Positions 1 through 64,000 of a stretch of 64,000 nucleotides of DNA are shown piece by piece (positions within the stretch are counted from its first letter, which is position 1; each line of letters begins with the position of its first letter). The notes under the pieces were generated by a model. It did not search any database and was not told the DNA's origin. It was given only the letters and a program-made list of their open reading frames with translations. Where the stretch lies: the IMG/VR virus record IMGVR_UViG_3300005337_000002; one strand, written 5' to 3'. This DNA is from a virus. Made by a program: the position numbers and the translations under genes.

Positions 1-314
1 TCGGCACCGTCGAGACCCACGATTCCGCCAAGATCGCCAAGGTCTTTCTGACGGCGCTCGCGCAAGAAGCGTCCTCGGCGTTTGGCCTGGCGCGGGCGAG
101 TGTCATTGTCGCCCCAACGAGTGGCGGCGGGCAACAGCCCTTTCAGGGCACCCAAACCCTGTTGCAACAGATCGGGAGCTTCTGGCTGGAACAGGCGAAG
201 AATCTCTTGCCGACGCTCTGGGTGCCGAGCACGACGCCCGGGTGGGTCGTGCTGCAAGAAGGCTTGCCGCTGGAGGATTTCCCCACGTATGTCACCCTCA
301 CCGGAGGACGCTAA
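1..314 (+). CDS. traB: TraB/VirB10-like conjugation core protein, C-terminal fragment (5' truncated)
   Basis: Frame 3 open from window start: ...QQIGSFWLEQAKNLLPTLWVPSTTPGWVVLQEG...*, resembling the TraB C-terminus; stop overlaps the next ATG (TAATG). Confidence 0.6.
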   Translation, partial: GTVETHDSAKIAKVFLTALAQEASSAFGLARASVIVAPTSGGGQQPFQGTQTLLQQIGSFWLEQAKNLLPTLWVPSTTPGWVVLQEGLPLEDFPTYVTLTGGR

Positions 315-802
315 TGGTTGGCCGTCTTATTGCGCTCAGTCTGCTCAGCCTGTTTCCGCTAGCCTGCACCAGTGTCTTGCAAGGCGAACCCGTCGACCTG
401 GCTGTGGTCGCCACGCCGACGCCGCCCGCGCCCGCCGTACTCCCTCCGCCCACGCTTGCGCCTGGTCCCACGCCGCCTGCTGGCAGCTTTCGTGCCTGGG
501 TGCCGCGGGAAGTCACAGCGAATGGCGATGTGATCGACGGACACTATCTCCTTGTCAGTACCGCTCCACCCCCTGCGGAACGCCTCGAACCGCCCGTGCC
601 AATGCCCCGCATTCCGAAACCCACGCGGGCCAAGCCGAAGCCGCAACCCAAGCCTACCACGCAACCACCGTCCCCCACAGAGTCGATGCCGGGGCCGGTG
701 CGCCCGGAGGGCCAGCCGCCGCTCCCCTTTGTGTGGGGGGATCGGGCGCAGTTGCCGCCTGGCGTGCTCGTGCCAGTGCCCCATCTTGACGGAGGACGCT
801 AG
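314..802 (+). CDS. traV: TraV-like T4SS lipoprotein
   Basis: Lipobox FPLAC; motif FRAWVPREVTANGDVIDGHYLLV like TraV; Pro-rich; GGAGG RBS. Confidence 0.65.
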   Translation: MVGRLIALSLLSLFPLACTSVLQGEPVDLAVVATPTPPAPAVLPPPTLAPGPTPPAGSFRAWVPREVTANGDVIDGHYLLVSTAPPPAERLEPPVPMPRIPKPTRAKPKPQPKPTTQPPSPTESMPGPVRPEGQPPLPFVWGDRAQLPPGVLVPVPHLDGGR

Positions 803-806
803 CCCG

Positions 807-3386
807 ATGGTCGGCTTTCTGCATGCAGACCCCTATGCCATGCCGCCCTTTGCGCGGTTGTTACCGCACGGGTTGATCCTCAACCAGGCGGCCGGCATTG
901 GCCTGCTCTCCACGCCGATGCCCCGCTGGAAACGCCCGAGTCTCGCCCTGGGCTGTGCTTGGGATGTCGTGCCGCGCAATATCGATGTCTGTGATGAGTC
1001 GGTCTGTCTCGACATGGCTCGGCTGCATGAAGGGCTTCTTAAAACATTGCCAGTCGGGGCAGCGCTCCAAGTCCTGATGACCATCCTTCCCGCGACGAGC
1101 ATGCCCGCCTGGGAAGCCCTGCGCCGGGAGTGTCGCACTGACGCCGTGGTGCAAGCGCAGTGTGCGGCCATGCAGCAGGGACTCCCCTATCGCGAGGGCC
1201 CCACAATGGGCGGGCTACGGACGGTGCTTACCACGGTCACGGTGCGGCTGCCGATTGCCCATATCCATCCGGCCATTGCGCCGCTCCTCAAGACGGTGCA
1301 GCGCCTTTCTATGGCGCATCGTCCCTCGCTGGCTGATACGCTCACGTCAGCCTTTGCTGAGACCCTGACGCAGCTTGACGGTCTGCGCCGGGCCAGCGCG
1401 GAAACGCTCCAGGCCGCCGGCCATGCCGTGCACGTGCTGTCTGGCATGGATCTTGGGCAGCGCCTCGCGCTGTTGCTGGATCCCTTTGCCCCCGGCACGC
1501 CCGCGTTGCAGGCGGATGAACCCCTCCGCACGCAGGTCCTCACGCGCCCCATGACACAGATCGCGGGTGGCATCCAGGTTGGTGAGGCTACCGTGGCCCA
1601 GGTTCTGTCACTCCAGCGTGCCCCGGCGCATACGTATCCCGGCATCCTCTGTGCCCCGCGTGTGCCTGCCCAGCAACCCGCCATACCAACGGTCGAACCG
1701 CTTGCCCTCTGGCAGGCGCATCCTGGTCCGTTGACCCTCGCGGTGCAGGTGGCCGTCGTGGATTCCGAGGCTGAGAAAAGTCGCCTCAAGCTCAAGCGCA
1801 TGCTGGCAGGCTTGCATGGGAAGGGGAGCGTCGAGAATGCGGCCCTCAAGAAACAGTTAGACAGTCTTCTTGAAACCTTTTTCTTGACCGGTGGCGAGTT
1901 ACACTGGGGGCGGGTCCATGTTGTCGCGTGGGGCACGCCCGCCATCGTCGCCCGCAGCCTGGAAGAAGTGCAGCGCCGGGGGCGCAAGTTGGGACTGGAA
2001 CTACTCGCCGAGACGGGCGCACTTGGCAGTACCTTGTTGCTCCAAACACTCCCGCTGGGGTTTGACCCGGCCTGGCCCGCCGAGCGGGTCATTCAGCGTG
2101 CGCGCCGCCTCCCTGGTGCCCAACTTGCCCATCTGCTGCCACTCTATGGGAGCTTTCACGGCACCGAGACCCCAGTGGTCGCGTATACGAATCAGCGCGG
2201 CGAGGCGGTCGGGGTGCATGTCTTCGATAGTGCGACGAATCCCCATATGATCTGGACGGGGACGAGTGGCGCAGGCAAAACGTTTGGCGTCGCGCATTTT
2301 GCGAATCAGGTCTTGCCGCTTGGCGGGAGCATGGTCATTCTTGATCCACTGGCAAACTACCGGGAACTCTGTGCGGTCCATGGGGGCACCTATGTCAAGC
2401 TGGACTTCAATCACCCGCTGGCCCTCAATCCCTTTGCTGGGGCCCTCGACAATGCCCATGCCGCCTTTCTCACCGCCTCGCTGGCCGAAATGGCCAGTGG
2501 CGGGATTGAGCGGCTGACTTGGGAAGCCTTTAGCGTGTTAGCCACGGCCGTCAGTCACTTGTGTCTGACCTGGGACCGCCAGCGGGGGGAACCGACACTC
2601 GGGCGCTTTGTCGAGGAGGTGCTCCAGGACGGCGGCTTTAGTCCGAAGGATCGCCATGCCCAGCGACTGGCCCAGCAGATTGCGCGCAAACTGAGTCTCT
2701 ACTACGGCACGGGCCAGTACGCCGGGTTTATCGACGGCCCGAATCAGTTTCATGTCGATCCGAAGCTGACCGTGATTGAGTTGTCCCAACTGAGTAAAAC
2801 CTCCGATCTGCAAGCCGTGCTCTTCTTTGCGCTGTTCCATCTTGTGACGCAGTTCTTTGAAGATCCGGTGCGCTTCTATCAGTGGAAATTTATCGTGGCG
2901 GATGAAACGTGGGCGCTCCTCAAGCATGCCCAGACCGCGGATGTGATTGAGAAGATCATTCGGACCTACCGGAACATCAAAACGAGCGCCATCTTTCTCT
3001 CCCAGCGCGTCGAGGATTTTGACTCCCCGGTGGGGAAGGTGATCTTGGGCCTCGTCGATACGACGCTGTTTCTGCAGCCGCAAGAGGGCGAGCTGCCGAA
3101 GATTCAGCGCCTCTTTCAACTGACGGACGCCGAATGCCAGTTGGTGCGGCAGGTGCGCAAGCATGCCGGCTGGAGTAGTGCCTATCTGCGGCTTGCCAAC
3201 GGGCACGGCGGGATGGTGCGGCTTATCCCGGATCGTTTTCTCCAACTCCAGCAAAGCCAGGACAGTGCGATTGCGCAGCGCCGCACCCAGGCCATTGCCG
3301 AGGCCCGGGGCAATGTGCGCGCGGCGATTGCGGCCATGCTTCAGGAAGAGGCCGCTTCGACGTCTGCTCCCTCAACACTTCTATGA
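807..3386 (+). CDS. traC: VirB4/TraC family conjugative ATPase
   Basis: Walker A GTSGAGKT, Walker B IVADETW, RTYRNIK..SQ motif, ~860 aa; start moved to ATG 807 after GGAGG. Confidence 0.9.
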   Translation: MVGFLHADPYAMPPFARLLPHGLILNQAAGIGLLSTPMPRWKRPSLALGCAWDVVPRNIDVCDESVCLDMARLHEGLLKTLPVGAALQVLMTILPATSMPAWEALRRECRTDAVVQAQCAAMQQGLPYREGPTMGGLRTVLTTVTVRLPIAHIHPAIAPLLKTVQRLSMAHRPSLADTLTSAFAETLTQLDGLRRASAETLQAAGHAVHVLSGMDLGQRLALLLDPFAPGTPALQADEPLRTQVLTRPMTQIAGGIQVGEATVAQVLSLQRAPAHTYPGILCAPRVPAQQPAIPTVEPLALWQAHPGPLTLAVQVAVVDSEAEKSRLKLKRMLAGLHGKGSVENAALKKQLDSLLETFFLTGGELHWGRVHVVAWGTPAIVARSLEEVQRRGRKLGLELLAETGALGSTLLLQTLPLGFDPAWPAERVIQRARRLPGAQLAHLLPLYGSFHGTETPVVAYTNQRGEAVGVHVFDSATNPHMIWTGTSGAGKTFGVAHFANQVLPLGGSMVILDPLANYRELCAVHGGTYVKLDFNHPLALNPFAGALDNAHAAFLTASLAEMASGGIERLTWEAFSVLATAVSHLCLTWDRQRGEPTLGRFVEEVLQDGGFSPKDRHAQRLAQQIARKLSLYYGTGQYAGFIDGPNQFHVDPKLTVIELSQLSKTSDLQAVLFFALFHLVTQFFEDPVRFYQWKFIVADETWALLKHAQTADVIEKIIRTYRNIKTSAIFLSQRVEDFDSPVGKVILGLVDTTLFLQPQEGELPKIQRLFQLTDAECQLVRQVRKHAGWSSAYLRLANGHGGMVRLIPDRFLQLQQSQDSAIAQRRTQAIAEARGNVRAAIAAMLQEEAASTSAPSTLL

Positions 3387-3400
3387 GACAGTGAGGTACT

Positions 3401-3601
3401 ATGGCCGCGATTAGCGGGATTCCCACGCGGGCGTTAGCAGAGGCGATTCGGAATCTTCTTGTGGAGCATGGGTATCATCATAGCCTCCGCATCCGGTATC
3501 GCGCGGATCTCCAACTCTGGACGGTGTATGGCTTTGAGTATCGCGGCAAAGATCCTCGCATCAAAGGGTGGGACCGTCGCATGCAAGAAGAGTTAGGGTA
3601 G
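3401..3601 (+). CDS. small hypothetical protein
   Basis: GAGG RBS; fills the gap in the operon. Confidence 0.45.
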   Translation: MAAISGIPTRALAEAIRNLLVEHGYHHSLRIRYRADLQLWTVYGFEYRGKDPRIKGWDRRMQEELG

Positions 3602-3609
3602 CGACGCCA

Positions 3610-4080
3610 ATGCATGATCCGCGCCCCGTCAAATTACTCGTACTGCTCTCGCTCCTGAGCCTGTGCTTGCTGGCCGTCTGGTGGGCGTGGCAGGATACGG
3701 GAACGCGGCAGACCATGCTCCTGGCTATCTGGCAGGCCGAGCAGCCGACGACGCTGCCCCCCTCGGCACTCCTGGACCAGGCCCAATGGCTGGTCCTGCA
3801 CCGCTGGGGACACCTGCAAGGGATGGCGCTCCTCCTCGCCACGGCGCTCCTCCTCGGCGTGTGTGAGGGTAGCTGGCATCGGGCGCGCGATCCGCTCGGC
3901 GGTTTTCGCCTGACGCGCTGGACAGTCGGGGTCCTCGGGCTGGCGCTCGGGGTGGGGGCGGTCGCGGGGTATCTGTGCGCCCCGGTGGTCTTGCCGCTGG
4001 GATGGTGTGCAGGGGGATTCGCGGGACTGCTAGGGCTGGTAGGGTTTGCGCTAGCGCACGGCAGGCCATACGTCAGCTAA
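3610..4080 (+). CDS. ICE membrane protein, DUF4400/PFL_4697-like
   Basis: Several TM segments with LLGVCEGSWHRAR..GG motif; tra-operon position. Confidence 0.55.
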   Translation: MHDPRPVKLLVLLSLLSLCLLAVWWAWQDTGTRQTMLLAIWQAEQPTTLPPSALLDQAQWLVLHRWGHLQGMALLLATALLLGVCEGSWHRARDPLGGFRLTRWTVGVLGLALGVGAVAGYLCAPVVLPLGWCAGGFAGLLGLVGFALAHGRPYVS

Positions 4081-4084
4081 ATGC

Positions 4085-4113
4085 TTGTAGTGTAAGGGGA
4101 AATCGTGTATACT
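4085..4113 (+). promoter_or_regulatory. sigma70-like promoter for the HNH gene, followed by a hairpin leader
   Basis: TTGTAG-N17-TATACT; downstream stem GTATCGGGCGGATG/CATCCACCCGGATAC and an RBS-occluding stem. Confidence 0.55.
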
Positions 4114-4193
4114 CGGCAGGTCTACAACGTATCGGGCGGATGGGGCGAATCATCCACCCGGATACTTAACGTTGGTCCTAACTAGGAGCACCA

Positions 4194-5093
4194 ATGTCTA
4201 CCGCTATTGTAGCACGTCGCTGCCCGCTCTGCATTAATGATCCTCGCGAGTTTCATGTAAGTTCAAAGCCCTATACAGAGGATTTAACTGGGCAATCATG
4301 TGAACGACTTTCCGTCAATCACTTCGTTGGCTCGAATCGTCATCGGCAAGCCTATTGGTGTTGCTCCTGCCTCTGTGGCGGATCGGCTGTCATCCTTGCG
4401 TATCGCTTCATTCATAAGAAAACACGCTCCTGCGGATGTCTTGTTAAAGAGAATGTCAACGCTGGGCAATTTCAGTCAACGCACGGCATGACCGATACGC
4501 GCATTTTCAAGATATGGAGCGGCATGTTGACGCGATGCTATAACGAAAAGAGTCTTGATTATCCGCGCTATGGGGGTCGTGGGATTACGGTGTGTGAACG
4601 CTGGCGCACCTCCTTTGCCGCGTTCTATGCAGACGTCGGCGATCCGCCTGATGGGATGACAATGGATCGCAAGGACAATATGCGTGGCTATGAACCTGAC
4701 AATATCAAATGGAGTACACCGCTGGAGCAAAGTAATAATAAGCGGAACAACGTCTATCTCGACTATAACGGTGAACGTCATACGATCGCTGAGTGGTCAC
4801 GGCTCATCGGTATTTCCGCTATAACCTTATATGCCAGGAAAGAGCAAGGATGGTCTGATGAAGCTATCCTCACGTCTCCGCTTCGACCTTGTCGCCCACG
4901 AGGCAAGATTGTGCGCACGGGCATCACTCTCACGTTTGACGGAGAAACGCATACCGTTGCGGAATGGGCACAGAAGCTCGGTATGGGCGAAATGACCTTG
5001 CGTTCTCGTCTCAAACACGGGATGCCGCTCACCGAGGCATTAACGCGACCTGTCGCTCCCTATCGTGGAGCCCACCGCCAGAAAGGGCACTAA
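4194..5093 (+). CDS. HNH homing-endonuclease-like protein with two C-terminal HTH repeats
   Basis: SCGC, HGMT..W..M..RC, YGGRGITVCERW, DRKDN..GYEPDNIKW..EQSNN; two copies of GE.HT.AEW. Confidence 0.85.
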   Translation: MSTAIVARRCPLCINDPREFHVSSKPYTEDLTGQSCERLSVNHFVGSNRHRQAYWCCSCLCGGSAVILAYRFIHKKTRSCGCLVKENVNAGQFQSTHGMTDTRIFKIWSGMLTRCYNEKSLDYPRYGGRGITVCERWRTSFAAFYADVGDPPDGMTMDRKDNMRGYEPDNIKWSTPLEQSNNKRNNVYLDYNGERHTIAEWSRLIGISAITLYARKEQGWSDEAILTSPLRPCRPRGKIVRTGITLTFDGETHTVAEWAQKLGMGEMTLRSRLKHGMPLTEALTRPVAPYRGAHRQKGH

Positions 5094-5094
5094 C

Positions 5095-6357
5095 ATGACG
5101 GGGTTCTCACCATACAGCGTTGTTCTTGTGAGTGCCATAATGCTTGCACTGCCAATGTCCGTCGCTGCAGATCTCTGGGATACAGCGCGACGGTCGATAA
5201 AAACGGATACGTATGACACTTCGGGCTACGGTATGCGAGGTGGGGTGAATCTCTCGACCGGCACACAGCCAAGTAGTACGACATTATTCCGTGCCACAGG
5301 GCATGTCGGCGGGACGTGTGGCGCGTTCGATTTTGCTGGCAGTCTCAAGGAGGGACTTGAGCAAATTCCTGCGATGATCGAGGGGCTCAGTCAGCAATTA
5401 TTGACTAATATGCCCATGCTTATTCTTTGTTGGGCTAGTCCTACTAGTTGTGACCTCGCGAAGCACTTCCAGGGGCTCGTGTCTGCGGCGATCAATGCCC
5501 GCTATGCCAGTTGTCAGTCCAGTCAGAATGCCGCGATGTATGCGGGGTTACGCTTGCGCGCGGGCGAGGTCTCGCGCTGCTTAGAGGAGCATGCCAATGC
5601 TGGGGATACCATCTCCGAAGCCCTGCGCACCTGCAACAGCGATCCGTCTGACCTACGCGCCCCCGATGGCTCCCGCCGGGTCGAGGTCAATCTGGTCAAG
5701 GATACCCTCGCTGCAGCCGGCGCCAGTACCGAGACGCAAACCCTCGCCCGTGGCTTGCTTGGCGAAGTCACCTTGCGCGCGGGCCAGGGCTATAATGTCG
5801 ACTATAGCCATCCCCAAGCGGCCCTCATGAGCCGCTACGAGAGCCATAAGGCGGATGCCGATGCGGCCCTGCGCCAGGCGGTGACGGAACTGCAACAGAC
5901 GGGGGCTATCTCACCCCAGACGCTCCAAGACGCCTCTGTCCCCGGTCAGTCCCTCCCGCGCGCGGCCCTCGATGCCCTCGTGACGCTCCAGGCCGACCCG
6001 GTGCGCTACGAAGCGCTCCTCGGCAAGCTCAGCACCGGCATGGCCCTGACACGGCTCACGTGGGACTGTAGCGAGTTGCAAGAGACGCTGATGGCCGCCG
6101 CCCAGGGCAACGCGCACCTCAGTGACGAAGAGCGCCGGGTGCTGGAGCAGAAGTATCAGTCCGTGCAGCGAGCATTGGCGCAACTCATGGCGAAAACGGA
6201 GGTGCTGGAGAAGAGCTATCAACCGGCGGTCGATGCCCTCTTGCGGGAATACACGGCCACGCAAGAGCAGGCCATCCGCCTCGGCATCACCGCCCCGACA
6301 CTCACCACGCCGCCCATGCCCTTTCGCGGGGCAGGGCCAGCGGGCTATGGAAGGTAG
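5095..6357 (+). CDS. TraH-like / PFL_4711-type ICE periplasmic protein
   Basis: Signal peptide, TCGAFD and WASPTSCDL motifs, Cys pairs; precedes traG_N. Confidence 0.65.
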   Translation: MTGFSPYSVVLVSAIMLALPMSVAADLWDTARRSIKTDTYDTSGYGMRGGVNLSTGTQPSSTTLFRATGHVGGTCGAFDFAGSLKEGLEQIPAMIEGLSQQLLTNMPMLILCWASPTSCDLAKHFQGLVSAAINARYASCQSSQNAAMYAGLRLRAGEVSRCLEEHANAGDTISEALRTCNSDPSDLRAPDGSRRVEVNLVKDTLAAAGASTETQTLARGLLGEVTLRAGQGYNVDYSHPQAALMSRYESHKADADAALRQAVTELQQTGAISPQTLQDASVPGQSLPRAALDALVTLQADPVRYEALLGKLSTGMALTRLTWDCSELQETLMAAAQGNAHLSDEERRVLEQKYQSVQRALAQLMAKTEVLEKSYQPAVDALLREYTATQEQAIRLGITAPTLTTPPMPFRGAGPAGYGR

Positions 6358-6362
6358 TCACT

Positions 6363-7859
6363 ATGGATTTTCTGGTGTTGTCGCTCCCGGAGGCCGCATT
6401 TTTGTACACTGGGATTGCCCTGCAGGCCATGCTGCGCTCGTCAAAACTTATCGCCCTTGTCTATGCGATCATCACGATCTCGGTCTTCGTGCTCCTGTGG
6501 CGCGGCCTCGGCTCGGTCTGGTTCTGGAAGCCGGTGGCGGGCTATCTCGGTACGACGGGCCTGATCCTGGTGCTCTTTTGGCCGGAAGCGCTGCGGTTTG
6601 GGCATCTGTCGGCCCGCGCCACCGATGCCACCCAGATTGCGTCCTATGCGGCGAGTCAGGACCCCGACGCCGAAGTCGTGACGGCGGCGGAGACGCAACT
6701 GGTCCTGCCCGCGCTCCAAGACCCGGTGCTCGTCCCTGTGGGTTTTCGCCTGCTCTTGCGGATGACGACGGGGCTCTCCCTCACCATCGGGCGCATCCTG
6801 AATGACCAGGAACATCGCACGTTTGGCATCTTGACATCGATGGGGTGGCTGCTCGGCGTTGAACTCACCGCGCCCGTCAGTAACGCGATTCAGGACTGGA
6901 CTCTTAACTGTTTTACCCCCATCTGGACCACGACACTGGAAGCCCAGCAAGCCGTGACCGCGCACGATCTCTTGCCGTGGGATAACTCCCCTGTCGCGCA
7001 AGCGCTGAATACGCGCGAGGTGCGCCCTGGGGCACAGAGCGGGATTACGTGGCTGCAAGGCAGTACGCCGACTGCCACGGTGAAATGCGATACCTATCTG
7101 GCGGCGGTTGAAAGTGACACGCAAGCCTGGCTACGACAACTGAAGAGCCCGCGGGGGACCCCGCTGCTCCAAGTGTTTGAGGAAGACCTGGGGCTGACCC
7201 CGATCCAGCAAGCGCGCTTTCTGCTCTACCGCGAGATCCTGCGGACCATGCAGGGCCCCGTCCCGGCACCCAGCCTGCTGGGCACCTACGCCGCGATTCG
7301 GGGAGCAGGCATTGCCGGCAGGGCACTGGATCAAGGCAGCTTCACGGGCATCGTGGGGCTCCTCAGCGGCACCTTCTCCTGGGCGAAGACGCTCTTTGCC
7401 GCCGGGCGGGGGGCGGGCGCGGGGGTGAGTGCGGAATTTCAGCGCACGGTGGAGGGCTTGAGTCACTACGTCGGCTTTGCGGTGCTGCTGACGTGGGTCG
7501 CGCCCTACGTGCTCGGCATCGCGAATCTGGTGCTCGTGGGGCTGTTTCCGCTGCTGCTGCTCTTTCTGCTCATCCCCGGGCATCAACTGGAAGGGTTGCT
7601 CCTCTATGTCGCCATCTTGCTCTTTACGACGGCGGCCCCGCTGTGCTATGCCCTGGTCGATGTGTCGCAGCGGCTCGCGGGCAGTCTCGCACCCCAGTCC
7701 ACGGATGCGGTCTTTGGGGGCTTGAGCAATGGCGCGACGGCCTTTGTCTGGAGTACGATGGCGACGATTGTGGGCCTGCTCGTCATTCCCGTCACGCTCG
7801 CGTGGCTCTTGTTTAAGACGTTTCGGGCGGCCAGCAGTCTGTGGCGCCCTAGCATCTAG
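6363..7859 (+). CDS. traG: TraG N-terminal domain (VirB6-like) membrane protein
   Basis: N- and C-terminal TM clusters, periplasmic Cys pair, PY..G..L...FP motif. Confidence 0.7.
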   Translation: MDFLVLSLPEAAFLYTGIALQAMLRSSKLIALVYAIITISVFVLLWRGLGSVWFWKPVAGYLGTTGLILVLFWPEALRFGHLSARATDATQIASYAASQDPDAEVVTAAETQLVLPALQDPVLVPVGFRLLLRMTTGLSLTIGRILNDQEHRTFGILTSMGWLLGVELTAPVSNAIQDWTLNCFTPIWTTTLEAQQAVTAHDLLPWDNSPVAQALNTREVRPGAQSGITWLQGSTPTATVKCDTYLAAVESDTQAWLRQLKSPRGTPLLQVFEEDLGLTPIQQARFLLYREILRTMQGPVPAPSLLGTYAAIRGAGIAGRALDQGSFTGIVGLLSGTFSWAKTLFAAGRGAGAGVSAEFQRTVEGLSHYVGFAVLLTWVAPYVLGIANLVLVGLFPLLLLFLLIPGHQLEGLLLYVAILLFTTAAPLCYALVDVSQRLAGSLAPQSTDAVFGGLSNGATAFVWSTMATIVGLLVIPVTLAWLLFKTFRAASSLWRPSI

Positions 7860-7873
7860 CGGAGGAGAGCGTC

Positions 7874-8608
7874 ATGGCCTTTGAGGAAGTAATTTTTGGA
7901 CAGTGCCGACTGATACGCGGGGATTGCTATGTCCTGCTTGCCGACATACAGGCCGATGCACTGATTACCGATCCGCCCTATGGGATGGCCTTCAATTTTC
8001 GGCAGGTAACGTCCCCTGACCTTCGGCGCAAGAGTCACCCCCCCCATGGACGCCATAGCTACAGTGCTGGTCGGGCATGGCAGGACAATATCCACGGCGA
8101 TGCATCCCCGTTCGATCCCACACCCTTCTTGTGGTTTCCACAGATCATTTTATGGGGTGCGCACCATTATAGTGCTGCCTTGCCGTCGAGCCCAAGCTGG
8201 CTCCTCTGGGACAAGCGTGTGGGAACCGCCTCAGATCATCATGGGGATGCGGATATGGCATGGACCAATCTTGGCGGCTGTATTCGCGTCCACCGGCAAC
8301 TCTGGCGAGGGCTCATTCGGGCAGGTGAGGAAAATGGGAGTCGTGACGGCAAGCAGCATCCAGGACAAAAACCGTTAGCCCTTATGCGGTGGTGTGTCGA
8401 AAAAACACGAGGGATAGTCTTTGATCCCTTTGCCGGATCGTTCACCACGGCTCTCGCATGTTTCCAACTGGGACGACCCTGCATTGCTATCGAAATTGAC
8501 CCTTATTATTTTGACATAGGCTGCCGTCGTCTCGAAGCCGCCTACGCCCAGCTAGGGTTGTTTCTTCCGCAACCCATCGTACATCCCACGCAAGCAACCT
8601 TATTCTAA
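7874..8608 (+). CDS. DNA N6A/N4C methyltransferase, beta class (orphan)
   Basis: ITDPPY, HPGQKP and DPFAGS motifs. Confidence 0.9.
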   Translation: MAFEEVIFGQCRLIRGDCYVLLADIQADALITDPPYGMAFNFRQVTSPDLRRKSHPPHGRHSYSAGRAWQDNIHGDASPFDPTPFLWFPQIILWGAHHYSAALPSSPSWLLWDKRVGTASDHHGDADMAWTNLGGCIRVHRQLWRGLIRAGEENGSRDGKQHPGQKPLALMRWCVEKTRGIVFDPFAGSFTTALACFQLGRPCIAIEIDPYYFDIGCRRLEAAYAQLGLFLPQPIVHPTQATLF

Positions 8609-8620
8609 AGGAGATGCTCG

Positions 8621-8800
8621 ATGTGGCAATTCTGTGTGCTTCTGTTTCTGCTCGCCGGGCTCGTGGCCCTGCTCCCCAATCTCTGCCTGCTCGGGATGTT
8701 CCAGGGCTGTCGTGCCTGCCATAGTCTCATGCGGCGCGGGGCGACGAAGTGCCCCCACTGTCATACGCCGTATCGCACACCTGCCAAGGTGGCCGCATGA
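8621..8800 (+). CDS. small membrane protein with zinc ribbon (not in ORF track)
   Basis: AGGAG RBS; MWQFCVLLFLLAGLVALL...CRAC..CPHC; ATGA overlap with traU. Confidence 0.55.
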   Translation: MWQFCVLLFLLAGLVALLPNLCLLGMFQGCRACHSLMRRGATKCPHCHTPYRTPAKVAA

Positions 8801-10074
8801 GGGGTCTCCTGCTCGCCTGCCTGCTCTTCCCTACCTCGACTCTTGCGGGGTCGTTCATTCTCAGCTGGGACACTCCGCTGGACTGGCAACCGCGCGTGCA
8901 GTATCGGCTCCAGATCGTCACAACCCAGGCCGGGCGGGCGGTCCAACAGACCCAGACCCTTGCCGCCTTCCCGGCAGGCCAGTGCGCCCAGTGGCCGGAT
9001 GCCCAGCGGACGCCAGAGAGTCTCTGTAGCGAGGTGTGCCTTGAACCAGGGGATTACTCACTCACGCTCCAAGCCGCGACAGATCTGGCGAGTGACTGGT
9101 CAAACGTGCTCGATGTCGATCTGACGAGTACCGGCCCGTGTCATCCCGTGCCGGTCGTGCCGGTGCCCCCCCAAGCCAAGAAACCGATCCCCATCCCGCT
9201 CGTGCCCATCCCACTCCCGACAGCGCCCGCACCGTCAGCGCCGACTCTGACGTCGCTGCTCAATATGGGCTGCGTGAGTTGGAAAGTGACGGGCGTATGC
9301 ATGTGTAACCCCACCACGCCCTGCCTCACATTAGAATATTGGGAACCCCGCTATGTGGTCGAGACGGTGAAATCCCCCGGGGATACGGTCGTTCCGCTCC
9401 TGGGCGATGTGTTGCGCGCCGTCCTCAGTACCACCGGCGCCCCAGCCATCGGCGGCGGCGGCAGCGCCAATGCGAGCGGCAGTGGGCACACGAACCTGTC
9501 GTACAATGAGACGCATATCTACAGCCTGCCCAACCTCTTCGGCGGTCCCTGTACCGCCTGTGCGCCCAGCGGCGGCTTTGGTCTGAACTACGCGAGTGAA
9601 CTGGATGCCCCCGGCTGGCGCATCGATGTATCCGTGCCAACCCCCTATGAGTTGCTCTTGCAGGTGGGGACCTGGGGACGGCTCTACCCACGGTCGGGCA
9701 AGGTCATTCATGGCTCGCCACCGGTCGCCAGCGCACTCACCGCCGTGCGGGCGCTCGACATTATACGCCAACCCATCGGCGTGCCGCCCAACGTCGATGC
9801 GCATGTCGTGACGCAACCCGGTGATGCCGGGACCCCCGCGTGCATGCAGATGGGCTATCCGCGCCAACTCCCCTGCTTCCCCGCGGGCACGCCGAATGCC
9901 CTCTGGGAAACGGGCACGGGGAGTCTGACGGGGCGGTACGCATGGACCATTTGGATCAAGCGGAGTTGCTGTACGAACCCTGCGACGTCGACCTGCGGCA
10001 TTGCGACCCCTGGAATAGGCGGCACCGGCCAGAACGTGTGTCTCTTGCCGCAACTCCCCAGCGTCTTACCTTAA
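8797..10074 (+). CDS. traU: TraU family protein with N-terminal FN3-like domain and Pro linker
   Basis: CVSWKVTGVCMC, EYWEP..VVE, WGRLYPRSG, YAWTIW...CC; signal peptide. Confidence 0.85.
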   Translation: MRGLLLACLLFPTSTLAGSFILSWDTPLDWQPRVQYRLQIVTTQAGRAVQQTQTLAAFPAGQCAQWPDAQRTPESLCSEVCLEPGDYSLTLQAATDLASDWSNVLDVDLTSTGPCHPVPVVPVPPQAKKPIPIPLVPIPLPTAPAPSAPTLTSLLNMGCVSWKVTGVCMCNPTTPCLTLEYWEPRYVVETVKSPGDTVVPLLGDVLRAVLSTTGAPAIGGGGSANASGSGHTNLSYNETHIYSLPNLFGGPCTACAPSGGFGLNYASELDAPGWRIDVSVPTPYELLLQVGTWGRLYPRSGKVIHGSPPVASALTAVRALDIIRQPIGVPPNVDAHVVTQPGDAGTPACMQMGYPRQLPCFPAGTPNALWETGTGSLTGRYAWTIWIKRSCCTNPATSTCGIATPGIGGTGQNVCLLPQLPSVLP

Positions 10075-10090
10075 CACGAAAGGACTGTCT

Positions 10091-10507
10091 ATGCCCTTGC
10101 CCTTTGCGGTTCGCTGGCCCGTCTGTGTCCAGCGCTGGCTCGGCCTGCGCGTCTCGCGTCTGCCGGGCCGTCTTGCCACATTTGGCGTCCCGTGGCCGTC
10201 CCTGCCCCGAAGTGCTGCCAGCTATGAGCGCCTGTTCTACCAGACCTGTGAGGTCCGCATTCCCGCCACGGCGCATGGCTTCCATTGCCCGTGGACCACG
10301 CTCAGCATTGAAGTCTTTCTGTGGGCGCCGGAGGACCAACGTTGGGTCGAGGCCTCGCTCGCCGTCAACATGGGGCTTGCGCCTGACCGTACGCTCTTTG
10401 TGCGGTTCCATACCCCCCAGAGCGGCGTCGTGCGCCTCCTTGCCGTGCGCGGGCAACTGCATGGCCCGCTCCATACGATGCTCCCTGGGATGCCTGGGGA
10501 ACGCTAG
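10091..10507 (+). CDS. hypothetical protein
   Basis: AAGGA RBS; co-oriented in operon. Confidence 0.5.
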   Translation: MPLPFAVRWPVCVQRWLGLRVSRLPGRLATFGVPWPSLPRSAASYERLFYQTCEVRIPATAHGFHCPWTTLSIEVFLWAPEDQRWVEASLAVNMGLAPDRTLFVRFHTPQSGVVRLLAVRGQLHGPLHTMLPGMPGER

Positions 10508-10519
10508 AAAGAATGGTCT

Positions 10520-10996
10520 ATGCAACTCACACTTGATCTGTCTGAGCATGTCATTGAAACCTTGCGAACGTTGGCGATCCAGCGCCATTGCACGACCCCC
10601 GAGATCGCGACGGCGTTGCTTACGCAGGCGGCTTCTGTCGATGCGCCCTCCCTTGATGCCGCGCTGCCTGCCAGGGATGCGGGCATTCTGCTCGATCCAG
10701 CCGCACGGGCTTTACTTCGCGAGCACCATCTGAGCCCAGCCGATCGCGCTTTCCTGAATCACGTGATTGATCTTTGGAATGTCTACGCGCTCGGGAGCCA
10801 ACAGTCTCCCGTCAGTTTCTTCGCGCAGTTTCTCACGGACCAGGCGTGCATGATGATGGCCACGCAGTATCCTGGCGATCTGGACAAGATTGCACAGGCG
10901 GCAACCGTTCTCACGCGCTTGGTCGAGCAATTACTTTGGGCGAAGATCACCCTCACGAATGGCTTTCGTCGCCCACTGCCGGAGGAATTGTCATGA
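10520..10996 (+). CDS. hypothetical protein with RHH-like N-terminus
   Basis: MQLTLDLSEHVIETLRTLA pattern. Confidence 0.5.
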   Translation: MQLTLDLSEHVIETLRTLAIQRHCTTPEIATALLTQAASVDAPSLDAALPARDAGILLDPAARALLREHHLSPADRAFLNHVIDLWNVYALGSQQSPVSFFAQFLTDQACMMMATQYPGDLDKIAQAATVLTRLVEQLLWAKITLTNGFRRPLPEELS

Positions 10997-11364
10997 TATG
11001 CTCCCGCTACGTACTTGCCCTCGGTCTACTGACACTCGCGACGCCTGCCGTCCATGCCCAACCCCTGCCCTGTGCCCTGCAGGCCTTCTTTGAGTCCGTC
11101 TGCCCCGAGGGGTCAACGTCTGTTGCGCCTGTCCCTGCGGCCCCGCCCGCGCTCCTGCCGCCCCTGTTTCCGAAGGAGACGCTCGCGCGGGATATTCCCC
11201 CGCTGATGGTGACACTGCTCGATGCCCCCACCCCCGAGAACGCTCGCGCCTTCCAGGCCTGGCATCGGCGCCGACTGGCCCGTATTCAGGAGGTCAATCG
11301 TCTCCTGCAATCCCTTGAACCTGTCCCCCAGAAAGAGGTGCCTGATGCCCAGCTCCCGCGCTGA
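10993..11364 (+). CDS. secreted protein, TraF N-terminal-like
   Basis: Signal peptide; DAPTPENARAF resembles the TraF NPTxENV motif. Confidence 0.5.
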   Translation: MICSRYVLALGLLTLATPAVHAQPLPCALQAFFESVCPEGSTSVAPVPAAPPALLPPLFPKETLARDIPPLMVTLLDAPTPENARAFQAWHRRRLARIQEVNRLLQSLEPVPQKEVPDAQLPR

Positions 11365-11710
11365 GAAAGCGGCGCCCGCCCGGTGGACTGCCTGGCAGGC
11401 CGCGCGTCGTGCCCAGGGCGTCTTATCCGCCCGAGCCGCCGCCCAGGACTACACCGCGCTCCAGGTCCAACCCCCGCTGCGCGCCACGTTCTTTGTGATG
11501 CTGGATCTGCTGAGTGCCCGGCATAAGTGGCTGCAGCGGCTCGCCAGGCTGCACGCCGATCCGGCCTTCACCGCGTCCCTTGAGGAGGTGGAGGTCGCGT
11601 GGCAGCGGTGGGAGCAGTGGACCCGGCACTTTGCGGCCACGCTGACCCATCTCACCGCTGATCATCCGACGGGCCTGCCGCTGGAGGAGGACCCGCCCGA
11701 TGCCGACTAA
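11345..11710 (+). CDS. hypothetical protein
   Basis: GAGG RBS; overlaps neighbours in operon. Confidence 0.45.
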   Translation: MPSSRAEKAAPARWTAWQAARRAQGVLSARAAAQDYTALQVQPPLRATFFVMLDLLSARHKWLQRLARLHADPAFTASLEEVEVAWQRWEQWTRHFAATLTHLTADHPTGLPLEEDPPDAD

Positions 11711-13520
11711 GCTGCTCGTGCGCGCCATACTCCTGGCGAGTCTCGCATGGCTCTGGCTGTGTGTCTCTTTCGTCGTCCCGCTGCCGCCCGCGTATGCGGC
11801 TGCTCCGCTCCAGACTCCGGTCGACCTGCTGGCGCTGACCTGGCTGGTCTGGCGCCTCCTGCTCCTGGATCGCACCTGGCATACGTGGCGCGCGTGGCGG
11901 GTCTCGCCTGCCCCCTGGGTCCTTGCCGCGACCGCCTCCCCGTGTCTCACAGACGGCCTGCTGCTCGGCGAGGCGTTTGCGTGGACGACCGCCCAGACCC
12001 ACGCCCTCGAAACCTTCCTCGTGGATGAAGAGACGCTCCCGGTGGCGACAAGCGCCCGCGGCGGCCATCCGGCCCTCCATGCCGTTGGGGCCGGCGCTGT
12101 CCAGCTCCTCCCGCTCCCGTGGTCGGAACTCGTCGGCCAGGTCGGGGTCCTGGGGACGACCCGCAGCGGCAAGTCCACACTGCTCGAACTCCTGATGACG
12201 CACGCCATCCGGGCCCGCCACGGCCCGGTCATGGTGCTGGATCCCCGCGGCAGTCGGACGTTGCTTGCGCGCTGTGCCCTCGAAGCCTACCGGATTGGGC
12301 GGCCCTTTGCGGTCATCGCCCCCGCGTTCCCGGCCCAGTCGGCCACGATGAATGTGCTGGACACCGCGACCTCCCCCGTGGAAGTCTCCTCGCGCATCAA
12401 TGCCCTGATGCCCAGCGGTGGGGGGCGCACGACGGATCCCTTCTTTGAACAATATCCGCTGGCCCTGATTGAGCGGATCGCCACCGCCCAGCAGGCGCTG
12501 GGCCAGCCCTGGACGCTCGAAGGGCTCTACAAAGCCTCGGTCCTGCCGCAGCATGCCGAGCGCTTGCTCATGGACTACCTCGTGCATCTGGGCTGCACGC
12601 GCACCCCCACGCTGCAGCCGATGAAGACCGAGTATTTTCGGAAGCATATGCATGACCTCACTGCCGATGCCCTCATTGCGGATCAGGAGCGCAACCGGGA
12701 CCACTTTGCCAAGGTAACGGCCAATCTCATTCCCGCCTTTCGCGGCGTCGTGCATGCCCCGTTAGGGCCGCTCTTCTCGACGGTCCCCGGCGATCTCACC
12801 TGGCAGACGATTGTCGAGAAGGAGATCGTCGTGTATGTGGCCCTGGCGAGTATGCTGCTTGGCGACATTGCGAACCGCATCGGGCGCGTCATCCTGCAAG
12901 ATCTCATCGGCTATCTGGGCCGGCGGGACGCCTATGCGGATGTGCGTGCCGCCGTGCCGATCACCGTGCTGATTGATGAGGTGGGGGATGTCGTCTTTCC
13001 GCTGTTCACCAATGCCCTCAATAAAGGTGGCGGGGCGAAAGCCCGGTTTGTCATTGCCATGCAGTCCCATGCGGATCTCGACGCGAAGGTAGGCCGGGAG
13101 GAGAGCCGCCGCATTCGGGACAACCTCAATACCCAAGTGACCTTTCGTCTGACGGATGATCGCACCGCGACGGACGTGGCCGAGGGGTATGGCGTCTGTA
13201 CAGTGCAGGTGCCGGAGACCGGGGTGGGACTGACGGTGGGCGGTGGTGGGGGACTGACCGGCAGTGCCCATCGGCGGCTCGTGCAGCGAGAGGTACCGCG
13301 CGTGCGGAGCAACTGGCTCAAGGCGTTGCCACGGGGCGAGGCGTTTGTGCGGCTCAAGGGTGAACTCTGGAAAGCGCGCATCCCCATGCTTACCCCAATC
13401 ACCTCTGACGAACTCGATATGCTCGGACTCACGACACTGTGGAACAGTCTTGCGCCACAGTCCCCTGCTTCTCCAACAGAAGGGAGTGATGTATGCGACG
13501 ACTCAGTAGTCTCTTGCTAG
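11700..13520 (+). CDS. traD: Type IV coupling protein TraD (GI/PFGI-1-like)
   Basis: N-terminal TMs, GG.P.LH, Walker A GTTRSGKS, VLIDE, LNKGGGA, LPRGEAF. Confidence 0.9.
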   Translation: MPTKLLVRAILLASLAWLWLCVSFVVPLPPAYAAAPLQTPVDLLALTWLVWRLLLLDRTWHTWRAWRVSPAPWVLAATASPCLTDGLLLGEAFAWTTAQTHALETFLVDEETLPVATSARGGHPALHAVGAGAVQLLPLPWSELVGQVGVLGTTRSGKSTLLELLMTHAIRARHGPVMVLDPRGSRTLLARCALEAYRIGRPFAVIAPAFPAQSATMNVLDTATSPVEVSSRINALMPSGGGRTTDPFFEQYPLALIERIATAQQALGQPWTLEGLYKASVLPQHAERLLMDYLVHLGCTRTPTLQPMKTEYFRKHMHDLTADALIADQERNRDHFAKVTANLIPAFRGVVHAPLGPLFSTVPGDLTWQTIVEKEIVVYVALASMLLGDIANRIGRVILQDLIGYLGRRDAYADVRAAVPITVLIDEVGDVVFPLFTNALNKGGGAKARFVIAMQSHADLDAKVGREESRRIRDNLNTQVTFRLTDDRTATDVAEGYGVCTVQVPETGVGLTVGGGGGLTGSAHRRLVQREVPRVRSNWLKALPRGEAFVRLKGELWKARIPMLTPITSDELDMLGLTTLWNSLAPQSPASPTEGSDVCDDSVVSC

Positions 13521-13870
13521 CGCTGGTCCTAGTCGGGTGTATGGCAACCGGGACGAAGGTGACGGAAGTCCAACTCGAGCAGTTTCAGCCGGGGTACAGC
13601 ACCTATCAGGACGTCATTGGAATGCTCGGCCCGCCGAATCAATCGACCCTACACAGTGATGGCACGCGCGAGGCGATCTATACCTACACGCAGATGCAAC
13701 TGAAGCCGCTGAACTTTGTGCCCATCCTTGCGGCTTTCACTCAAGGGAGTACCGCCGAAACCACGACGGTGACGTTACTCTTTGATGCGCGGGGGATGCT
13801 TGCCAGCTTCAGCGCGGCCCAGGGACAGACGACGGTGGGGACGGGGTTCGTGTCAGGGGGGCGGCAGTAA
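13493..13870 (+). CDS. SmpA/BamE-like lipoprotein (possible exclusion protein)
   Basis: Lipobox LVGC; PG.ST..DV...LGPP motif. Confidence 0.6.
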   Translation: MRRLSSLLLALVLVGCMATGTKVTEVQLEQFQPGYSTYQDVIGMLGPPNQSTLHSDGTREAIYTYTQMQLKPLNFVPILAAFTQGSTAETTTVTLLFDARGMLASFSAAQGQTTVGTGFVSGGRQ

Positions 13871-13871
13871 T

Positions 13872-14744
13872 TCAAGCGCCCACATAGGCTTTGACTATTT
13901 CCAGTCGGCAATGACCAAGTTCTTCGGACAGAATCGACCGCGCATCCTGGTCCCGCTCTCGCTGCTCTGGGGTCAAGTCCCTATGGCTTGGCCCGCCCGC
14001 CACTGGACACAGAAACCCCGTCAACTCCAGAAACCGCCGCTGGGCATACGCATGCCGCAGGCCGTGCATATTGTGCAGCCCCACGCGCTTCACCCAGTCG
14101 TCATAGCGGTAGCGTTGTTGGATATACGTGCGATGCGTGGGGATGAGCGACGCCTCCTTGCTCGGGAGCGTTTGCTTGAGCCGGTCGAGGACCTCGCGTT
14201 GCGCGGCGGTCGCAATGGGAATCTGGCGCGGGCGTCCGCCCTTGGTCCACGAGCCTTGCAGCACCAGGTACTGCCCCTGATCCGCCTGCCACAGGCGTAT
14301 CTTGATGCTCTCCTCCCGGCGCAACCCAAAGGCCCGTTGGAGTTCGAGGGAGGCTCGCACCCAGCGATCCTGTACGCGCATGAGGACATCATTCGGGACC
14401 GTCTGCGCTTTCGAGGTCTTGGCCACGAACTGCCGCGGGGGCAGGGCATAGATCGCGTTGTCTTTGGGCAGGATACTCACCCGATTGATCTTGTGTGCCC
14501 ACCAGCGGAGAACGCTCAAGCGGTTGCGAATGGTGGCGCCGCTCAAGCCTTGCGTGTGCCAGAGCGCGAGGAGCTTGTCGATATGCCGGCCCTTGAGGTC
14601 CGTGGCGTGCAAGTCTTTATAGCCAAGGTGGATCAGTTGGTCGGCCATCTGCGCCAGGATCGTGCGCCGATTGGCCTGGGTCATGAAGGAACCATCGCGG
14701 TTGCGCTTGGTGAGTTGGACGAGTTCGTAGGTGAGTTGCTTCAT
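13872..14744 (-). CDS. Tyrosine recombinase without arm-binding domain (Integrase_1-like)
   Basis: Catalytic set GLRREE, TKGGRPR, HGLRH, LGH and C-terminal Y; 290 aa. Confidence 0.9.
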   Translation of the reverse strand: MKQLTYELVQLTKRNRDGSFMTQANRRTILAQMADQLIHLGYKDLHATDLKGRHIDKLLALWHTQGLSGATIRNRLSVLRWWAHKINRVSILPKDNAIYALPPRQFVAKTSKAQTVPNDVLMRVQDRWVRASLELQRAFGLRREESIKIRLWQADQGQYLVLQGSWTKGGRPRQIPIATAAQREVLDRLKQTLPSKEASLIPTHRTYIQQRYRYDDWVKRVGLHNMHGLRHAYAQRRFLELTGFLCPVAGGPSHRDLTPEQRERDQDARSILSEELGHCRLEIVKAYVGA

Positions 14745-14986
14745 GCGAAGCCCATATCAGGGGCAGGGCATGGCTGCCCGTCGTGCGTCTGATAGCGTTC
14801 CTGTTCGATCGTCATATTGACGGTCGCCATATCGCGCCAGATGCGATAGGGTGGGCAGGGATGCCACTCGCCTGCATCGTTGCGCTGGAACACAATACCG
14901 TGTTGCTCCCACCATGCACGATGTGCGGCCTCGTCTAGTCGTAATACTCGCATGTCACGCTTGCACATCGTCACTCTGATATACAT
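14741..14986 (-). CDS. small hypothetical protein coupled to the recombinase (start uncertain)
   Basis: Stop overlaps recombinase ATG (ATGA). Confidence 0.4.
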   Translation of the reverse strand: MYIRVTMCKRDMRVLRLDEAAHRAWWEQHGIVFQRNDAGEWHPCPPYRIWRDMATVNMTIEQERYQTHDGQPCPAPDMGFA

Positions 14987-15009
14987 ATAGAGTGTTGGAG
15001 TCTTATCGA

Positions 15010-15530
15010 GGTCGCTTCCCACGGTCGTCCGTGTGGTCAGTGTCGGTGGGCACCGCATACGGTCTCTCCTATGCAGTCTCAAGTCTTGCCCGTGTGGGAA
15101 TAGGGTACGCTGGTCCCCGCAGGTGGTATGCCGTCGCCGGCACCGGGTCTCGTCAGGAGACGCCGCAGCGTGTCTATCACAACCATCTATGTCAAATAGC
15201 CAGGGGGTCCCGTCCCGCAGCGGGCTATGAAGCGCTGCGGGACAGTCCTACGTTCGGATGGAACGATGCGTCTTCCTCTGCCTCGTTTCTGCGATACGAG
15301 ACGGTCATCGTGAGCCCAGATGTGGGGTACATAACCCTCGCAGAGCGGAAACCTCATCAGTCCTCCGTCGACCGATTTCTGATGGGGACAGACGCAGACG
15401 CGAAGCAGGGATGCGATGCATCCAGACATCTCGCTTTGCAGCGAGGGCAGGCCCTTCCGTGCGAGAAGGGCAGTCCGAAGCCCACCTTCCTCACGGCCTC
15501 GGCGTGTTAGGGGTCAGCCTAACAATTGGC
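15010..15530. other. hairpin-dense non-coding region (oriT/ssDNA structure or ncRNA candidate)
   Basis: About 9 inverted repeats, e.g. GTCCCGCAGCG/CGCTGCGGGAC 15212-15243, GCCCTTC/GAAGGGC 15451-15471, TGTTAGG/CCTAACA 15505-15524. Confidence 0.6.
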
Positions 15531-15558
15531 AGGAGGATAGTGGAAACAACTGTTACTG

Positions 15559-15822
15559 TCAAGCATGAGGAGTGGTCTGTGAGGCATCGATCCTATAGAA
15601 TGGAGGGGTGTGTCGTATCCGCGGCCTCCATGGCGTCTCCTGTGCGGGCAACACTTCTCTCCCCCGCGCAATGAGCGCAGCAATATCGTCCTCATCAAAG
15701 CCCAGTTTGCGGCCGAGTTTAACTGCCGGCAGTCCTAGCCGCACCCGAAACCGCTTATCGGCAAGACTGCGAGGCGAGAGACTCAGTCGCTCTGCAGCCT
15801 TTTCGAGTGTGAGAATCGCCAT
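15559..15822 (-). CDS. excisionase-like HTH (HTH_17) protein
   Basis: LTLEKAAERLSLSPRSL...LPAVKLGRKLGFDEDDI; AAGGAG RBS. Confidence 0.75.
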   Translation of the reverse strand: MAILTLEKAAERLSLSPRSLADKRFRVRLGLPAVKLGRKLGFDEDDIAALIARGREVLPAQETPWRPRIRHTPPFYRIDASQTTPHA

Positions 15823-15839
15823 GTAATACTCCTTCTATT

Positions 15840-16076
15840 TCAGAGTTGATTTTTTGGTATCTCCTCCGCAGTGACGCGGCAGGCCAGCGCAGGGCTTCCC
15901 CCGCGCCAGGCCACGCGTGCGCGCCGATCCATCCGCGACATCTCAGCGGGATCGGCGCAGACAGGACGTCGGGCATCACCCCCTCTCAGTCTCCGCTCAG
16001 GGTATATTCCAGCACCCGTCAGGTTTGGACTGGCAATCAAAGAGACGCTCATCCAAATGACGAGGTACATAGTCAC
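15840..16076 (-). CDS. small hypothetical protein
   Basis: GGAGG RBS; hydrophobic N-terminus. Confidence 0.35.
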   Translation of the reverse strand: MTMYLVIWMSVSLIASPNLTGAGIYPERRLRGGDARRPVCADPAEMSRMDRRARVAWRGGSPALACRVTAEEIPKNQL

Positions 16077-16190
16077 GCAGCATCACCTCCTCTCAGGGAC
16101 ACACTCAAGGTATTGCCTGTGGGAGCTTGCCGTCATCACCATCACAGACAATAGTTTCGCCAACAATATGACACCCACGTTCATGTCGCA

Positions 16191-16403
16191 TCACCCCCTT
16201 TCAGCGCGCCGCGGCACGTCGGTCCGCCACGTACGCAGCTGGCGCACCCAGCGCTCCTCGTGCTCCAATGCCCCCTCGACCCAATAGGTCAGACGATGCC
16301 GCGCCAGCGTCTGCAGCACCCGCTGCCAGGTCGGTCGCGGATAGTGCGTCGCTGGATGGGCGCAGGAGCGCTGGACACATTTCTTGGCTTGACGGCGTTT
16401 CAT
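16191..16403 (-). CDS. small basic hypothetical protein
   Basis: MKRRQAKK start, coupled to upstream gene. Confidence 0.45.
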   Translation of the reverse strand: MKRRQAKKCVQRSCAHPATHYPRPTWQRVLQTLARHRLTYWVEGALEHEERWVRQLRTWRTDVPRRAERG

Positions 16404-16813
16404 GGGGTGGCTCCTGGCGACGTACACACCCACCGGGGCGCACGATACGTACAGTCAGCACTTCCCGTAACGGGCGGCATGGGCGTCCCACGCTGCACGG
16501 CCGCTTGGTACGTCTGAGCATCGAGGAGGACGGTGATCGCGGCAAACGTGCCAGCGACCGTGGCATCCACATCCAGGCGCCCCACCAGCGTATCGGCCTC
16601 GTGTAGATGGCGCACCACGGCACACGCGCCGGCCCGCTGGGGCGAGACGATCACGGCATAATGCAGGACACCCGTGGCCGTCGTCTCCATCAGGCAGGTT
16701 TGAGGCAGCAGTAGGACACGCTGGGGCAGAACCGGCCAAAGCCAGGTCGCCGCAAACACGGGGGCAAGGCCCAAGAGCGCCAGCACCGTGAGGGCACGAA
16801 AGAGGGGGATCAT
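16400..16813 (-). CDS. membrane-anchored hypothetical protein
   Basis: N-terminal TM; coupled. Confidence 0.5.
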   Translation of the reverse strand: MIPLFRALTVLALLGLAPVFAATWLWPVLPQRVLLLPQTCLMETTATGVLHYAVIVSPQRAGACAVVRHLHEADTLVGRLDVDATVAGTFAAITVLLDAQTYQAAVQRGTPMPPVTGSADCTYRAPRWVCTSPGATP

Positions 16814-17037
16814 GGCCCCTCCTGCACGATAAACACAGCAAACGCAGTGCGGAAGACCGCGAGGCGCGCCTCACGCGCACCGGCGGTTTGCAGACCCCCA
16901 CGCCGTTTGGCCTCGACCAGACACACGGCGGAGCACGCGGTATGCCGGAATCCGCCATAGGGCGCAGGCGCGGGGGCACGGACACCACAGCCCTCGCATT
17001 TGTAGGTCGCGACAGGCTGGTCAGGGGGTGGGGGCAT
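16810..17037 (-). CDS. small Cys-rich protein
   Basis: CEGC..CSAVC; coupled. Confidence 0.4.
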   Translation of the reverse strand: MPPPPDQPVATYKCEGCGVRAPAPAPYGGFRHTACSAVCLVEAKRRGGLQTAGAREARLAVFRTAFAVFIVQEGP

Positions 17038-17305
17038 CGGGAACTTCCTCCTGACGGAGGACCAGCGTGGCCAGTGCCTCCACCGTCGCCCAGGGGAGCG
17101 CCACTTCGCCCTCGCGCATGGCAGGCACGCCGCTGCCTGCCTGGACCAGCAGCGTAATGGGCTTCCCCAACTCGCGTGCATACGCCAGTTGTCGCTGGCA
17201 GCGACGATCCTTGTGCCAGTTGGGCGTGACGAGCGCGACAAACACGTCATTGGTGCGCACATGGCGTTTCCAGTCAAGGCCATGCGTATGCATGTCAATG
17301 GGCAT
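17021..17305 (-). CDS. truncated TIR-like domain protein lacking the catalytic Glu
   Basis: VRTNDVFVALVTPNWHKDRRCQRQLAYARELGKPITLLV matches the TIR_2 core, with Q in place of E. Confidence 0.6.
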   Translation of the reverse strand: MPIDMHTHGLDWKRHVRTNDVFVALVTPNWHKDRRCQRQLAYARELGKPITLLVQAGSGVPAMREGEVALPWATVEALATLVLRQEEVPDAPTP

Positions 17306-17321
17306 AGGCATCCCTCCTGCC

Positions 17322-17606
17322 TTATTTCGCACGAAAGGTGACCGACGCACTCTCGCCGCTACAGCCAGACGGGAGGTCAAAGACACTGCTGGCCTTGCCC
17401 GTCTGGCGGAGCGTGAGCCGCACTTTCTCTGCGGGAGGCTCACCGCGCAGGACCGTTGTGCCATCGGACCAGACGGTACAGTTGCGGCAGGCGACCCCGT
17501 CATTTTTCTCGAGTTTGGGCGGTCCCTCGACTTTGTCAAGGACATAGCCCTCAGGCGGGGTAAACGTGAAGCCGGCGGCGAGCAGGCAGGTGAGCAGAAT
17601 CAGCAT
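17322..17606 (-). CDS. small secreted protein
   Basis: Signal-like N-terminus; AAGGAG RBS. Confidence 0.5.
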   Translation of the reverse strand: MLILLTCLLAAGFTFTPPEGYVLDKVEGPPKLEKNDGVACRNCTVWSDGTTVLRGEPPAEKVRLTLRQTGKASSVFDLPSGCSGESASVTFRAK

Positions 17607-17838
17607 ACGGCGCTCCTTGTGGGTTGAACAGACAGCGATCTCTCACAGCGACAATGGGCGGGGCACTGATGACACTGCCCACAGCGGACGCCCCACCAGG
17701 CCCGCCAGGGGAGGAGGAAGTGCGGCGTGGGCGGGACCTGCACAGCATCACAGCCACAGGCATCGGTCACAGCCCGCGTCCCGGCATGGGCACAGCAATC
17801 GCAGTAGCGCGTGCGTTCCGGCAGACGGTGGTGCGGCA

Positions 17839-18357
17839 TCAGTGTAGCTCCTCCAGCGTAAACACATCGCCCTCTGCTTCCCACGTGGTACTCGCTGGGG
17901 CCAGCGTCCGCGTCACGAGGTACTCATACAGCGGCGGCATAATATCACGGCGAGTATAGCGTTGCTGGATCACGACCGCCGGGCCATAGCCGTCCTCGTA
18001 CCACACCTGCACCGGCTCGCCCTGGGCATAGCGCCACCGCACGAGGCCCCAGCGGGACAGCCAGCGGCGCAGACGTCCCGGCGTCTCACGGCGCCGCGGG
18101 GGTGGACGCGGTGCGGCCATCAGGGGGGCGTCTGGCGGAGGGGACGCGCCTTCATGCGCCTGCGCCCGGAGGGTGCGGAGCAGGTCGGCCGCAGCGGTGG
18201 CCAGCAGCGCGCGCCAGCCTGGCGGGAGGGCCCGCCCCGCCGGTGCCCGGAGCAGATCCTGGCAATCGCGGGCGAGTTTGTAGGCGCCCTGCCCCACGCG
18301 GTCGGTCGGCTCGAGGTGACAGGCCCAGAGGGGTCCGCGGGCGGGCGGAGGCCTCAC
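17839..18357 (-). CDS. hypothetical protein (start uncertain)
   Basis: GTG overlaps MTase stop; globular C-terminal part. Confidence 0.4.
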   Translation of the reverse strand: MRPPPARGPLWACHLEPTDRVGQGAYKLARDCQDLLRAPAGRALPPGWRALLATAAADLLRTLRAQAHEGASPPPDAPLMAAPRPPPRRRETPGRLRRWLSRWGLVRWRYAQGEPVQVWYEDGYGPAVVIQQRYTRRDIMPPLYEYLVTRTLAPASTTWEAEGDVFTLEELH

Positions 18358-20465
18358 GCGTCCTCCTTGCTCGGGGGCGCGCCTAGGGGCAGCGCGGAGA
18401 GCTGGCCCGCGGTCGTCCCGTAGCCGGTGTCGGCCAGCGCGGTCAGGCTGTGCCCAAACGGGCCCCCCGCCGTCGTACGATAATGGAGACCGCCGCGCTG
18501 GCCCGTCCCGACGATATCGGCATACGGCGGGGAACTCACCGCACAATCGAGCTGGCCTGGGGGCATCGCGGCGAGTTGGCCCGGGGACGATCCATACCCG
18601 CGCGGGTGGTTGATTTGGGAATTTTTCCCAGTGGTGCCGCCAGACCGGCGCGGGCGAGAGGTGCGCTGTCTGCGGTCGGCAATCGACGTCCTCTCGTCTT
18701 GCCCATGGAAACTCTCGGCATAGGGCGGTGAGCTGATCGTGCACGCACACCCCTGGAGGAGCGGCAACTGTTGCCAGGCGTCCTCGGGCGGCAGGGGCGC
18801 GGGCTTGCGCATGCAATAGACCGTCTCCCATGCAATCGCGAGGTCCGGACGCTTCCGTTCATGCAGGCGGCGGAAGAAGGAGATGCGCTTGGTCTGGAGT
18901 GTCTCGGTCGAGGGCGTCGGGGTATAGCGCCCGGTGGTGTGGAGCGGCGCGCAGAGACTGTCGCCCTCAGCGTCGGTCCAGTGCATATCCGCGCCGTCCT
19001 GGGAAAAGAGCGTCTCCTGCGTGCCGTACTCCTCGGTCAGCACGGCGTGGTGCTCGTGGAGGGTCTCGAACCCGACACTTTCAGCGGCGAGGCGCCAGTC
19101 GCCAGGAAAATCGACGATGGTCCCGTCACGACAATAGCCTTTGACCACCCACAGCGCGTGGCCGCCTGGCCGCACGACGGCAAAGGTTTGCCGCAGAATC
19201 TGCACCGCTGCAGACCAAAAGGTGGTCGGCGCTGCGGTGCCGAGCTGCCCCGGACTGGCCCCATATGTCTGTGCCGCTATGCCCCCGACGCCATGCGTGC
19301 CAAACGCGGCTTGCTGCGTGCGGTCGCGGCGGCCCCCGTCCACCTTCGACCAGTCAATCGCATCCCGCGTGTCATTGAGACTGGCCGCGTAGGGAGGTGA
19401 GGACACGAGGCAGTCGGCCACCGGCATGGTTCCTAACTGCCCCGGCGAGTCGGGATAGTGATAATCCCCTTTGTTGCGGTCAGCACTTTGGCCAGTGGCG
19501 CGTGTCCCAGCACCAGCGCCGAGCTTTGTTGGCTTGGTATCCGTATTAGAAAAGGGGGGAGATGAGATCAGGCAGTCGGCCACTTCGCCCGTCGCCATGT
19601 TCCCGAGTTGCGCCGGATCACTGCCGTAGTACGGGTCCACGATGCCCTTGTCGTGCATGATGCCACGGTGACTATCCTTGTCGCGCTTGGCGTGGTCGGC
19701 GTAGGTATGTTCTTTGCCAAGGCCGTGGGCATAGGGCGGACTACTCACGCAGGCCGCAACCTGCCCGGCCAGCACCTTCTCCAACTCCCGACTATCGCCT
19801 CGCAGCAGCACGGCGCCCGTGTGGCCCTGCGCCGCCCAGGTCTCCAGATTGCCCTGGTAGTGATGCGGCCCACTCGACGGAATCGTGCCGCTGTTGTGGG
19901 CATAGCTCGTCGTCGTCACGGCAAAGAGCGTCGCCACCGGGCCATGGGGCGGTGGACGCACGCCATCCTGCCGATCTGGCAACGGCAGCGGCAGAAACGG
20001 CACGGTCCGCTGCCGCACGCGCTGGCCCGGTTTGGGCCGCGTCCGAAAGGTGCGGCGCCGGGCCACGGGCAGGCCGGTGCGCTGGGACGCCTGGGTCAGA
20101 CAGCGCGGACACCAGTAGTGACCGTCTGCATAGCGCAGGCGTGTCCAGCGGCCATAGCAGCGCACCCAGTCCGCCTTGGTGATGCCGGTACAGTCACAGC
20201 CGGTGCCGAGATCATTGAAGGGTTGCTCCAACTCCACGCCGATCCAGCGACAGCCGAGGGCCATGGCATCCCAGGCGCCGAGGCCGACCCCCCCGAAGGG
20301 GTCAACAATGGTCGATCCCGGGGCAAGCCAGCCTTCGGCCGCCGCATGCGCATAGATGTGCTGAATGAGCGCCCGTGAGAATTTCGCCGGGTGCCCGAAG
20401 GCTTCTGGGACAATGTGCTGCCAACTGCTGCTGTACAACGATCGCCACACCGTTACGTCAACCAT
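18354..20465 (-). CDS. DNA methyltransferase (N4C-type SPPY) with five repeated motif-IV cassettes
   Basis: HPAKF, DPFGGVG, GVELE; SSPP[YF]...Y[GP]xxx[GA]QL repeated five times. Confidence 0.85.
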   Translation of the reverse strand: MVDVTVWRSLYSSSWQHIVPEAFGHPAKFSRALIQHIYAHAAAEGWLAPGSTIVDPFGGVGLGAWDAMALGCRWIGVELEQPFNDLGTGCDCTGITKADWVRCYGRWTRLRYADGHYWCPRCLTQASQRTGLPVARRRTFRTRPKPGQRVRQRTVPFLPLPLPDRQDGVRPPPHGPVATLFAVTTTSYAHNSGTIPSSGPHHYQGNLETWAAQGHTGAVLLRGDSRELEKVLAGQVAACVSSPPYAHGLGKEHTYADHAKRDKDSHRGIMHDKGIVDPYYGSDPAQLGNMATGEVADCLISSPPFSNTDTKPTKLGAGAGTRATGQSADRNKGDYHYPDSPGQLGTMPVADCLVSSPPYAASLNDTRDAIDWSKVDGGRRDRTQQAAFGTHGVGGIAAQTYGASPGQLGTAAPTTFWSAAVQILRQTFAVVRPGGHALWVVKGYCRDGTIVDFPGDWRLAAESVGFETLHEHHAVLTEEYGTQETLFSQDGADMHWTDAEGDSLCAPLHTTGRYTPTPSTETLQTKRISFFRRLHERKRPDLAIAWETVYCMRKPAPLPPEDAWQQLPLLQGCACTISSPPYAESFHGQDERTSIADRRQRTSRPRRSGGTTGKNSQINHPRGYGSSPGQLAAMPPGQLDCAVSSPPYADIVGTGQRGGLHYRTTAGGPFGHSLTALADTGYGTTAGQLSALPLGAPPSKEDA

Positions 20466-21103
20466 GAGGACGCCTCCATGCGTGGCAGACGACGTGCACC
20501 ACGAGGAGCCGGACGTTTGCCGCGACAGTTATGTCCGACCAGAAAGCGGCGCGGGCGCCCTTTTTTATCGTACTGTGCCAAAGGAGTCGCGCAACCACAT
20601 GCACACAGGATGAGAGGATTCTCTGCTCCCACGCGACGCGTGTTGGGATTGTTGCCATGCTGTTGTGCATGGAGGGCTCTATCGACCACTTCTAAATTGT
20701 CAGGGCTATTATTCTGTTTGTTCTGATCTTTATGATGCACACATTCATTGCGACGCAGCGGCCGTCCGAGCATCGCTGTAACGACAACAATATGTTCCAA
20801 GACCCAGCCATTCGATGTGGCATGAGGATGTGATGGGCATTTAATCCGTACATAGCCATATGCGGTGATATGGCGCGTGCTGCTTTGCGCTCGTTGACAT
20901 GTTTTTGAGCAGAAAAAGCGGCGGGATGCCCGTCGTCGCACGCGTGTACCGCACGTGCGACAGGGAAATTCTTCCACATACGATTCTTGAACAAAACGCC
21001 CCGTCGCATCTCTTGTACGCCCTGTCCATACATCGACCGCAGGTCCTCTGCCCACCCCATGATTTTCCTTCTTGGGTTCTTGCATATGAGCGAAATTCTC
21101 CAT
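20453..21103 (-). CDS. HNH endonuclease
   Basis: GYV..HP....GWVLEH...LGR.L...E.VHHKD.NK.NN.PDNL; CACGC..GHN tail. Confidence 0.85.
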   Translation of the reverse strand: MENFAHMQEPKKENHGVGRGPAVDVWTGRTRDATGRFVQESYVEEFPCRTCGTRVRRRASRRFFCSKTCQRAQSSTRHITAYGYVRIKCPSHPHATSNGWVLEHIVVVTAMLGRPLRRNECVHHKDQNKQNNSPDNLEVVDRALHAQQHGNNPNTRRVGAENPLILCACGCATPLAQYDKKGRPRRFLVGHNCRGKRPAPRGARRLPRMEASSWLT

Positions 21104-21138
21104 CAGTCACATTGTTTCTTCTCCAGCGATCCCCCCCA

Positions 21139-21987
21139 TCACCGCCTCTCCTGTCCTCCTGAGCCAGTACTCGTCCCCGTTCCCGGCACAAATGCCCCCA
21201 CCCCGACCTGCACCCGTGCCACCTGTCCGCGCTCCGTCGTGGCATCGAGCAGCGTCCCCACGACATAGCCGGTGCGCGGCGGGGTCGCTTGCGCATGACA
21301 GCGGCCGACCAGGTCCTGGGGCGCGGGCACGATATACCACCCGTGTGCCTGGGTGAGGGCGCTATCCATCTCGCACAGCGCCTCGCCCTCCGCCGCGACG
21401 AGGGCATGGCCGACCGTCCCGGCCCCCGCGAGGACAACGAAGAGCGGGACCGTGGGATCGCGCGAGACGCGCACGCCCGTGCCTGTGTGCTGGGCGAGCC
21501 GGTACTTGACGGTCCCCGTCGCCGCCTCATTGGGCACCGCCATCACGCGTGTCGACGGGCGTATCAGTGAGGACGAGTCTCCTTGTGGCAGGAGACTCGC
21601 CGCCTGGAGGATGGGCTGTGGCATGCTCGTCACGGTCCCCGTGCCTGCTCCTGTGTCTGCCGCGGTGGCGACATCCCGGGGCGTCCTGGCGGGTGCCTCC
21701 GCGCTCCACGTCGTGGGGAGCGGCGGGGACAGCGCCACGGGCACGGGCCGCACCGTGTACGGCCACCAGCGGTGCATCGGCGCCACTAGCAGGAGATACA
21801 CCCCCACACAGGGCGCGAGCACCGCCAGCACCGTCCAGCCCCACACCACGAGTGCGTCAGTATCCCGCGGGCGGGGAGGACGCCCCGTCCGCCGCCAGGT
21901 CCGCCCTGAGGCCGAGCCATACGCGGACGTCCGCCACCGGGCAATCTCCTCAGGCGTATAGTCCCACAGGGCTTTGTCAGGCGGCAT
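21139..21987 (-). CDS. membrane-anchored protein carrying a domain shared with the 57724-59148 virion-like protein
   Basis: One TM; C-terminal domain alignable by eye with the N-terminal domain of 57724-59148. Confidence 0.6.
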   Translation of the reverse strand: MPPDKALWDYTPEEIARWRTSAYGSASGRTWRRTGRPPRPRDTDALVVWGWTVLAVLAPCVGVYLLLVAPMHRWWPYTVRPVPVALSPPLPTTWSAEAPARTPRDVATAADTGAGTGTVTSMPQPILQAASLLPQGDSSSLIRPSTRVMAVPNEAATGTVKYRLAQHTGTGVRVSRDPTVPLFVVLAGAGTVGHALVAAEGEALCEMDSALTQAHGWYIVPAPQDLVGRCHAQATPPRTGYVVGTLLDATTERGQVARVQVGVGAFVPGTGTSTGSGGQERR

Positions 21988-22005
21988 GCCGGTCCCTCTC
22001 CCGCA

Positions 22006-22305
22006 TCAGTCCCTCGCTTGCTCATCCGCAAGGAAATCAGGCACCACATAGCGCCCCACAAAATACGTCAGGGTGCCAAGGTGCAGGCTCACGCCGAGCA
22101 CAAACCACGGCAGCGGCGGATGGAGGACGCTTAGCACGAGATCGACCATCGTCGCGCTCAGCATCGCCACGCAGGCCACGGGCGCGGCCCAGGACGCGGG
22201 GGCGGGGCGCACCCAGAGCCGTCCCTGCTGGGTATGGCGGTACGTGCGCAGGATGCGGGTCCGTTGCGCCGCATGACGACTGACGCGCATGGGATTAGGG
22301 CGCAT
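22006..22305 (-). CDS. small membrane protein
   Basis: Two hydrophobic segments; GGAGG RBS. Confidence 0.45.
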   Translation of the reverse strand: MRPNPMRVSRHAAQRTRILRTYRHTQQGRLWVRPAPASWAAPVACVAMLSATMVDLVLSVLHPPLPWFVLGVSLHLGTLTYFVGRYVVPDFLADEQARD

Positions 22306-22786
22306 GACGGTCCTCCTGTGCGGCGTCAGACGGTATCAGTGTGAGATGCACATAGCGCGCGACACCATACCCGTGAATCTGCACCGTCAGGCCCGTGCCT
22401 GGCGCCACGACCAGGGGTGACGTGAGAGGCTGCACCCGCAACAGTTGGTCCCCGCAGGGATAGCCACTGCGCCACGTGTCGTCGACTTTGATATCGACCG
22501 ACGCGTTCGCCGTGTCCGCAACGCAGCGCAGGCGTGTATAGGTTTTGGCCGCAGGGCTCAGGTTGGTGCAGATCCACTCGTCGGTTTCGGTGGTGAGCGC
22601 CTCGGCCTCTGCGGAGAGGCTCCCGAAGATAATCGTACAGGGAAATGCCTGTGATGACCGGTGCGCCGGGAACCAGAAGACTGACCGGTCCGGCTCTTCG
22701 ACCAGCGGGCATGCCCACCAGAGGCCTACGAGGAGCCCCGCGCTCAAAAGAGTCCCGCCGATGAGCAGTACCTTTAGCATGTCCAT
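22295..22786 (-). CDS. membrane-anchored protein resembling the C-terminal domain of 57724-59148
   Basis: TM then PCTIIFGSLS..A..L....C.N......LRCVAD. Confidence 0.55.
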   Translation of the reverse strand: MDMLKVLLIGGTLLSAGLLVGLWWACPLVEEPDRSVFWFPAHRSSQAFPCTIIFGSLSAEAEALTTETDEWICTNLSPAAKTYTRLRCVADTANASVDIKVDDTWRSGYPCGDQLLRVQPLTSPLVVAPGTGLTVQIHGYGVARYVHLTLIPSDAAQEDRHAP

Positions 22787-23100
22787 TCTCCATGCTCCTC
22801 CGGCCAGGGAGAGCCACAACAGGGGCGATAGCCCTGCGGCCAGCGATCCTGCCGGCGCGTATACCAGGGCCACCAGCGTCCTGCATCCGTCAGCACGTCG
22901 GCATACCAGGCCCGCACGGTCGCAGCTTCCTGGGCCGAGTACGTGCCATCCTCCAGCAGCGGTACGAGGGCGCTATACGACGTCCGAAGCATACGTCGAA
23001 CATGGGCTTGCAAGCGCAGCCAGTGCAGATAGGCGATGCTCCAGCCCAGAATGAGCAGCGCACCGAAGACCCCGCAACTCACGAGCAGTATATGTCCCAT
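22774..23100 (-). CDS. membrane protein
   Basis: N-terminal TM; GAGG RBS. Confidence 0.45.
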   Translation of the reverse strand: MGHILLVSCGVFGALLILGWSIAYLHWLRLQAHVRRMLRTSYSALVPLLEDGTYSAQEAATVRAWYADVLTDAGRWWPWYTRRQDRWPQGYRPCCGSPWPEEHGEWTC

Positions 23101-23185
23101 GCGTCCTCTATCCTTTCTGTAGAGATCCGGTTACAATTTCACCCCAGCAGGCCCCATGAGACTCTCTCACGCAAAGGATGTGTCT

Positions 23186-23545
23186 ATGTGTCCGCCCGCC
23201 TGTTGGATCGTCTCGTTCAGTTTCGGCGTCCTCCTCGGCGTCGGCCTGGCCCATCTGGCCCTGTGGATGGTCGCCCCACCCCAGCGCGTGTTCTTGCGCG
23301 ACGTCCCCGCCCCGCAGTGCCATGTCACCGCCTATGCGGCCAATGGCGCCGTGCTGGGCACACTCCTGGTCGCGCCCTCGCCGTATCACACGAATGCGGT
23401 CCACCTGCGCTGGGTACCCGAGGCCCCGCTGGCAGGCTACGTGCGCGTGACCGACCTCACCGCCGCGCTGGAGATCGCCTGGCCGCTGGGGGCTCACAGC
23501 CGGGTACCAGGACTGATGCCACAGGCGAGCGACAGCCGCACTTGA
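23186..23545 (+). CDS. membrane-anchored hypothetical protein (lone + gene)
   Basis: AAGGA RBS; N-terminal TM. Confidence 0.45.
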   Translation: MCPPACWIVSFSFGVLLGVGLAHLALWMVAPPQRVFLRDVPAPQCHVTAYAANGAVLGTLLVAPSPYHTNAVHLRWVPEAPLAGYVRVTDLTAALEIAWPLGAHSRVPGLMPQASDSRT

Positions 23546-23943
23546 CGCACCCCTGCGGACTGCGCAATGCCCAGTATTAACCGCGTGTCCCGTGGGAGCG
23601 CGAGCAGCGGCACCACCTGCCAGGCGTGTCCTGGGAGCAGCGGGAGCACCTGTGGCGGCTGCAGGCCAATCCGTACCGCACTCGGGCCAATCGTGCCATC
23701 CGTCGAGAGCCGCACCGCGGTCAGGTGACAGGGACGGGCGAGCGCCATCGCGACGTGCGCGAGGTCCTCGGACGTCAAGGGATCGGGCGCCGTCGTATCC
23801 CCAAACACGAAGGTCATCATCTCGGGCTCCTCGGGCTCAGCGGCTGGAAACAGGCGCGGCCACAGGAGCATCACCTGCATGCCCAGACTCACGAGGAGCA
23901 ACCCGCACGTCAGCATCGTGAGCCAGGGGAGCCGATGGATCAT
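23494..23943 (-). CDS. membrane-anchored hypothetical protein
   Basis: GGAGG RBS; TM then beta-rich domain. Confidence 0.5.
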   Translation of the reverse strand: MIHRLPWLTMLTCGLLLVSLGMQVMLLWPRLFPAAEPEEPEMMTFVFGDTTAPDPLTSEDLAHVAMALARPCHLTAVRLSTDGTIGPSAVRIGLQPPQVLPLLPGHAWQVVPLLALPRDTRLILGIAQSAGVRQVRLSLACGISPGTRL

Positions 23944-23956
23944 GCGCGTCTCCTCC

Positions 23957-24430
23957 CTAGCCATGTCTCGCCATCTGGTGGCGCTGCCATTCTCTGAGCA
24001 ACTCTGCCCCATAACGACTGTCGATGACAAACGCGTAGAACGCCTGCAACTCAGCGAGGTCCTCGTTATTCACGAGCGCGGCCTTGCGTTTGACGACCCG
24101 CCCCTCCTCGACGGTGAGAGTACCAGTATCACCGATCGATTCGCCTTGATACTGCACACAGCCTGTGAGTGAGACGTCGACAGGGGCCAAGACATGATCG
24201 AGCAGATATTGGAGCCACTCGACATAGTGATAAAACTTCTCGCCGCCGTCCCATTCGAGGCCCCGCCGCCCCTGTGTGAGTTGCCACTGGTTGTACCCGG
24301 CGGGTACCGGCATGGGCAGGCCAGGCGGCATCACCTGCGCATCATAGAGATCTATGAGCAACAGCAATGTTTCCGCAGGAGGCGGCGTGGTAAATGTAAA
24401 ACTGCCCTCAAAGTCGGTTGTATAGCCCAT
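23957..24430 (-). CDS. conserved phage hypothetical protein
   Basis: MGYTTDFEG...WDGGEKFYHYVEWLQYL..GE..D.G family motif. Confidence 0.7.
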   Translation of the reverse strand: MGYTTDFEGSFTFTTPPPAETLLLLIDLYDAQVMPPGLPMPVPAGYNQWQLTQGRRGLEWDGGEKFYHYVEWLQYLLDHVLAPVDVSLTGCVQYQGESIGDTGTLTVEEGRVVKRKAALVNNEDLAELQAFYAFVIDSRYGAELLREWQRHQMARHG

Positions 24431-24432
24431 CG

Positions 24433-24840
24433 TTATCCCTCCTCCTCCTGCCCCTGCTGCAGCCGCTGCCAGATATCGTCATCATGCCAGAGCCAGTAGC
24501 GGTCCTTCCATTCGCGCAGGAGCGCGCCGACGATATACCACTGCGGATCCTCCGCGCGGCGACAGATAGCACAAATGTCCTCCGCGGTTTGGGTCCAGTC
24601 AAAGGCAAGCGCCAGCAACCGCTGCTGCAGCCGCTGGGCATCCGCGTAGCGATACCCCGCCCCGGAGACGGCCCACCCCGAGTGATGCGTCACCCCATAG
24701 GTCAGCCCCATCCAGCCTGGATGTTTTTGGACACACAACCCCCGGTCCATATTCGCCACCCAACAGATCCCCGCCGCCAGCGTCTCGACCGTGTCGGTTT
24801 CTACATCATACGTGCCGCGGGCCATCGTCATGCGAATCAT
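24433..24840 (-). CDS. hypothetical protein
   Basis: GGAGG RBS; coupled. Confidence 0.5.
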   Translation of the reverse strand: MIRMTMARGTYDVETDTVETLAAGICWVANMDRGLCVQKHPGWMGLTYGVTHHSGWAVSGAGYRYADAQRLQQRLLALAFDWTQTAEDICAICRRAEDPQWYIVGALLREWKDRYWLWHDDDIWQRLQQGQEEEG

Positions 24841-25022
24841 CCGCACCTCCCGTGCTGCCCTGCTCGCTTCGCCAACTCCATCTGAATCAACCCCGCTTCC
24901 TCGTCCAGCACCGCCTGTCGATATGCCAGGCCCGTGAGCGCCTGGTCGATACGGCGCAGGCGCTCCGCTAAGTCGGCGTCCGTGCTCTCGCGCATCTGCC
25001 GCAGCCATGCGTAGGCCGTCAT
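24837..25022 (-). CDS. small coiled-coil protein
   Basis: Coupled ORF. Confidence 0.45.
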   Translation of the reverse strand: MTAYAWLRQMRESTDADLAERLRRIDQALTGLAYRQAVLDEEAGLIQMELAKRAGQHGRCG

Positions 25023-25195
25023 CCCGCCCCCCTTCTCTCGTTATTCCCCATGCACAATCGCATCAAGTTTGGCAGAGAGTTGATCGACCACGCTCTCTTC
25101 GTTGCCCGCAGAGAATTGGGTCAGAAACTCTGCCAGGTCAACCGTTTCTGCCTCATCCAACTCGATCCGTACCCCGCCTTCCCAGCCTGCCACGA

Positions 25196-25390
25196 TCATG
25201 CCTTGCCCTCCTTGTGTGCCTGCAACGCCGCACGCACCGTGTCGCACAGTACTTTTGTCGTCACGTCGGTCGTACCCGTCAGCGCCAGCCAGCGGTTCAT
25301 CTTGTGCGTCGTCCACGGTGTGTCGCTATGGAAGAGCAGGACGGCCTCGACGGCGGCGGTAACGAGATCTGTAGGGGTCTTCTGTTTCAT
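25196..25390 (-). CDS. small hypothetical protein
   Basis: Coupled ORF with RBS. Confidence 0.5.
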   Translation of the reverse strand: MKQKTPTDLVTAAVEAVLLFHSDTPWTTHKMNRWLALTGTTDVTTKVLCDTVRAALQAHKEGKA

Positions 25391-25914
25391 AGCGAGTCTT
25401 CCTCCTGCTGCTGTGCTTCTACCTGCTCGCGCGCTACCATCCTATTCCCTAGGTGCCACCAGGAACAAAATCGACAGTGATAGGCTTGTAGCGCTGTCCC
25501 ATCCCAGGCATCCGGGGCACGTAGGATCGCCACACGAGCCGTGAGGGCGGCATTGCGGTGCTTGTAGCGCACCTTGCCATGACAGACGTTGGCGATGTTA
25601 CGCTGGCGTCCTGCGGCATAGAGCGACGGCAACTCCTTGCTGAGTCGTGCCCGCTCCCTGGGGGTCGCCAGCTGGCGCACCAGAAAGAAAAAGACGCCGC
25701 CGGGCGTCCGACGCCGGGCCCCACTCGCGATGCGCATGCCGCCGTTCTGTTCGATCCGCAACGTCTCTTGCAAGATCGTCCAGCACCGCTGATGACCCAA
25801 CGCACGCCAGACGTCCGTCAGGGCCGCCTGATTGGACTCCTGTAAGATCCTGGCGAGGATCGGCACGCTGAGGTGGGGGAGAGAGGACGGCTCTTGCACA
25901 ACGGGTAACATCAC
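25387..25914 (-). CDS. PHAX RNA-binding-domain-like protein fused to a phage Zn motif
   Basis: LQE...LG......ETL.IE.NGG...SG.RRRTPGGVFFFL; C-terminal AYHCRFC..WHL. Confidence 0.75.
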   Translation of the reverse strand: MMLPVVQEPSSLPHLSVPILARILQESNQAALTDVWRALGHQRCWTILQETLRIEQNGGMRIASGARRRTPGGVFFFLVRQLATPRERARLSKELPSLYAAGRQRNIANVCHGKVRYKHRNAALTARVAILRAPDAWDGTALQAYHCRFCSWWHLGNRMVAREQVEAQQQEEDSL

Positions 25915-26123
25915 ACCTCCTCATCATCTTCGGGCACTTCCAGATAGCCCACACAGCCCTCGCGGGCATGGGGATGCGCGAGCAGCGGCGTATGCTGGGC
26001 CGTCGCACAGCAACACCGGAGCGCACGGAGCGTCCGCTGCAGCTCTGCGGTAAACGTCTCCAGGCGGACCCACCCGTGGGTCGTCAGCGCTTGACAGAGG
26101 GGACACAGGGGATGCGTGGTCAT
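25911..26123 (-). CDS. small Cys-rich protein
   Basis: CPLC; coupled. Confidence 0.4.
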   Translation of the reverse strand: MTTHPLCPLCQALTTHGWVRLETFTAELQRTLRALRCCCATAQHTPLLAHPHAREGCVGYLEVPEDDEEV

Positions 26124-26383
26124 GCGCGCTCCTTGTCGGCAGGACGGGGGTGTGTCGCCAGGCCATCCTGCCAGAGCCCCCCCAGCGCGTCCCACAGCGC
26201 CAGGAGGCGTGCACCGTCCGCGTGGACGAGGCGCAGCTGACAGGTGATGCACCGCAGCGTCCAGTGCTCGCGGGCGCCGCCGACCCGGGGAATGGCCTCT
26301 GCCGTGCGCTCAATGCTGCGCGTCTGGCACAGCGGGCAGTGGAGCTCACGCATGTACTCACTGACGCGAGGGGCATACATCAT
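26120..26383 (-). CDS. zinc-ribbon protein
   Basis: CPLC...CITC; coupled. Confidence 0.5.
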   Translation of the reverse strand: MMYAPRVSEYMRELHCPLCQTRSIERTAEAIPRVGGAREHWTLRCITCQLRLVHADGARLLALWDALGGLWQDGLATHPRPADKERA

Positions 26384-26853
26384 GACTGGTCCTCCCGCTC
26401 ATGACTCGCGAGATGATCCTGGATCGCGTGGACCTCTGCAGCATTCTGCATCACGCGTTGGAGCACTTCGTCGGGCGTCTGGGCGTCCCGTATGCCCGCG
26501 AGGAGGGTCGGGAACAGCGCCACGTCCTCGGGATCATCGAGGCGGATGGTCGCTAACGGCTGCGGGCCCTGCGGAAACTGACGGTCGTATTCGCGCTGCG
26601 CCAGTGTGTCACAATTCAGGCACCCACGGCCCTTACAGAAGCGACAGGACGCCCGAATCGTTGCGCCCGTCACTGGCGGGGGCGGGGGTAACGGGCCATG
26701 CGTCTTTTCAATCGCGGCAATCATGCGTTCCGCGAATGTCGGCGGAATCACATCAGGGACGGCCGCAGCCTGCTGGGCTTTGACGTCGGCTTGGATAGAG
26801 GCAAAGGGATCGTCGTTCGGCTGCAGGGACGCGTCACGCTTGGGGGTCGTCAT
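26380..26853 (-). CDS. hypothetical protein with CxxC-GxG-CxxC
   Basis: CRFCKGRGCLNC; GAAAGGA RBS. Confidence 0.55.
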   Translation of the reverse strand: MTTPKRDASLQPNDDPFASIQADVKAQQAAAVPDVIPPTFAERMIAAIEKTHGPLPPPPPVTGATIRASCRFCKGRGCLNCDTLAQREYDRQFPQGPQPLATIRLDDPEDVALFPTLLAGIRDAQTPDEVLQRVMQNAAEVHAIQDHLASHEREDQS

Positions 26854-26855
26854 GG

Positions 26856-27356
26856 TTATCCTTTCTCTGGAAGGGGTGTCCGTTGATTCCACGCCGCAAT
26901 CGCCTCATCCCACGTGAGGCCGTTCCAGGTTTGCACGCGGCAGCCATAGCAGGTCACGCGCCAGCCGCCGCCACTATCCAATGCGATGGCCTCTAACACC
27001 GGGGTGGCGATCACTACCGGTCCCCAGGGGCGTGGGCGCGGGGCACCTTGGCAGAAGGGGCAGGGGAGGAGCGCCTCGCGCGGCGGCGCCTGATCGCTAT
27101 GCAACGGTTCCAGGCGAGCGCTGAACTGGGCCAGATCCGGGCGGTCCTGCCACGCGGCAATCGCCTCCTCCCGCGTGAGTCCCTGCCGCGTCTGAATCCG
27201 GCAGTCCGTGCAGGTGACATGCCATCCCCCGCCGTGCTGTGACGGGCAGGGCAGGAGGACGGGCGGGCGTCCGCGCGGCGGCGGCGCCCCCTGGCAGAAG
27301 GGGCAGGGGAGCAGGGCGGGCTCCGCTAGTTGTTGAGCGCGTTCAGGGCATCCCAT
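26856..27356 (-). CDS. tandem Lar-like (restriction alleviation) domain protein
   Basis: Two copies of LLPCPFC.G...V.C..C......EAIAAW.R. Confidence 0.75.
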   Translation of the reverse strand: MGCPERAQQLAEPALLPCPFCQGAPPPRGRPPVLLPCPSQHGGGWHVTCTDCRIQTRQGLTREEAIAAWQDRPDLAQFSARLEPLHSDQAPPREALLPCPFCQGAPRPRPWGPVVIATPVLEAIALDSGGGWRVTCYGCRVQTWNGLTWDEAIAAWNQRTPLPEKG

Positions 27357-28330
27357 TCCGGATCCTCCTTCTCAATATAGCGACATTCATACGCGAGTTG
27401 CGCCAGCATCCCCCCTGTCGCAAAGACGTTCACATTCCCATCCTTTCGGCCGTGCTCGCGGTATCCCCAGAACTGATCCACGAGGGCAATCGGATCGCAT
27501 GGCCCTGTCGCGAAGAGGATCGCTAGGGCGTCCCGCAAGATGGTCTCGATGCGGAGGAGCTGCGCCTCTTTCAGCAGGGGATGTGCTAGCGGTCCGTCCT
27601 CCGCCGCGTCTCGGTTCGCATAGCTCGTGTAATAGGCCTGGAGCATGTCATGTACCGCATCGGCAAGCTCGGGATCCGGCTCGGGATCGCGCGGCCGGGG
27701 AAAATGTCCAAGCCATTGCGTGCCGTCATGCCGACTCACGGCATCACCGTAGGTTTCTAAGGGCGTCGTATGTGCGTGTTTTCGTTTGTTTTGTCCTACG
27801 AAAACACCCTTATATCCCTCTTGTGTGTTCTTTTCTGAAACGTTCTTCTCTTGAGAGTTCTTTTTCTTAAGAACGTTCACCTCCTGAACACCCCTGTTCA
27901 TATCCTTGATACCCCTATTCACCTCATGAACAGGGTGATGCTGTCGTGCCGCTTTACTATTGGGGTAGGTTTCGAGATATTCCTCGAAGTTTTCCCGCCA
28001 GATATCGCAGATATGAATAATATCGGTTTGCCACTGCTCCCGATCCCGCTGCTCAATGGTGATGAGCCCGGCGCGCTCCAACTCTTGTTTCGCCTTGACC
28101 ACCGCGCCTCGACTCAGTTGTGCACCCGCTGCGAGCGTCGTGGTACTCTCGTTGCAGGGTTCAGCCTGGACACCCGTAATACATTTCAGATACACATAGA
28201 GACATCGTGCAGGCATGCTGAGCCCTTTGCCCATTTTGCCACGAATAAAGGTATTGGGGATCATTGTCCACCAAGCCTTTCCTGATCCGTCATCCACAAT
28301 ACGTGATCGCTGTTCATGGGATCCTTTCAT
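27326..28330 (-). CDS. phage replication initiator (lambda O-like HTH), copy 1
   Basis: IPN...GLS.PAR.LYVYLK...LA.GAQLSRG.V..AK.EL; internal iterons. Confidence 0.7.
   Translation of the reverse strand: MKGSHEQRSRIVDDGSGKAWWTMIPNTFIRGKMGKGLSMPARCLYVYLKCITGVQAEPCNESTTTLAAGAQLSRGAVVKAKQELERAGLITIEQRDREQWQTDIIHICDIWRENFEEYLETYPNSKAARQHHPVHEVNRGIKDMNRGVQEVNVLKKKNSQEKNVSEKNTQEGYKGVFVGQNKRKHAHTTPLETYGDAVSRHDGTQWLGHFPRPRDPEPDPELADAVHDMLQAYYTSYANRDAAEDGPLAHPLLKEAQLLRIETILRDALAILFATGPCDPIALVDQFWGYREHGRKDGNVNVFATGGMLAQLAYECRYIEKEDPEWDALNALNN
27874..27932. repeat. iterons (3 copies, 21-bp period)
   Basis: cgttcacctcctgaaca, tgttcatatccttgata, tattcacctcatgaaca. Confidence 0.6.
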
Positions 28331-28451
28331 GTCCTGCCGTTCCCCCAGATGCTTGCATCCTCGCGTCACTTTCTGCCATACTCATCTCCCGTAGTAGGCG
28401 GTTCGCTCAGCCGTCGCGTATCGAGTGGTAGGCTTGGCGCGACGGTGCCTC

Positions 28452-28739
28452 TTATGCGCTTTGCTCTGTATACTCCTCCTCATCAGACGGCTTGGGAAAA
28501 CGCCGCTTTTTAATCTTTTTGGGTGATGCAGGCTCTCCAATGAGCGCATCCAGCGTTACCCCCAGCGTTTTTGCCAGGCGCCCCGCAATATCCACGGCGA
28601 TCCGCGCCCCGTCCAGTCGCCCACATTCCAACGCACTAATCGTCGGCGGCGCCACACGTGCGCGCTTGGCGAGTTCACGCTGGAGCCACCCTCGCTGTTT
28701 CCGTAAGGCCCGCACCCGAGCCCCTACTGTATCCGGCAT
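28452..28739 (-). CDS. XRE/Cro-like HTH regulator
   Basis: G.RVRALRKQRGWLQRELAKRA.V...TIS.LE.G...LA..LGV.LD.L. Confidence 0.85.
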   Translation of the reverse strand: MPDTVGARVRALRKQRGWLQRELAKRARVAPPTISALECGRLDGARIAVDIAGRLAKTLGVTLDALIGEPASPKKIKKRRFPKPSDEEEYTEQSA

Positions 28740-28759
28740 AGCGATCCTCCTTTCACTGT

Positions 28760-28831
28760 CAGTATAAAGCATAGGGAAATTTTCTGCAATAAAAAATATC
28801 CTTGAATTTTACTACAATATTCTTTATACTC
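28760..28831. promoter_or_regulatory. back-to-back sigma70 promoters at the strand switch
   Basis: Minus TTGCAG-N17-TATACT; plus TTGAAT-N18-TATACT; AT-rich island. Confidence 0.65.
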
Positions 28832-29045
28832 TTCCTTAGTACGCCCCTGCTCCTTGATAGCCTCATACGCGACGATGTGACCGATGAACCGGAAGGGTAA
28901 GCTTCGGAGCACACACGGCTACCTATCTCGTCGCAGGAGCCTGCTTGCAGGGCAAGAGGCGTTTGGACTGCTCAGGATATGGGGGTAAGTCGGTGCGGCA
29001 TTGTGCAGAACTCTGGCGTCGACGCGTGTATAGCGAATGAGAGAC

Positions 29046-29099
29046 CTCTCGTCGGGGGACTACCCCTGTGAAGAGGGCTGTAACGCCCAGAAACGAGAG
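29046..29099 (+). ncRNA. type III hammerhead-ribozyme-like motif (variant core)
   Basis: CUCUC-GUC-GGGGG(ACUA)CCCCU-GUGAAGA-GGGC(UGUAAC)GCCC-A-GAAAC-GAGAG. Confidence 0.45.
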
Positions 29100-29118
29100 C
29101 GCCCGAAGGAGCGATATC

Positions 29119-29355
29119 ATGGCAGTCCAAGAATTAGTAACCCGCCTGGGTACGGCAGAATTTTGGCAGGACGGCGAGGGAAAAATCGTGCTCATCTATC
29201 GTGACGGTGACCAGGACAGTCCCGTGCGGGATCTCCTGTCGATCGCGCCAAGCTTTCGCACGAAACGCGAGAGTGCAGTGGAGCACCTATTCAGGGAACT
29301 CGTGCGGTTGAATCCACGGCTGAAGGGTGAGAAGGTCACGAGAGAAGGCAACTGA
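29119..29355 (+). CDS. small hypothetical protein, first gene of rightward early operon
   Basis: GAAGGAG RBS before ATG 29119. Confidence 0.6.
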   Translation: MAVQELVTRLGTAEFWQDGEGKIVLIYRDGDQDSPVRDLLSIAPSFRTKRESAVEHLFRELVRLNPRLKGEKVTREGN

Positions 29356-29366
29356 AGGAGACACCG

Positions 29367-29585
29367 ATGAGCTATCATCGTGGCCATGTGCGCGGCCCCA
29401 AGCGCGAGCGGACACACAGTCAGGACTGGTACGCCCCCATTCAGGAGGCGATCATTGCGCGGCTGGAGCAGGAAGAAGCGGCGACGCTCGCAGCCCTCCT
29501 CGCTGACACCACCTATCCTGAGCCGCTCTACGAGGCGGAACGTGCGTGGCAAGAACAACGCGCTATAGAGGAGCATAACCGCTGA
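29367..29585 (+). CDS. small hypothetical protein
   Basis: GAAGGAG RBS. Confidence 0.55.
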   Translation: MSYHRGHVRGPKRERTHSQDWYAPIQEAIIARLEQEEAATLAALLADTTYPEPLYEAERAWQEQRAIEEHNR

Positions 29586-29643
29586 ACCCCCGCCAGCGGC
29601 AAGAGCGGATGTGACAGCATGAAGGTATGAAGGGAATGCACCT

Positions 29644-29862
29644 ATGAAAACTGCGCAAGAATGGCAGGCGTATCTCGTGAGCAAAGGGGTGGCTGATACC
29701 AGCGATTTCTTTGCAATACTCAAAGACCTGGAAGCGCGGGAGCGGGAGACAGAGCAGGTACGCAGGGATCTGTCCGCAAAGCTGACGATTACTGAAGATG
29801 AGATCACAACCTGGAATGCCACGCAAGCGCGGCCCGTAGGCTTTCGGCGGCTGCCTTGCTAA
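29644..29862 (+). CDS. small hypothetical protein
   Basis: RBS; followed by hairpins. Confidence 0.55.
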   Translation: MKTAQEWQAYLVSKGVADTSDFFAILKDLEARERETEQVRRDLSAKLTITEDEITTWNATQARPVGFRRLPC

Positions 29863-29935
29863 GCAAGGCGTGACATCGCCATCTTTACACCTAGCGTAAA
29901 GATGGAAAAACAGCCCCCCCAGAAAGGACAGACGC

Positions 29936-30163
29936 ATGACGGATGACACTGCCTCCATCTTCAGCGCCCAACTCTGTGGCGCCATCGACAATCTCACTGA
30001 GGCCGTGCGAGAGGTTGCCGCCCAACTGTACCCGCTGGCGGCCCTGGTCGCGACGACGAAAGCACTCGATGAGCATCTCACTGCGCTGATCGAAACGACA
30101 CGGTCCCTGCGGACACTCGTGACGCTGGCAGATGACGTGCACACCATTGCGCAGAGGCGCTAA
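29936..30163 (+). CDS. small helical protein
   Basis: GAAAGGA RBS. Confidence 0.55.
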   Translation: MTDDTASIFSAQLCGAIDNLTEAVREVAAQLYPLAALVATTKALDEHLTALIETTRSLRTLVTLADDVHTIAQRR

Positions 30164-30211
30164 CACATATACCGGGGGGGGGCATATGCCCCCTCTTCGT
30201 AGGAGGCGATT

Positions 30212-30409
30212 GTGGAGAGTGACGAGCGCACTTACTTGCTGCGGGTTGCGCTCGCAGCACAAACGTTGCTTGGGCGTTTGGACACGCTTACCACGCAGGA
30301 GTGCAGTGCAGGCGGCGACAAGCCTGAGCGTGAGGCCTTACGCACGGCATTCCGTGGGACACCCGCGCGGCACCATGAGGAGGAGACCTATGCCGACCCA
30401 CATCTGTGA
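30212..30409 (+). CDS. small hypothetical protein
   Basis: AGGAGG RBS. Confidence 0.5.
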   Translation: MESDERTYLLRVALAAQTLLGRLDTLTTQECSAGGDKPEREALRTAFRGTPARHHEEETYADPHL

Positions 30410-30614
30410 CAGCGGCACCCGCTTCCATTACAACAGCGATCTCTCGGGCGATGTCCTGGTCCAGGTGGGGCGCGCTGGGGTCACGACGCACCATCCGGTC
30501 GCGATTCCTGGCCACGATCTGCTGGCCTTTGTGGCAGAATACGTCCGCCGGCGCAAGATCAACCAATGGGAAGATGCCTCCACCGCGGAGCTTCTCGGGC
30601 TGCCTTCACTTTAG
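30390..30614 (+). CDS. small conserved phage-type protein
   Basis: FHYNSDLSGDV...IP..DLLAFVAEYVR motif; GGAGG RBS. Confidence 0.6.
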   Translation: MPTHICDSGTRFHYNSDLSGDVLVQVGRAGVTTHHPVAIPGHDLLAFVAEYVRRRKINQWEDASTAELLGLPSL

Positions 30615-30630
30615 AGAAAGGGCCTATTCT

Positions 30631-30837
30631 ATGTATTGCGCGCTGCGCTGGACCCGCCACAACAACCAACGTCCCAAGCTCGACTATCTCAGTGATATTG
30701 CCACGCTGCTGCGGCTGGCGTACGAAGCAGGGCTGGCCCAAGAAGAGATCGTGATCCATGAATACGTCAACAGTGAGATGTATGGCGCATCCTGCACGCC
30801 TCTTTTTGACTCAGAGCCCCAGGCCCGCACAGCATAA
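30631..30837 (+). CDS. small hypothetical protein
   Basis: GAAAGG RBS. Confidence 0.45.
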   Translation: MYCALRWTRHNNQRPKLDYLSDIATLLRLAYEAGLAQEEIVIHEYVNSEMYGASCTPLFDSEPQARTA

Positions 30838-30870
30838 AAAGCCCACGCGACGCAGAGAAAGGAAGACCTG

Positions 30871-31062
30871 ATGCGCACCGCCCATGACTTCCAGATGTAT
30901 CCCTGCGATAGTTGTGGCGAAGAGCTATGTCCTGTCTGTGGGATCTATCGCCTTGCAGGACAGCCAGAAGACTGTTGGCAATTCCACATGAGCATCTGTG
31001 CCAGTATCGCTGATCGGGAAGACACACAACGCATGATCGACCCTGACGCCGATTGGCTGTAA
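30871..31062 (+). CDS. small Cys-rich protein
   Basis: CDSC..CPVC; GAAAGGA RBS. Confidence 0.5.
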   Translation: MRTAHDFQMYPCDSCGEELCPVCGIYRLAGQPEDCWQFHMSICASIADREDTQRMIDPDADWL

Positions 31063-31115
31063 CCCGCACGCCCTGGGATGGCCCCAGGGCATACCCTCAC
31101 ATGCAGGAGCAGCGT

Positions 31116-31271
31116 ATGTATCGCATTCTCGTTGTGACCTTTAATGGCGCGATCCATTGGCACGCAAGTTATATGAGTGACAGCATCCCTGATACGCAAG
31201 CGATGGCATGCCTGCCTCATGTGTGGCAGGTCGATATTTGGGATACCTCGCAGCAACAATACGTGTTCTAA
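31116..31271 (+). CDS. small hypothetical protein
   Basis: AGGAG RBS. Confidence 0.45.
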   Translation: MYRILVVTFNGAIHWHASYMSDSIPDTQAMACLPHVWQVDIWDTSQQQYVF

Positions 31272-31309
31272 CCCTGGCGCCCTGGTCCGCCAGGGCATGG
31301 AGCAGAACG

Positions 31310-31513
31310 ATGCAGCAGGATCTTTTCCTCAATCTGTTAACCCTTGCGGCGGACAGTCCCGCCCAACTCCGCCGCTCGGATGTCTACCGCGTGGTGCGTG
31401 ACGCCGAAGATATGGGGTGTGCGTCAGCTTTCTGTGACTGGCTGGCGGCGCTGCGCCCTGACCTCCAGACAGAAATTACTGAGTGCTTCGAGGAGCTGAG
31501 CACCACGCACTAA
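31310..31513 (+). CDS. small hypothetical protein
   Basis: GGAG RBS. Confidence 0.5.
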   Translation: MQQDLFLNLLTLAADSPAQLRRSDVYRVVRDAEDMGCASAFCDWLAALRPDLQTEITECFEELSTTH

Positions 31514-31770
31514 CCCCACCGGGGCCACCCGGCCCCCAGCAGGAGACAACGGATGAGCAACATGGAAATGGCCTGTCGGCTGCGCATCGCTGACGCCTAT
31601 ACCTGCGCCTGCGTCACCGTTGCTGGCCCCATACAAGCCAACCTCAAGTGGGCAATATTTTGGCGCTATGCCCGCGCCATTGGCGTCAGAGACATTCCAC
31701 TTCATGGTCGAGTCCACCTAGACTTCACCTAAACATACGAGAGACTACCCAACTCCAAGGAGGAGCGCCA

Positions 31771-31932
31771 ATGGAGAGTTACATAGACATCACGACGAAG
31801 GACGGCTATGCAGCGAGAATAACTGGCGATGATGCTGCCGTGCAGAAAGTTGAGGAGCTACTGACGGCGCAAGGATGGCAATGGAATGAGCAAGTATTGA
31901 CCTTAGACGAAGGATTTTATCCCACAGACTAA
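31771..31932 (+). CDS. small acidic protein
   Basis: AGGAGG RBS. Confidence 0.5.
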   Translation: MESYIDITTKDGYAARITGDDAAVQKVEELLTAQGWQWNEQVLTLDEGFYPTD

Positions 31933-32016
31933 CAGCATCAGCGCTGGCCGCTTCCGCCAAGAGTAGGCCAGCGCTGGCTGATTCCCCCTACGCTTCAAGG
32001 ATAGGAGTTGAGAATC

Positions 32017-32286
32017 ATGGCTATTATCGCACCATCCACCCCCACCCGCAAGGCCCCCCCAGTCTACCGGGCGCATGTGTACGACGAACCAGGGGCCCTG
32101 GCGAAGATCGAGGGCATCATCTACTTTTTCAGCGACAGCGGCACCATCACCGAAGTGGAGCCGACCGATTGCCCCTGGATCACCATTCTTGGCCAGGCGG
32201 CCCTAGCGGAAACGCAGGCCATCCTGGATCGGCTGCACGGCGGCGCGGCGGCGGTGTGTACCTCACGCGCCATGGAGGTGCGGTAA
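32017..32286 (+). CDS. hypothetical protein
   Basis: AGGAG RBS. Confidence 0.55.
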   Translation: MAIIAPSTPTRKAPPVYRAHVYDEPGALAKIEGIIYFFSDSGTITEVEPTDCPWITILGQAALAETQAILDRLHGGAAAVCTSRAMEVR

Positions 32287-32602
32287 TGTCGCTACGTAGC
32301 TGGCTGTGTGGCTTTGTGCTGGGGTGCCTGCTCTGGGGCCTCTGGCTCGTGGTGTAACGAGACGCGGGGGAGGATAAGCACTTCCCCGCCACACGCATAG
32401 AAAGGAACACGCACCGTGACTGTCCCACCGTCGCCCGCCTGCACTGACAGGCGCCGTCCTGGGGACCCGCGCTCTGTACTCCAGCATGATATCGCGGTGT
32501 TTGGCTGGAGCGTTGTGTGGGCATTTGCGTCCTATGTGACGGATCGCCTGCTTGAAGAGGCGGGGAAGCGAGGGGTTGAGCACTCCCCTAGAAAGGACAC
32601 TC

Positions 32603-33085
32603 GTGATCCATCATAAATTCGATACCGAGACCCATGTGTATTTCTATGAGAACGAATTTTACCCGCTCTCGAATTTCTCGGCCTTTCGCCTCAAGTGGAA
32701 AGGGCTGGACTTCGACACGAGCGAGCATGCCTATCACTGGGAGAAGTTTGTGAGTCCGTCGCGCCACGAGGCATTGCTCGCCATTCAACAGCAAATCATG
32801 CAGGCGCGCTCCGCGCACGAGGCATTTAAGATTGCGGAGCGCTATGGACAATTGCGGCGCGCAGACTGGCTCACTATACGTCTCGATACTATGCGCAGCA
32901 TCCTCCAAGCAAAAGTCGAGCAACATGAGTATGTGCGCCGCAAGCTACTGGAGACGGGCGACCGGCTGCTGATCGAAGATTCATGGCGGGATGCCTATTG
33001 GGGATGGGGTCAACATGAAGATGGTGCCAATATGTTAGGGAAACTCTGGATGGAGATTCGCACTGAGCTGCGAAAGGAGGAGTAA
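32603..33085 (+). CDS. NADAR (YbiA-like) family protein
   Basis: FY....LSNF......SEH.Y...KF...R.DW...M...L.AK..QH......LLETG.R.L.E.S..D.YWG.G..G.NMLG.L.ME.R. Confidence 0.9.
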   Translation: MIHHKFDTETHVYFYENEFYPLSNFSAFRLKWKGLDFDTSEHAYHWEKFVSPSRHEALLAIQQQIMQARSAHEAFKIAERYGQLRRADWLTIRLDTMRSILQAKVEQHEYVRRKLLETGDRLLIEDSWRDAYWGWGQHEDGANMLGKLWMEIRTELRKEE

Positions 33086-33251
33086 CCCCCCATGACCCTC
33101 CACACCTGGTATGACGCCACAGGGCGCCTCGTGCGCGAGTGGCACTGCTGCGGCTTGCTGTGGCAACTGCTCCTCACGCGCCACTTCCCGGCCCGGCAAA
33201 CGTGGCGCCCCCGGTGTCCGCGGTGCCACCACCCAGAAAGGACCTCGTAAC

Positions 33252-33449
33252 ATGCAGGAGCCGTGTACCTGTCCCGGCGATTATCACACCTATCTTCTCC
33301 GTGCGGATGGCACGGTCGTCATCGAGCGGCATCATGCCTGGTGCCCGGCCTCGACGCAGTATATCCCCCGGTTGCACTGGCACGACCGCGCCTGTTATGC
33401 CCAGGGAAAGCTGATATGTGGTAAGCGCGCGGGCGTCGATGTCCGCTAA
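33252..33449 (+). CDS. small Cys/His-rich protein
   Basis: GAAAGGA RBS. Confidence 0.4.
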   Translation: MQEPCTCPGDYHTYLLRADGTVVIERHHAWCPASTQYIPRLHWHDRACYAQGKLICGKRAGVDVR

Positions 33450-33496
33450 CCACTCAAAACCCACTGGCCCTGTGCTAGGGGGAGAAAGGCAATGTC

Positions 33497-33760
33497 ATGG
33501 ACCTCAGTGATGCCGCGGCGCAACGACGACTCGCGACCATCCTCCAGGCCCATGCCGCAACGTTCTGTCCTACCTGTGGCCGGCACCTGGATTGTGGTGA
33601 TCTCGCGTGGACAAGAGGGCAGACGGAGGCGGGCACCGCATTTTCGACCGTCGAGATTGTGTGCCAGGCATGTGACACGAGCATCGCGCATGTGTCTTCC
33701 TGGTATCCTGCTGAAACACTAGAAGAGGTGCTCGATCTGCTGGAGGACGAGTGGCAGTGA
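33497..33760 (+). CDS. zinc-ribbon protein
   Basis: CPTC...CQAC. Confidence 0.55.
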   Translation: MDLSDAAAQRRLATILQAHAATFCPTCGRHLDCGDLAWTRGQTEAGTAFSTVEIVCQACDTSIAHVSSWYPAETLEEVLDLLEDEWQ

Positions 33761-33798
33761 AGTGATCACCCTTGAGAACGTGAGAAAGGAGCAGACAC

Positions 33799-34041
33799 AT
33801 GTCCCATACAACCCCGTGCATGCGCCGCCCGCACGTCAAGCGGCTGGCGGCATGGATACTGTTCGTCACCCTTGTCGTGTGCGTGGCAGGGCTCCTCCAT
33901 ACCGTCGCTGTGTCCCATCGTCTCCAACTGCGCCTCAGCTATCTTGATGGCTATAGCCAGGGTCTTGGCTGGTCGCAGTGCATCATGGACGGAGCGTCGC
34001 GCACGCATTGTGATACAACCTTTTCGGAAAAGAAGGAGTGA
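33799..34041 (+). CDS. small membrane protein
   Basis: TM segment; AAGGAG RBS. Confidence 0.5.
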   Translation: MSHTTPCMRRPHVKRLAAWILFVTLVVCVAGLLHTVAVSHRLQLRLSYLDGYSQGLGWSQCIMDGASRTHCDTTFSEKKE

Positions 34042-34141
34042 TCCATGACCTGTTTACTACCCTCGATTGCCCAGGATTATTGCGGCGAGAAGGGACTGCT
34101 CTAGGTCCCAATGTTCTCCACACATATAACAGGAGCATGCC

Positions 34142-34381
34142 ATGACGATTTGTATGCAGTGTCGATTTTTTCTCAGCAAGGGGGCAATCTGGTACGATCA
34201 ATTTTGCCAAGCGAGCCCTCGCGAACGTGCCATCGATCCCGTCACGGGGATGTCGGGGTATAAGGCCGCCAATGATCTCGGACGGGTCTATGTGACCGAC
34301 CAACCCTACGCCTATGCGCGAGATATCAATGTCGATGGGCAGTGTCCGCTCTTTCAAGCGCACAAGAAGGATCTGCTATGA
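34142..34381 (+). CDS. small Cys-containing phage protein
   Basis: C..C.F....DPVTG...N.DG.C..F motif. Confidence 0.55.
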   Translation: MTICMQCRFFLSKGAIWYDQFCQASPRERAIDPVTGMSGYKAANDLGRVYVTDQPYAYARDINVDGQCPLFQAHKKDLL

Positions 34382-34776
34382 GTGACAAGCATAATCTCTC
34401 CGACTATACCCCTGAAGAGATTCAGCAGTGGCAGGCGTCCGCCTATCCGTCCGCGTCGGGACGCACCTGGCGCCGGCGGCTCCATACGGTCATTGCAACC
34501 GCAGTGCCTCCACGCTGTATCCCTCTCCTCGAATGGCTCGAAGAGGTCCTCGCGTGCGTGCCGCCGGCATGGACCTTTCTGCCTTTTCTGGCCGTCGGCG
34601 TCGTCCTGCTGGTCACGCAGAGTATGACCCCGCCCGCCCCGCCGTTCGACACCGCCAGCTTCGGCCTCGTGCCCATGACGCCCCAGCCGGAGCCTCTCCT
34701 GCGGTTCTATGGCAAGGTCCTCGTTGACCTTGCCTGCATCGGTATTCCGCTGGGCCTTGTGTTCCATAGACGCTAG
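34378..34776 (+). CDS. membrane protein sharing an N-terminal motif with 21139-21987
   Basis: DYTPEEI..W..SAY.SASGRTWRR; two TMs. Confidence 0.55.
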   Translation: MSDKHNLSDYTPEEIQQWQASAYPSASGRTWRRRLHTVIATAVPPRCIPLLEWLEEVLACVPPAWTFLPFLAVGVVLLVTQSMTPPAPPFDTASFGLVPMTPQPEPLLRFYGKVLVDLACIGIPLGLVFHRR

Positions 34777-34840
34777 GAACATCCCAGTATCCTGAAGATC
34801 GCGAGCCCTTAACGCCATGCTTCCTGGAAGGAACGTTACT

Positions 34841-35146
34841 ATGAGTCGCTATTCGATTCCCGCCTGTGATGCGTCCCTCACCTGTGTCGTGGGGTACGAT
34901 CCTCCACTAGAGACCTATTTCGCGCAGGTGGACGACCCCAATGATCCCGACGAGACCACGGCCCTGCGCCTCTGGCTCGGGGGTGCCCCGCAGGCCATTC
35001 CCACGGTGGCGCAGTTGCGCGAGCAGCTCGGCGGCTGGGCCAGTCTCCCGCAGGACGTGTGGGCGCATCTCGTCGCTGACAAGAGCGCTGCTACCCCACC
35101 GACACCGCTGCAGCGCATGTTGCACGACATGATGCGTCGTGCATGA
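34841..35146 (+). CDS. conserved mobile-element hypothetical protein
   Basis: MSRY...VVGYDPPLETYFAQV motif. Confidence 0.6.
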   Translation: MSRYSIPACDASLTCVVGYDPPLETYFAQVDDPNDPDETTALRLWLGGAPQAIPTVAQLREQLGGWASLPQDVWAHLVADKSAATPPTPLQRMLHDMMRRA

Positions 35147-35179
35147 GACCTGAGCCACCTACGAACAGAGGAGCAGCGT

Positions 35180-35464
35180 ATGGCCGGAAAGAAACAACGC
35201 GGGGCCGCGCCCCATGTGCAAGAAAACACCACCGTCGCAACGCTGAATGATGTCCAGCATCTGCTGCGCGACTATGCCATGACCATTGCCCCCTCAGCAA
35301 AATATAACTGTTGGCTGGTCTTTAGCCAGCGCGATCCGACCATGTCAAAGGTCTGGACACGCTTTGAATACCTTCCCTTGGCGATAGTCGAATGCGCAGA
35401 CCGTGTTGAGCATCCAGAACAGCATGAGATGCCAGTCACCTTCGACTATCTTCTCGCACACTAA
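35180..35464 (+). CDS. hypothetical protein
   Basis: GAGGAG RBS. Confidence 0.5.
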   Translation: MAGKKQRGAAPHVQENTTVATLNDVQHLLRDYAMTIAPSAKYNCWLVFSQRDPTMSKVWTRFEYLPLAIVECADRVEHPEQHEMPVTFDYLLAH

Positions 35465-35814
35465 TGGTCATGAGGCCTTTGCCTGAAAAGGAGAAGTGTA
35501 TGGCCGCCCTGGTGATCAGCATTGCCGCCTTGCGTCGGCAGTATCCCTCGCCGTCGATCTCCCATCCCGCCCGTCCTCCTGGCACGTATTGTGTCGGCGG
35601 GTCCGTGTGCCTGAGCCTCAATCCCCGTGCCCGTCCGTTTCCGAGTGACCTGGAACTCGCCCGCGCCTTACGTCTCGTCAATCCGACCCTTCCTAAGGTC
35701 ATGGCGCGTCGTCTGGCGGAGGCGATTATCGATCACAACGATGGCGGAGATTTCGAGGCGGCGTATCGCGCACTCCGGAGAGCATTACGGCCGCAATGGT
35801 CGAAGAGTGCCTAG
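35464..35814 (+). CDS. hypothetical protein
   Basis: YCVGG...A..II..ND.G.FE.A motif. Confidence 0.55.
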   Translation: MVMRPLPEKEKCMAALVISIAALRRQYPSPSISHPARPPGTYCVGGSVCLSLNPRARPFPSDLELARALRLVNPTLPKVMARRLAEAIIDHNDGGDFEAAYRALRRALRPQWSKSA

Positions 35815-35898
35815 GAACAGGACGGGCCTCGCAGAGGCGAGCCACCCCTCGCGAGGCCCCTGTCACGCAAGCTGTGGAACTGTGGAAAGGAAAGTGGG

Positions 35899-36621
35899 AT
35901 GAGTATAGAGACAACCCTTGACGGTGTCAACGGCGCTGCGCACCTCTCCTGGCGTGAGGCCGTGCAGCAGGTGAGTACCATCGCCCATGCGAAGCTGCCG
36001 CCGGCCCTGCATAGTCGCCTCGAAATGGCGACGGCCCTGGTCCTCGACGGCAAAGTCTGGCCCGAAGAGGAGGGGGTGCGCATGGCCGTGCAGGCCACCG
36101 TGCGCGATCCCGCTGCGCCGCCAACGTACTTCTGGGTCCAGGAGACGTGCCCCTGCCCTGATGCCCTGCACCAGGCGCCCGAGGGCTTGTGCAAGCACCT
36201 CCTGGCCACCAAGCTGTATCGCCGGGCCAGTGCACTGTGTGGCGCCCACGCCACGCCCGCTGTGACGCTCCCCCCCGACATCCCGGCCGAGCATTGCGTC
36301 CTCGTGCACGGCGTCGTGTACGTCCGCTATATCGGGCTGCTGGCGCTCGCCCATGAGCGAGGGCTCGTCAGCCTCAAGGCCACCTTCCTCAGCGTCACGC
36401 CCGAGTTGGCGCTGGCGACGGCCGAGGCCACCTTTGCCGATGGGCGCACGTTCACTGAGGCGGGGGATGCGACGCCGCAGAACGTGACGCCGCAGATTCG
36501 TCCGCACTTTCCACGCATGGCCCTGACCAGGGCAAAATCGAGGGTCTTGCGTGATTCCCTCAATATCAGTCAATGTTCGCTGGAAGAACTCGGCGACGAA
36601 ATCCATGAGAAGGAGCACTAA
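35899..36621 (+). CDS. SWIM zinc finger fused to Rad52/22-like ssDNA-annealing domain
   Basis: CPCPD...CKH; Y...GLL.LAH...GDA.P.NV....RMALTRAK.R.LRD..NI. Confidence 0.7.
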   Translation: MSIETTLDGVNGAAHLSWREAVQQVSTIAHAKLPPALHSRLEMATALVLDGKVWPEEEGVRMAVQATVRDPAAPPTYFWVQETCPCPDALHQAPEGLCKHLLATKLYRRASALCGAHATPAVTLPPDIPAEHCVLVHGVVYVRYIGLLALAHERGLVSLKATFLSVTPELALATAEATFADGRTFTEAGDATPQNVTPQIRPHFPRMALTRAKSRVLRDSLNISQCSLEELGDEIHEKEH

Positions 36622-36624
36622 CCG

Positions 36625-36885
36625 ATGATGTTTTGTGATGACTACGGCTGTGTCCTGACCCAACATATCGTCCACGTCTGTCCCTTTGAGTTGCACCATG
36701 ACCCCGACTGCCCCCTCCCCGACCGCAATAGCTTTTGCATCGGTTTGCTGCTCCGCGTGGGGAACAAGGCGCACCGCGCCTCCCTCGACTATCCCACACG
36801 CCAGCACCGGGATGCGGCCTTGGAGCGGCTCCTCAGTCTGATTAGCGCAGAGGCCATGGTCCATGAGGACGAGGAGGACCTATGA
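36625..36885 (+). CDS. hypothetical protein
   Basis: AAGGAG RBS; coupled. Confidence 0.5.
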   Translation: MMFCDDYGCVLTQHIVHVCPFELHHDPDCPLPDRNSFCIGLLLRVGNKAHRASLDYPTRQHRDAALERLLSLISAEAMVHEDEEDL

Positions 36886-37172
36886 TCACCCCCGCGTATC
36901 GCGTCCTGAAGATCCAGGGCATCCCGGTCCTGCTCTGTCTGCGCTGCGACCGCTATAGCTATCATCCTGACGACATTCGGACCCGCTATTGCGGCCACTG
37001 TCACTGCTTTCTGGACACCTGGGAAGGGGAGGAGGTGGCGCTGCGGCGGCTGCTTGCCGCAGCCAGCATCTATGTGCGTGCCTATCAGTTTCAGACGGCG
37101 GCGCCGGACGGCATTGCGGGGGCGAGTCGGCTCCTGCGGACACTGGAGCAGGTCCTCACACCCTCGCGGTAA
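36882..37172 (+). CDS. zinc-finger phage protein
   Basis: CLRC..SYHPDD...RYCGHCH. Confidence 0.6.
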   Translation: MITPAYRVLKIQGIPVLLCLRCDRYSYHPDDIRTRYCGHCHCFLDTWEGEEVALRRLLAAASIYVRAYQFQTAAPDGIAGASRLLRTLEQVLTPSR

Positions 37173-37319
37173 TCCCAGCACCGCCCTCTCCTCCCATGGA
37201 TCGTGCACGGTGCTGGGCTGTCGAGAACACTTCAGAGCGCCGGGTTCGCCAAGAGCCCGGCCGAAGTCGTCCTGCCCCCAGGCTACCACGACTTGTCTCC
37301 TTTTGCTAGAGGACCCGCT

Positions 37320-37589
37320 ATGGATCTGACCCCCTATCCCCGACTCACCCAGGCCGCCGCCCTCCTCCTCTTCGACCCGCTGGGCGCGGGCCCCGAGGCC
37401 GAGGGCATCCGCACCCGCCTCTGTGCCCACGCACTGCCCAACAGCATTGTCCTGGCCGCGGTCGAAGGCGAACTCGCGACGCTGAGCGAGGACGCGTTTC
37501 TGGCGCTGTGCCTGGACGACGAGGCGCGGAAGCCGCTGGTGTCAAGTGAAACAGAGTATCTCCTGGAGCTGTTGTACAACTGGCTCTAG
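37320..37589 (+). CDS. hypothetical protein
   Basis: GAGGA RBS. Confidence 0.5.
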   Translation: MDLTPYPRLTQAAALLLFDPLGAGPEAEGIRTRLCAHALPNSIVLAAVEGELATLSEDAFLALCLDDEARKPLVSSETEYLLELLYNWL

Positions 37590-37844
37590 AGGACATAGGC
37601 GGAACACCGGACAACGCCGCACTCACGTAGGGGCGGCAGAAAGGACAGCATGCGTCGCATTTATCTCGCAGCACGCTATAGCCGCTTTCCGTCAAGAGCA
37701 CATAAGGAGTTACGAGTGATGAAAGGACCATCTATGCCTGACCATGAGCCGGCCACAGATCTGTACACGGAATGCCTCGCAGGTATCCAGGACGCTGCTG
37801 CCGTGTTTCAGCGCCACGAGGAGGATACGCTGCTCACAGACATG

Positions 37845-38154
37845 GTGACCACTCCGCCCCGTAAACGAGGCGGCTTCGTTAGGAACGCTTGTGTTTACAA
37901 CCACTACGTTCACCCTAACAGGCTCAGTCCGAGCCCTTGAGCTTCTCTCAGGCGACACTGACGTGGCAGCCTCAAAGCCTGAGCAAGTTCGTGTGTTTTC
38001 TCTCATCGTCGGTTCAACTTTTACGCAGAGCCCTCCGCTCTGCAACCCGGCGAAGCTGAAGTTTCAAAGAGCCGTACCCGCTGTTGTAGCGCCAGACAGC
38101 GATTGAAGCTGGAAAGGCTGAGCGGGTCGTATACAGGAAAGTTTACCATAATAT
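37845..38154 (-). mobile_element. 310-bp non-autonomous IS200/IS605 (tnpB) derivative retaining an omegaRNA-like right end
   Basis: Minus strand ends ...GAAGCCGCCTCGTTTACGGGGCGGAGTGGTCAC; decayed tnpB-like peptide VKVEP..NTRTCSG; flanked by TTGAC; excision restores ATG GTC AAT TAG in the host ORF. Confidence 0.7.
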
Positions 38155-38211
38155 GTCAATTAGGAACAGTGAACAAAGCCTAAACACAGCGATGAACACA
38201 CCCTAAACAGC

Positions 38212-38240
38212 GTTGAGCCTGCGTGGCTCAACCTTTCTTT
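38212..38240 (+). terminator. intrinsic terminator
   Basis: GTTGAGC-N7-GCTCAAC followed by CTTTCTTT. Confidence 0.5.
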
Positions 38241-38281
38241 CCCCTGCCAGCTCAAGCAGGCAGTCCCCAGAAAGGGGTCTT

Positions 38282-38596
38282 ATGGCTCACACCGACGAGT
38301 CGAGAAACGCTCGAGCAAGGACCGCACATATGCACGACACAGCATCACACGACCCTGTCTGGATTGCGGGTATCACTATCGGCATTGATGCCATGCTCTT
38401 TCCCACTGCTGATGACGTCCAGATCCTCACTGATGCCCTGCTTGACCTTCCTGGCGCATATGAGGTCGAAGGCCCCTGGGCCGCGCATGCGGTCATCATC
38501 GTAACGTTTAAGGACACTGATGCCACGGCAGAGATACTGCGAACACGCGTCGCCATCACGGTCCATCGCTGTCGCGCCAGCGCAAGACAATCGTAA
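38282..38596 (+). CDS. hypothetical protein
   Basis: GAAAGG RBS; followed by terminator-like hairpin. Confidence 0.45.
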   Translation: MAHTDESRNARARTAHMHDTASHDPVWIAGITIGIDAMLFPTADDVQILTDALLDLPGAYEVEGPWAAHAVIIVTFKDTDATAEILRTRVAITVHRCRASARQS

Positions 38597-38645
38597 GTAG
38601 AAGCCGGCGGGTCTCGGACGGCGGAGGCCTGCCGCTCTTTTGCCC

Positions 38646-38674
38646 TAGACATTGCCGAGCTTTTATAGTATTAT
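38646..38674 (+). promoter_or_regulatory. sigma70-like promoter of the replication operon
   Basis: TAGACA-N17-TATTAT. Confidence 0.5.
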
Positions 38675-38729
38675 CTTAAACTGCGTCATATGATACACCC
38701 TAGTCTCTTCTAAGGAGCACAGAACGCGT

Positions 38730-38945
38730 ATGTCGATTCTCGACCGTGACTATACGATGGTAGCCGTGAGTAAGAAGGGGCGGGACATTGTGCGAGCGAT
38801 TGCGCATCACCGCCGCAAGGCCATGCATGAAGTGTTGGATGAAATCTTACGCGATGAGCTGGCGCGGGAGAATATGCCCGCGTCTCCCGGTTTTCCTATC
38901 ACTATCCCAGACCAGTCTCCTGTCTCGCATGAGACACGGCAATGA
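38730..38945 (+). CDS. RHH-like regulator
   Basis: beta-helix-helix pattern YTMVAVS...VRAIA......MHEVLDEIL. Confidence 0.5.
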   Translation: MSILDRDYTMVAVSKKGRDIVRAIAHHRRKAMHEVLDEILRDELARENMPASPGFPITIPDQSPVSHETRQ

Positions 38946-39346
38946 GTATTCTACAAGATGGTCCGAAGATGCTCTCAGGACATGGGACGAAACGTCAACG
39001 AGATATTTTACAGAAAACGCAGGGACATTGTACCTATTGTGGCCTCGCGCTGCGGGTGTCTCTTGCAGTGAGCCGAGACCAGTTGTGTATCGATCATCTC
39101 ATTCCTCGGGCGCGTGGCGGCTCGAACCGGCTGTGCAACCTTGTCCCAACATGTCGTCGCTGCAACTGCCAGAAGCGCTCGCGATTACTCGAAGAGTTTC
39201 GCGAGGATCTCTTCAGGAAGCGCCATGCCGTTTTTACCGAGCGACATCTCGCGCATCTTGCTGCACTTGGTGTTGTGCTCCCTGAAGGATTCCCCGGTTA
39301 TCCCCCTGTGGTGTTTTGGTTTGAGCAACAGGGGATTACGCTATAA
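38942..39346 (+). CDS. HNH endonuclease
   Basis: CTYCG..IDHLIP.ARGGSN...NLVP.C..CN..K. Confidence 0.9.
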   Translation: MSILQDGPKMLSGHGTKRQRDILQKTQGHCTYCGLALRVSLAVSRDQLCIDHLIPRARGGSNRLCNLVPTCRRCNCQKRSRLLEEFREDLFRKRHAVFTERHLAHLAALGVVLPEGFPGYPPVVFWFEQQGITL

Positions 39347-39387
39347 GTACTGATGTGTCCCGCTTGTCAGTTGATTAGGAGCCAGCG

Positions 39388-40566
39388 GTGAGCAACAAAC
39401 GATATGCCATTACTGATGAGGGTGCCCTTCACAGGTATCGCACAGAAATCCCTAACTCTGTGGTCCGCGGTGTGAAGGGACGTGGACTCTCACTACCAGC
39501 ACGATGGCTCTATGTCTATCTCAAAAGTGTCGCGGGTGATAGCGGGGAATGCTGGCAAAATACGACCACGATGGCCGAAGGCGCCCAACTCGGACGCGGC
39601 ACCGTCACAGGTGCCAAAGCGGAACTCGTGCAGCGGGCACTCATCGCTGTGAGTACAAAGCGTGAGGGGTATCATGCGAGTGACAAGATCCGCATCCTGG
39701 ATATCTGGGAAGCAAATATGCGTGAGTTTGCCTCATTCAGTTGTTCACCTCATGAACAATCGACATACGCGGAAATATCAACAGAATCAAGCCATAGTAC
39801 GCATGGTTGTTCAGGAGATGAACAACCCATAAATCATCGTTCACCTGATGAACAACCGGCGAATACACAACCCCCAAGAGAATCAATGCCTATATCGTCG
39901 TATTGTTCAGGAGATGAACAACAAGAGGCGGGTTGTTCAGGAGATGAACGCAGTTGTTCATCAGGTGAACGCAGTTGTTCATCACATGAACGAAAGAAGA
40001 TCTCTCTTAAGAAGATCTCTCAGAAGAAAGAAGAGAGAGATCCCCCCTTACCCCCCGCTCCCGATGATGCCGCCCCGGTACACACACCCCCCCCCGCGCT
40101 GCCTTCGCCCTCACGTCCCCCTCGCCCATCGCGTACGAAAGCCAGTCAGACCCCAGCGACGAACTATACCCCCGGTTTTCAGCGCGCCTGGACCGCCTAC
40201 CCTGCGGCACGCCGGGAGGGGAAGGTCGCCGTGTTCGCCATCTGGACCCAGCGGGGGCTCGAACCCCGGGCCGCCGAGATTGCCGAGAAGCTCGAACGGC
40301 TGACCCTGACGCTGTGGGCCGGGCGAGAGAAGCAGTATATCCCGATGCCCGCGACATGGTTTAACCAGGCCCGCTACGAAGATGAACTGCCGCCGCTGGG
40401 GGATGTGCAGGCGCAGGAGGTCCGCAGCCGTCTCAGTGACCGCGAGTATCGGAGTTTCTTAGCTACCCAACGTTTTATGGAGCGCCATAATGGACCAGCG
40501 ACCGACGATCCAGTTTCAGCGCGCGATGCTGACGTTATCGATCACGTTCAATATCGAGTTGACTGA
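39388..40566 (+). CDS. phage replication initiator, copy 2
   Basis: N-terminal HTH paralogous to 27326-28330; iteron block; C-terminal F..AW.AYP....K...YIP.PATW.NQ.RYED. Confidence 0.8.
   Translation: MSNKRYAITDEGALHRYRTEIPNSVVRGVKGRGLSLPARWLYVYLKSVAGDSGECWQNTTTMAEGAQLGRGTVTGAKAELVQRALIAVSTKREGYHASDKIRILDIWEANMREFASFSCSPHEQSTYAEISTESSHSTHGCSGDEQPINHRSPDEQPANTQPPRESMPISSYCSGDEQQEAGCSGDERSCSSGERSCSSHERKKISLKKISQKKEERDPPLPPAPDDAAPVHTPPPALPSPSRPPRPSRTKASQTPATNYTPGFQRAWTAYPAARREGKVAVFAIWTQRGLEPRAAEIAEKLERLTLTLWAGREKQYIPMPATWFNQARYEDELPPLGDVQAQEVRSRLSDREYRSFLATQRFMERHNGPATDDPVSARDADVIDHVQYRVD
39742..39992. repeat. iterons / probable replication origin (7 palindromic copies)
   Basis: YGTTCA-N5-TGAACR at 39742, 39808, 39838, 39904, 39934, 39955, 39976, then a purine-rich tract. 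Confidence 0.8.
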
Positions 40567-40972
40567 TCTGCGCCTGGAGACGTACTGGAACGCACTCAAA
40601 CGATATTCCATTGACGCGATTGAATGGGCCTGTCAACAGGCGATCAATGAAGAACCGCACTTTCCTGTCCCGCTCACGTTGCGGGCCTATGCCAAGGCCT
40701 ATTTGGGCGACCAACGCCAACGGGTCAAGGCGCAGGATGCACGGCAGGTCGCACAATGGAGTGCCACGCCGGATGAGGAAGGGGTTGCGGCCATTCGGAA
40801 CATTCGGCGCATGCTCGGTGATGCGATGCAGATGCCCCAGCCCCATCCCGCCTATGCGAAGCCCTCGACCGTTGACCCCGCTGTGCGCCGGGCGGAACTC
40901 TTGCGCCAAGCGCAGCAGGTCATGCGCGAAACATCCACGACCCAGGAGGATCCTGATGATGCAACACTCTAG
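40490..40972 (+). CDS. helicase loader/inhibitor-like protein
   Basis: Directly follows initiator; YW.AL..Y...AI..A........FP motif. Confidence 0.55.
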   Translation: MDQRPTIQFQRAMLTLSITFNIELTDLRLETYWNALKRYSIDAIEWACQQAINEEPHFPVPLTLRAYAKAYLGDQRQRVKAQDARQVAQWSATPDEEGVAAIRNIRRMLGDAMQMPQPHPAYAKPSTVDPAVRRAELLRQAQQVMRETSTTQEDPDDATL

Positions 40973-41297
40973 TCCGTCTATCGCTGAGGCGATTGCCCAG
41001 CGGCAAGCTACAGCTGAGCCGGACCTCACGACCGCCTCCTATGGACGCTGCATGGGCATTCTGACGCAGCGGTCGCTCGACCGCTGGCCGGATGCACAGG
41101 GCGCGTGGCAGGAGAAACTCACCGCCCCCGAGCGCGTGACGCAGTGCCTCGCGTGGGCTGCAGCGGTGCAGACGACCCGCCCCGACCTTGCACGTGATCT
41201 TCAGGCTGCAGCGCAACTCTTGCAGCCCGTCCCAGCGGGGATGATCATCCCGCCGTATCGGCCACGTACCACGGAAAGGACACCGTATGCCCGCTGA
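40956..41297 (+). CDS. hypothetical protein
   Basis: GGAGG RBS; coupled. Confidence 0.45.
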   Translation: MMQHSSPSIAEAIAQRQATAEPDLTTASYGRCMGILTQRSLDRWPDAQGAWQEKLTAPERVTQCLAWAAAVQTTRPDLARDLQAAAQLLQPVPAGMIIPPYRPRTTERTPYAR

Positions 41298-41823
41298 TCC
41301 GCTGACTGCTTCGGCGTTCCAGATCCTCACCCACACGCGCACGAAGGTCGTGCGCGTGGGCTTTGACGACACGCGTCCCGACGTGCCCCAGGCCACGCTA
41401 GAGGTGTTTACGCCGCAGGGGGTGCCCGTGGGTATCACCTTGCCGCTGGAGGTGTGGGATATGCTGGCGACCCTGCTCGATGCCTCCGAGTATGCATCCT
41501 TGGCGGGGCCGCTGATTCTGCTGAATACGCGCGTCCGGGTCGTGCGCGTCCGTGCTGATGCCCTCGCACGGGGCCTGACGGTCGAGGAGTTGCGGCCCGA
41601 TGCCCCGGCCCAGGTGCTCACCCTCACACTGGAGACCTGGGATCTGCTCGCCACCGCGATTGCGGCGCATCGGGTCGCGGCCTCGCCCGTCCACGCGCAC
41701 CGTCTCCAGCGTGCTGCACTTGACGCGCTGTGGGACGATCTGCGGGACGATCTCGCTCTGGCGCGGACACCCCACTGGCCTCGATCACTCCAGGGGGAGC
41801 CCCATGGCCACAGCGCGGTCTAA
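41287..41823 (+). CDS. hypothetical protein with internal repeat
   Basis: TLPLEVWDMLAT / TLTLETWDLLAT. Confidence 0.5.
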   Translation: MPADPLTASAFQILTHTRTKVVRVGFDDTRPDVPQATLEVFTPQGVPVGITLPLEVWDMLATLLDASEYASLAGPLILLNTRVRVVRVRADALARGLTVEELRPDAPAQVLTLTLETWDLLATAIAAHRVAASPVHAHRLQRAALDALWDDLRDDLALARTPHWPRSLQGEPHGHSAV

Positions 41824-42061
41824 GTCTCCGAGTCCGCCTCCCCCATCGCCGCCCTGCCCTGACGACACAGCCCGGTGGCAACCGGCCTTTACCCCGTGCC
41901 CGCAGCCCGGCTGTCACGCCCTGCTCCTGGCGCGCGTCTGGAAGGACAGCCCGCGGCCCGGACACTGGGCGGAGCAGACGCCCCCGGTCAATGCCGTGAC
42001 GGGGGATCCGCATCAGTGTGTGCCATATACCTAATACTCGACATGTGGAGACGACACATAT

Positions 42062-42772
42062 ATGCTTGAAGGTACTAACTGTATTATATTCGACGTTGAA
42101 ACAAAACGGTCTGCGCAGGACTGTCTACACTGCGGAGAGGAGCAAGACGTCTGCGTACAGCGCTGGCTTGCACCGGAATCGCTGCACCGGTTTGAGCCGA
42201 TTGGCTGGGACCGCAAGGGAGTTCTAGGACTTAGTATCGGCTGCTTTTGGGATTATCAGGATCAGCGGCTCCATTTCTTCGATGTCTTTACACTCACCGA
42301 AACGCTGCAGTCCTGGGTGGATCGTCAGGCGCTCCTGGTGAGTTTCAATGGCGCGTCGTTTGATGCGCCCCTCCTGCTCGCGCAGCTCCAGGACGGCCAG
42401 GACTCCCTGCAGGCGCTCTCTGCGGCGTTTTATGGTCTCATGCTGCGTGGCTACGATATTCTCGCGGCTGTCTGGCAGGCTGATGCCGCCCGCAAGTTTG
42501 CGCGTGGGCTCAATTCCCTCGGCGCTCTCAGCGTGGCGAATGGCCTCGGCGCGAAAGAGATGGATGGCGCGCTGGCGCCGCGCCTGTGGGCGCAAGGCCG
42601 ACACGCAGAAGTGACAAATTATGTCGCGAGTGATGTGCTCAAAACCAAAGGGCTGTTTGAGTTGATCGTCACCCAGGGTCGTATTCTGCGGGGCGATGGA
42701 CTGCCGATCACGTTGCCCCGTCCGATCCTGCCGTCCTTCACACAGGAGAACGCTGATGGCCGTCTATGTTGA
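42062..42772 (+). CDS. RNase H-like / DEDD 3'-5' exonuclease domain protein
   Basis: FDVET, SFNG..FD.P, D..L, YVASDV. Confidence 0.75.
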   Translation: MLEGTNCIIFDVETKRSAQDCLHCGEEQDVCVQRWLAPESLHRFEPIGWDRKGVLGLSIGCFWDYQDQRLHFFDVFTLTETLQSWVDRQALLVSFNGASFDAPLLLAQLQDGQDSLQALSAAFYGLMLRGYDILAAVWQADAARKFARGLNSLGALSVANGLGAKEMDGALAPRLWAQGRHAEVTNYVASDVLKTKGLFELIVTQGRILRGDGLPITLPRPILPSFTQENADGRLC

Positions 42773-43046
42773 CGATATGAACGCCCCCGTTGGCCGCATG
42801 AAGATGGTGCATCTGCTGGCCGATACGACCGAGGAGTTGCTCGCGCTGGCCGACGCGATTGGTGTCGATCGGCGGTGGATCCAGCATGCGGGTACACCCC
42901 GCGAACATTTTGATATTGCGCTGAGCAAGAAACGGCTCGCCATAGCGCAGGGGGCACGAGAAATCACCTGGCGCGACGCTGGGAAACTCGTGTATGCACG
43001 ACGCACCCGCCTGTCAATACCTGTGCAAGGAAAGGACACGCCATGA
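42756..43046 (+). CDS. DUF4031 family protein
   Basis: MAVYVDD...M.HL.ADT.EEL...A..IG....W.Q....HFD....KR..AI..GA. Confidence 0.85.
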   Translation: MAVYVDDMNAPVGRMKMVHLLADTTEELLALADAIGVDRRWIQHAGTPREHFDIALSKKRLAIAQGAREITWRDAGKLVYARRTRLSIPVQGKDTP

Positions 43047-43399
43047 CCCCCCAGCACTACCAGCGGCGCAAAGCGACCGGCCGCTGCATCCGCTGCCGGC
43101 AGGCGGCGGCGCTCCCCCATGTCCTCTGTGCCGACCATCTCGCGCGCGCCAAGGCCTATGATACCGCCCGGCGTGAGGCGGCGCGCACCCCGGAGCAGCG
43201 CAGCATGCGCCAGAATCGGGCCCGCCTGGCGCCGACGCCCGTGGCCTCGGGCCTGCCGCTCCCGCTGCCGACCGCGCCCCGCCCCCTGCTGTACCACTGC
43301 AAGACCTGGCACCCGATCACGGTGCCCTTCATCTGTCCCGTGTGTGCCATCACCCTGCTCCAGGAGGAGAAACCCGATGCCCCTGCGCTATGCGAGTGA
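43043..43399 (+). CDS. Cys-rich hypothetical protein
   Basis: CIRC..C..H, CPVC. Confidence 0.5.
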   Translation: MTPQHYQRRKATGRCIRCRQAAALPHVLCADHLARAKAYDTARREAARTPEQRSMRQNRARLAPTPVASGLPLPLPTAPRPLLYHCKTWHPITVPFICPVCAITLLQEEKPDAPALCE

Positions 43400-43799
43400 C
43401 GCGGCGATGCGGCAGGCCCTCAGGACGCCCCCTCAGCGGGGCGTGACGCCCCGATCCCCGGCGCCCCTTGCTCCCGCATCCCCCGCCGAGCATGACGCAC
43501 TCACGGCCTTCCTACGCACGTTAGAGGGCATCGCGAGAGAATATGGCTGGGCGGGGCAGTGGAGTTGGAATCCGCAGGGGGAGGATGCCGGGCTGCATGT
43601 GCTGCTGGTGCGGGGCACCGCGATTCTCTATGTCGAGGTGCCGCTGCCGGGGCAGGGGCTCACCGTGAGCCAGGAACGAGCGGCGGTGCGGTGGGATGCG
43701 ACGGGGAAGGTCGAAGTGTATACCTGGACGCCGAAGGATCTGATCCAGATTCGCGCGCGGCTCAGTCAGGCCGCCTCGCAAAGGAGGGAGCATGCATGA
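43377..43799 (+). CDS. VRR-NUC-like protein with degenerate PD-(D/E)xK site
   Basis: G.H.LLVRG..ILYVEV...G.L..SQ......VEVY.W.P.D; catalytic D and K replaced. Confidence 0.55.
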   Translation: MPLRYASDAAMRQALRTPPQRGVTPRSPAPLAPASPAEHDALTAFLRTLEGIAREYGWAGQWSWNPQGEDAGLHVLLVRGTAILYVEVPLPGQGLTVSQERAAVRWDATGKVEVYTWTPKDLIQIRARLSQAASQRREHA

Positions 43800-44047
43800 G
43801 TGTCGCTGCGGCCATCCGCGGGAGGACCATGTCACCGGGCTGTGCTTGAGTACGCTGGACTGCCTCTGTCGGGGATACGCGCCCTGCGATGCGGAGGATG
43901 CGGAAGGGAGGGAGGAGGGCGATCACCTACAGAAAGGACACAAATACCCAGACCTCTCTGAAGCAGAGGAGTATCTATGATCGTAGATAGAGCAAGGCAA
44001 GAAAAAAATCTCTGTACATTTCTGCTTTTTTGTGTATAATAGTGCCT

Positions 44048-44245
44048 ATGAAAACATTGACAGCAACACAAGCAGCCCTCTTGCTCGGGGTCACCGTGAA
44101 GACGCTCCAACGCTGGGAACGGGAGGGGCGTCTCATTCCGATTTCACGGACCAAGACGAATCGCCGCGTCTATACTGAGGCGCAACTGCGTGATTTCCAG
44201 GGCTTAACGCTTGTAGGGGATCTAGTGCAACCATGCGACACCTAG
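44048..44245 (+). CDS. MerR-type HTH resembling the IS607 TnpA N-terminus (no catalytic domain)
   Basis: AA.LLGV.VKTLQRW.REGRL.P..RT.TNRR.YT..QL; TATAAT upstream. Confidence 0.65.
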   Translation: MKTLTATQAALLLGVTVKTLQRWEREGRLIPISRTKTNRRVYTEAQLRDFQGLTLVGDLVQPCDT

Positions 44246-44856
44246 CACAGGGTCATCATATAGATACCTACGTTGATCTGCGTGCGAAGGCCTTGGGCTA
44301 TGATGATTACGCACACTATCTCCGTAGTGACCATTGGCAAACATTCTGTGCCACCGTCCGTAAAACGCTCTGCTGGTGTTGCGGACGCTCGCAGGGTCAC
44401 CTACATGTCCATCACACCACCTATGCGCGTTTTGGTTCTGAAGAGCCTGGAGACGTTATTACGGTCTGTAAGGGATGCCATTTGGCGATCCATGCTCTCT
44501 CGCGCACCGGCATCGCCCTTGATGAGGCCCACATTGTCTATCGGCGCCGACGTATCCAGCGCGGGGCACGTCACAAACGGCCTCGCTGGGTCAGTTGGTT
44601 TCAACTCCTCAACAAATCAAAACAGCAGACGATTGGCGAGTTACGTCTCTTTTTAGAAGAGCATGGTTTGCTTGAAGGGGAGGAAGCCACACCCAAAGCA
44701 TTTGCGCTCGGTTTTGTCCGCTTAGAGGATGGGGAGCAGCGATGGAACCTGAAGAAGTACCTCGGGTTTGTTTCTGCGTGGAAATCCATTGAGAAGCGAC
44801 GGGAACAAGGCCGTGGCATTTCCCGCACAGTGGCACGCCTCGCGTCTGGGCGTTAA
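44233..44856 (+). CDS. HNH endonuclease
   Basis: Y..YL.S.HW...C..CG....LHVHH.TY.RFG.E...D.I.VC..CH...H. Confidence 0.8.
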   Translation: MRHLAQGHHIDTYVDLRAKALGYDDYAHYLRSDHWQTFCATVRKTLCWCCGRSQGHLHVHHTTYARFGSEEPGDVITVCKGCHLAIHALSRTGIALDEAHIVYRRRRIQRGARHKRPRWVSWFQLLNKSKQQTIGELRLFLEEHGLLEGEEATPKAFALGFVRLEDGEQRWNLKKYLGFVSAWKSIEKRREQGRGISRTVARLASGR

Positions 44857-44884
44857 GAACATCTCTCACAGAAAGGACATGCGC

Positions 44885-46147
44885 ATGGAGCGCACCCTGC
44901 CGAAGAAGCTCACGGAGCTGGGCCGAATCCGCATAGGAGATCGTGAACCAAACGCCCGGGGCGGGGGCACGCATCCCCATAAGCTCTCGACCTTTCGTCT
45001 GACCTCGCAAAACGGCTCCCTGCTGGGCTTTGTGGCGTCCCTCTATGGTGGCACGGTGAAACCCTGGGAGGGCGAGGGGGCGCCGGTGGATGAGCACGGC
45101 CGCGCCACGCATTTCGAGGTGTACACGGAAGCCAATAGTCTGGACGTGCTCATTCCCACGATGAGTGCGGTGGCCCTATCCTATGAGGTCTGGAGTGCGT
45201 CCGGGTGCCAGCGGCGATGCACGGGCACGGTCATTCAGGATTGCGCGACGAACCTGGATCTGATTGGCAAAGCCTGTATCTGCCCGGCGGACGATCTGGA
45301 GCGGGCGGATCAGGCCCAGCGCGGGGCAGCCTGCCTGCGGATTCTGCGCTTGAACGTGCTGCTGCCGGACGTGCCGGGCCTGGGGACATGGCGGCTGGAG
45401 ACGAAGGGGTTTTATGCCGCTGCGGAGCTGCTCGGGACGCTGGACCTGCTCACACAGGCCGGGGGCGAGCATGCCATTATCGAGAGTGTCTTGCGGCTGG
45501 AGCAGCGCACGCTCAAGCGGGCGGCACGGGGCGATCAGAAAGCGCAAACGATGAAATTCGTGGTGCCGGTGCTCTGGCCGAAATGGACGCCGCGCCAACT
45601 GCTTGCGGGCACGGCCAATATCCTGCTCATGGCCCCGCCGACGGCTGAGGAGCCCCCGCGCCTCGCGTCGCCGATCGGCGATCTCTACGGCGACCAGGCT
45701 GCGCCCGCGGCGGATCCTGGGCAGCGGCATGAACCAGCGCTCCTCGATGCGCTTGCGGCCCATCCGGGGGAGACGCTGGAGACGTGGTATGGCTGGGCGG
45801 AGAAGCGCCTGCACAAAGCGCGTACGGCCTTTACGGACGACGACTACGGCATGCTGCTGCAAACGATCCGCGATACGGTCCGCAAAGCCAGGGCGACGGG
45901 CGAGACGTCTGATCCAGACTGGCGCATGAGTGTCACCCGCTTGGCTGCAGAGACGCGGGCGTTGCTCACGGGGAAGAATCCGTCCCAAGCCATGGAGCGG
46001 AAGGTGCGGGCCGCCTGTGCCACGGCCACGGGGGTGGCAGAAGATCCCGACGCAACGGTCGCTGTGGGCGAGGCGTGTCTGGAGACGCTACGCACCGTGG
46101 CCGATGAGGTGCGGGCGCATTTGGCCCACGGTGGCGCAGTGGTCTAG
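44885..46147 (+). CDS. phage recombination-directionality-factor-like (Gp3-like) protein
   Basis: ELGRIRIG...P.KL.TFRLTS...YGG....W; RL.V.LP..PGLG.WRLET.G..AA.EL. Confidence 0.7.
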   Translation: MERTLPKKLTELGRIRIGDREPNARGGGTHPHKLSTFRLTSQNGSLLGFVASLYGGTVKPWEGEGAPVDEHGRATHFEVYTEANSLDVLIPTMSAVALSYEVWSASGCQRRCTGTVIQDCATNLDLIGKACICPADDLERADQAQRGAACLRILRLNVLLPDVPGLGTWRLETKGFYAAAELLGTLDLLTQAGGEHAIIESVLRLEQRTLKRAARGDQKAQTMKFVVPVLWPKWTPRQLLAGTANILLMAPPTAEEPPRLASPIGDLYGDQAAPAADPGQRHEPALLDALAAHPGETLETWYGWAEKRLHKARTAFTDDDYGMLLQTIRDTVRKARATGETSDPDWRMSVTRLAAETRALLTGKNPSQAMERKVRAACATATGVAEDPDATVAVGEACLETLRTVADEVRAHLAHGGAVV

Positions 46148-46159
46148 CCAGGAGGTATT

Positions 46160-46720
46160 GTGATGCTCACGCCCGAAGAACATACGGCCCTCTTGCGGCG
46201 CTTTGAAGTAGATCGCTTGCTCAAGCTCATGACCCTCGAAGCCAAGCGCTCCCATGACGGCCACTATACGATTTTCGCCTTTACGACGGGCTATAAGGTC
46301 GCCTTTGGTACGCCGAGCCTCTACCCCGTGCAGGCCAGCGCTGATTACCAACTCCGGGCTATGCCGAGCTTTCCGACCCTCAAAGAGGCGATGATTGCGG
46401 CCTTGGTCACGGGGAAAGACTTTGAAGCCTATTTCACGGGGGATGGTGAGGCGGCGTTTGCTGCGGAGATGTCCCAGCAGGCAGCCTGCGGCGGGCCCCC
46501 CTGTTCTGCGTGGCGTGATGGGACGATCATGTTTTTTTGTGAACTCTGTGGCGGGAGTGTGGATGTCGACGCGCTCCCGGAGGGGTGGGATGGGATGACG
46601 TCTCCCTCTGTCTGCGCGACGTGCCTGCCCGTGCTTGCCTTGCCGCTCACAGATGCGCAGCGGCGCCAGGTCGTCGGCGTTTTATGGAATGCGATCGCGC
46701 GTGAGCAGGCAGGAGCGTAG
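46160..46720 (+). CDS. hypothetical protein
   Basis: DGHYTIFAFTTGYKVAFGTP motif; GGAGG RBS. Confidence 0.6.
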   Translation: MMLTPEEHTALLRRFEVDRLLKLMTLEAKRSHDGHYTIFAFTTGYKVAFGTPSLYPVQASADYQLRAMPSFPTLKEAMIAALVTGKDFEAYFTGDGEAAFAAEMSQQAACGGPPCSAWRDGTIMFFCELCGGSVDVDALPEGWDGMTSPSVCATCLPVLALPLTDAQRRQVVGVLWNAIAREQAGA

Positions 46721-46724
46721 GCCC

Positions 46725-47021
46725 ATGCCTCTCCCGAACGATCCGCGTGAGACAGCCCGTCAGTTGCGCACGGCGCGGCAGGATGTGCGCGCCCTGACGC
46801 AGGCCGTCAGCCTCGCCCTCGCCCGGCTGGACCATCTCATCGCCCTGCCGCCCGCGTCCGCGCGCGGTCCGCAGCTGGCGCAGGTGGTCAATGCGCTCGA
46901 TCTTGCGAACGATGCCGCCCTGCACTTCGGGCTGGGGCAGAGTTTTCCGACCATTGCGCGGGAGAAGGCGCGGGTGGAGCGCCTCGTGTCGGGTGCAGGG
47001 GTCGTGCGGGAGTCTGCATGA
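46725..47021 (+). CDS. hypothetical protein
   Basis: AGGAG RBS; coupled. Confidence 0.5.
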   Translation: MPLPNDPRETARQLRTARQDVRALTQAVSLALARLDHLIALPPASARGPQLAQVVNALDLANDAALHFGLGQSFPTIAREKARVERLVSGAGVVRESA

Positions 47022-47218
47022 GTGTGTGGGTGCTCGTGAGCGTTGGCTGTCTCGGAGTCCTTGTGGCGACGACGATGTGTCTCCTGCTCGGGATCTGGAC
47101 CACCCTGGGGGAGCTTGTGGCGGCGGTGGAGGACCATACACGGATGATTGAAGAACGGGAATGGATGACGCATGCGCAGAGTCCTGCTCCTCCTGCTCCT
47201 CCTGCTCCTCCTGAGTAG
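47018..47218 (+). CDS. small membrane protein
   Basis: N-terminal TM. Confidence 0.4.
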   Translation: MSVWVLVSVGCLGVLVATTMCLLLGIWTTLGELVAAVEDHTRMIEEREWMTHAQSPAPPAPPAPPE

Positions 47219-48224
47219 TCAGCTGGTGTCTGCCGCCTCCCTCACGATTGGCCCTGGGGACGCGCTCAGTGCCGCCGTGGCGCAGTTGCATCCGGGCGAG
47301 ACGCTGACCCTGCTGGGCGGGACGTATACCCAGCCGCTGCGCTCGGGCGACGTGGTCTTCCCCAGCGGCACGTCCTGGCAGGCGCCGATTACCATTCAGG
47401 GGGCGCCCGGTGCCACCGTGGTCCTGACGCAGCCCGTCAATATCCAGGCCAATAGCGACGGGTCCTCGGTCCGCTATCTCATCCTCGCCAACCTGCACAT
47501 GCCGACCTTTCGTGTGGGCGATCAGACGAGCTTCTTGCGGGTGCAGGACAGCGACATGACGGGGGATGCCAACCACGGCATCACGATTACCTCCACGACC
47601 GATCATATCGAGATTCTCCGCACCCTCGTGCATGATGCGCAGGTGGGGAGCAATCCCGCCTATAGCGTCACGACGGCCACCTATGGCTGCTACTGTAACG
47701 GGCAGCATATGCTGATCGAGGGCAACACGTTTCGCCAGAACAGCGGGTATGCGCTCCACCTCTATTTGAGTGGCAGCACGGTCAATAATGCCATCGTGCG
47801 GCGCAACACGTTTGTGGGGAACGCCGCGGATGATGGCACCCGCAACCTCACGCTGGGGGTGGTCATTCTGGCCGGGAGCAACAATCTGTTCTGCGGCAAT
47901 ACGCTGACGGACAACCCCACGCTGCATGGCGGGCCGGCGGTCTCGGCGGAGTATGGCAGCGGCAACGTGATCGTCGGCAATACCATCAGTGGGACGAATG
48001 GCCCGGCGATTGAACTGAACGACTCGGCGGTGGGGACGGTGGTGGCGGGCAATCAGCTCACCAATAATCAGGGCGGGATCGTGGGGCCGGGGATGACGAC
48101 GATGGTGACGACGACGACGGTGGACTGTGCGGCGCCGCTCGCGGCGCCCTCGCCCGTGCCGGTGGCGCAGAAGCCGCCTGCGCCCACGCACTTGCGGGTG
48201 CTAGCGATTCTCCCCTCACACTAG
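47172..48224 (+). CDS. secreted right-handed beta-helix protein
   Basis: Signal peptide, PGETLTLLGGTY, N-rich repeats; paralog of 55844-57727. Confidence 0.8.
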   Translation: MRRVLLLLLLLLLLSSQLVSAASLTIGPGDALSAAVAQLHPGETLTLLGGTYTQPLRSGDVVFPSGTSWQAPITIQGAPGATVVLTQPVNIQANSDGSSVRYLILANLHMPTFRVGDQTSFLRVQDSDMTGDANHGITITSTTDHIEILRTLVHDAQVGSNPAYSVTTATYGCYCNGQHMLIEGNTFRQNSGYALHLYLSGSTVNNAIVRRNTFVGNAADDGTRNLTLGVVILAGSNNLFCGNTLTDNPTLHGGPAVSAEYGSGNVIVGNTISGTNGPAIELNDSAVGTVVAGNQLTNNQGGIVGPGMTTMVTTTTVDCAAPLAAPSPVPVAQKPPAPTHLRVLAILPSH

Positions 48225-48355
48225 AAGGAAGATAGGTATGGGTGACATCATCGAAAGCGCGCGGCATGCCATTGCTCTGTTAGGGATGCTTATCATGCTC
48301 TGTTGGGTGATCATCGTCCTATGTGACCACCCTAAGTGAGTGAGGAGGTATATCG

Positions 48356-49405
48356 ATGAGTCAGCGCATGATTGATCAGATTTTTCGCGAGGGGTATGTG
48401 ATGGAAGTGCGCCCGGGGACGCTCCGGCACTACCGGGTGGGGGAGCCGCTGGCGGAGGGCGGGGTCCTCCCCTTCACGCATGCGCAACCCTTTATCGTGG
48501 ACAATGTGACGGCCTATATGTACGCTGGCACCAGTCAAAATGTCTGGTTCAGCACCGACTTTCCGAACTGTGCGCCGCCCGCCCCGGTGTTCTGGATGGA
48601 GACGCGCCAGCCGCCCGCCATCCGCACCGAGACCGCGGTCCTGCCCTGGCCCGGGCAGTATGCCTGGGGCGCCCTGTTCCAAAGCGTCGACGTGACGCAG
48701 CGGCCGGACGTGCTTGCCGTGGCCGCCCGCGCCTTTCACGGCGCCGCGCAGGACCGCTTTGCGGAGGCGCGCTGGGCGTATCAGTGCTTTCCGTTTGTCC
48801 TGCTCGACCGGGCCGCCCCCGTCTTCGGCCCGGTGATGGTTGGGATGTGTCTGGTCGATGCGCATGGCGCCCTCCTGCCGCATTGGATTCCCGCGGCCTG
48901 TGGTCAATCCGTCTGTACCTGCCCGCGGACGCACCGCACGCATAGCGCGGTGGAGGCATGGTGGACCGTCCATCTCGACGCGTGGCCCAGCGCGCACCTG
49001 CGCGAGCGCCGCGAGGTCTGCCGTCCGCTCCTCTTCCCGTTCTGGCTCGCCCTCTCGTTCCTGCACTGTAAGAATGTGACCGCGACCGCGACGGATCCCT
49101 GTCATCCTCGCGGCAAGCGCCGTCCGCAGGATCCCTGTCGTCGGGTGCACTATAAGGTCCTCGACATTCACCCCATGCAGCGGCTCCTCCAGCGGGAGCG
49201 CACCGCGCACCAGGGGGACTTGCGGCAGGCGCTCCATATCATGCGCGGCCATTTTAAGAATTATCAGGACGGCAGTGGGCTCTTTGGCAAGCATCACGGC
49301 CTGTACTGGTGGGACCAACGGCTGCGCGGGTCCTCGGACCACGGGATTGTGGTCAAAGACTATGCGATCCACGCGCCTGCGTCGCAGGGCCAGGCCGATG
49401 GATGA
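48356..49405 (+). CDS. conserved phage hypothetical protein
   Basis: HIMRGHFK.Y...GLFGK..GLYWW....G....G.V.KDY. Confidence 0.65.
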   Translation: MSQRMIDQIFREGYVMEVRPGTLRHYRVGEPLAEGGVLPFTHAQPFIVDNVTAYMYAGTSQNVWFSTDFPNCAPPAPVFWMETRQPPAIRTETAVLPWPGQYAWGALFQSVDVTQRPDVLAVAARAFHGAAQDRFAEARWAYQCFPFVLLDRAAPVFGPVMVGMCLVDAHGALLPHWIPAACGQSVCTCPRTHRTHSAVEAWWTVHLDAWPSAHLRERREVCRPLLFPFWLALSFLHCKNVTATATDPCHPRGKRRPQDPCRRVHYKVLDIHPMQRLLQRERTAHQGDLRQALHIMRGHFKNYQDGSGLFGKHHGLYWWDQRLRGSSDHGIVVKDYAIHAPASQGQADG

Positions 49406-49722
49406 AAGGCGCGCTATGCCGCAGGCCGACGTGTGTTGGCACTGTCACGCCCCCGCGACCCGCTGGTGTGATTATACGATTGCCTGGACGATTGTGGGCT
49501 ATACGAAGCACCGCACGCCCTATACGAGTCGCACTGTCGACCATCCTACGTGTGACCGCCCCCTCTGCCCGGTCCGCGCCCGTGCCGCTCCTCGATCCCG
49601 AGGGGATTGCGCGTCTGCGTGCCCGCCTTGCTGCGGAACGCCCCCCCCATCGCTTACGTCTCCTGCCTGGGGGACGGGGCGGGTAGTGTCATTCTCTTTC
49701 CTCTTATTCTGGAGAGTATCGC

Positions 49723-50895
49723 ATGTTTCCGACCCTGCTCAATCGACTCCGCAACCGGCATCGCTACCATACCCATCCGGAGGCTATCATTCTGGCCTGC
49801 TTCTTTAATCCGCAACACTCGCCCTATCGGCTGCTGGCCTTTCACCACTGGTATCGCAGCATCAAACATTTGCCGCATCAGATTCTGGAATGCACGATTG
49901 GGGAAGATACAACCCGCCAACTGCCTCCTAGCCCCTCCATTGCGCATGTCCATGTCCAGCAACTCCTGTGGCATAAAGAGACCTTACTCAACAAACTCAT
50001 CGAGACATTACCTGCGCAGTATCGCTATGTCTTTTGGGTGGATACCGATGTGCTGTTCACGAATCCGCAGTGGCTGACGCAGAGTGTGGCGCAGTTGCAA
50101 GCCGAGGCGACGATTGTACAGCCCTTTGAGTTTGCGATTCATCTTCGCCGCCATCAGCTGCAGCCAGATTTTCCCGTCGAGCATTGGCCCGCAGGTACCG
50201 CCACCCCTCTGCGCCATCCTCGGGTCTGGCGCAGCTTTGCGGCCACCTATGCCCAGCATGCTGCCCTGGCTGCGGACGCCAATTATGACCGCCATGGCCA
50301 TGTCGGCTTTGCCTGGGGCATACGGCGTGCACTTCTTGATGCGCACCTGCTCTATGACAAAGCGCTGATTGGTGGCGCCGATCATATTATAGCGCATGCG
50401 GCTGCCGGGCATATTCCCCATCCCTGTATTGATGCGGCATTCCCGCACCAACTGCCTGACATCCTCCAATGGTCGTCCGCATTTTATGCGTCGGTCCGCG
50501 GCCACATCGCCTACGCTCCTGGTGATCTCTATCATCTGTGGCACGGGGCATTGTCCAAGCGGCAATACTTCTCCCGGATCCACGCCTTTGATCATGCCCA
50601 CCGCGATGTCTTCCGTGACACAGAGGGGTTCTGGGTCGATCCAGCGGATACCCCCTACGTCGAGGACTATTTTGAGGAACGTGAGGCCGAGGGCGTGGCG
50701 GATTATCAAGGCTATGATGCCTCATTTGAGGAGGATATGGGCTCTCCTCTCGATGCCCTCTGCCCGGCCTTGCCCCTCGATACCACCGACAGTGTGATTG
50801 ACCAGACGCCCGGGGTCTGGGATGGCCCGCCCGACCCCAGGCCTTCTCATGACGATGCGCCCTATGACGTAACGATGGGCAGCACCTTTTCCTGA
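49723..50895 (+). CDS. GT-A-fold glycosyltransferase-like protein
   Basis: WHKE.LLN, WVDTDVLF (DxD), GFAW, GGAD, HLWHG; acidic tail. Confidence 0.65.
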   Translation: MFPTLLNRLRNRHRYHTHPEAIILACFFNPQHSPYRLLAFHHWYRSIKHLPHQILECTIGEDTTRQLPPSPSIAHVHVQQLLWHKETLLNKLIETLPAQYRYVFWVDTDVLFTNPQWLTQSVAQLQAEATIVQPFEFAIHLRRHQLQPDFPVEHWPAGTATPLRHPRVWRSFAATYAQHAALAADANYDRHGHVGFAWGIRRALLDAHLLYDKALIGGADHIIAHAAAGHIPHPCIDAAFPHQLPDILQWSSAFYASVRGHIAYAPGDLYHLWHGALSKRQYFSRIHAFDHAHRDVFRDTEGFWVDPADTPYVEDYFEEREAEGVADYQGYDASFEEDMGSPLDALCPALPLDTTDSVIDQTPGVWDGPPDPRPSHDDAPYDVTMGSTFS

Positions 50896-50925
50896 TCGTC
50901 TCCCGTGCGCATGCGTGCCACGTTG

Positions 50926-52125
50926 CTAGTCTGTGTGCAACGCCCGCTGCATGCGCTCAGCTATCCTCTCGCTGTTGGCGGGATGGAGGAGCCGCTGCAT
51001 CACCAACTGGGCCTCGATGGCACGTATGACGTGCGCGTGGTCCTGGGGCATAGGCGGCGGCGCTGTGTCACTGGACACGGTCGCGACAAGGCCTGCAGGC
51101 GGATCACTCACGGGGGTCAGCACAAACCCATGCCGCACCCCCTGGACCAGCCCCTCCCCCGCGATGAGCCCCTGGGCATTGCGACTGAGCACCCGCTGGA
51201 GTTGCCAGCCGTCCGCATTGGTCACGCGGGCCTGGAGTGCGATGGGCTGGTCCTGCGCATCCCAGAGCGTGGCGACACGGACCGTGAGTCCCGGCTCCTC
51301 CCCCTCGGTCACACTGGCCCCGAGCACGTTGCCGTCGTCATCGAGCCCGTCGCCCTCGCTCGTCTCCAAGCCCTCCAGCGGCGTCAGGACGTGCTTGCCA
51401 TCGCTGCGATAGATCGCGGCCTGGCTGACGGGGGCATGGTCCTGCACGACAATCTCCCCAGCCCGGTTATTGATGCCCCGCGCCTCACTCCCCGCGACGA
51501 GGTCAAAGATCGCGCCCGCGAAACTCCAGAAGGCGGCATGGAGCACCCCGGCCTCATCCGTCGCCGCACCCGCACTATAGCCCGCGTCATTGATGGCGGT
51601 GAGAAACGCGGATTGCTGGTCGGCCAGCAGGCGTAAGGTGCGGGGCTGTCCGTCTTCCCAGAGCGTCGGTTCCAGGTGACTGCGGTCTGGCACTTCGGCA
51701 TAGCCCGCCACGACGAGGCTCAGGTTACAACTGGTCGCCGCGCTAAAGAGATCGGGATCGCCGAGAGTGCCCTCATCGATCAAGCCGCCCGGGCCGGTGA
51801 ACGTACAGGCATGAGTGAAGAGCGAGAACGGCCCAGTGCCGCACAGACCCACCGTGGCGCCGTTACAGATGGCGGCGGCGATGGAGAACGTGCCACCGGG
51901 GAGGAAGCCCAGGGGCACGGGGACGGGGAAGAGGAGCGCGGCGATCTGGTTGGGGCCAAGGAGGGTGCCCGCCACGAGGGGCTGCAGCGGATCGACCCCG
52001 GCGACGAGCACCTCGCCCAGGTCGGTGAGGGTATACGCATCGGCGAGCGGGGCCGCTGGGGTGCGGGACGGGAAGAGCAGGACGAGGAGCAGGAGGGTCA
52101 CAACAGTGCTGATGGCACGAGGCAT
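50926..52125 (-). CDS. secreted HAF-repeat protein
   Basis: Signal peptide, YTLTDLG, S.A..IN..G..G repeats, HGFVLTP. Confidence 0.75.
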   Translation of the reverse strand: MPRAISTVVTLLLLVLLFPSRTPAAPLADAYTLTDLGEVLVAGVDPLQPLVAGTLLGPNQIAALLFPVPVPLGFLPGGTFSIAAAICNGATVGLCGTGPFSLFTHACTFTGPGGLIDEGTLGDPDLFSAATSCNLSLVVAGYAEVPDRSHLEPTLWEDGQPRTLRLLADQQSAFLTAINDAGYSAGAATDEAGVLHAAFWSFAGAIFDLVAGSEARGINNRAGEIVVQDHAPVSQAAIYRSDGKHVLTPLEGLETSEGDGLDDDGNVLGASVTEGEEPGLTVRVATLWDAQDQPIALQARVTNADGWQLQRVLSRNAQGLIAGEGLVQGVRHGFVLTPVSDPPAGLVATVSSDTAPPPMPQDHAHVIRAIEAQLVMQRLLHPANSERIAERMQRALHTD

Positions 52126-52219
52126 AGGGGTCTCCTAGAGTAAGAAGTACTAGCGAACGAATTTGGTACCGAGTTTAGCATGATTTGCCATTGAGCGTTG
52201 TGTGAGATGTATCACAGGC

Positions 52220-52365
52220 TTGCGCGAGGAGAAGCGCTCTGCTATGCTGCCCCTGTCGTCGCGATCACGACGCGCGGACCTGGGCAGCAAACGGCGTTAA
52301 CCCGTGCGAGACTTCCCATCTCGCGGCTGCCCAGACCCCACCTGGGAACCCTCTGGGGAAAGGGC
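52220..52365 (+). promoter_or_regulatory. promoter plus C4-antisense-like structured leader of the BRO gene
   Basis: TTGCGC-N17-TATGCT (extended -10); stems CTGGGCAGC/GCTGCCCAG and GCGAGA/TCTCGC, with loop TTCCCA complementary to downstream TGGGAA. Confidence 0.5.
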
Positions 52366-52369
52366 TGTC

Positions 52370-53032
52370 ATGCCAGATTTTCTTCCATTTCAGTTCAACG
52401 GTTTTGATATTGTAACCATCCGTGATGATCAGGGAGAGCCCTGGTGGAAAGCAATTGATGTGTGCGAAGCACTTGGGATTACGTCCGGCGCAGATATGGA
52501 ATGTATGACCGTTTACGATCTTCTCGCGATTGCGTCTGATTTAGACGATGATAAGCAGGCGATCCGTTTTCTCATAGCGCTTTCAAAATTTATGGCCTTT
52601 CTCCGTAGGGATACGAGAACATTTTGGCAACTCTATGCGTGTGCCATAGGAAATATTATTTGGAATAGACAACATTGCGACGTAGAAAAAGACGAGTTTC
52701 ATTGGCATGGACTTTTCAAGGATCATATAGCAACACTTATTCCTGGCGGGGTTATTGTCAAGCATCCCTATGTCAAAGGAGGTGGGCATCCTGATTGCTT
52801 CGTTCAGATAGAGAACGCCATATGTCCTGTTGAAATTAAACGCAATGTCTTTGACAATGCTGCGAAGAAACAACTTCAGAACTATATTGCCAACTATAAA
52901 GCCATTCGAGGCTTTGCTGTTGCGCAATCCTGCAAAGCTGTTCTCGATCCTAATATGCGCTTTGTCTCTATGGCATCCTTTGCCAATCCTCATCCTGTCC
53001 CGCCAGGTGCATCTTGTCTCCCCCAGAGATGA
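52370..53032 (+). CDS. BRO-N fragment fused to a PD-(D/E)xK nuclease
   Basis: GEPWW.A.DVC.ALG; HPD.F......PVEIK..F...A.KQL..Y; lower GC. Confidence 0.7.
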   Translation: MPDFLPFQFNGFDIVTIRDDQGEPWWKAIDVCEALGITSGADMECMTVYDLLAIASDLDDDKQAIRFLIALSKFMAFLRRDTRTFWQLYACAIGNIIWNRQHCDVEKDEFHWHGLFKDHIATLIPGGVIVKHPYVKGGGHPDCFVQIENAICPVEIKRNVFDNAAKKQLQNYIANYKAIRGFAVAQSCKAVLDPNMRFVSMASFANPHPVPPGASCLPQR

Positions 53033-53036
53033 TTCA

Positions 53037-53561
53037 TCATACACTGACCCCATGTTGCCGAAACAACGTCCGTGCCCGCGTGAACGCCCCCACGAGCTGC
53101 GCCGCCGCCTCATGCGTCCCCCCCAGGTCCGGGTGCACCTGCCGCAGATGCGCGTGATAGATCGTGCGCATGTCCATCGCGAGCGCCTCTAGCACCTCCC
53201 GCGACTGCTCCCAGAAGCCCGTCGTGCGCCGGGGCGACCCGTGGCGGCGTGTCGGCGCATCGAGGCCATTGCGGTCCGCATAGACGCGCGCACGGGGCAG
53301 CCCGATCAGGAGGAGCGCATGGTGGATCCGCAGGGGGAGGTGCGGGACGTCGCTGGGGGCGTAGATCTTCGGGATCAGCGCGGTCGGCGGGGACGCAGTA
53401 TCCTGGACGGGCACCGGGGGCGGCGGCGCATACTGGACGAGCGCGAGATAGGTGGCGAGCGGGATGAACCCGGGCATCGCGGGGGGCGCGAGACAGGCCA
53501 GCGGCTTGCCGGGCGAGCCGCGTTTGCGGTGGGGCGGGGGGGGATTGGGCGCGCGGGGCAT
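53037..53561 (-). CDS. protein with C-terminal J-like (HPD) domain
   Basis: Y...L...HPDLGG.......L..AF. Confidence 0.55.
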   Translation of the reverse strand: MPRAPNPPPPHRKRGSPGKPLACLAPPAMPGFIPLATYLALVQYAPPPPVPVQDTASPPTALIPKIYAPSDVPHLPLRIHHALLLIGLPRARVYADRNGLDAPTRRHGSPRRTTGFWEQSREVLEALAMDMRTIYHAHLRQVHPDLGGTHEAAAQLVGAFTRARTLFRQHGVSV

Positions 53562-53657
53562 GGGATGTTCCTTCTCAGATGAGGCAGCGAGGATGATGCG
53601 AAGGATTCTCTACAACCATAGCATACCCCTCGTGCGTGGGCACGCCGCGCGGATGGC

Positions 53658-54446
53658 CTATTTCCGCAGGAGGATTGAGACCATGAGTCCGCCTATGCCT
53701 ATTATAGAAGCTACTATAAGTCCTATAATCGTAACCGTGTAACTGCTGGAGGCTTGTTCACTCGTCTTGACGACTTGCTGCGTCTGTTGCGCGGCGGTGA
53801 GGCCCACCGTGCGGCCTTCGATGAGGAGCACCCGGCCTTTGAGATCGCCGACCTGTTCGCCCATCCCGCCAATGGCTGTCTGAAACAACGTGGTGAGCTG
53901 GTCGATGCTCTTCATGGTCGCCGCTTCACTTTTCGCAATCGCCAGGGCCGACGAGCGGTTTTGCTCCTGAAACGCCTCTTTGGCCGCCGCGAGCGCCGCA
54001 TTGATGGCTTTCTCTGAGCCCTGGGCAATTTGCTCGGTGCGGGTATCGCGTTCCACAAACTGCGTGTCAATCGTGCTAAAGCGCTGATGCACCGTCGCGA
54101 GGGCAGCCTGGAGATTTTTGTCGAGGGCCTCGCTCATCTGGTGCACCCGGATATCGCGTTCCTGAAATTGGATCGCAATGCTACTAAAGCGCTCCTCGAC
54201 GGTGCTAAACATCTTGTCGACCACTTCCCGCACATGACTAATCTGCTTGTCAACCTCCGTGGGCACGCGTGTCAAGTTGGTCTCAAATAAGTTCTGGGCT
54301 TTGTCCATAGCGACGAGCCGCACCGTAATACTATCAAAGCGCTCATCAAAGATGGCTTTGAGCGCCGCCACTTCCCGCAGCATAAGCTGGGTCGTTAGTA
54401 GCGACGGATCCGCAGGGTGCGAGAGGTGGATCGTGTCGTCAGCCAT
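53658..54446 (-). CDS. coiled-coil protein with C-terminal TM
   Basis: Repeated F.ERD.R heptads and terminal TM; lysis-region position. Confidence 0.65.
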   Translation of the reverse strand: MADDTIHLSHPADPSLLTTQLMLREVAALKAIFDERFDSITVRLVAMDKAQNLFETNLTRVPTEVDKQISHVREVVDKMFSTVEERFSSIAIQFQERDIRVHQMSEALDKNLQAALATVHQRFSTIDTQFVERDTRTEQIAQGSEKAINAALAAAKEAFQEQNRSSALAIAKSEAATMKSIDQLTTLFQTAIGGMGEQVGDLKGRVLLIEGRTVGLTAAQQTQQVVKTSEQASSSYTVTIIGLIVASIIGIGGLMVSILLRK

Positions 54447-54455
54447 AACATCGCC

Positions 54456-54614
54456 TTAGAGACGCCCGGTGAGCAAGAGGACCACGAGGATTATCAGTAC
54501 GATGCCCACAATCCCTGGCATGCCCCATCCCGTGCCGTGCCAACTCCCCCAGGGGGCCGTTGGGACACCTGCAAAGAGGACGATGACTAATATAACTATT
54601 AGTAGTAACCACAT
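54456..54614 (-). CDS. DUF3309-like small membrane protein
   Basis: LL..IL...L..G.P.......WG.PG..G.VL.IL.VL.L.GR. Confidence 0.7.
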   Translation of the reverse strand: MWLLLIVILVIVLFAGVPTAPWGSWHGTGWGMPGIVGIVLIILVVLLLTGRL

Positions 54615-54625
54615 AGACACGTCTC

Positions 54626-54850
54626 CTAGAGTGACGTATGCGTGGGTGGTGCGGATGCCGGCGTCTCCGGCCAGGCCGCATGCCCCGCATTCGCTGCAGC
54701 GACCGCCCCGCCGAGGAGTGCCGTGAGCCACGTCGCGGTGGCAAGCTTGGTCGTCGTGCCGGAGAGCTGCACCAGCGAGGTTGTCAGCATCCCGGCACAC
54801 GCCACGATAAACGCCCGCAGACAGATGAGCCAAAAATGGACATCCGGCAT
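54626..54850 (-). CDS. holin-like small membrane protein
   Basis: Two TMs; GGAGG RBS. Confidence 0.45.
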   Translation of the reverse strand: MPDVHFWLICLRAFIVACAGMLTTSLVQLSGTTTKLATATWLTALLGGAVAAANAGHAAWPETPASAPPTHTSL

Positions 54851-54852
54851 CG

Positions 54853-54996
54853 TTACCTCCCGAGCGGGATCGCCCGCAGCAGTTCGATGAGGACAAGGCA
54901 GAGCACGCAGAGCCAGATGGCCATGCCCCGGAGGATGTGGATAATGAGAAACGCGAGGGCCAGGACCGCGAGGACGAGAAACACGGTTAGGGGCAT
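54853..54996 (-). CDS. small two-TM protein
   Basis: Hydrophobic, 47 aa; GGAGG RBS. Confidence 0.5.
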   Translation of the reverse strand: MPLTVFLVLAVLALAFLIIHILRGMAIWLCVLCLVLIELLRAIPLGR

Positions 54997-55610
54997 GGGG
55001 GTTCCTCCGTAGCGTGGACGTCGTGGACTGCGCCCAGCACCACAATGTCCGGACAGGTCGCAAAATCCTTGGGGGCGATAAACCCACGCGGATCGTAGGG
55101 GATATCGAGGCCAACCTGGGCATAGAGCCGCTGCACAAACTCCGAACAAATGAGCCGCGTATTCGCATGGGGCGCGTGCGGCGGCATCCCGAGGACCTGC
55201 CCCATGATGCGCAAGGCAATGCCGGCAATCTCGCGCCCATCATACCGCGTGCCGAGCAGCGTCACGGCCTCCTGACTGAGGCGCTGCAGCAGGACGGCGT
55301 CGGTCGGAAAGCGCGTATGCCGGGCCACACAGACGATGCCCGGATAGGGCTGGCCGGTGTCGGCGTAATTGGTCACATACTGCTCCATAGCCACCGCCCG
55401 CACGCCAATGGATTCGACCGATTCGAGCACGAGCACCCGCTGCAGCCCCTCCAGACGCCAGAGCAGGCCCACATGACTCCAGCGGGACTGCGTGGCGTGT
55501 TGAATGAGTTGGGACATCGGACTTGTGCCCTGACAGAGGAGGAGGTCGCCCGAGCGCAGGTCTTCCTGCCATCGCGTATACGGGGACGTCGGAAGTGATG
55601 ATGGCTCCAT
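54987..55610 (-). CDS. permuted papain-like NlpC/P60 amidase (YiiX/YebB-like)
   Basis: GDLLL..G....S.LI..AT.S.WSHVG ... G..YD ... ICSEFV ... P.DF. Confidence 0.85.
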   Translation of the reverse strand: MEPSSLPTSPYTRWQEDLRSGDLLLCQGTSPMSQLIQHATQSRWSHVGLLWRLEGLQRVLVLESVESIGVRAVAMEQYVTNYADTGQPYPGIVCVARHTRFPTDAVLLQRLSQEAVTLLGTRYDGREIAGIALRIMGQVLGMPPHAPHANTRLICSEFVQRLYAQVGLDIPYDPRGFIAPKDFATCPDIVVLGAVHDVHATEEPPCP

Positions 55611-55629
55611 GGGCCTCCTCGTCTCGTGC

Positions 55630-55830
55630 TCAGCGCAGTGCGCGACATTGGTCAATCGTGGCGCCGCCGGTCGCAATGAGGGCCGAGACCCCGATGAAGG
55701 GGCCATAGGAGCCACTCACCCAGAGGCAGGCGGTATCCCCGCGTTTGTTGAGCGTATCGGCCAGATGGTCGACGCTGGCGCAGCCGCCGCACAGCAGTCC
55801 CAGGAGGAGCGCGCTCCAGACCCAGCGCAT
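55630..55830 (-). CDS. small lipoprotein
   Basis: Lipobox-like CGGC after a hydrophobic core. Confidence 0.6.
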   Translation of the reverse strand: MRWVWSALLLGLLCGGCASVDHLADTLNKRGDTACLWVSGSYGPFIGVSALIATGGATIDQCRALR

Positions 55831-55843
55831 CGTACTCCCCTCC

Positions 55844-57727
55844 TCACCGCATGCTCACGCGGTGGCGGCGCACCGTGGCACTCTGGCGGTAGTCCGTCAG
55901 AATCTCGGCGGCACTCCAGACGCGATTATCCAGACGAAAGTCATCGACGCTGCCGGGGTCATAGTACGTGCCGGATTCATTCACCCAGCGGCCGACGTCA
56001 AAGACCGTCAGATCGACGGTCGGGGCGGTCGAGGACGGCGCCGACGCCACAAGCGCGCCGTTCGCATAGATCGCCCGCACGCTACTGGTTGCCCCGCTGG
56101 AGACGAGCGCGAACCGCACCCATCGCCCGAGATAGGGTGTACAGTCCACGCTCACGCGCCCGACGGTATGCCAGTCGCCGTAGTCCCAGTAGCAGACATT
56201 GTCGCTGTACGGGAGATGCGCGCCAAACCGGTCCTGCACCGCGGCGCTATGCGCGCCAAAGGCCCCGGTGACGCCCCCGGCGGTCACTTTGCGCCACAGG
56301 AGCACGGTGACGGGCTGCCCCGCTGTCCACACCATCGTGGCAGTGGTCACGTACTGCGCCACGCCGTTCATCGTCACGGCGCCGGTCCCGACGCGCCCCG
56401 GTCCCCAGAGCGGACCCCCCGCGAGCGTGCCGGTATAGCCATTGCCCGTCGCATCGGCCACGGTCGTCCCCGTGCCCTCATCGAATTTCCACCGCAGCGC
56501 TTGTGGGCCGGTCGTCACGACGCCGCTGCCATACTCTTCCGCCCCGAGGTCATAGGCCGCGCCCTGGGGCCGTGCGATCCCGCGCCGATCGGTCGGCACG
56601 GCGGCGAGCGTGACGCCCGCATCAATGGCCGGGCTGCCCGCCTGGAGGCGAAAGTCGCCGGCAGCCGCATTGACAAAGAGGGGATCGCCCGTGAGCAGAT
56701 TATGATCCCGGATCGTGCCGGTGGCCCCGTCATCTTGAATGGTGTCCGCGTTCCCCGTCAGGATATTGTTCTGAATTTTGGTATTCGTATTGCCGACGTT
56801 GATTTCAATCGCCGCGCTCTGCGGGTTCTGGGTAATGGTATTGTTATAGACGCGATTATTATCCACCCCAAAGCCGCCGGTGCCCGGACTGATACTCACG
56901 ACGGCTCCATTGCCAATGCAGAGATTATTCGAAAAGATATTGTTCGCGAGGAGATTATTCCCGCCATTCATAATGATGACATTGAGCCCTTGCCCCCGCG
57001 TGCCGTCATTAAAGCAATTCTCGTGAAACAGGTTATTGGTGACGACGGCATTTTCCACCCCACCCCCGCTGAGATAGAGATGGATCGCATAGCCATAGTT
57101 GTCATAAAACTCGTTGCCATCCATCGTCATATTCGTCCCGTTACAGTAGCAGCCATACTGGCCCGGAATGCCGTTTGGATCGCCGACATAATTGAGATCG
57201 AGCCGCGCCCCGTGGATCTTATTGCCCACGAGGCGGACATGATCGGTATAGCGGGCGATGCCCACCGTCGCGAAATCGCCCCCCGTAAAGTTGCTGTTGC
57301 TGACGGTAATATGGTGGCTATTGATCGAGATTTCCAGATGGGGCGAGGTCAAGTTATCCAGCGTGAGATATTGCGGGATGCTGGCATCAAAGTTGTCCTG
57401 GATATTGATCTGGTTGGGGATCACCACCGTTTCGCCGGGATACCCCGCGATGGTGATGCGCGTACTCTCATTCGTGCCGCTGGGGAGGCGAAAGCCCACG
57501 GGACTAAAGAGTTCATTATAGGTCCCACCCCGAATGAGCAGCGTATCGCCCGGTGTCAGGCACGCGACCCCAGCGGCAATCGTGCGCCGGGGCGTGGTCA
57601 GTTGGGTGGCCGCCGCACAGCTATTGCCGGCGGCGACGGCCCCATCAACATAATAGATCGTGGCGTGGGCAGGCCCCCACCAGAGACCGCAGAGGAGGAC
57701 GACCAGGAGCATGCGAGGGTGTCTCAT
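55844..57727 (-). CDS. secreted beta-helix + LamG domain protein
   Basis: Signal peptide (PAHA|TIYYVD), PGDTLLIRGGTY, GDFRLQAGSPAIDAG, W.FDEG.G...D..GNG..G, DDFR. Confidence 0.85.
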   Translation of the reverse strand: MRHPRMLLVVLLCGLWWGPAHATIYYVDGAVAAGNSCAAATQLTTPRRTIAAGVACLTPGDTLLIRGGTYNELFSPVGFRLPSGTNESTRITIAGYPGETVVIPNQINIQDNFDASIPQYLTLDNLTSPHLEISINSHHITVSNSNFTGGDFATVGIARYTDHVRLVGNKIHGARLDLNYVGDPNGIPGQYGCYCNGTNMTMDGNEFYDNYGYAIHLYLSGGGVENAVVTNNLFHENCFNDGTRGQGLNVIIMNGGNNLLANNIFSNNLCIGNGAVVSISPGTGGFGVDNNRVYNNTITQNPQSAAIEINVGNTNTKIQNNILTGNADTIQDDGATGTIRDHNLLTGDPLFVNAAAGDFRLQAGSPAIDAGVTLAAVPTDRRGIARPQGAAYDLGAEEYGSGVVTTGPQALRWKFDEGTGTTVADATGNGYTGTLAGGPLWGPGRVGTGAVTMNGVAQYVTTATMVWTAGQPVTVLLWRKVTAGGVTGAFGAHSAAVQDRFGAHLPYSDNVCYWDYGDWHTVGRVSVDCTPYLGRWVRFALVSSGATSSVRAIYANGALVASAPSSTAPTVDLTVFDVGRWVNESGTYYDPGSVDDFRLDNRVWSAAEILTDYRQSATVRRHRVSMR

Positions 57728-59148
57728 TGGAGGACTCCCTTGATCTTCACCTGGACAAACTTGGCCGTGCCCCCGGCTGCCGTAATGTTGACGGCCAGAT
57801 CGCACGGCGTACTACTACACGTGGCCCCCGTCCCGCTAAAAGGGTGCACCAGTGGACTGCCGTTGACCGTACACGCCGCCCAGATACCCGTGCCGCACGT
57901 ACAGGCCCCCGTGAGAATCGAGGTACCCGTGATGTCCCCGGTCAGGATGGGGCGCACGGTGGGCGTGCCCGCGTCGGCCATACAGGCGACCGTCGTGATT
58001 TTCCAGTCTTTTTCAAAGTCGTTCGGACAGGCGCGGGGCGAATCCTCATCATCGGCCAGCGGCGGGGCATCGACACTCACCGAGCCGACGCTAATGACGC
58101 AGGGCTTGATCTTGTACTTGTCGGGGATCCCGATACTCCAGGCCTTCCAGCGCGTCGCGGTCGCATCATAGATGATCGCCAGCGTCTCGCCCGGGAAGAG
58201 GGTCAGGTCCCCCCCGAAGAGGAAGCGATTCACGGCCGAGGAGCTGGCACTCTGGTCTTTGAGGGTGAGGGCATTGGTCGTGCCCACGTTCTGGAGCGCA
58301 ATGATATCACCGCCTGTCCCCGCGGTCAGGCCGGTGAGCAGTCGATCCGCTGCGCCTCCATTGATGCGACAGACGCCAGTGGTACACAAGGCGTAATCAT
58401 TGGCATCGCCTGCCAGGGTCGCGGTCGTCGCGGTGCCGGTCACTGCGAGTTGCGGGGGCAGGTCCGCTTTGACCGGGGCGCGAAACGTCGGGGCTGCAGC
58501 ACTGCCCGAGGCCGGTCCCGCATAATGGGTATTGGCCGTTTGCGTGGCTTTGACCCAGGCAATGGTGCCCGCGGTCGTGATCGGCGAGCCGGTGACGGTA
58601 TACTCGGTCGGCGGCGTGATCGTCACACTCGTGACGGTGCCGGTGCCTGCGCCACTGCCGGGGACATAGGCAATAATCTTGGTATCAATCAGGGCCAGAC
58701 TGCCTGCCGTCGTCGCATTGTCGTCCATTTGCCCGATGACAATGCCGTTACTGGGGGCAGCGGCTTGCGCGTGGCAGTCCCCCGCCACCGTGACCGACGC
58801 GACGACATACTGGCCGCGCACGTTACTCGCGGTGGCGTCCATGCGGCAACTGGTCACGCCGCTCAGATTGAGCATGGCATAGCCGGTCGTGGTCCCGTTG
58901 CGCGTGACCACATAGAGCGGGATATTCGTATCGCCCGTGCCGGCGATCACCGCCCCCGTCGAGGTGATCTTCGCGAGGGACCAGAGGGTCGTTCCGGTGC
59001 TGGGGTCATTGAGCACGGCCTTGACGGTATTGGTGCCGCGCGACGCTTCCTGCGCATCGACGCCCGGGAGCAGCGTGGCGAGGGCGAGCATGAGCAGCAG
59101 GAGGCGCAGGGTCGGGGAGCGGAGCAGATGGGCGAGTCGTGCCAACAT
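57724..59148 (-). CDS. tail-fibre/adhesin-like multidomain protein with signal peptide
   Basis: GTVTSV.....EYTVTGSPITTAGT and AGPASG.AA.PTFRA.V.ADLP fibre repeats; signal peptide (GVDA|QE). Confidence 0.7.
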   Translation of the reverse strand: MLARLAHLLRSPTLRLLLLMLALATLLPGVDAQEASRGTNTVKAVLNDPSTGTTLWSLAKITSTGAVIAGTGDTNIPLYVVTRNGTTTGYAMLNLSGVTSCRMDATASNVRGQYVVASVTVAGDCHAQAAAPSNGIVIGQMDDNATTAGSLALIDTKIIAYVPGSGAGTGTVTSVTITPPTEYTVTGSPITTAGTIAWVKATQTANTHYAGPASGSAAAPTFRAPVKADLPPQLAVTGTATTATLAGDANDYALCTTGVCRINGGAADRLLTGLTAGTGGDIIALQNVGTTNALTLKDQSASSSAVNRFLFGGDLTLFPGETLAIIYDATATRWKAWSIGIPDKYKIKPCVISVGSVSVDAPPLADDEDSPRACPNDFEKDWKITTVACMADAGTPTVRPILTGDITGTSILTGACTCGTGIWAACTVNGSPLVHPFSGTGATCSSTPCDLAVNITAAGGTAKFVQVKIKGVLQ

Positions 59149-59186
59149 ACGTATCCTTTCGGCGGCGTCTAGACCGCGGTGACGTG

Positions 59187-60074
59187 TCAGTGCATAAACT
59201 GGAAAAACCCAGCGGTATTGCTGCCGCCCACATTGATGAGCGGGCCGCGATTGAGCAGCCCGGTATCGCCCTGGCGTCCGAGGCTATAGAGGGCGGCCAC
59301 GTCGAGCGCGCTCAGCGCCCGCAGATAGAGCCGCGCGTCATCGAGCGCCCCGTCCCAGGTATTCGAACTGCCATCAAAGGACCCGAGGGCCGCGAGATTG
59401 GCGCCCGCGAGGAACGTATTCGCGCTGTCCATATCCGACGCGGTCCCTTCCTGCTTGCCATCGAGATAGAGCGTGACGACCGTGCCATTCAGGACGAGCG
59501 CGCCATGATGCCAGCCGGTATCGAGCGCCGTTGCGCCGGTGAGCAGCGTGTTACTGTTTGATACATTGCGGTACCGCCCCTCCAGCATGCCGCCCGTGCC
59601 GCTCGTCTGCAGCGCCCAGCCGAGGGAGCCGGTCGAGCGCTGGAAGGAGAAGAGGCGCAGCTGGGCCGCCGCGAGGGCCGCCGTCGTCGGCTTGAGCCAG
59701 ATGGTCGCCGTGAGGGTCGTCTGCGTGCTCGCGTAGAAGTCCGACGTGAGCCCGACATCGACGTAGGTCGTCACGCCATCGAACCGGAGTTCGCCAAAGC
59801 CCCCGGTGCGCACGGTCGCCCCCCAGGTCGCGCCATTCGTCAACGTGCCGTGGTGGGTGCTCATGAGGTCATACCACTGGCGTCCGCCGTCGAGGCCCGG
59901 AATGGCCCGCCACATGCTCACGAGGCCCCAGGCGAGGGGATGCTCGCGCTGCACGGGGGCATGCGTACTGATGAGGCCCAGGCCCCCGACATGCGCAAAG
60001 GGCGAGAGTTGGGCCTGGCAGGGGAGGACGCTCGCGCAGAGGAGAGCGATGAGGAGCAACAGACGCAGGATCAT
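59187..60074 (-). CDS. LamG/ConA-like domain protein with signal peptide
   Basis: HPLA.GLV..W, FDG...YV, WHH, LYLDG, G.LDD.R.Y.RALS. Confidence 0.85.
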   Translation of the reverse strand: MILRLLLLIALLCASVLPCQAQLSPFAHVGGLGLISTHAPVQREHPLAWGLVSMWRAIPGLDGGRQWYDLMSTHHGTLTNGATWGATVRTGGFGELRFDGVTTYVDVGLTSDFYASTQTTLTATIWLKPTTAALAAAQLRLFSFQRSTGSLGWALQTSGTGGMLEGRYRNVSNSNTLLTGATALDTGWHHGALVLNGTVVTLYLDGKQEGTASDMDSANTFLAGANLAALGSFDGSSNTWDGALDDARLYLRALSALDVAALYSLGRQGDTGLLNRGPLINVGGSNTAGFFQFMH

Positions 60075-60583
60075 TGCGCAATGCCCTCGATAGTAACTGG
60101 CCTAATTTTAATAGTATTACCAGAGGCCGCCAACGTCTGTCCGGTGGAGTCGTTCTTTGCGACCGCCTTAAACAAGCCCCAGGGACAGAGAATGCGCCGG
60201 GTGACCCGCGTCCCTGTTTGCCCGGCGGTCACGGGGAGGACGACGTCGGGGGCCCGGCCCAGGGTGATCGAGGCGGTCGGCGTATCTTCGTAGTTCGTGC
60301 CGTCCGCCGCCATGAGGAACCAGACGACGACGGCCGTATTGGCGGTGGGATTGGCCCCGAAGGTAAAGACGCCCTCGACATCGCAGAGGACATAGCCGTC
60401 GCCCGCTTGGAGCGGCGTATTATTGAAGGCGGCACTGGCGGCGGTGAATCCGTTACTGGTTAGTGAGTTCAGTTGCGTCGTCAGGAGACTCGTCTGGCTC
60501 CCGAGCAGAAACTTGGTCACAATCGCGGCGTGGGCAAGACTTGCTATCCCAAGGATGAGCACAAGACTGAGCAGACGTCTCAT
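60071..60583 (-). CDS. phage tail-region-type protein with signal peptide
   Basis: Signal (LAHA|AI); DGTNYED motif; coupled. Confidence 0.65.
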   Translation of the reverse strand: MRRLLSLVLILGIASLAHAAIVTKFLLGSQTSLLTTQLNSLTSNGFTAASAAFNNTPLQAGDGYVLCDVEGVFTFGANPTANTAVVVWFLMAADGTNYEDTPTASITLGRAPDVVLPVTAGQTGTRVTRRILCPWGLFKAVAKNDSTGQTLAASGNTIKIRPVTIEGIAQ

Positions 60584-61122
60584 GTGGCGTCCCTCGCGGT
60601 AGAAATATCATCCAGCGTCAGCTTGCGCCCGCAGACCACCTCGGCCCGGGACCCCTGCCGCTTGACCATCGCAATGAGCGCCGTGCGGGTGGCACTGGGA
60701 TTGGCAAAGATGCCGACAATCGGGGGACTGCCGCCTGCGCCGACGAGGATGGCGCGAATATTCGCTTTACTGAGATCCACCGTCGTCGTGCCGAGAATGG
60801 TGTTCAGTTGCGCGAGTTGATGATCCGAGAGCGCCAGATACTCGGCGGGGTCGAGCACGGTGGCCTTCAGGTCGGCGACGGCGACGGGGGCAGGATCGAC
60901 CTGGTAGGTGGCACCGCTGCGCACCTGGTTCATGACGGTGAGGACATCGGCATCCTTGCCTGCGGCAAAGAGGTTTTGGAGACTGACCGACTGGCTGTCG
61001 GCGAGATTGGCCGGGTTCGTCTGCAATTCCGTTTTCAAATCCGACGGGGTGCAGACTGCCCCGGCGATGAGGGGACAGAGCATGAGGAGCAGGGCTGCTC
61101 CGAGGCGTGTTACGACAAGCAT
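60580..61122 (-). CDS. phage tail-region-type protein with signal peptide
   Basis: Signal (IAGA|V); LK.EL..NP and SRAE motifs. Confidence 0.6.
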   Translation of the reverse strand: MLVVTRLGAALLLMLCPLIAGAVCTPSDLKTELQTNPANLADSQSVSLQNLFAAGKDADVLTVMNQVRSGATYQVDPAPVAVADLKATVLDPAEYLALSDHQLAQLNTILGTTTVDLSKANIRAILVGAGGSPPIVGIFANPSATRTALIAMVKRQGSRAEVVCGRKLTLDDISTARDAT

Positions 61123-61238
61123 TGTGCGTACTCCTGTGCTATACTTAGCAGGCTTGGTTGCCTTGCTAGCGTAATCCTGTTTGGCCTTACCCAGACAGGT
61201 CCAAGCCATCCATCCTTCTGAGCCTGTAAGGAGGCGGC

Positions 61239-61898
61239 ATGACTGCCCATAATTTCATTGATTTGACTGAACAACTCTTTGATCGATTGACCGTCTTGAG
61301 CCGTGCGGCCAATGGGAGTGATGGTCGGACACGTTGGATGTGTCAATGCAGCTGCGGTGCTCTGCGCGTTGTCGATGCGAAGGCTTTGCGCCGACGTGCA
61401 ACCAAAAGCTGCGGATGTTTTAAGATTGAGGAGAATACGCAACGTAGTCGAACGCATGGCATGGCACACACTGCGGAATACTTTGTATGGAAAAACATGA
61501 AGGCACGATGCTTGAACCCGCGCAGCTCGCGTTATGCAGATTACGGTGGTCGCGGGATTACTATCTGTGCACGATGGCAAGACTCGTTCGTCAATTTTTA
61601 TGAAGATATGGGGCCTCGCCCAGGGCCGAAATACACTATCGAGAGAGTGCGAAACTCGGAAGGGTATGCGCCAGACAATTGCATCTGGGCAACATTGTCT
61701 GTGCAAGCACGTAATAAACGCACGAGCCTTTCTTTCACCTTGAATGATATTACGCAATCGCTGCTGGAGTGGGCGCAAAGCATCGGAATGAACTATCACA
61801 CGTTGTATTATCGCTTGCAGTGTGGACTGTCTCTTGAAGAGGCTATGGCTCGGCCATTGCAGATACATAAAAATAATATACATAAACATATAGAATAA
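61239..61898 (+). CDS. HNH homing-endonuclease-like protein (paralog of 4194-5093)
   Basis: DLT...F.RLTV, W.C.C.CG, SCGC, YGGRGI.IC.RW, Y.PDNC.WAT...Q.RN. Confidence 0.85.
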   Translation: MTAHNFIDLTEQLFDRLTVLSRAANGSDGRTRWMCQCSCGALRVVDAKALRRRATKSCGCFKIEENTQRSRTHGMAHTAEYFVWKNMKARCLNPRSSRYADYGGRGITICARWQDSFVNFYEDMGPRPGPKYTIERVRNSEGYAPDNCIWATLSVQARNKRTSLSFTLNDITQSLLEWAQSIGMNYHTLYYRLQCGLSLEEAMARPLQIHKNNIHKHIE

Positions 61899-61905
61899 TC
61901 CTAAA

Positions 61906-64000
61906 CTAATTAGTAGCATACGCTTGCCATTTGGAGAGCACTGTGGAATAGACCACGCCAATTGCTGTCCAGGCGGATGTTCCGCTTGGGCATACCGTGG
62001 GCAGGCCGACGTTCGGGCTCGCAATAAAAATACTATTCCAAGCAAACGTCTGTTGGGACGTGCAGAGGAACCGCAGAAACAGGCGTTGGCCATTGACGGG
62101 CGTGCCTGAGGGGGCGGCCACCGTGAGCGTCCCACTGCCAGCGGTCATCTGCATCTCGCAGTCGTCGGACGAGTCTCCCGCACAGGTGTACGTGGTGCTG
62201 CTTGTCAAGGTCGTGACTCTGGGCGTGATCCTCTTCGCAGACAGCGTCTGCGTATCCGTATCTCCGACGACCGCCCCGCTCGGTGCCGCGACGACGTTGA
62301 GCGTGCCATCCCCGCCCGACGTCTTCACCAGGCCGTTACTTGTCAGATTCGCGAGTTTGGCAATCGTGGGGGTGGTGAGCGTCGGACTCGTGGCCTTGAC
62401 GTAGTTGCCCGTCCCAGTCACCGCAACGCCCTGAATGACCGTTGCGGACGTCCACTCTGCCGCTTGCCCGCTGGTCGGCGTGCCCGTGTTCGACACATTG
62501 CCCCCGCCTGCCGGCGTCTGCCACGTCCCATCGCCGCGCCAGAAGGTGGACGATGACGCGGACGTGCCGCTATTCAGATTCGCCACCGGCAGATTCCCCG
62601 TGACCCCGGTACTCAGGGGCAACCCGGTCGCATTGGTCAGGACCGCCGCACTCGGCGTGCCCAGCGCGGGCGTGACGAGGGTGGGACTCGTCGCCTTGAC
62701 GTAGTTGCCGGTGCCTGTCACGGCCACCCCTTGGACGGCCGTCGCGCTGACCCATTCCGTCGACTGTCCCGCGACAGGCGTGCCCGAGATCGTAATGGTC
62801 CCCCCGCCCCCGCAGGACGTGACGGTGCACAGCGCCCCATCGCTATCGGGCAGCGTGTTGAAGTGATGGGCGCTCAAATTGCCCGCCATGAGCGTGCTGG
62901 TCCAGCCATGCGGGTCCGTCAGTTCCACGAGGCCGCTGCCCTGGCCGTGCGTCATTTCCTGGATCGTGCCGACATGGTTGCCCGGATCATAGAGAAAGCG
63001 GCCGGTGTCCACGTCCCACGTCGTGCCTTCGCCGTGAAACGCCACGTCCTTGTAGGCCCCCGTGGCCAGCGCCGCCCCGCCCCCGCCGCCCCCCGCCAGC
63101 GTGGCAATCAGTTGCGAGTTGAAAATGATCTGCCAGGTCGAGGTGGTCGAGTCGTACTCAAAGAGCAGGAGATCATCTTTATTCAGCCCGGTCGTCGCGG
63201 CCGGCAAGTCCCAGCCGGCATTCTCGCTATACTGCGGTTGCCAGGTGAGCGGCTGAGGCGTGGCACTGCGCAGGCGCAAGCGATACCACTGCCCGGCCCG
63301 CGCCGTGCCCAACGGGTTGAGGATGAGCGCGCCCGTCGTCATGGCCGTCACGCGCTCCAGGTCATACAGCACGGGATTGGGCTGAATCGTGCCGCTGGTG
63401 GTGCTGGGATCGGCCAGCGTATTGACGCGCGGCGGGACAAACGTCTGCTCCAGCGTCTGCGGGCCATCCGTCCCGGCCAGATTGCCCGCGGGCAACGGCA
63501 CGGTGGTGACGGCGGCGAGCCCCCCGCTGGTCGTGGCGTAGAGGACGCCCGAGGGCAACACCCCGAGATTCACGCCGACCGGGAACTGGCTATTACTTTG
63601 CGCGAGGAGCGGCTTGGCGACGGATTGGGCGATGGCTGGCACATCGCAGATGAGGACGCCCGTGGCCGTCACGCCTTTGGCATAGGTCCCTGCGAGTTGA
63701 CAGGTATTGCCCACATAGGCCGCAAAAAGCCCCGTGCCATCCGCGGCCTGGAGCGTGCCAGCCCCGCCGAGCGGGAGGCGCTGCCAGGTGCCCGCCACGG
63801 TCGACGTCGTGATCGGCACTTGATTGGTGGCCGTGGCAGTGCTCATCGTCACATTGCCGAGCGAGCCACTGCCGCCCGTGCCCCCGCTCAGCCCCTCGAC
63901 CTGGAACGTGGTACCGTCGTCGCAGGCTTCGACCCGCTGGCCGATGCCGATGTCATTGGCGACGAGCGGGGTCGCCACGCCCGCCACGCGCTTCATCAGG
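61906..64000 (-). CDS. tail-fibre-like protein (probably 5' truncated)
   Basis: [13 protein letters not shown]...[30 protein letters not shown] fibre repeats; duplicated distal domain. Confidence 0.8.

Follow-up and report, generated by a model that had tools for sequence, protein, structure and literature searches.

The window analysed here, a stretch of 64,000 nt from the 141.6-kb genome of an uncultured phage, encodes a fibre-like protein, D, and several small membrane proteins, some of which carry copies of D modules. Protein D (474 residues; positions 57724–59148, minus strand) is a tail-module protein that is also present in phages of 54–67 kb. It begins with a Sec signal peptide (residues 1–32, with predicted cleavage after V-D-A), followed by an N-terminal jellyroll (38–162), a fibre repeat of the GTGTVTS type (165–215), a middle β domain (227–338) and a cysteine-rich C-terminal jellyroll (345–474). 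Canonical Sec leaders with an A|Q ending are present in D and in all 17 homologues examined, 13 of which are full-length proteins from a protein search and four of which come from IMG/VR phage contigs. Because of these leaders D should exit the cytoplasm, the site of virion assembly, and the designation of D as a virion protein in the original prediction is doubtful. The predicted fold of D 38–160 matches PDB entries 8qsy, 9ocb, 6qvk/6qyy, 5wk1 and 9kzj with Z scores of 10.2–12.3 (rmsd of 2.6–3.3 Å over 107–124 residues, sequence identity of 5–13%) in a comparison of the monomer fold only, and that of D 340–474 matches 9rkv_M, 9f4b, 5y4m and 8pfe with Z scores of 7.3–8.2. Elsewhere the N-module is found in varied architectures (L006, P0133 and P0134). 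Both jellyroll modules, which are delimited here, are uncharacterised and occur in neither Pfam nor PHROGs; the relatives and alignments assembled in this work can seed family models for both.

ORF A (282 residues; 21139–21987, minus strand) consists, as judged from hydropathy and charge, of a basic and presumably cytoplasmic tail (residues 1–46), a transmembrane (TM) segment (47–71), a variable, proline-containing linker (72 to ~145) and a jellyroll module (~146–270). The region 21160–21570 on the minus strand encodes the module homologous to the N-terminal jellyroll of D, and the originally predicted alignment between the C-terminal half of A and the N-terminal domain of D is borne out. In BLASTP, A 134–276 and D 28–171 have 36% identity over 145 residues (E = 5e-24). 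The Smith–Waterman score is 252, shuffled sequences average 41 (z = 31), and none of 1000 shuffles scored as high. The HMM of the D-family N-domain matches A with E = 3.7e-31 over HMM positions 12–140, so that similarity is significant across the whole module of ~135 residues, and the cysteine pair C205/C230 of A is aligned with C101/C125 of D. The order of the parts is different: in the 17 of 17 D-type homologues the module lies directly behind a cleavable Sec leader, whereas in A it is C-terminal, behind the 46-residue tail, the TM segment and the linker of ~75 residues. GC3 of A is 0.81. The orthologue of A in one relative (P0122/L001) has ~85–90% identity across the tail, TM segment and module, with a variable linker that includes an insertion of ~60 residues, and the orthologue in another (L002) has a Cys4 insertion in the otherwise strongly conserved cytoplasmic tail. 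In the tree, the A clade is part of the D-family polytomy, where it has a long stem branch (1.89) and short terminal ones, a pattern that points to fast divergence after duplication.

ORF B (163 residues; 22295–22786, minus strand) has an N-terminal signal-anchor helix (residues 3–25), an acidic linker and a jellyroll of ~105 residues (46–152) that resembles the C-module of D. The start at 22786 is correct, as further upstream the substitutions track the frame of the neighbouring gene. That the B ectodomain aligns with the C-terminus of D was also claimed originally, and the claim is upheld at moderate strength by several lines of evidence. Directly, B 46–152 and D 346–471 give a BLASTP E value of 0.010 over 50 residues and z of 5–6 against shuffles, one of 1000 of which equals the score. 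Comparison of the B and D families by hhalign gives E = 3.4e-4 over 107 columns, with a probability of just 38%. An unbiased search of 1.84 billion representatives with the B-family HMM matched P0128 (E = 5e-4), which is similar to B in BLASTP (2e-7) and whose C-terminus matches the D C-domain in hhalign with a probability of 99.2% (E = 5.9e-20), making this protein a transitive bridge from B to D. Cysteines C50, C73, C88 and C111 of B are aligned with the conserved C350, C374, C389 and C418 of D, and the C444/C449 loop of D is missing in both B and P0128. The AlphaFold model of B, built from its own three-sequence alignment with D excluded, has a mean pLDDT of 66.3 (~70–85 in the core) and a helical segment 3–25, and its strands pair one-to-one with the aligned D strands. 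A fold search with B 48–160 gives Z scores of 6.1–6.3 for entries also found with the D C-domain, and at least 10 PDB entries are common to the two top-50 lists. With Z scores of 6–8 the modelled B and D C-folds do not appear to differ, which is no proof of homology. PKD-like repeat proteins (P0124–P0127) that were also matched by the B profile were judged to be unrelated, as the match is a short PC.I.F.N.S stretch that lies partly over the TM segment.

An additional partial copy, which the original prediction does not contain, is encoded by ORF E (137 residues; 16400–16813, minus strand), a real gene. E has a hydrophobic leader (residues 1–25, with possible cleavage after V-F-A), the C-terminal half of the D N-module (36–105) and a cysteine-containing tail. 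The HMM of the D-family N-domain matches E with E = 1.5e-7 at HMM positions 73–135 only, as expected for a half-module, and similarity to D is found by BLASTP (6e-6) and by hhalign (probability 89%, E = 2.4e-6). C40/C64 of E are aligned with the cysteine pair C101/C125 of D. Together with its orthologues (P0136–P0138), E forms a set of four sequences with 81–88% identity and four invariant cysteines, and its GC3 exceeds its GC2. Judging from its leader, E may stay tethered or may be cleaved to become a soluble periplasmic protein.

Other small membrane proteins lie around A and B. A two-TM hairpin protein, x99 (22006–22305, minus strand), is situated between them, and x108 (22774–23100, minus strand), which is missing from L001, has one N-terminal TM segment and a C-terminus that is predicted to be cytoplasmic. 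The very conserved X129p (~119–129 residues; 23156–23545, plus strand) has a TM anchor and a small domain; comparison with L001 shows 38 of 50 substitutions at codon position 3, with dN/dS of 0.10 and GC3 of 0.81. It has a weak 30-residue motif in common with A (VPAPQ..CH..G.V.GTLL, z = 3.4) and a weak match to phrog_29477, of unknown function (E = 0.007), but as a copy it was rejected, the hhalign E values being 0.024 against D (over 22 columns) and 0.21 against E. ORF C (149 residues; 23494–23943, minus strand) is a coding gene, with 56 of 102 substitutions at codon position 3 and dN/dS of 0.34, whose product has a signal anchor and a β-rich ectodomain. It had been described as weakly similar to D, but no similarity could be detected by BLASTP (E = 5.5), hhalign (E = 0.36), shuffles (z = -0.5) or a combined B and D HMM, and C likewise has no detectable relationship to A or B. 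The single anchor that was expected to precede each domain is present in all three proteins, as hydrophobic segments at residues 47–71 of A, 3–25 of B and 8–28 of C. The description of domain copies behind membrane anchors thus applies to A, B and also E, but not to C. In the ESM Atlas, C and X129p gave low-confidence models with no usable neighbours. Searches of Pfam, PHROGs and PADLOC gave no family match for A, B, C or E at E ≤ 0.1; a missing match to catalogued exclusion or defence families says nothing about whether the proteins act alike. Promoter and terminator scans gave no signal over background that delimits an operon, and the label of early operon that this region had been given derives solely from the neighbouring genes.

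A, B and E are genuine genes under purifying selection. In the close relatives L001 and L002, which were used for the selection tests, all copy genes are under purifying selection, with dN/dS of 0.24–0.41 for the A domain and B together and 0.24–0.33 for B; the x191 row was left out of this comparison as a frame artefact. The dS of the A module (0.14) is far below that of its neighbours. B is 61–63% identical between relatives whose A modules share 90% identity, and this divergence of B against the conservation of A would fit a specificity-determining protein. A relative of 31.6 kb carries orthologues of both A and E. Module copies were sought within the 64-kb window, and four other IMG/VR phage contigs that encode D homologues, including two 100% complete genomes, have a single N-module each; the additional copies therefore seem to be accessory and specific to this lineage. 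They appear to have arisen solely in this phage lineage and to have diverged fast after duplication, and they are now conserved. At the nucleotide level, blastn of 21000–24100 against phage and plasmid records gave no matches, and scans of IMG/VR in which A or D served as a single query sequence found no relatives.

The similarities and the predicted topologies show A, B and E as proteins that would each present a diverged paralogue of one D module at the periplasmic side of the inner membrane. This topology is based on the basic N-terminal tail and TM segment of A and on the signal-anchor helices of B and C. The cysteines kept in common with D, as pairs in A and E and as four aligned residues in B, fit an oxidising compartment, and D and the copies should end up together in the periplasm. 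We tentatively propose that the copies most likely compete for the partners of the D modules, in the service of exclusion or regulation, given this shared compartment, their probable dispensability in other D-bearing phages and their apparent location among the small membrane proteins of an accessory block. D would be exported via Sec and the copies would be tethered in the inner membrane, facing the same compartment, where they would bind partners like those of the D modules and compete for them. This might bring about exclusion or protect the phage itself, much as receptor interference does, or the exported fibre set might be held in check until late infection. A full phage counterpart of receptor interference, in which inner-membrane copies of both ends of the phage's own disulfide-bonded, fibre-like D occupy periplasmic partners and either exclude related phages with D-like proteins or keep the fibres inactive until lysis, is rather unlikely. 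By its topology a possible decoy or competitor would be limited to partners within periplasmic reach. A periplasm-facing copy cannot mask a receptor that lies on the outer face of the outer membrane, and a diderm host is thus at odds with a simple receptor-decoy model.

The modules may instead have been reused independently, as versatile binding jellyrolls, copied a single time and then recruited by unrelated membrane proteins, such as envelope- or glycan-binding proteins or TM sensors, with no functional tie to D at present. At 36% identity with D the copies may well bind partners other than those of D, and the branch length of 1.89 for A is as compatible with a new function as with competition. 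The conserved cytoplasmic tail of A and its Cys4 insertion in L002 suggest a cytoplasmic partner, the N-module occurs in varied architectures and the fold matches are generic jellyrolls. However, a single protein is the source of the modules in all three of these accessory-region genes, its N-terminal as well as its C-terminal end is represented, and all three copies are placed in the compartment to which D is exported. Chance recruitment is the less economical account of this, and independent reuse is considered somewhat improbable. Docking is quite unlikely. Here the A module would co-oligomerise with the D N-module and retain D, once exported, at the inner membrane until the cell is lysed, with B and E assisting. 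The resemblance of the N-module to trimeric decoration proteins and the phi29 gp8.5 base (Z of 10–12.3), the common compartment of A and D and the long linker of A, which could bridge part of the periplasm, are in line with it. The four other D-bearing contigs, two complete genomes among them, have no second N-module, however, so that a dock is not needed by D and a membrane scaffold, as originally suggested, is disfavoured as an obligate role. In addition, E contains no more than half of the module, it is hard to see why a scaffold would need a tether of its own for the distal C-module, and with 36% identity the formation of mixed trimers is uncertain.

The copies had also been regarded as a reservoir for domain shuffling. 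As silent cassettes or decaying duplicates they would either supply material for the shuffling of fibre domains or be functionless remnants, and the low dS of the A module hints at recent exchange between relatives. When 16000–24100 was compared with the D gene by blastn, nothing was found beyond one 26-nt match (E = 0.01), which corresponds to the GTGTVTS motif upstream of the A module. This match would suit a cassette, but there is otherwise no nucleotide similarity to D, the frames are intact, the anchors and cysteines are conserved, and the dN/dS values of the A domain and B and the identity among the four E sequences are those given above. The selection data have already largely refuted this reading, and it is very improbable. 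If the copies do compete with D for its partners, as is tentatively preferred here, this phage would have made a means of exclusion or self-regulation from its own adhesin modules, and the case could help to explain why fibre-like proteins are sent through Sec by several soil phages. Even without a functional tie to D, the copies show that within one phage lineage modules were rapidly duplicated inside the genome and then given a new cellular address.

Phage superinfection-exclusion proteins include T4 Imm and Sp, HK97 gp15, P22 SieA, lactococcal Sie2009, TP-J34 Ltp and T5 Llp. Like the copies, they are small, encoded outside the structural modules, envelope-anchored and periplasm-facing, and often lineage-specific and fast-evolving. 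To our knowledge, no member of this group is paralogous to the fibre or adhesin modules of its own phage. In contrast, A, B and E copy modules of the phage's own fibre-like protein, and they match no catalogued family. T5 Llp (structure in PMC9586334) is an example of a protein on the periplasmic side that can block a receptor. In a limited literature search, no earlier case of fibre-domain copies tethered to a membrane came to light for phages. In endogenous retroviruses, membrane-bound envelope-derived proteins cause receptor interference; we know of no description of this strategy, familiar from retroviral envelope genes, in phages. The likeness is one of concept only, in that a membrane-tethered copy of a virus's own binding module would compete for its partner. 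The retroviral case involves a eukaryotic cell, where there is one membrane and the receptor lies on the same surface, whereas here the copies are predicted to face the periplasm, presumably that of a diderm host, and D to be exported.

In fold, D 38–160, and hence the module of A, is predicted to resemble trimeric capsid decoration or cement proteins and the N-terminal base of the phi29 head fibre gp8.5. Unlike the decoration proteins, the modules lie behind a Sec leader in D and behind a TM anchor in A rather than on a capsid, and it is the monomer fold that was compared. D 340–474 and B 48–160 both match the tail fibre of Agrobacterium phage 7-7-1 (9rkv_M), the baseplate of phage KP1 (9f4b), CASPR2 (5y4m) and neuropilin b1 (8pfe), but against fibre jellyrolls, discoidin domains and CBM-type lectins the Z scores are middling, as is typical of a common fold, and no ligand site can be deduced from them. 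Conjugative systems of the F-like and SXT type have exclusion proteins as well, TraS/Eex in the inner membrane and the lipoprotein TraT. The copies are like TraS/Eex in being small inner-membrane proteins, and the genome that encodes A, B, E and D also encodes an F-like T4SS; however, no similarity to TraS, Eex or TraT was found, and the copied modules derive from the tail-module protein D.

ORF A (21139-21987, minus strand) carries a copy of the N-terminal jellyroll, the N-module, of protein D (57724-59148, minus strand, 474 aa), as originally predicted. The two align in BLASTP with 36% identity over 145 residues (E 5e-24), the Smith-Waterman score is 252 where shuffled sequences average 41 (z 31), and an N-module HMM built from 14 D-family proteins recovers ORF A and an orthologue of it at E 3.7e-31. 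The invariant positions of the family are kept in the alignment, including a cysteine pair (C101/C125 in D and C205/C230 in ORF A). At the sequence level, homology of the two modules is beyond doubt. Conservation among the ORF A orthologues covers the cytoplasmic tail, TM segment and module but not the linker, which varies freely. The orthologue P0122 on the syntenic metagenomic contig L001 (4745-5794) has a ~60-residue insertion with four cysteines in the periplasmic linker, and the one on a second such contig, L002 (1346-1855), carries its insertion, of a zinc-ribbon-like Cys4 type, in the cytoplasmic tail; all three share the tail motif DKALWDY.PEEIA. At the nucleotide level, a 26-nt match (21626-21651 with 58628-58653, 85% identity, E 0.01) falls at the GTGTVTS fibre-repeat motif, which lies upstream of the module in ORF A and downstream of it in D. 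This match may be a relic of the original context of the duplicated segment; no further nucleotide similarity is found between the copies and the D gene.

A six-frame scan of the whole window with the N-module HMM reveals a third copy, ORF E (16400-16813, minus strand, 137 aa, E 1.5e-7). A hydrophobic leader is followed by the C-terminal half of the module (residues 36-105, corresponding to D 97-164) and by a tail; both cysteines of the module pair are present, with two more in the tail. The relationship with D is supported by BLASTP (6e-6) and hhalign (89%, E 2.4e-6), and three orthologues, 81-88% identical to ORF E, keep all four cysteines. Because the leader ends in V-F-A / A-L-A-type sites, the product may be a cleaved, soluble periplasmic protein instead of a tethered one.

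The other end of D, its Cys-rich C-terminal jellyroll or C-module, has a counterpart in ORF B (22295-22786, minus strand). The pairwise alignment is weak (E 0.010, z 5-6, with one of 1000 shuffles reaching an equal score), and four independent lines support the predicted match. With three ORF B orthologues compared with the D family, hhalign aligns the whole ectodomain (46-152) with the whole C-module (D 346-471) at E 3.4e-4 and a probability of only 38%. A B-family HMM gives six matches among 1.84 billion representative proteins, one of which, P0128 (565 aa, with a signal peptide), bridges the two families: its last 110 residues match ORF B 45-146 (E 5e-4 library-wide; BLASTP 2e-7), and its C-terminus is a D C-module (hhalign 99.2%, E 5.9e-20). 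In the joint alignment, four cysteines of ORF B coincide with conserved cysteines of D. An AlphaFold model of ORF B, built from its own three-sequence alignment only, reaches a mean pLDDT of 66 (core ~70-85); its seven strands, which follow a TM helix (3-25) and a disordered linker, are one-for-one counterparts of those of the C-module. A Foldseek-independent structure search with this model returns entries common to the C-module search (7eel_H, 9rkv_M, 9f4b, 5y4m, 8pfe, 1czs, 1stm, 7fcn, 2df7, 7a02 and 8hcj), and PHM is matched by both (5wm0_A for ORF B, 8dsn_K for D); at Z 6-8, these shared matches of predicted folds go no further than showing that the folds do not differ.

A weak similarity to D had been predicted also for ORF C (23494-23943, minus strand), which is rejected as a copy, every comparison being null: BLASTP (E 5.5), hhalign (E 0.36), shuffles (z -0.5), the combined B+D HMM and the Atlas. 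Its match to ORF B falls mostly within the hydrophobic segment.

The predicted fold of D (mean pLDDT 78) begins with a jellyroll (38-160) resembling trimeric capsid decoration or cement proteins and the N-terminal base of the phi29 head fibre (Z 10.2-12.3), followed by a GTGTVTS-type fibre repeat, which accounts for hundreds of partial matches to tail-fibre-like proteins. The middle domain resembles tailspike N-terminal domains (Z 7-9.5), and for the C-terminal jellyroll the matches are distal fibre domains and lectin domains of the discoidin/CBM-like type (Z 7-8.5). With this set of modules, D is, as modelled, fibre-like and modular, with a "base" and a "distal" end, the base being copied by ORFs A and E and the distal end by ORF B. 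The predicted decoration/phi29-base-like fold of the N-module (58654-59067, D 28-165) is odd in a Sec-exported protein of the tail-fibre region.

Since a basic tail of 46 residues (9 K/R) precedes its TM segment, ORF A is predicted to be N-in, C-out. ORFs B and C and the neighbouring gene X129p (23156-23545, plus strand) begin with a hydrophobic helix followed by an acidic or proline-rich stretch without a good signal-peptidase site. An oxidising compartment would suit the conserved cysteine pairs. D itself opens with a canonical Sec leader, cleaved after V-D-A, so that the periplasm should be where it meets the copies. The 13 full-length D homologues recovered by protein search and the four on IMG/VR phage contigs (L003-L006) all begin with such a leader too. 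Incorporation of D into virions in the cytoplasm is therefore unlikely, and the label of virion protein originally given to it is doubtful.

In a maximum-likelihood tree of N-modules, computed without the half-length ORF E sequences and P0140, the ORF A clade lies inside an unresolved polytomy that includes the window's own D; the branch leading to the clade is very long (1.89) and its terminal branches are short. This fits, and as a polytomy does not prove, a duplication in this lineage with fast divergence and then conservation. Exactly one N-module is present in each of the four other phage records that have a D homologue (two of these records are 100% complete), implying that the extra copies are lineage-specific and that D works without them. 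In L006 the N-module is joined to a different C-terminal part. On these contigs (54-123 kb; matches at ~10000-11500) the D-family genes lie among very large same-strand ORFs of 1100-2000 aa, surroundings taken to be the tail module.

Comparison with L001 (9.7 kb) and L002 (1.9 kb) shows third codon positions enriched for substitutions in ORFs B and C, x99 (22006-22305, minus strand) and X129p. The dN/dS values are 0.24-0.33 for ORF B, 0.34 for ORF C, 0.22-0.37 for x99, 0.10 for X129p and 0.41 for the ORF A module. The dS of the latter (0.14; 21160-21570 against L001 5379-5782) is far below the 0.5-1.2 of adjacent genes, suggesting that the segment is mosaic or was recently exchanged among relatives.

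Homology, anchors, selection and accessory status are demonstrated, and a function is inferred on top of them: the copies would compete in the periplasm for the partners of the modules of D. Such competition is tentatively favoured because the copies share the compartment of D, both ends of one protein are copied as separate genes, the copies are dispensable elsewhere and sit among small membrane proteins and accessory genes, and ORF B evolves fast, with only 61-63% identity between relatives against 90% for the ORF A module. Topology is where this reading is weakest: receptors on the cell surface cannot be masked by copies that face the periplasm, and any target must therefore be accessible from the periplasmic side, the situation of T5 Llp (PMC9586334). 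Somewhat less probable is that versatile modules were reused independently, a reading supported by the long branch and the conserved cytoplasmic tail of ORF A.

Docking or scaffolding by way of mixed oligomers is rather doubtful; the membrane scaffold for exported fibres originally proposed is weakened by the single N-module in the four other D-bearing records and is kept as a rival. That the copies are cassettes or remnants is highly improbable, being contradicted by the dN/dS values and by the missing nucleotide similarity beyond the 26-nt match; the same observations speak against the earlier idea of a reservoir for domain shuffling. In the full texts searched, no phage was described that tethers paralogues of its own fibre modules to a membrane. 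The copies belong among the small accessory membrane proteins of phages; what is distinctive is their origin from an exported fibre-like protein and their probable interplay with it.

The window is part of the 141.6-kb genome of an uncultured tailed phage. An F-like type IV secretion system is also encoded, with a TraG/VirB4-like ATPase, TraU, TraG_N and a coupling protein confirmed among its components; blastn of phage and plasmid records gave no similar record. The focal genes, on the minus strand, are flanked by a PHAX-like gene on one side and an HNH endonuclease and a DNA methyltransferase on the other, and ORFs A, B, C and E matched no catalogued family. The D gene is 36 kb distant, in the tail-fibre region, adjoining beta-helix and LamG-type genes. 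Between the methyltransferase region and ORF E, a 94-aa ORF (17322-17606, minus strand) without a family match has an N-terminal hydrophobic leader and three cysteines. Codon-position analysis against the syntenic relative places the gene between ORF C and x108 (22774-23100, minus strand), namely X129p, on the plus strand inside the minus-strand block, converging on ORF C with an overlap of ~50 nt; compared with L001, 38 of 50 substitutions are at position 3, and GC3 is 0.81. On the minus strand, the overlapping ORF 23108-23497 is a wrong-frame artefact. X129p is TM-anchored (119-129 aa) and the most conserved of the block (92% amino acid identity to L001); its one PHROG match is weak (E 0.007) and of unknown function. 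It has only a 30-residue motif in common with ORF A, the profile comparison not being significant. Upstream of ORF C, a 157-aa ORF (23957-24430, minus strand) lacking a hydrophobic segment matches phrog_38666, of unknown function, at E 2e-15.

Follow-up and report, generated by a model that had tools for sequence, protein, structure and literature searches.

A phage late-operon module in which every gene appears to encode a Sec-type signal peptide

The window analysed here is a 64,000-nt stretch of viral DNA (IMG/VR record IMGVR_UViG_3300005337_000002). Five ORFs, which we designate A to E, were confirmed on its minus strand, spanning positions 55844-61122:

55844..57727, minus strand: A, a 627-aa predicted exported protein, right-handed beta-helix and LamG-like (Pfam Beta_helix)
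57724..59148, minus strand: B, a 474-aa predicted exported fibre-like protein (14 full-length homologues, structure model)
59187..60074, minus strand: C, a 295-aa predicted exported LamG lectin-like protein (Pfam Laminin_G_3)
60071..60583, minus strand: D, a 170-aa predicted exported jelly-roll (CBM/TNF-like) protein (homologues, structure model, fold matches)
60580..61122, minus strand: E, a 180-aa predicted exported protein (signal kept in orthologues, jackhmmer)

Start and stop codons overlap in the pairs E/D, D/C and B/A and the gap between C and B is 38 nt; thus, the five genes read as one operon. In a consensus scan (the consensus may not be that of the host) promoter-like and terminator-like matches within the block stayed at the background level. 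The G+C content across the region is 0.56-0.67, and a clear boundary was not seen.

Judging from the translations and from orthologues, the run of signal-bearing genes probably exceeds these five, with a fibre gene upstream and a small lipoprotein gene downstream. The flanking genes are as follows:

61906..64000, minus strand: fibre-like gene, open at the window end, its 5′ end lying beyond the window (orthologues with signals)
55630..55830, minus strand: 66-aa probable lipoprotein (GGC/ASVD), conserved after beta-helix genes
54987..55610, minus strand: signal-less C92 permuted papain-like (NlpC/P60-superfamily) peptidase (Pfam PF05708, 2.3e-07)
54456..54614, minus strand: 52-aa DUF3309 small membrane protein (Pfam PF11752, 8e-08)

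The fibre gene product is 35-37% identical to proteins from two related loci (742 aa in L002 and 1344 aa in L069), both led by a signal. Its orthologues are signal-bearing in L002, L069 and L113, and in relatives the exported block opens with it; in L090-95, L113 and L117 its C-terminal ∼100 aa are found conserved immediately ahead of E/D. Homologues of the 66-aa lipoprotein lie directly after A in L005 (53%) and L117 (36%), and the motif GC/ASV is conserved, unlike in E. The C92 peptidase, a candidate cell-wall hydrolase, has a homologue in L005 in the corresponding place (54% identity) that starts near an internal Met of the window gene; this Met is probably the true start. Homologues of the DUF3309 protein come after the block in L002 and L005, and calling this protein holin-like is only a guess. 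The earlier note had placed the block between a tail-fibre gene and a lysis-like cassette. The fibre gene is indeed there; the cassette (the C92 peptidase, the DUF3309 protein and a coiled-coil membrane protein) is only plausible as such, and neither a holin nor an endolysin of a canonical family was detected.

That all five genes have Sec-type signal peptides had been claimed from the window alone, and both inspection and conservation in orthologues confirm it. As a Sec/SPase I signal we accepted a basic n-region, an h-region of ∼10-15 residues and small residues at −3 and −1 within ∼35 residues of a supported start. On inspection of the translations each of A to E has a basic n-region, a Leu-rich core and a small-x-small site. 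The N-terminus of A is MRHPRMLLVVLLCGLWWGPAHA with predicted cleavage before T (GPAHA/TIYYVDG); that of B ends in LLLLMLALATLLPGVDA with predicted cleavage before Q. In C it is MILRLLLLIALLCASVLPCQA, before Q (LPCQA/QLSP), in D MRRLLSLVLILGIASLAHA, before A (SLAHA/AIVTKF), and in E MLVVTRLGAALLLMLCPLIAGA, before V (LIAGA/VCTP). Signal-like N-termini are kept in all orthologues of L002, L005 and L069 (after start-codon correction), and in four loci besides that of the window signals are retained in orthologues at 33-75% identity. These N-terminal signals are conserved in kind, not in sequence, as seen in the 14 B homologues, in L002, L005 and L069 and in eight block-type C homologues. The evidence supports genuine signals that are maintained by selection. 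E was also considered as a lipoprotein (SPase II); this was rejected, as the conserved Cys is at +2, not +1 (AGA/VC in the window, VWA/DC in L002).

In the phage families to which E, D and C belong, the usual member is signal-less and starts exactly at the predicted cleavage site. The comparison of N-termini with phage homologues, which the earlier note had called for, is clearest for D: among 106 homologues most are ∼148 aa long, have no signal and begin M-A-x-V-E-K at the predicted cleavage site of the window protein. Across ∼60 viral contigs D and its LamG neighbour were concordant in signal state without exception, and signal-less D is accompanied by signal-less E and C homologues. In a tree built from mature D sequences, the proteins with a signal fall into two supported clades (SH-aLRT 99 and 95), that of the window D nested within signal-less proteins; a single origin of the D signal was not rejected by the AU test (p 0.11). 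Exactly two Cys are present in 32 of the 33 signal-bearing D proteins, at clade-specific positions (69 and 160 vs 67 and 133; the window D has Cys67 and Cys133), and these pairs are essentially absent from signal-less D proteins (n=131). The clade-specific pairs thus point to real export and disulfide formation. Along with the even Cys counts of the mature proteins A to E (8, 12, 0, 2 and 2), they lend support to the disulfide bonds suggested earlier as a possibility.

Neither a Pfam nor a PHROG family was found for D or E. The structure model of D (pLDDT 92) matches CBM6, PNGase F and XepA at Z about 8.5. The signal of E is retained in L002, L069, L090, L113 and L117; jackhmmer links E to signal-less phage proteins starting MDYxxLxxE, and its nearest Atlas clusters are mostly viral (91-100% in the best three). 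C is a Laminin_G_3 protein (73.5 bits against a cut-off of 27.6; 2.6e-20) with an aromatic C-terminal tail and is invariably found directly downstream of D; in alignment A5 an N-terminal signal is present in the eight block-type homologues and in none of the 18 others. Taken together, the comparisons support a derivation of E, D and C from phage proteins that are normally cytoplasmic, a signal state that would switch jointly for the whole block, and newly fixed Cys pairs that would have come with export.

The start of the signal-less D homologues at the predicted site and the restriction of the Cys pairs to signal-bearing clades lead us to infer export and cleavage, and A to E are very probably exported. 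It could be argued that the hydrophobic N-terminal stretches are artefacts of start choice or uncleaved membrane anchors, the more so as a crude N-terminal scan flagged 31 of 93 ORFs and is too permissive. In the D, C and B ORFs, however, the chosen start codon is the most upstream one possible, small-x-small sites follow the hydrophobic segments, and conservation in kind across orthologues speaks against this reading as do the homologues and Cys pairs just described. We regard it as highly improbable.

B consists of the signal, a beta N-domain, an Stf-type repeat, a further beta domain and a Cys-rich C-terminal domain containing its 12 Cys. All 14 full-length homologues have the signal, with an invariant Gln at +1. 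Residues ∼165-231 are a widespread Stf-type fibre repeat, and this region has matches in many fibre-like proteins, one of them from Caudovirales and annotated as a lambda Stf repeat. In the AF2 model (pLDDT 78) a helical signal is followed by beta domains, which Foldseek matches to jelly rolls of phage cement proteins, head fibres and the N-terminal parts of tailspikes. With the B profile no chain in the PDB was matched, solved MAT fragments included. A has a Pfam Beta_helix domain (33 bits; cut-off 25.9) and eight Cys in the mature part; its homologues carry PF13229 with or without PF13385, and in the majority of the family a signal precedes ATYYVA. L005, L095, L113 and L117 contain one to three paralogues of A in tandem. 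The protein is a candidate polysaccharide lyase or hydrolase; no peptidoglycan-hydrolase or lysin family was found in A to E with Pfam and PHROGs. The phage fibre repeats, LamG and beta-helix domains announced by the earlier note were located in B, C and A, respectively. A fibre-type repeat or domain shared with tail fibres was seen in B and the upstream fibre gene only, and no virion-docking domain was recognised in the block proteins. Two paralogues are encoded elsewhere in the window:

21139..21987, minus strand: membrane-anchored paralogue of the B N-terminal domain in another operon (36% identity over 147 aa, E 3e-20), with a single hydrophobic segment ahead of the domain
47172..48224, plus strand: secreted paralogue of the A beta-helix with a signal peptide and without LamG (Pfam Beta_helix/NosD; 38% identity over 289 aa, E 8e-46), its N-terminus being MRRVLLLLLLLLLLSSQLVSA followed by A

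In related loci the block is part of genuine siphovirus late operons. A J-like gene is directly upstream of it in L002 and L113, and in L002 the block begins at the stop of this gene (phrog_31, 1e-50). The block also occurs in G003, a phage genome of 66 kb that is complete and has terminal repeats. It begins there at the stop codon of a tail fibre gene without a signal; this phage encodes its own signal-less J protein and tail fibre. This relative also has genes for a terminase, a portal, a major capsid protein and a tape measure. The concern that the homologues might be ordinary secreted proteins away from virion genes holds in its first part for A only, a member of a large secreted bacterial beta-helix family, and not in its second. 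In L084 a signal-less E-D-C trio adjoins fibre-like virion genes; this arrangement fits a virion role equally well as a role off the particle. F-type transfer genes are present in the window. Five viral records with the block gave no TraU homologue, and its absence from the complete phage indicates that the block is not tied to conjugation; the suggestion of a conjugative adhesin is weakened accordingly. We found no cultured relative.

Several known systems bear comparison. Sec-exported and SAR endolysins, such as Lys44 of Oenococcus phage fOg44, accumulate outside the cytoplasm before lysis (PMC6116005). Like the block proteins, these endolysins are made late by phages and come in two forms, one signal-less and released by the holin, the other signal-bearing and exported by Sec. 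An endolysin is a single enzyme, whereas the block has six or more signal-bearing fibre, lectin and beta-helix proteins; A to E have no muralytic domain and the nearby C92 peptidase is signal-less. XepA of PBSX, the defective prophage of B. subtilis, is a late protein of the lytic cassette that is exported beyond the membrane and is absent from particles (PMC6834076), and it has been listed among non-classically secreted proteins (PMC1266369). D matches its structure (6i56, chain residues 34-141) with a Z of 8.5, a value in the common range for jelly rolls, and there is no sequence relationship. By analogy, the block may parallel both the endolysins, which switch between holin release and Sec export, and the exported non-virion XepA. 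The MAT fibres of Bdellovibrio are phage-fibre-like and have a signal peptide, a beta-rich domain next to it and variable lectin, TNF-like or beta-sandwich tips (PMC10769870). D matches the tip of Bd2133 (Z 7.2) at the fold level only, and the MAT proteins are encoded by large chromosomal genes of a predatory bacterium, while the block encodes small to medium proteins in a phage late operon, with the accessory genes E-D-C. The stf-tfa region of lambda lies downstream of J and has an Stf-type repeat, a small gene after the fibre gene and a gene for the exported Lom. The block region resembles it in these respects; in lambda, however, Stf and Tfa stay in the cytoplasm and become part of the virion, and a signal is found on Lom alone, while in the block there is one on every gene.

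With a confidence that falls a little short of even, we favour the reading that the block is a late-operon fibre module that is exported by Sec, folds with disulfide bonds and binds and cuts glycans outside the cytoplasm, most likely off the virion. The block would close a siphovirus-type late (tail) operon carried by an element with conjugation genes as well. The distal module (fibre, E, D, C, B and A) would be made with a cleavable Sec signal on each protein, the small lipoprotein coming next, and the proteins would be exported to the periplasm and form their disulfide bonds there. Late in infection, this set could then strip or mask the envelope polysaccharides of the producing cell, so that the envelope would no longer trap progeny or admit superinfecting phage. 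Glycan-related folds are found in C (LamG), A (Beta_helix) and D (CBM6/PNGase F-like). A role off the virion is favoured by the J protein and tail fibre that the complete phage has of its own, by the secreted A-paralogue and the membrane-tethered copy of the B N-domain in other operons, and by the A beta-helix family, whose members are mostly ordinary secreted enzymes. The precedent of XepA points the same way (PMC6834076). It speaks against this reading that a Sec signal takes a protein to the periplasm only, and surface polysaccharide is beyond the outer membrane.

Two other readings accept export. In the chief alternative, the fibre, B and the accessory proteins would be virion appendages that fold and form disulfides in the periplasm and dock on finished particles only when holin action or lysis mixes the compartments. 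Translational coupling of the block to J (L002) or to the tail fibre gene (G003) speaks for this, and so do the signal-less E-D-C homologues next to fibre-like structural genes, the Stf-type repeat of B, and its jelly rolls resembling head-fibre and tailspike N-terminal domains. The joint change of compartment is also what one expects of proteins that must meet to assemble. In T4 and lambda, fibre addition is a late step that can occur in lysates in vitro. Still, literature searches gave no precedent in tailed phages, a docking domain was not recognised, the complete phage is already equipped with a J protein and a tail fibre that lack signals, A comes from a family of ordinary secreted enzymes, and the tethered and secreted paralogues suggest that these domains work in the envelope; we consider this reading possible but rather unlikely. 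If it were right, and we hold it doubtful to the same degree, the set would be part of a receptor-binding apparatus assembled outside the cytoplasm, by a route evolved, perhaps repeatedly, from an ordinary cytoplasmic fibre module. The proteins could instead be products of lysogenic conversion, that is, moron-like fibre adhesins and lectins on the surface of the lysogen, akin to the MAT fibres of Bdellovibrio, that perhaps aid contact in conjugation. Lambda, for one, carries lom and stf at the end of its tail operon. The same fibre repeat is common in signal-bearing chromosomal proteins of Acidobacteria, Bdellovibrio and Bacteroidota, in MAT fibres the signal is followed at once by a ∼130-aa beta domain (PMC10769870), an arrangement shared by B, and the transfer genes of the window fit as well. 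Such adhesins are nevertheless improbable given the coupling to tail genes, the occurrence of the block in a complete phage with no detected TraU homologue, and a block in which neither a promoter or terminator of its own nor a clear composition shift was seen and in which no outer-membrane anchor or secretion-system signal was recognised.

Under the favoured off-virion reading, as under the virion one, a whole phage module appears, from its sequences, to have moved from the cytoplasm to the periplasm. Morphogenesis of tailed phages is treated as cytoplasmic, and documented cases of Sec export among late phage proteins comprise lysis and exclusion proteins and a few morons. The block, signal-less in many phages and equipped with signals and new Cys pairs in others, is a natural experiment in which a module was moved between compartments. 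If the proteins join virions, they would define a new assembly route, and annotation pipelines would mis-handle such fibres. If they act off the virion, they would be late-exported phage factors of a new class, with the host envelope as their target, and would be relevant to the question of how phages leave capsulated or biofilm hosts and to depolymerase discovery.

The exported genes lie within a single minus-strand gene string that runs from a fibre-like gene through a coiled-coil protein, with an HNH-like gene inserted on the opposite strand. The features are as follows.

61906 to beyond 64000, minus: fibre-like gene ('fibre'), no Pfam or PHROG family
61239-61898, plus (opposite strand): HNH-like insertion between fibre and E
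60580-61122, minus: E, no Pfam or PHROG family
60071-60583, minus: D, no Pfam or PHROG family
59187-60074, minus: C, Laminin_G_3
57724-59148, minus: B, no Pfam or PHROG family
55844-57727, minus: A, Beta_helix with a LamG-like C-terminus
55630-55830, minus: probable lipoprotein of 66 aa, after A
after the 66-aa gene, minus: C92 papain-like peptidase
after the C92 peptidase, minus: DUF3309 membrane protein of 52 aa
after the DUF3309 gene, minus: coiled-coil protein with a C-terminal membrane segment

Four-base overlaps occur at E/D, D/C and B/A, and a consensus scan for promoters and terminators in the block gave matches no higher than background. The HNH-like gene has a 39%-identical paralogue at window 4194-5093 and a 42%-identical homologue in loci L092 and L095 (L-numbers denote loci in other contigs with relatives of the block), again between fibre and D and again on the opposite strand; it looks like a homing endonuclease aimed at the fibre/E junction. 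Just downstream of the lysis-like genes, window 50926-52125 (minus) encodes a 399-aa protein of no known family with a signal-like N-terminus (…LLLLVLLFPSRTPAAP).

The earlier note had claimed an n/h/c signal layout for five N-termini, and inspection found it in all five. Comparative tests are the evidence used here for the signals; a home-made heuristic scan flagged 31 of 93 ORFs and is too permissive as a statistic. All 14 full-length B homologues (40-93% identity; alignment A1) start with a hydrophobic segment that varies in sequence and closes with small-x-small; the Gln right after the cleavage site is invariant. In L002, L005 and L069, after correction of obvious start miscalls, every block orthologue has a signal-like N-terminus, the fibre gene included; an extra upstream gene in L069 is also signal-bearing, making seven such genes consecutively. 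Most of the 106 D homologues are ∼148 aa long and begin M-A-x-V-E-K, and the proposed comparison of N-termini with phage homologues bore the signal out, as most of these starts align to the predicted mature end of the window's D (AHA/AIVTKF). Exactly two Cys occur in the mature part of 32 of the 33 D proteins with a signal; among the 131 without one the number varies (0, 1, 2 or more) and no pair is conserved. Mature A to E contain 8, 12, 0, 2 and 2 Cys, respectively. Taken together, the B homologues, orthologue signals, D starts, D Cys pairs and Cys counts make export with oxidative folding very probably the only simple reading of the block proteins; that the N-terminal signals are an artefact is highly improbable.

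E as a lipoprotein was ruled out (conserved Cys at +2). In B, C and many orthologues (A1), the residue next to the predicted cleavage site on the mature side is very often Gln (AQ or GQ), which suggests an N-terminal pyroglutamate in these proteins and may be a hint at the host group.

D relatives were found in 65 IMG/VR contigs, in almost all of which a LamG gene comes next, and the E-D-C trio is widespread among uncultured phages (jackhmmer supplied the link for the E family, and C was compared in alignment A5 of LamG homologues). The signal state changes across the block as a whole. Signal-less D is accompanied by a signal-less LamG gene and, where present, a signal-less E-like gene (manual inspection covered L070 and L072), while signal-bearing D is accompanied by signals on C, E, fibre and beta-helix genes in the window, L002, L005, L069, L090/91, L093/94, L113 and L117. 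In two cases a 'signal' had been assigned automatically to a LamG gene adjoining signal-less D; both assignments proved false on inspection.

In a tree of mature D, the signal-bearing proteins form two supported clades, the window's clade being nested among signal-less proteins. The Cys pairs of the two clades differ: window positions 69 and 160 (100% versus 0%) and 67 and 133 (position 133: 93% versus 1%). The tree and the differing pairs favour, without proving, two gains of the signal in D, a view tempered by an AU test on a reduced set, in which a single origin was not rejected (p 0.11). The block is mosaic, the identity between L005 and the window being 73% for B, 58% for A and only 33% for D. 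The family of the A beta-helix is very large and made up of ordinary secreted bacterial proteins, in most of which ATYYVA comes after a signal; the signal of A may have arrived with the gene, whereas E, D and C gained theirs.

The C-terminus of signal-bearing LamG homologues is an aromatic tail, RFFPFF, RFLPFF or GFFQFMH (A5; C-terminus of C at window 59187-59215), which is absent from the signal-less ones and might serve in docking or sorting. In L070 (8331-14326, within a 664-kb contig) the signal-less E-D-LamG trio and one small gene have DDE transposase genes on both sides, and this trio may be mobile as a cassette.

Genuine tailed phages carry the block. In L002 the genes that precede it encode a DUF2460-like protein, an NlpC/P60 gpK-like protein and a J-like protein (phrog_31, 1e-50), and the fibre start overlaps the J stop. 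L113 is part of G003, a 66.4-kb IMG/VR genome with direct terminal repeats and an estimated completeness of 100%. In G003, PHROGs confirm genes for the large terminase, the portal, the major head protein, the tape measure and the J protein, as well as a signal-less 526-aa tail fibre. A signal-bearing fibre gene begins at the stop of this tail fibre and is followed by E, D, C, a double beta-helix protein and a further signal-bearing protein. The block of L069 comes directly after terS-terL; at 720-11619 of this locus there is no portal gene after the two, and instead a 128-aa protein, a 1344-aa fibre, E, D, C, B and the start of A, all seven with signals. The signal-less trio lies after portal and fibre-like genes in L084 and between membrane proteins and terminase in the L072 prophage. 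A 1803-aa signal-less tail protein in L139 (6334-11745; G003 45334-50745) has an N-terminal HKGLLAWW-type motif as in the LamG (C) family, and two signal-bearing genes come next, mid structural region.

The window also carries F-type transfer genes at 552-13520 (TraC/VirB4-like ATPase, TraG_N, TraU and coupling protein), with phage genes on the same stretch, which further encodes an integrase (13872-14744) and a Gp3-like directionality factor (44768-46147). The suggestion that the block serves conjugation was not borne out, because a TraU homologue was not found in any of five block-bearing viral records, the complete genome G003 included.

In the model of B (pLDDT 78), the signal helix is followed by a beta domain of ∼120 aa, the Stf-type repeat and another two beta domains; Foldseek gave weak matches to phage cement proteins, the phi29 head-fibre base, Ena pili and tailspike N-termini, and PDB sequence searches with the B profile and with fibre gave no match. 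D was modelled as a jelly roll (pLDDT 92) with best fold matches (Z about 8.5) to CBM6, PNGase F domains, PBSX XepA and TNF-like domains, a range that can reflect the common fold alone. E resembles viral hypothetical-protein clusters only. Elsewhere in the window, 47172-48224 (plus) encodes a stand-alone secreted beta-helix paralogue of A (38% identical, without the LamG part), whose signal has a run of twelve Leu, and 21139-21987 (minus), in a different operon, encodes one membrane segment and a domain 36% identical to the N-domain of B (E 3e-20). P0122 in the same operon (22295-22873, minus) has one membrane segment and three Cys aligned with the C-domain of B, a match too weak (hhalign E 0.0024, probability 12%) for it to be accepted as a paralogue.

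The block families are known from metagenomes only. No match was obtained by megablast of window 44-64 kb against phages and plasmids, by single-protein IMG/VR scans with B and with A, or when cultured phages were searched by tblastn with A, B, C and D. Identical proteins were also sought: there were none for fibre, B or D, and for C just one contig of 1.1 kb. Species genomes scanned with B yielded only its ∼65-aa fibre repeat, and D was not found in 301 genomes of the order of genome record G006 (titled Rhodoferax) or in another 301 from the phylum of G007 (titled Acidobacteria).

Since the signal switch is coordinated, the block proteins would have to meet in one compartment, and their folds would provide glycan binding and glycan cutting. 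We tentatively prefer a role in the envelope of the producing cell, off the virion, because the complete relative G003 encodes a J protein and a fibre that are its own and cytoplasmic, paralogues of block domains go to the envelope from other operons, and the A family consists of secreted enzymes. Precedents point the same way: endolysins toggle between holin release and Sec export (PMC6116005), and XepA is a late protein, exported and non-virion (PMC6834076).

The main competing explanation is that the proteins are fibres whose maturation takes place in the periplasm and which attach to the particles on lysis. The translational coupling of the block to tail genes and the fibre-like character of B and of the first gene of the block speak for it; a literature search found no precedent, and we consider it rather unlikely. 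A conversion or adhesin role, by analogy with Bdellovibrio MAT fibres (PMC10769870), appears distinctly unlikely. Exported late phage proteins as such are already known; what is new is an entire fibre-region block changing compartment, matched by cysteine gains.
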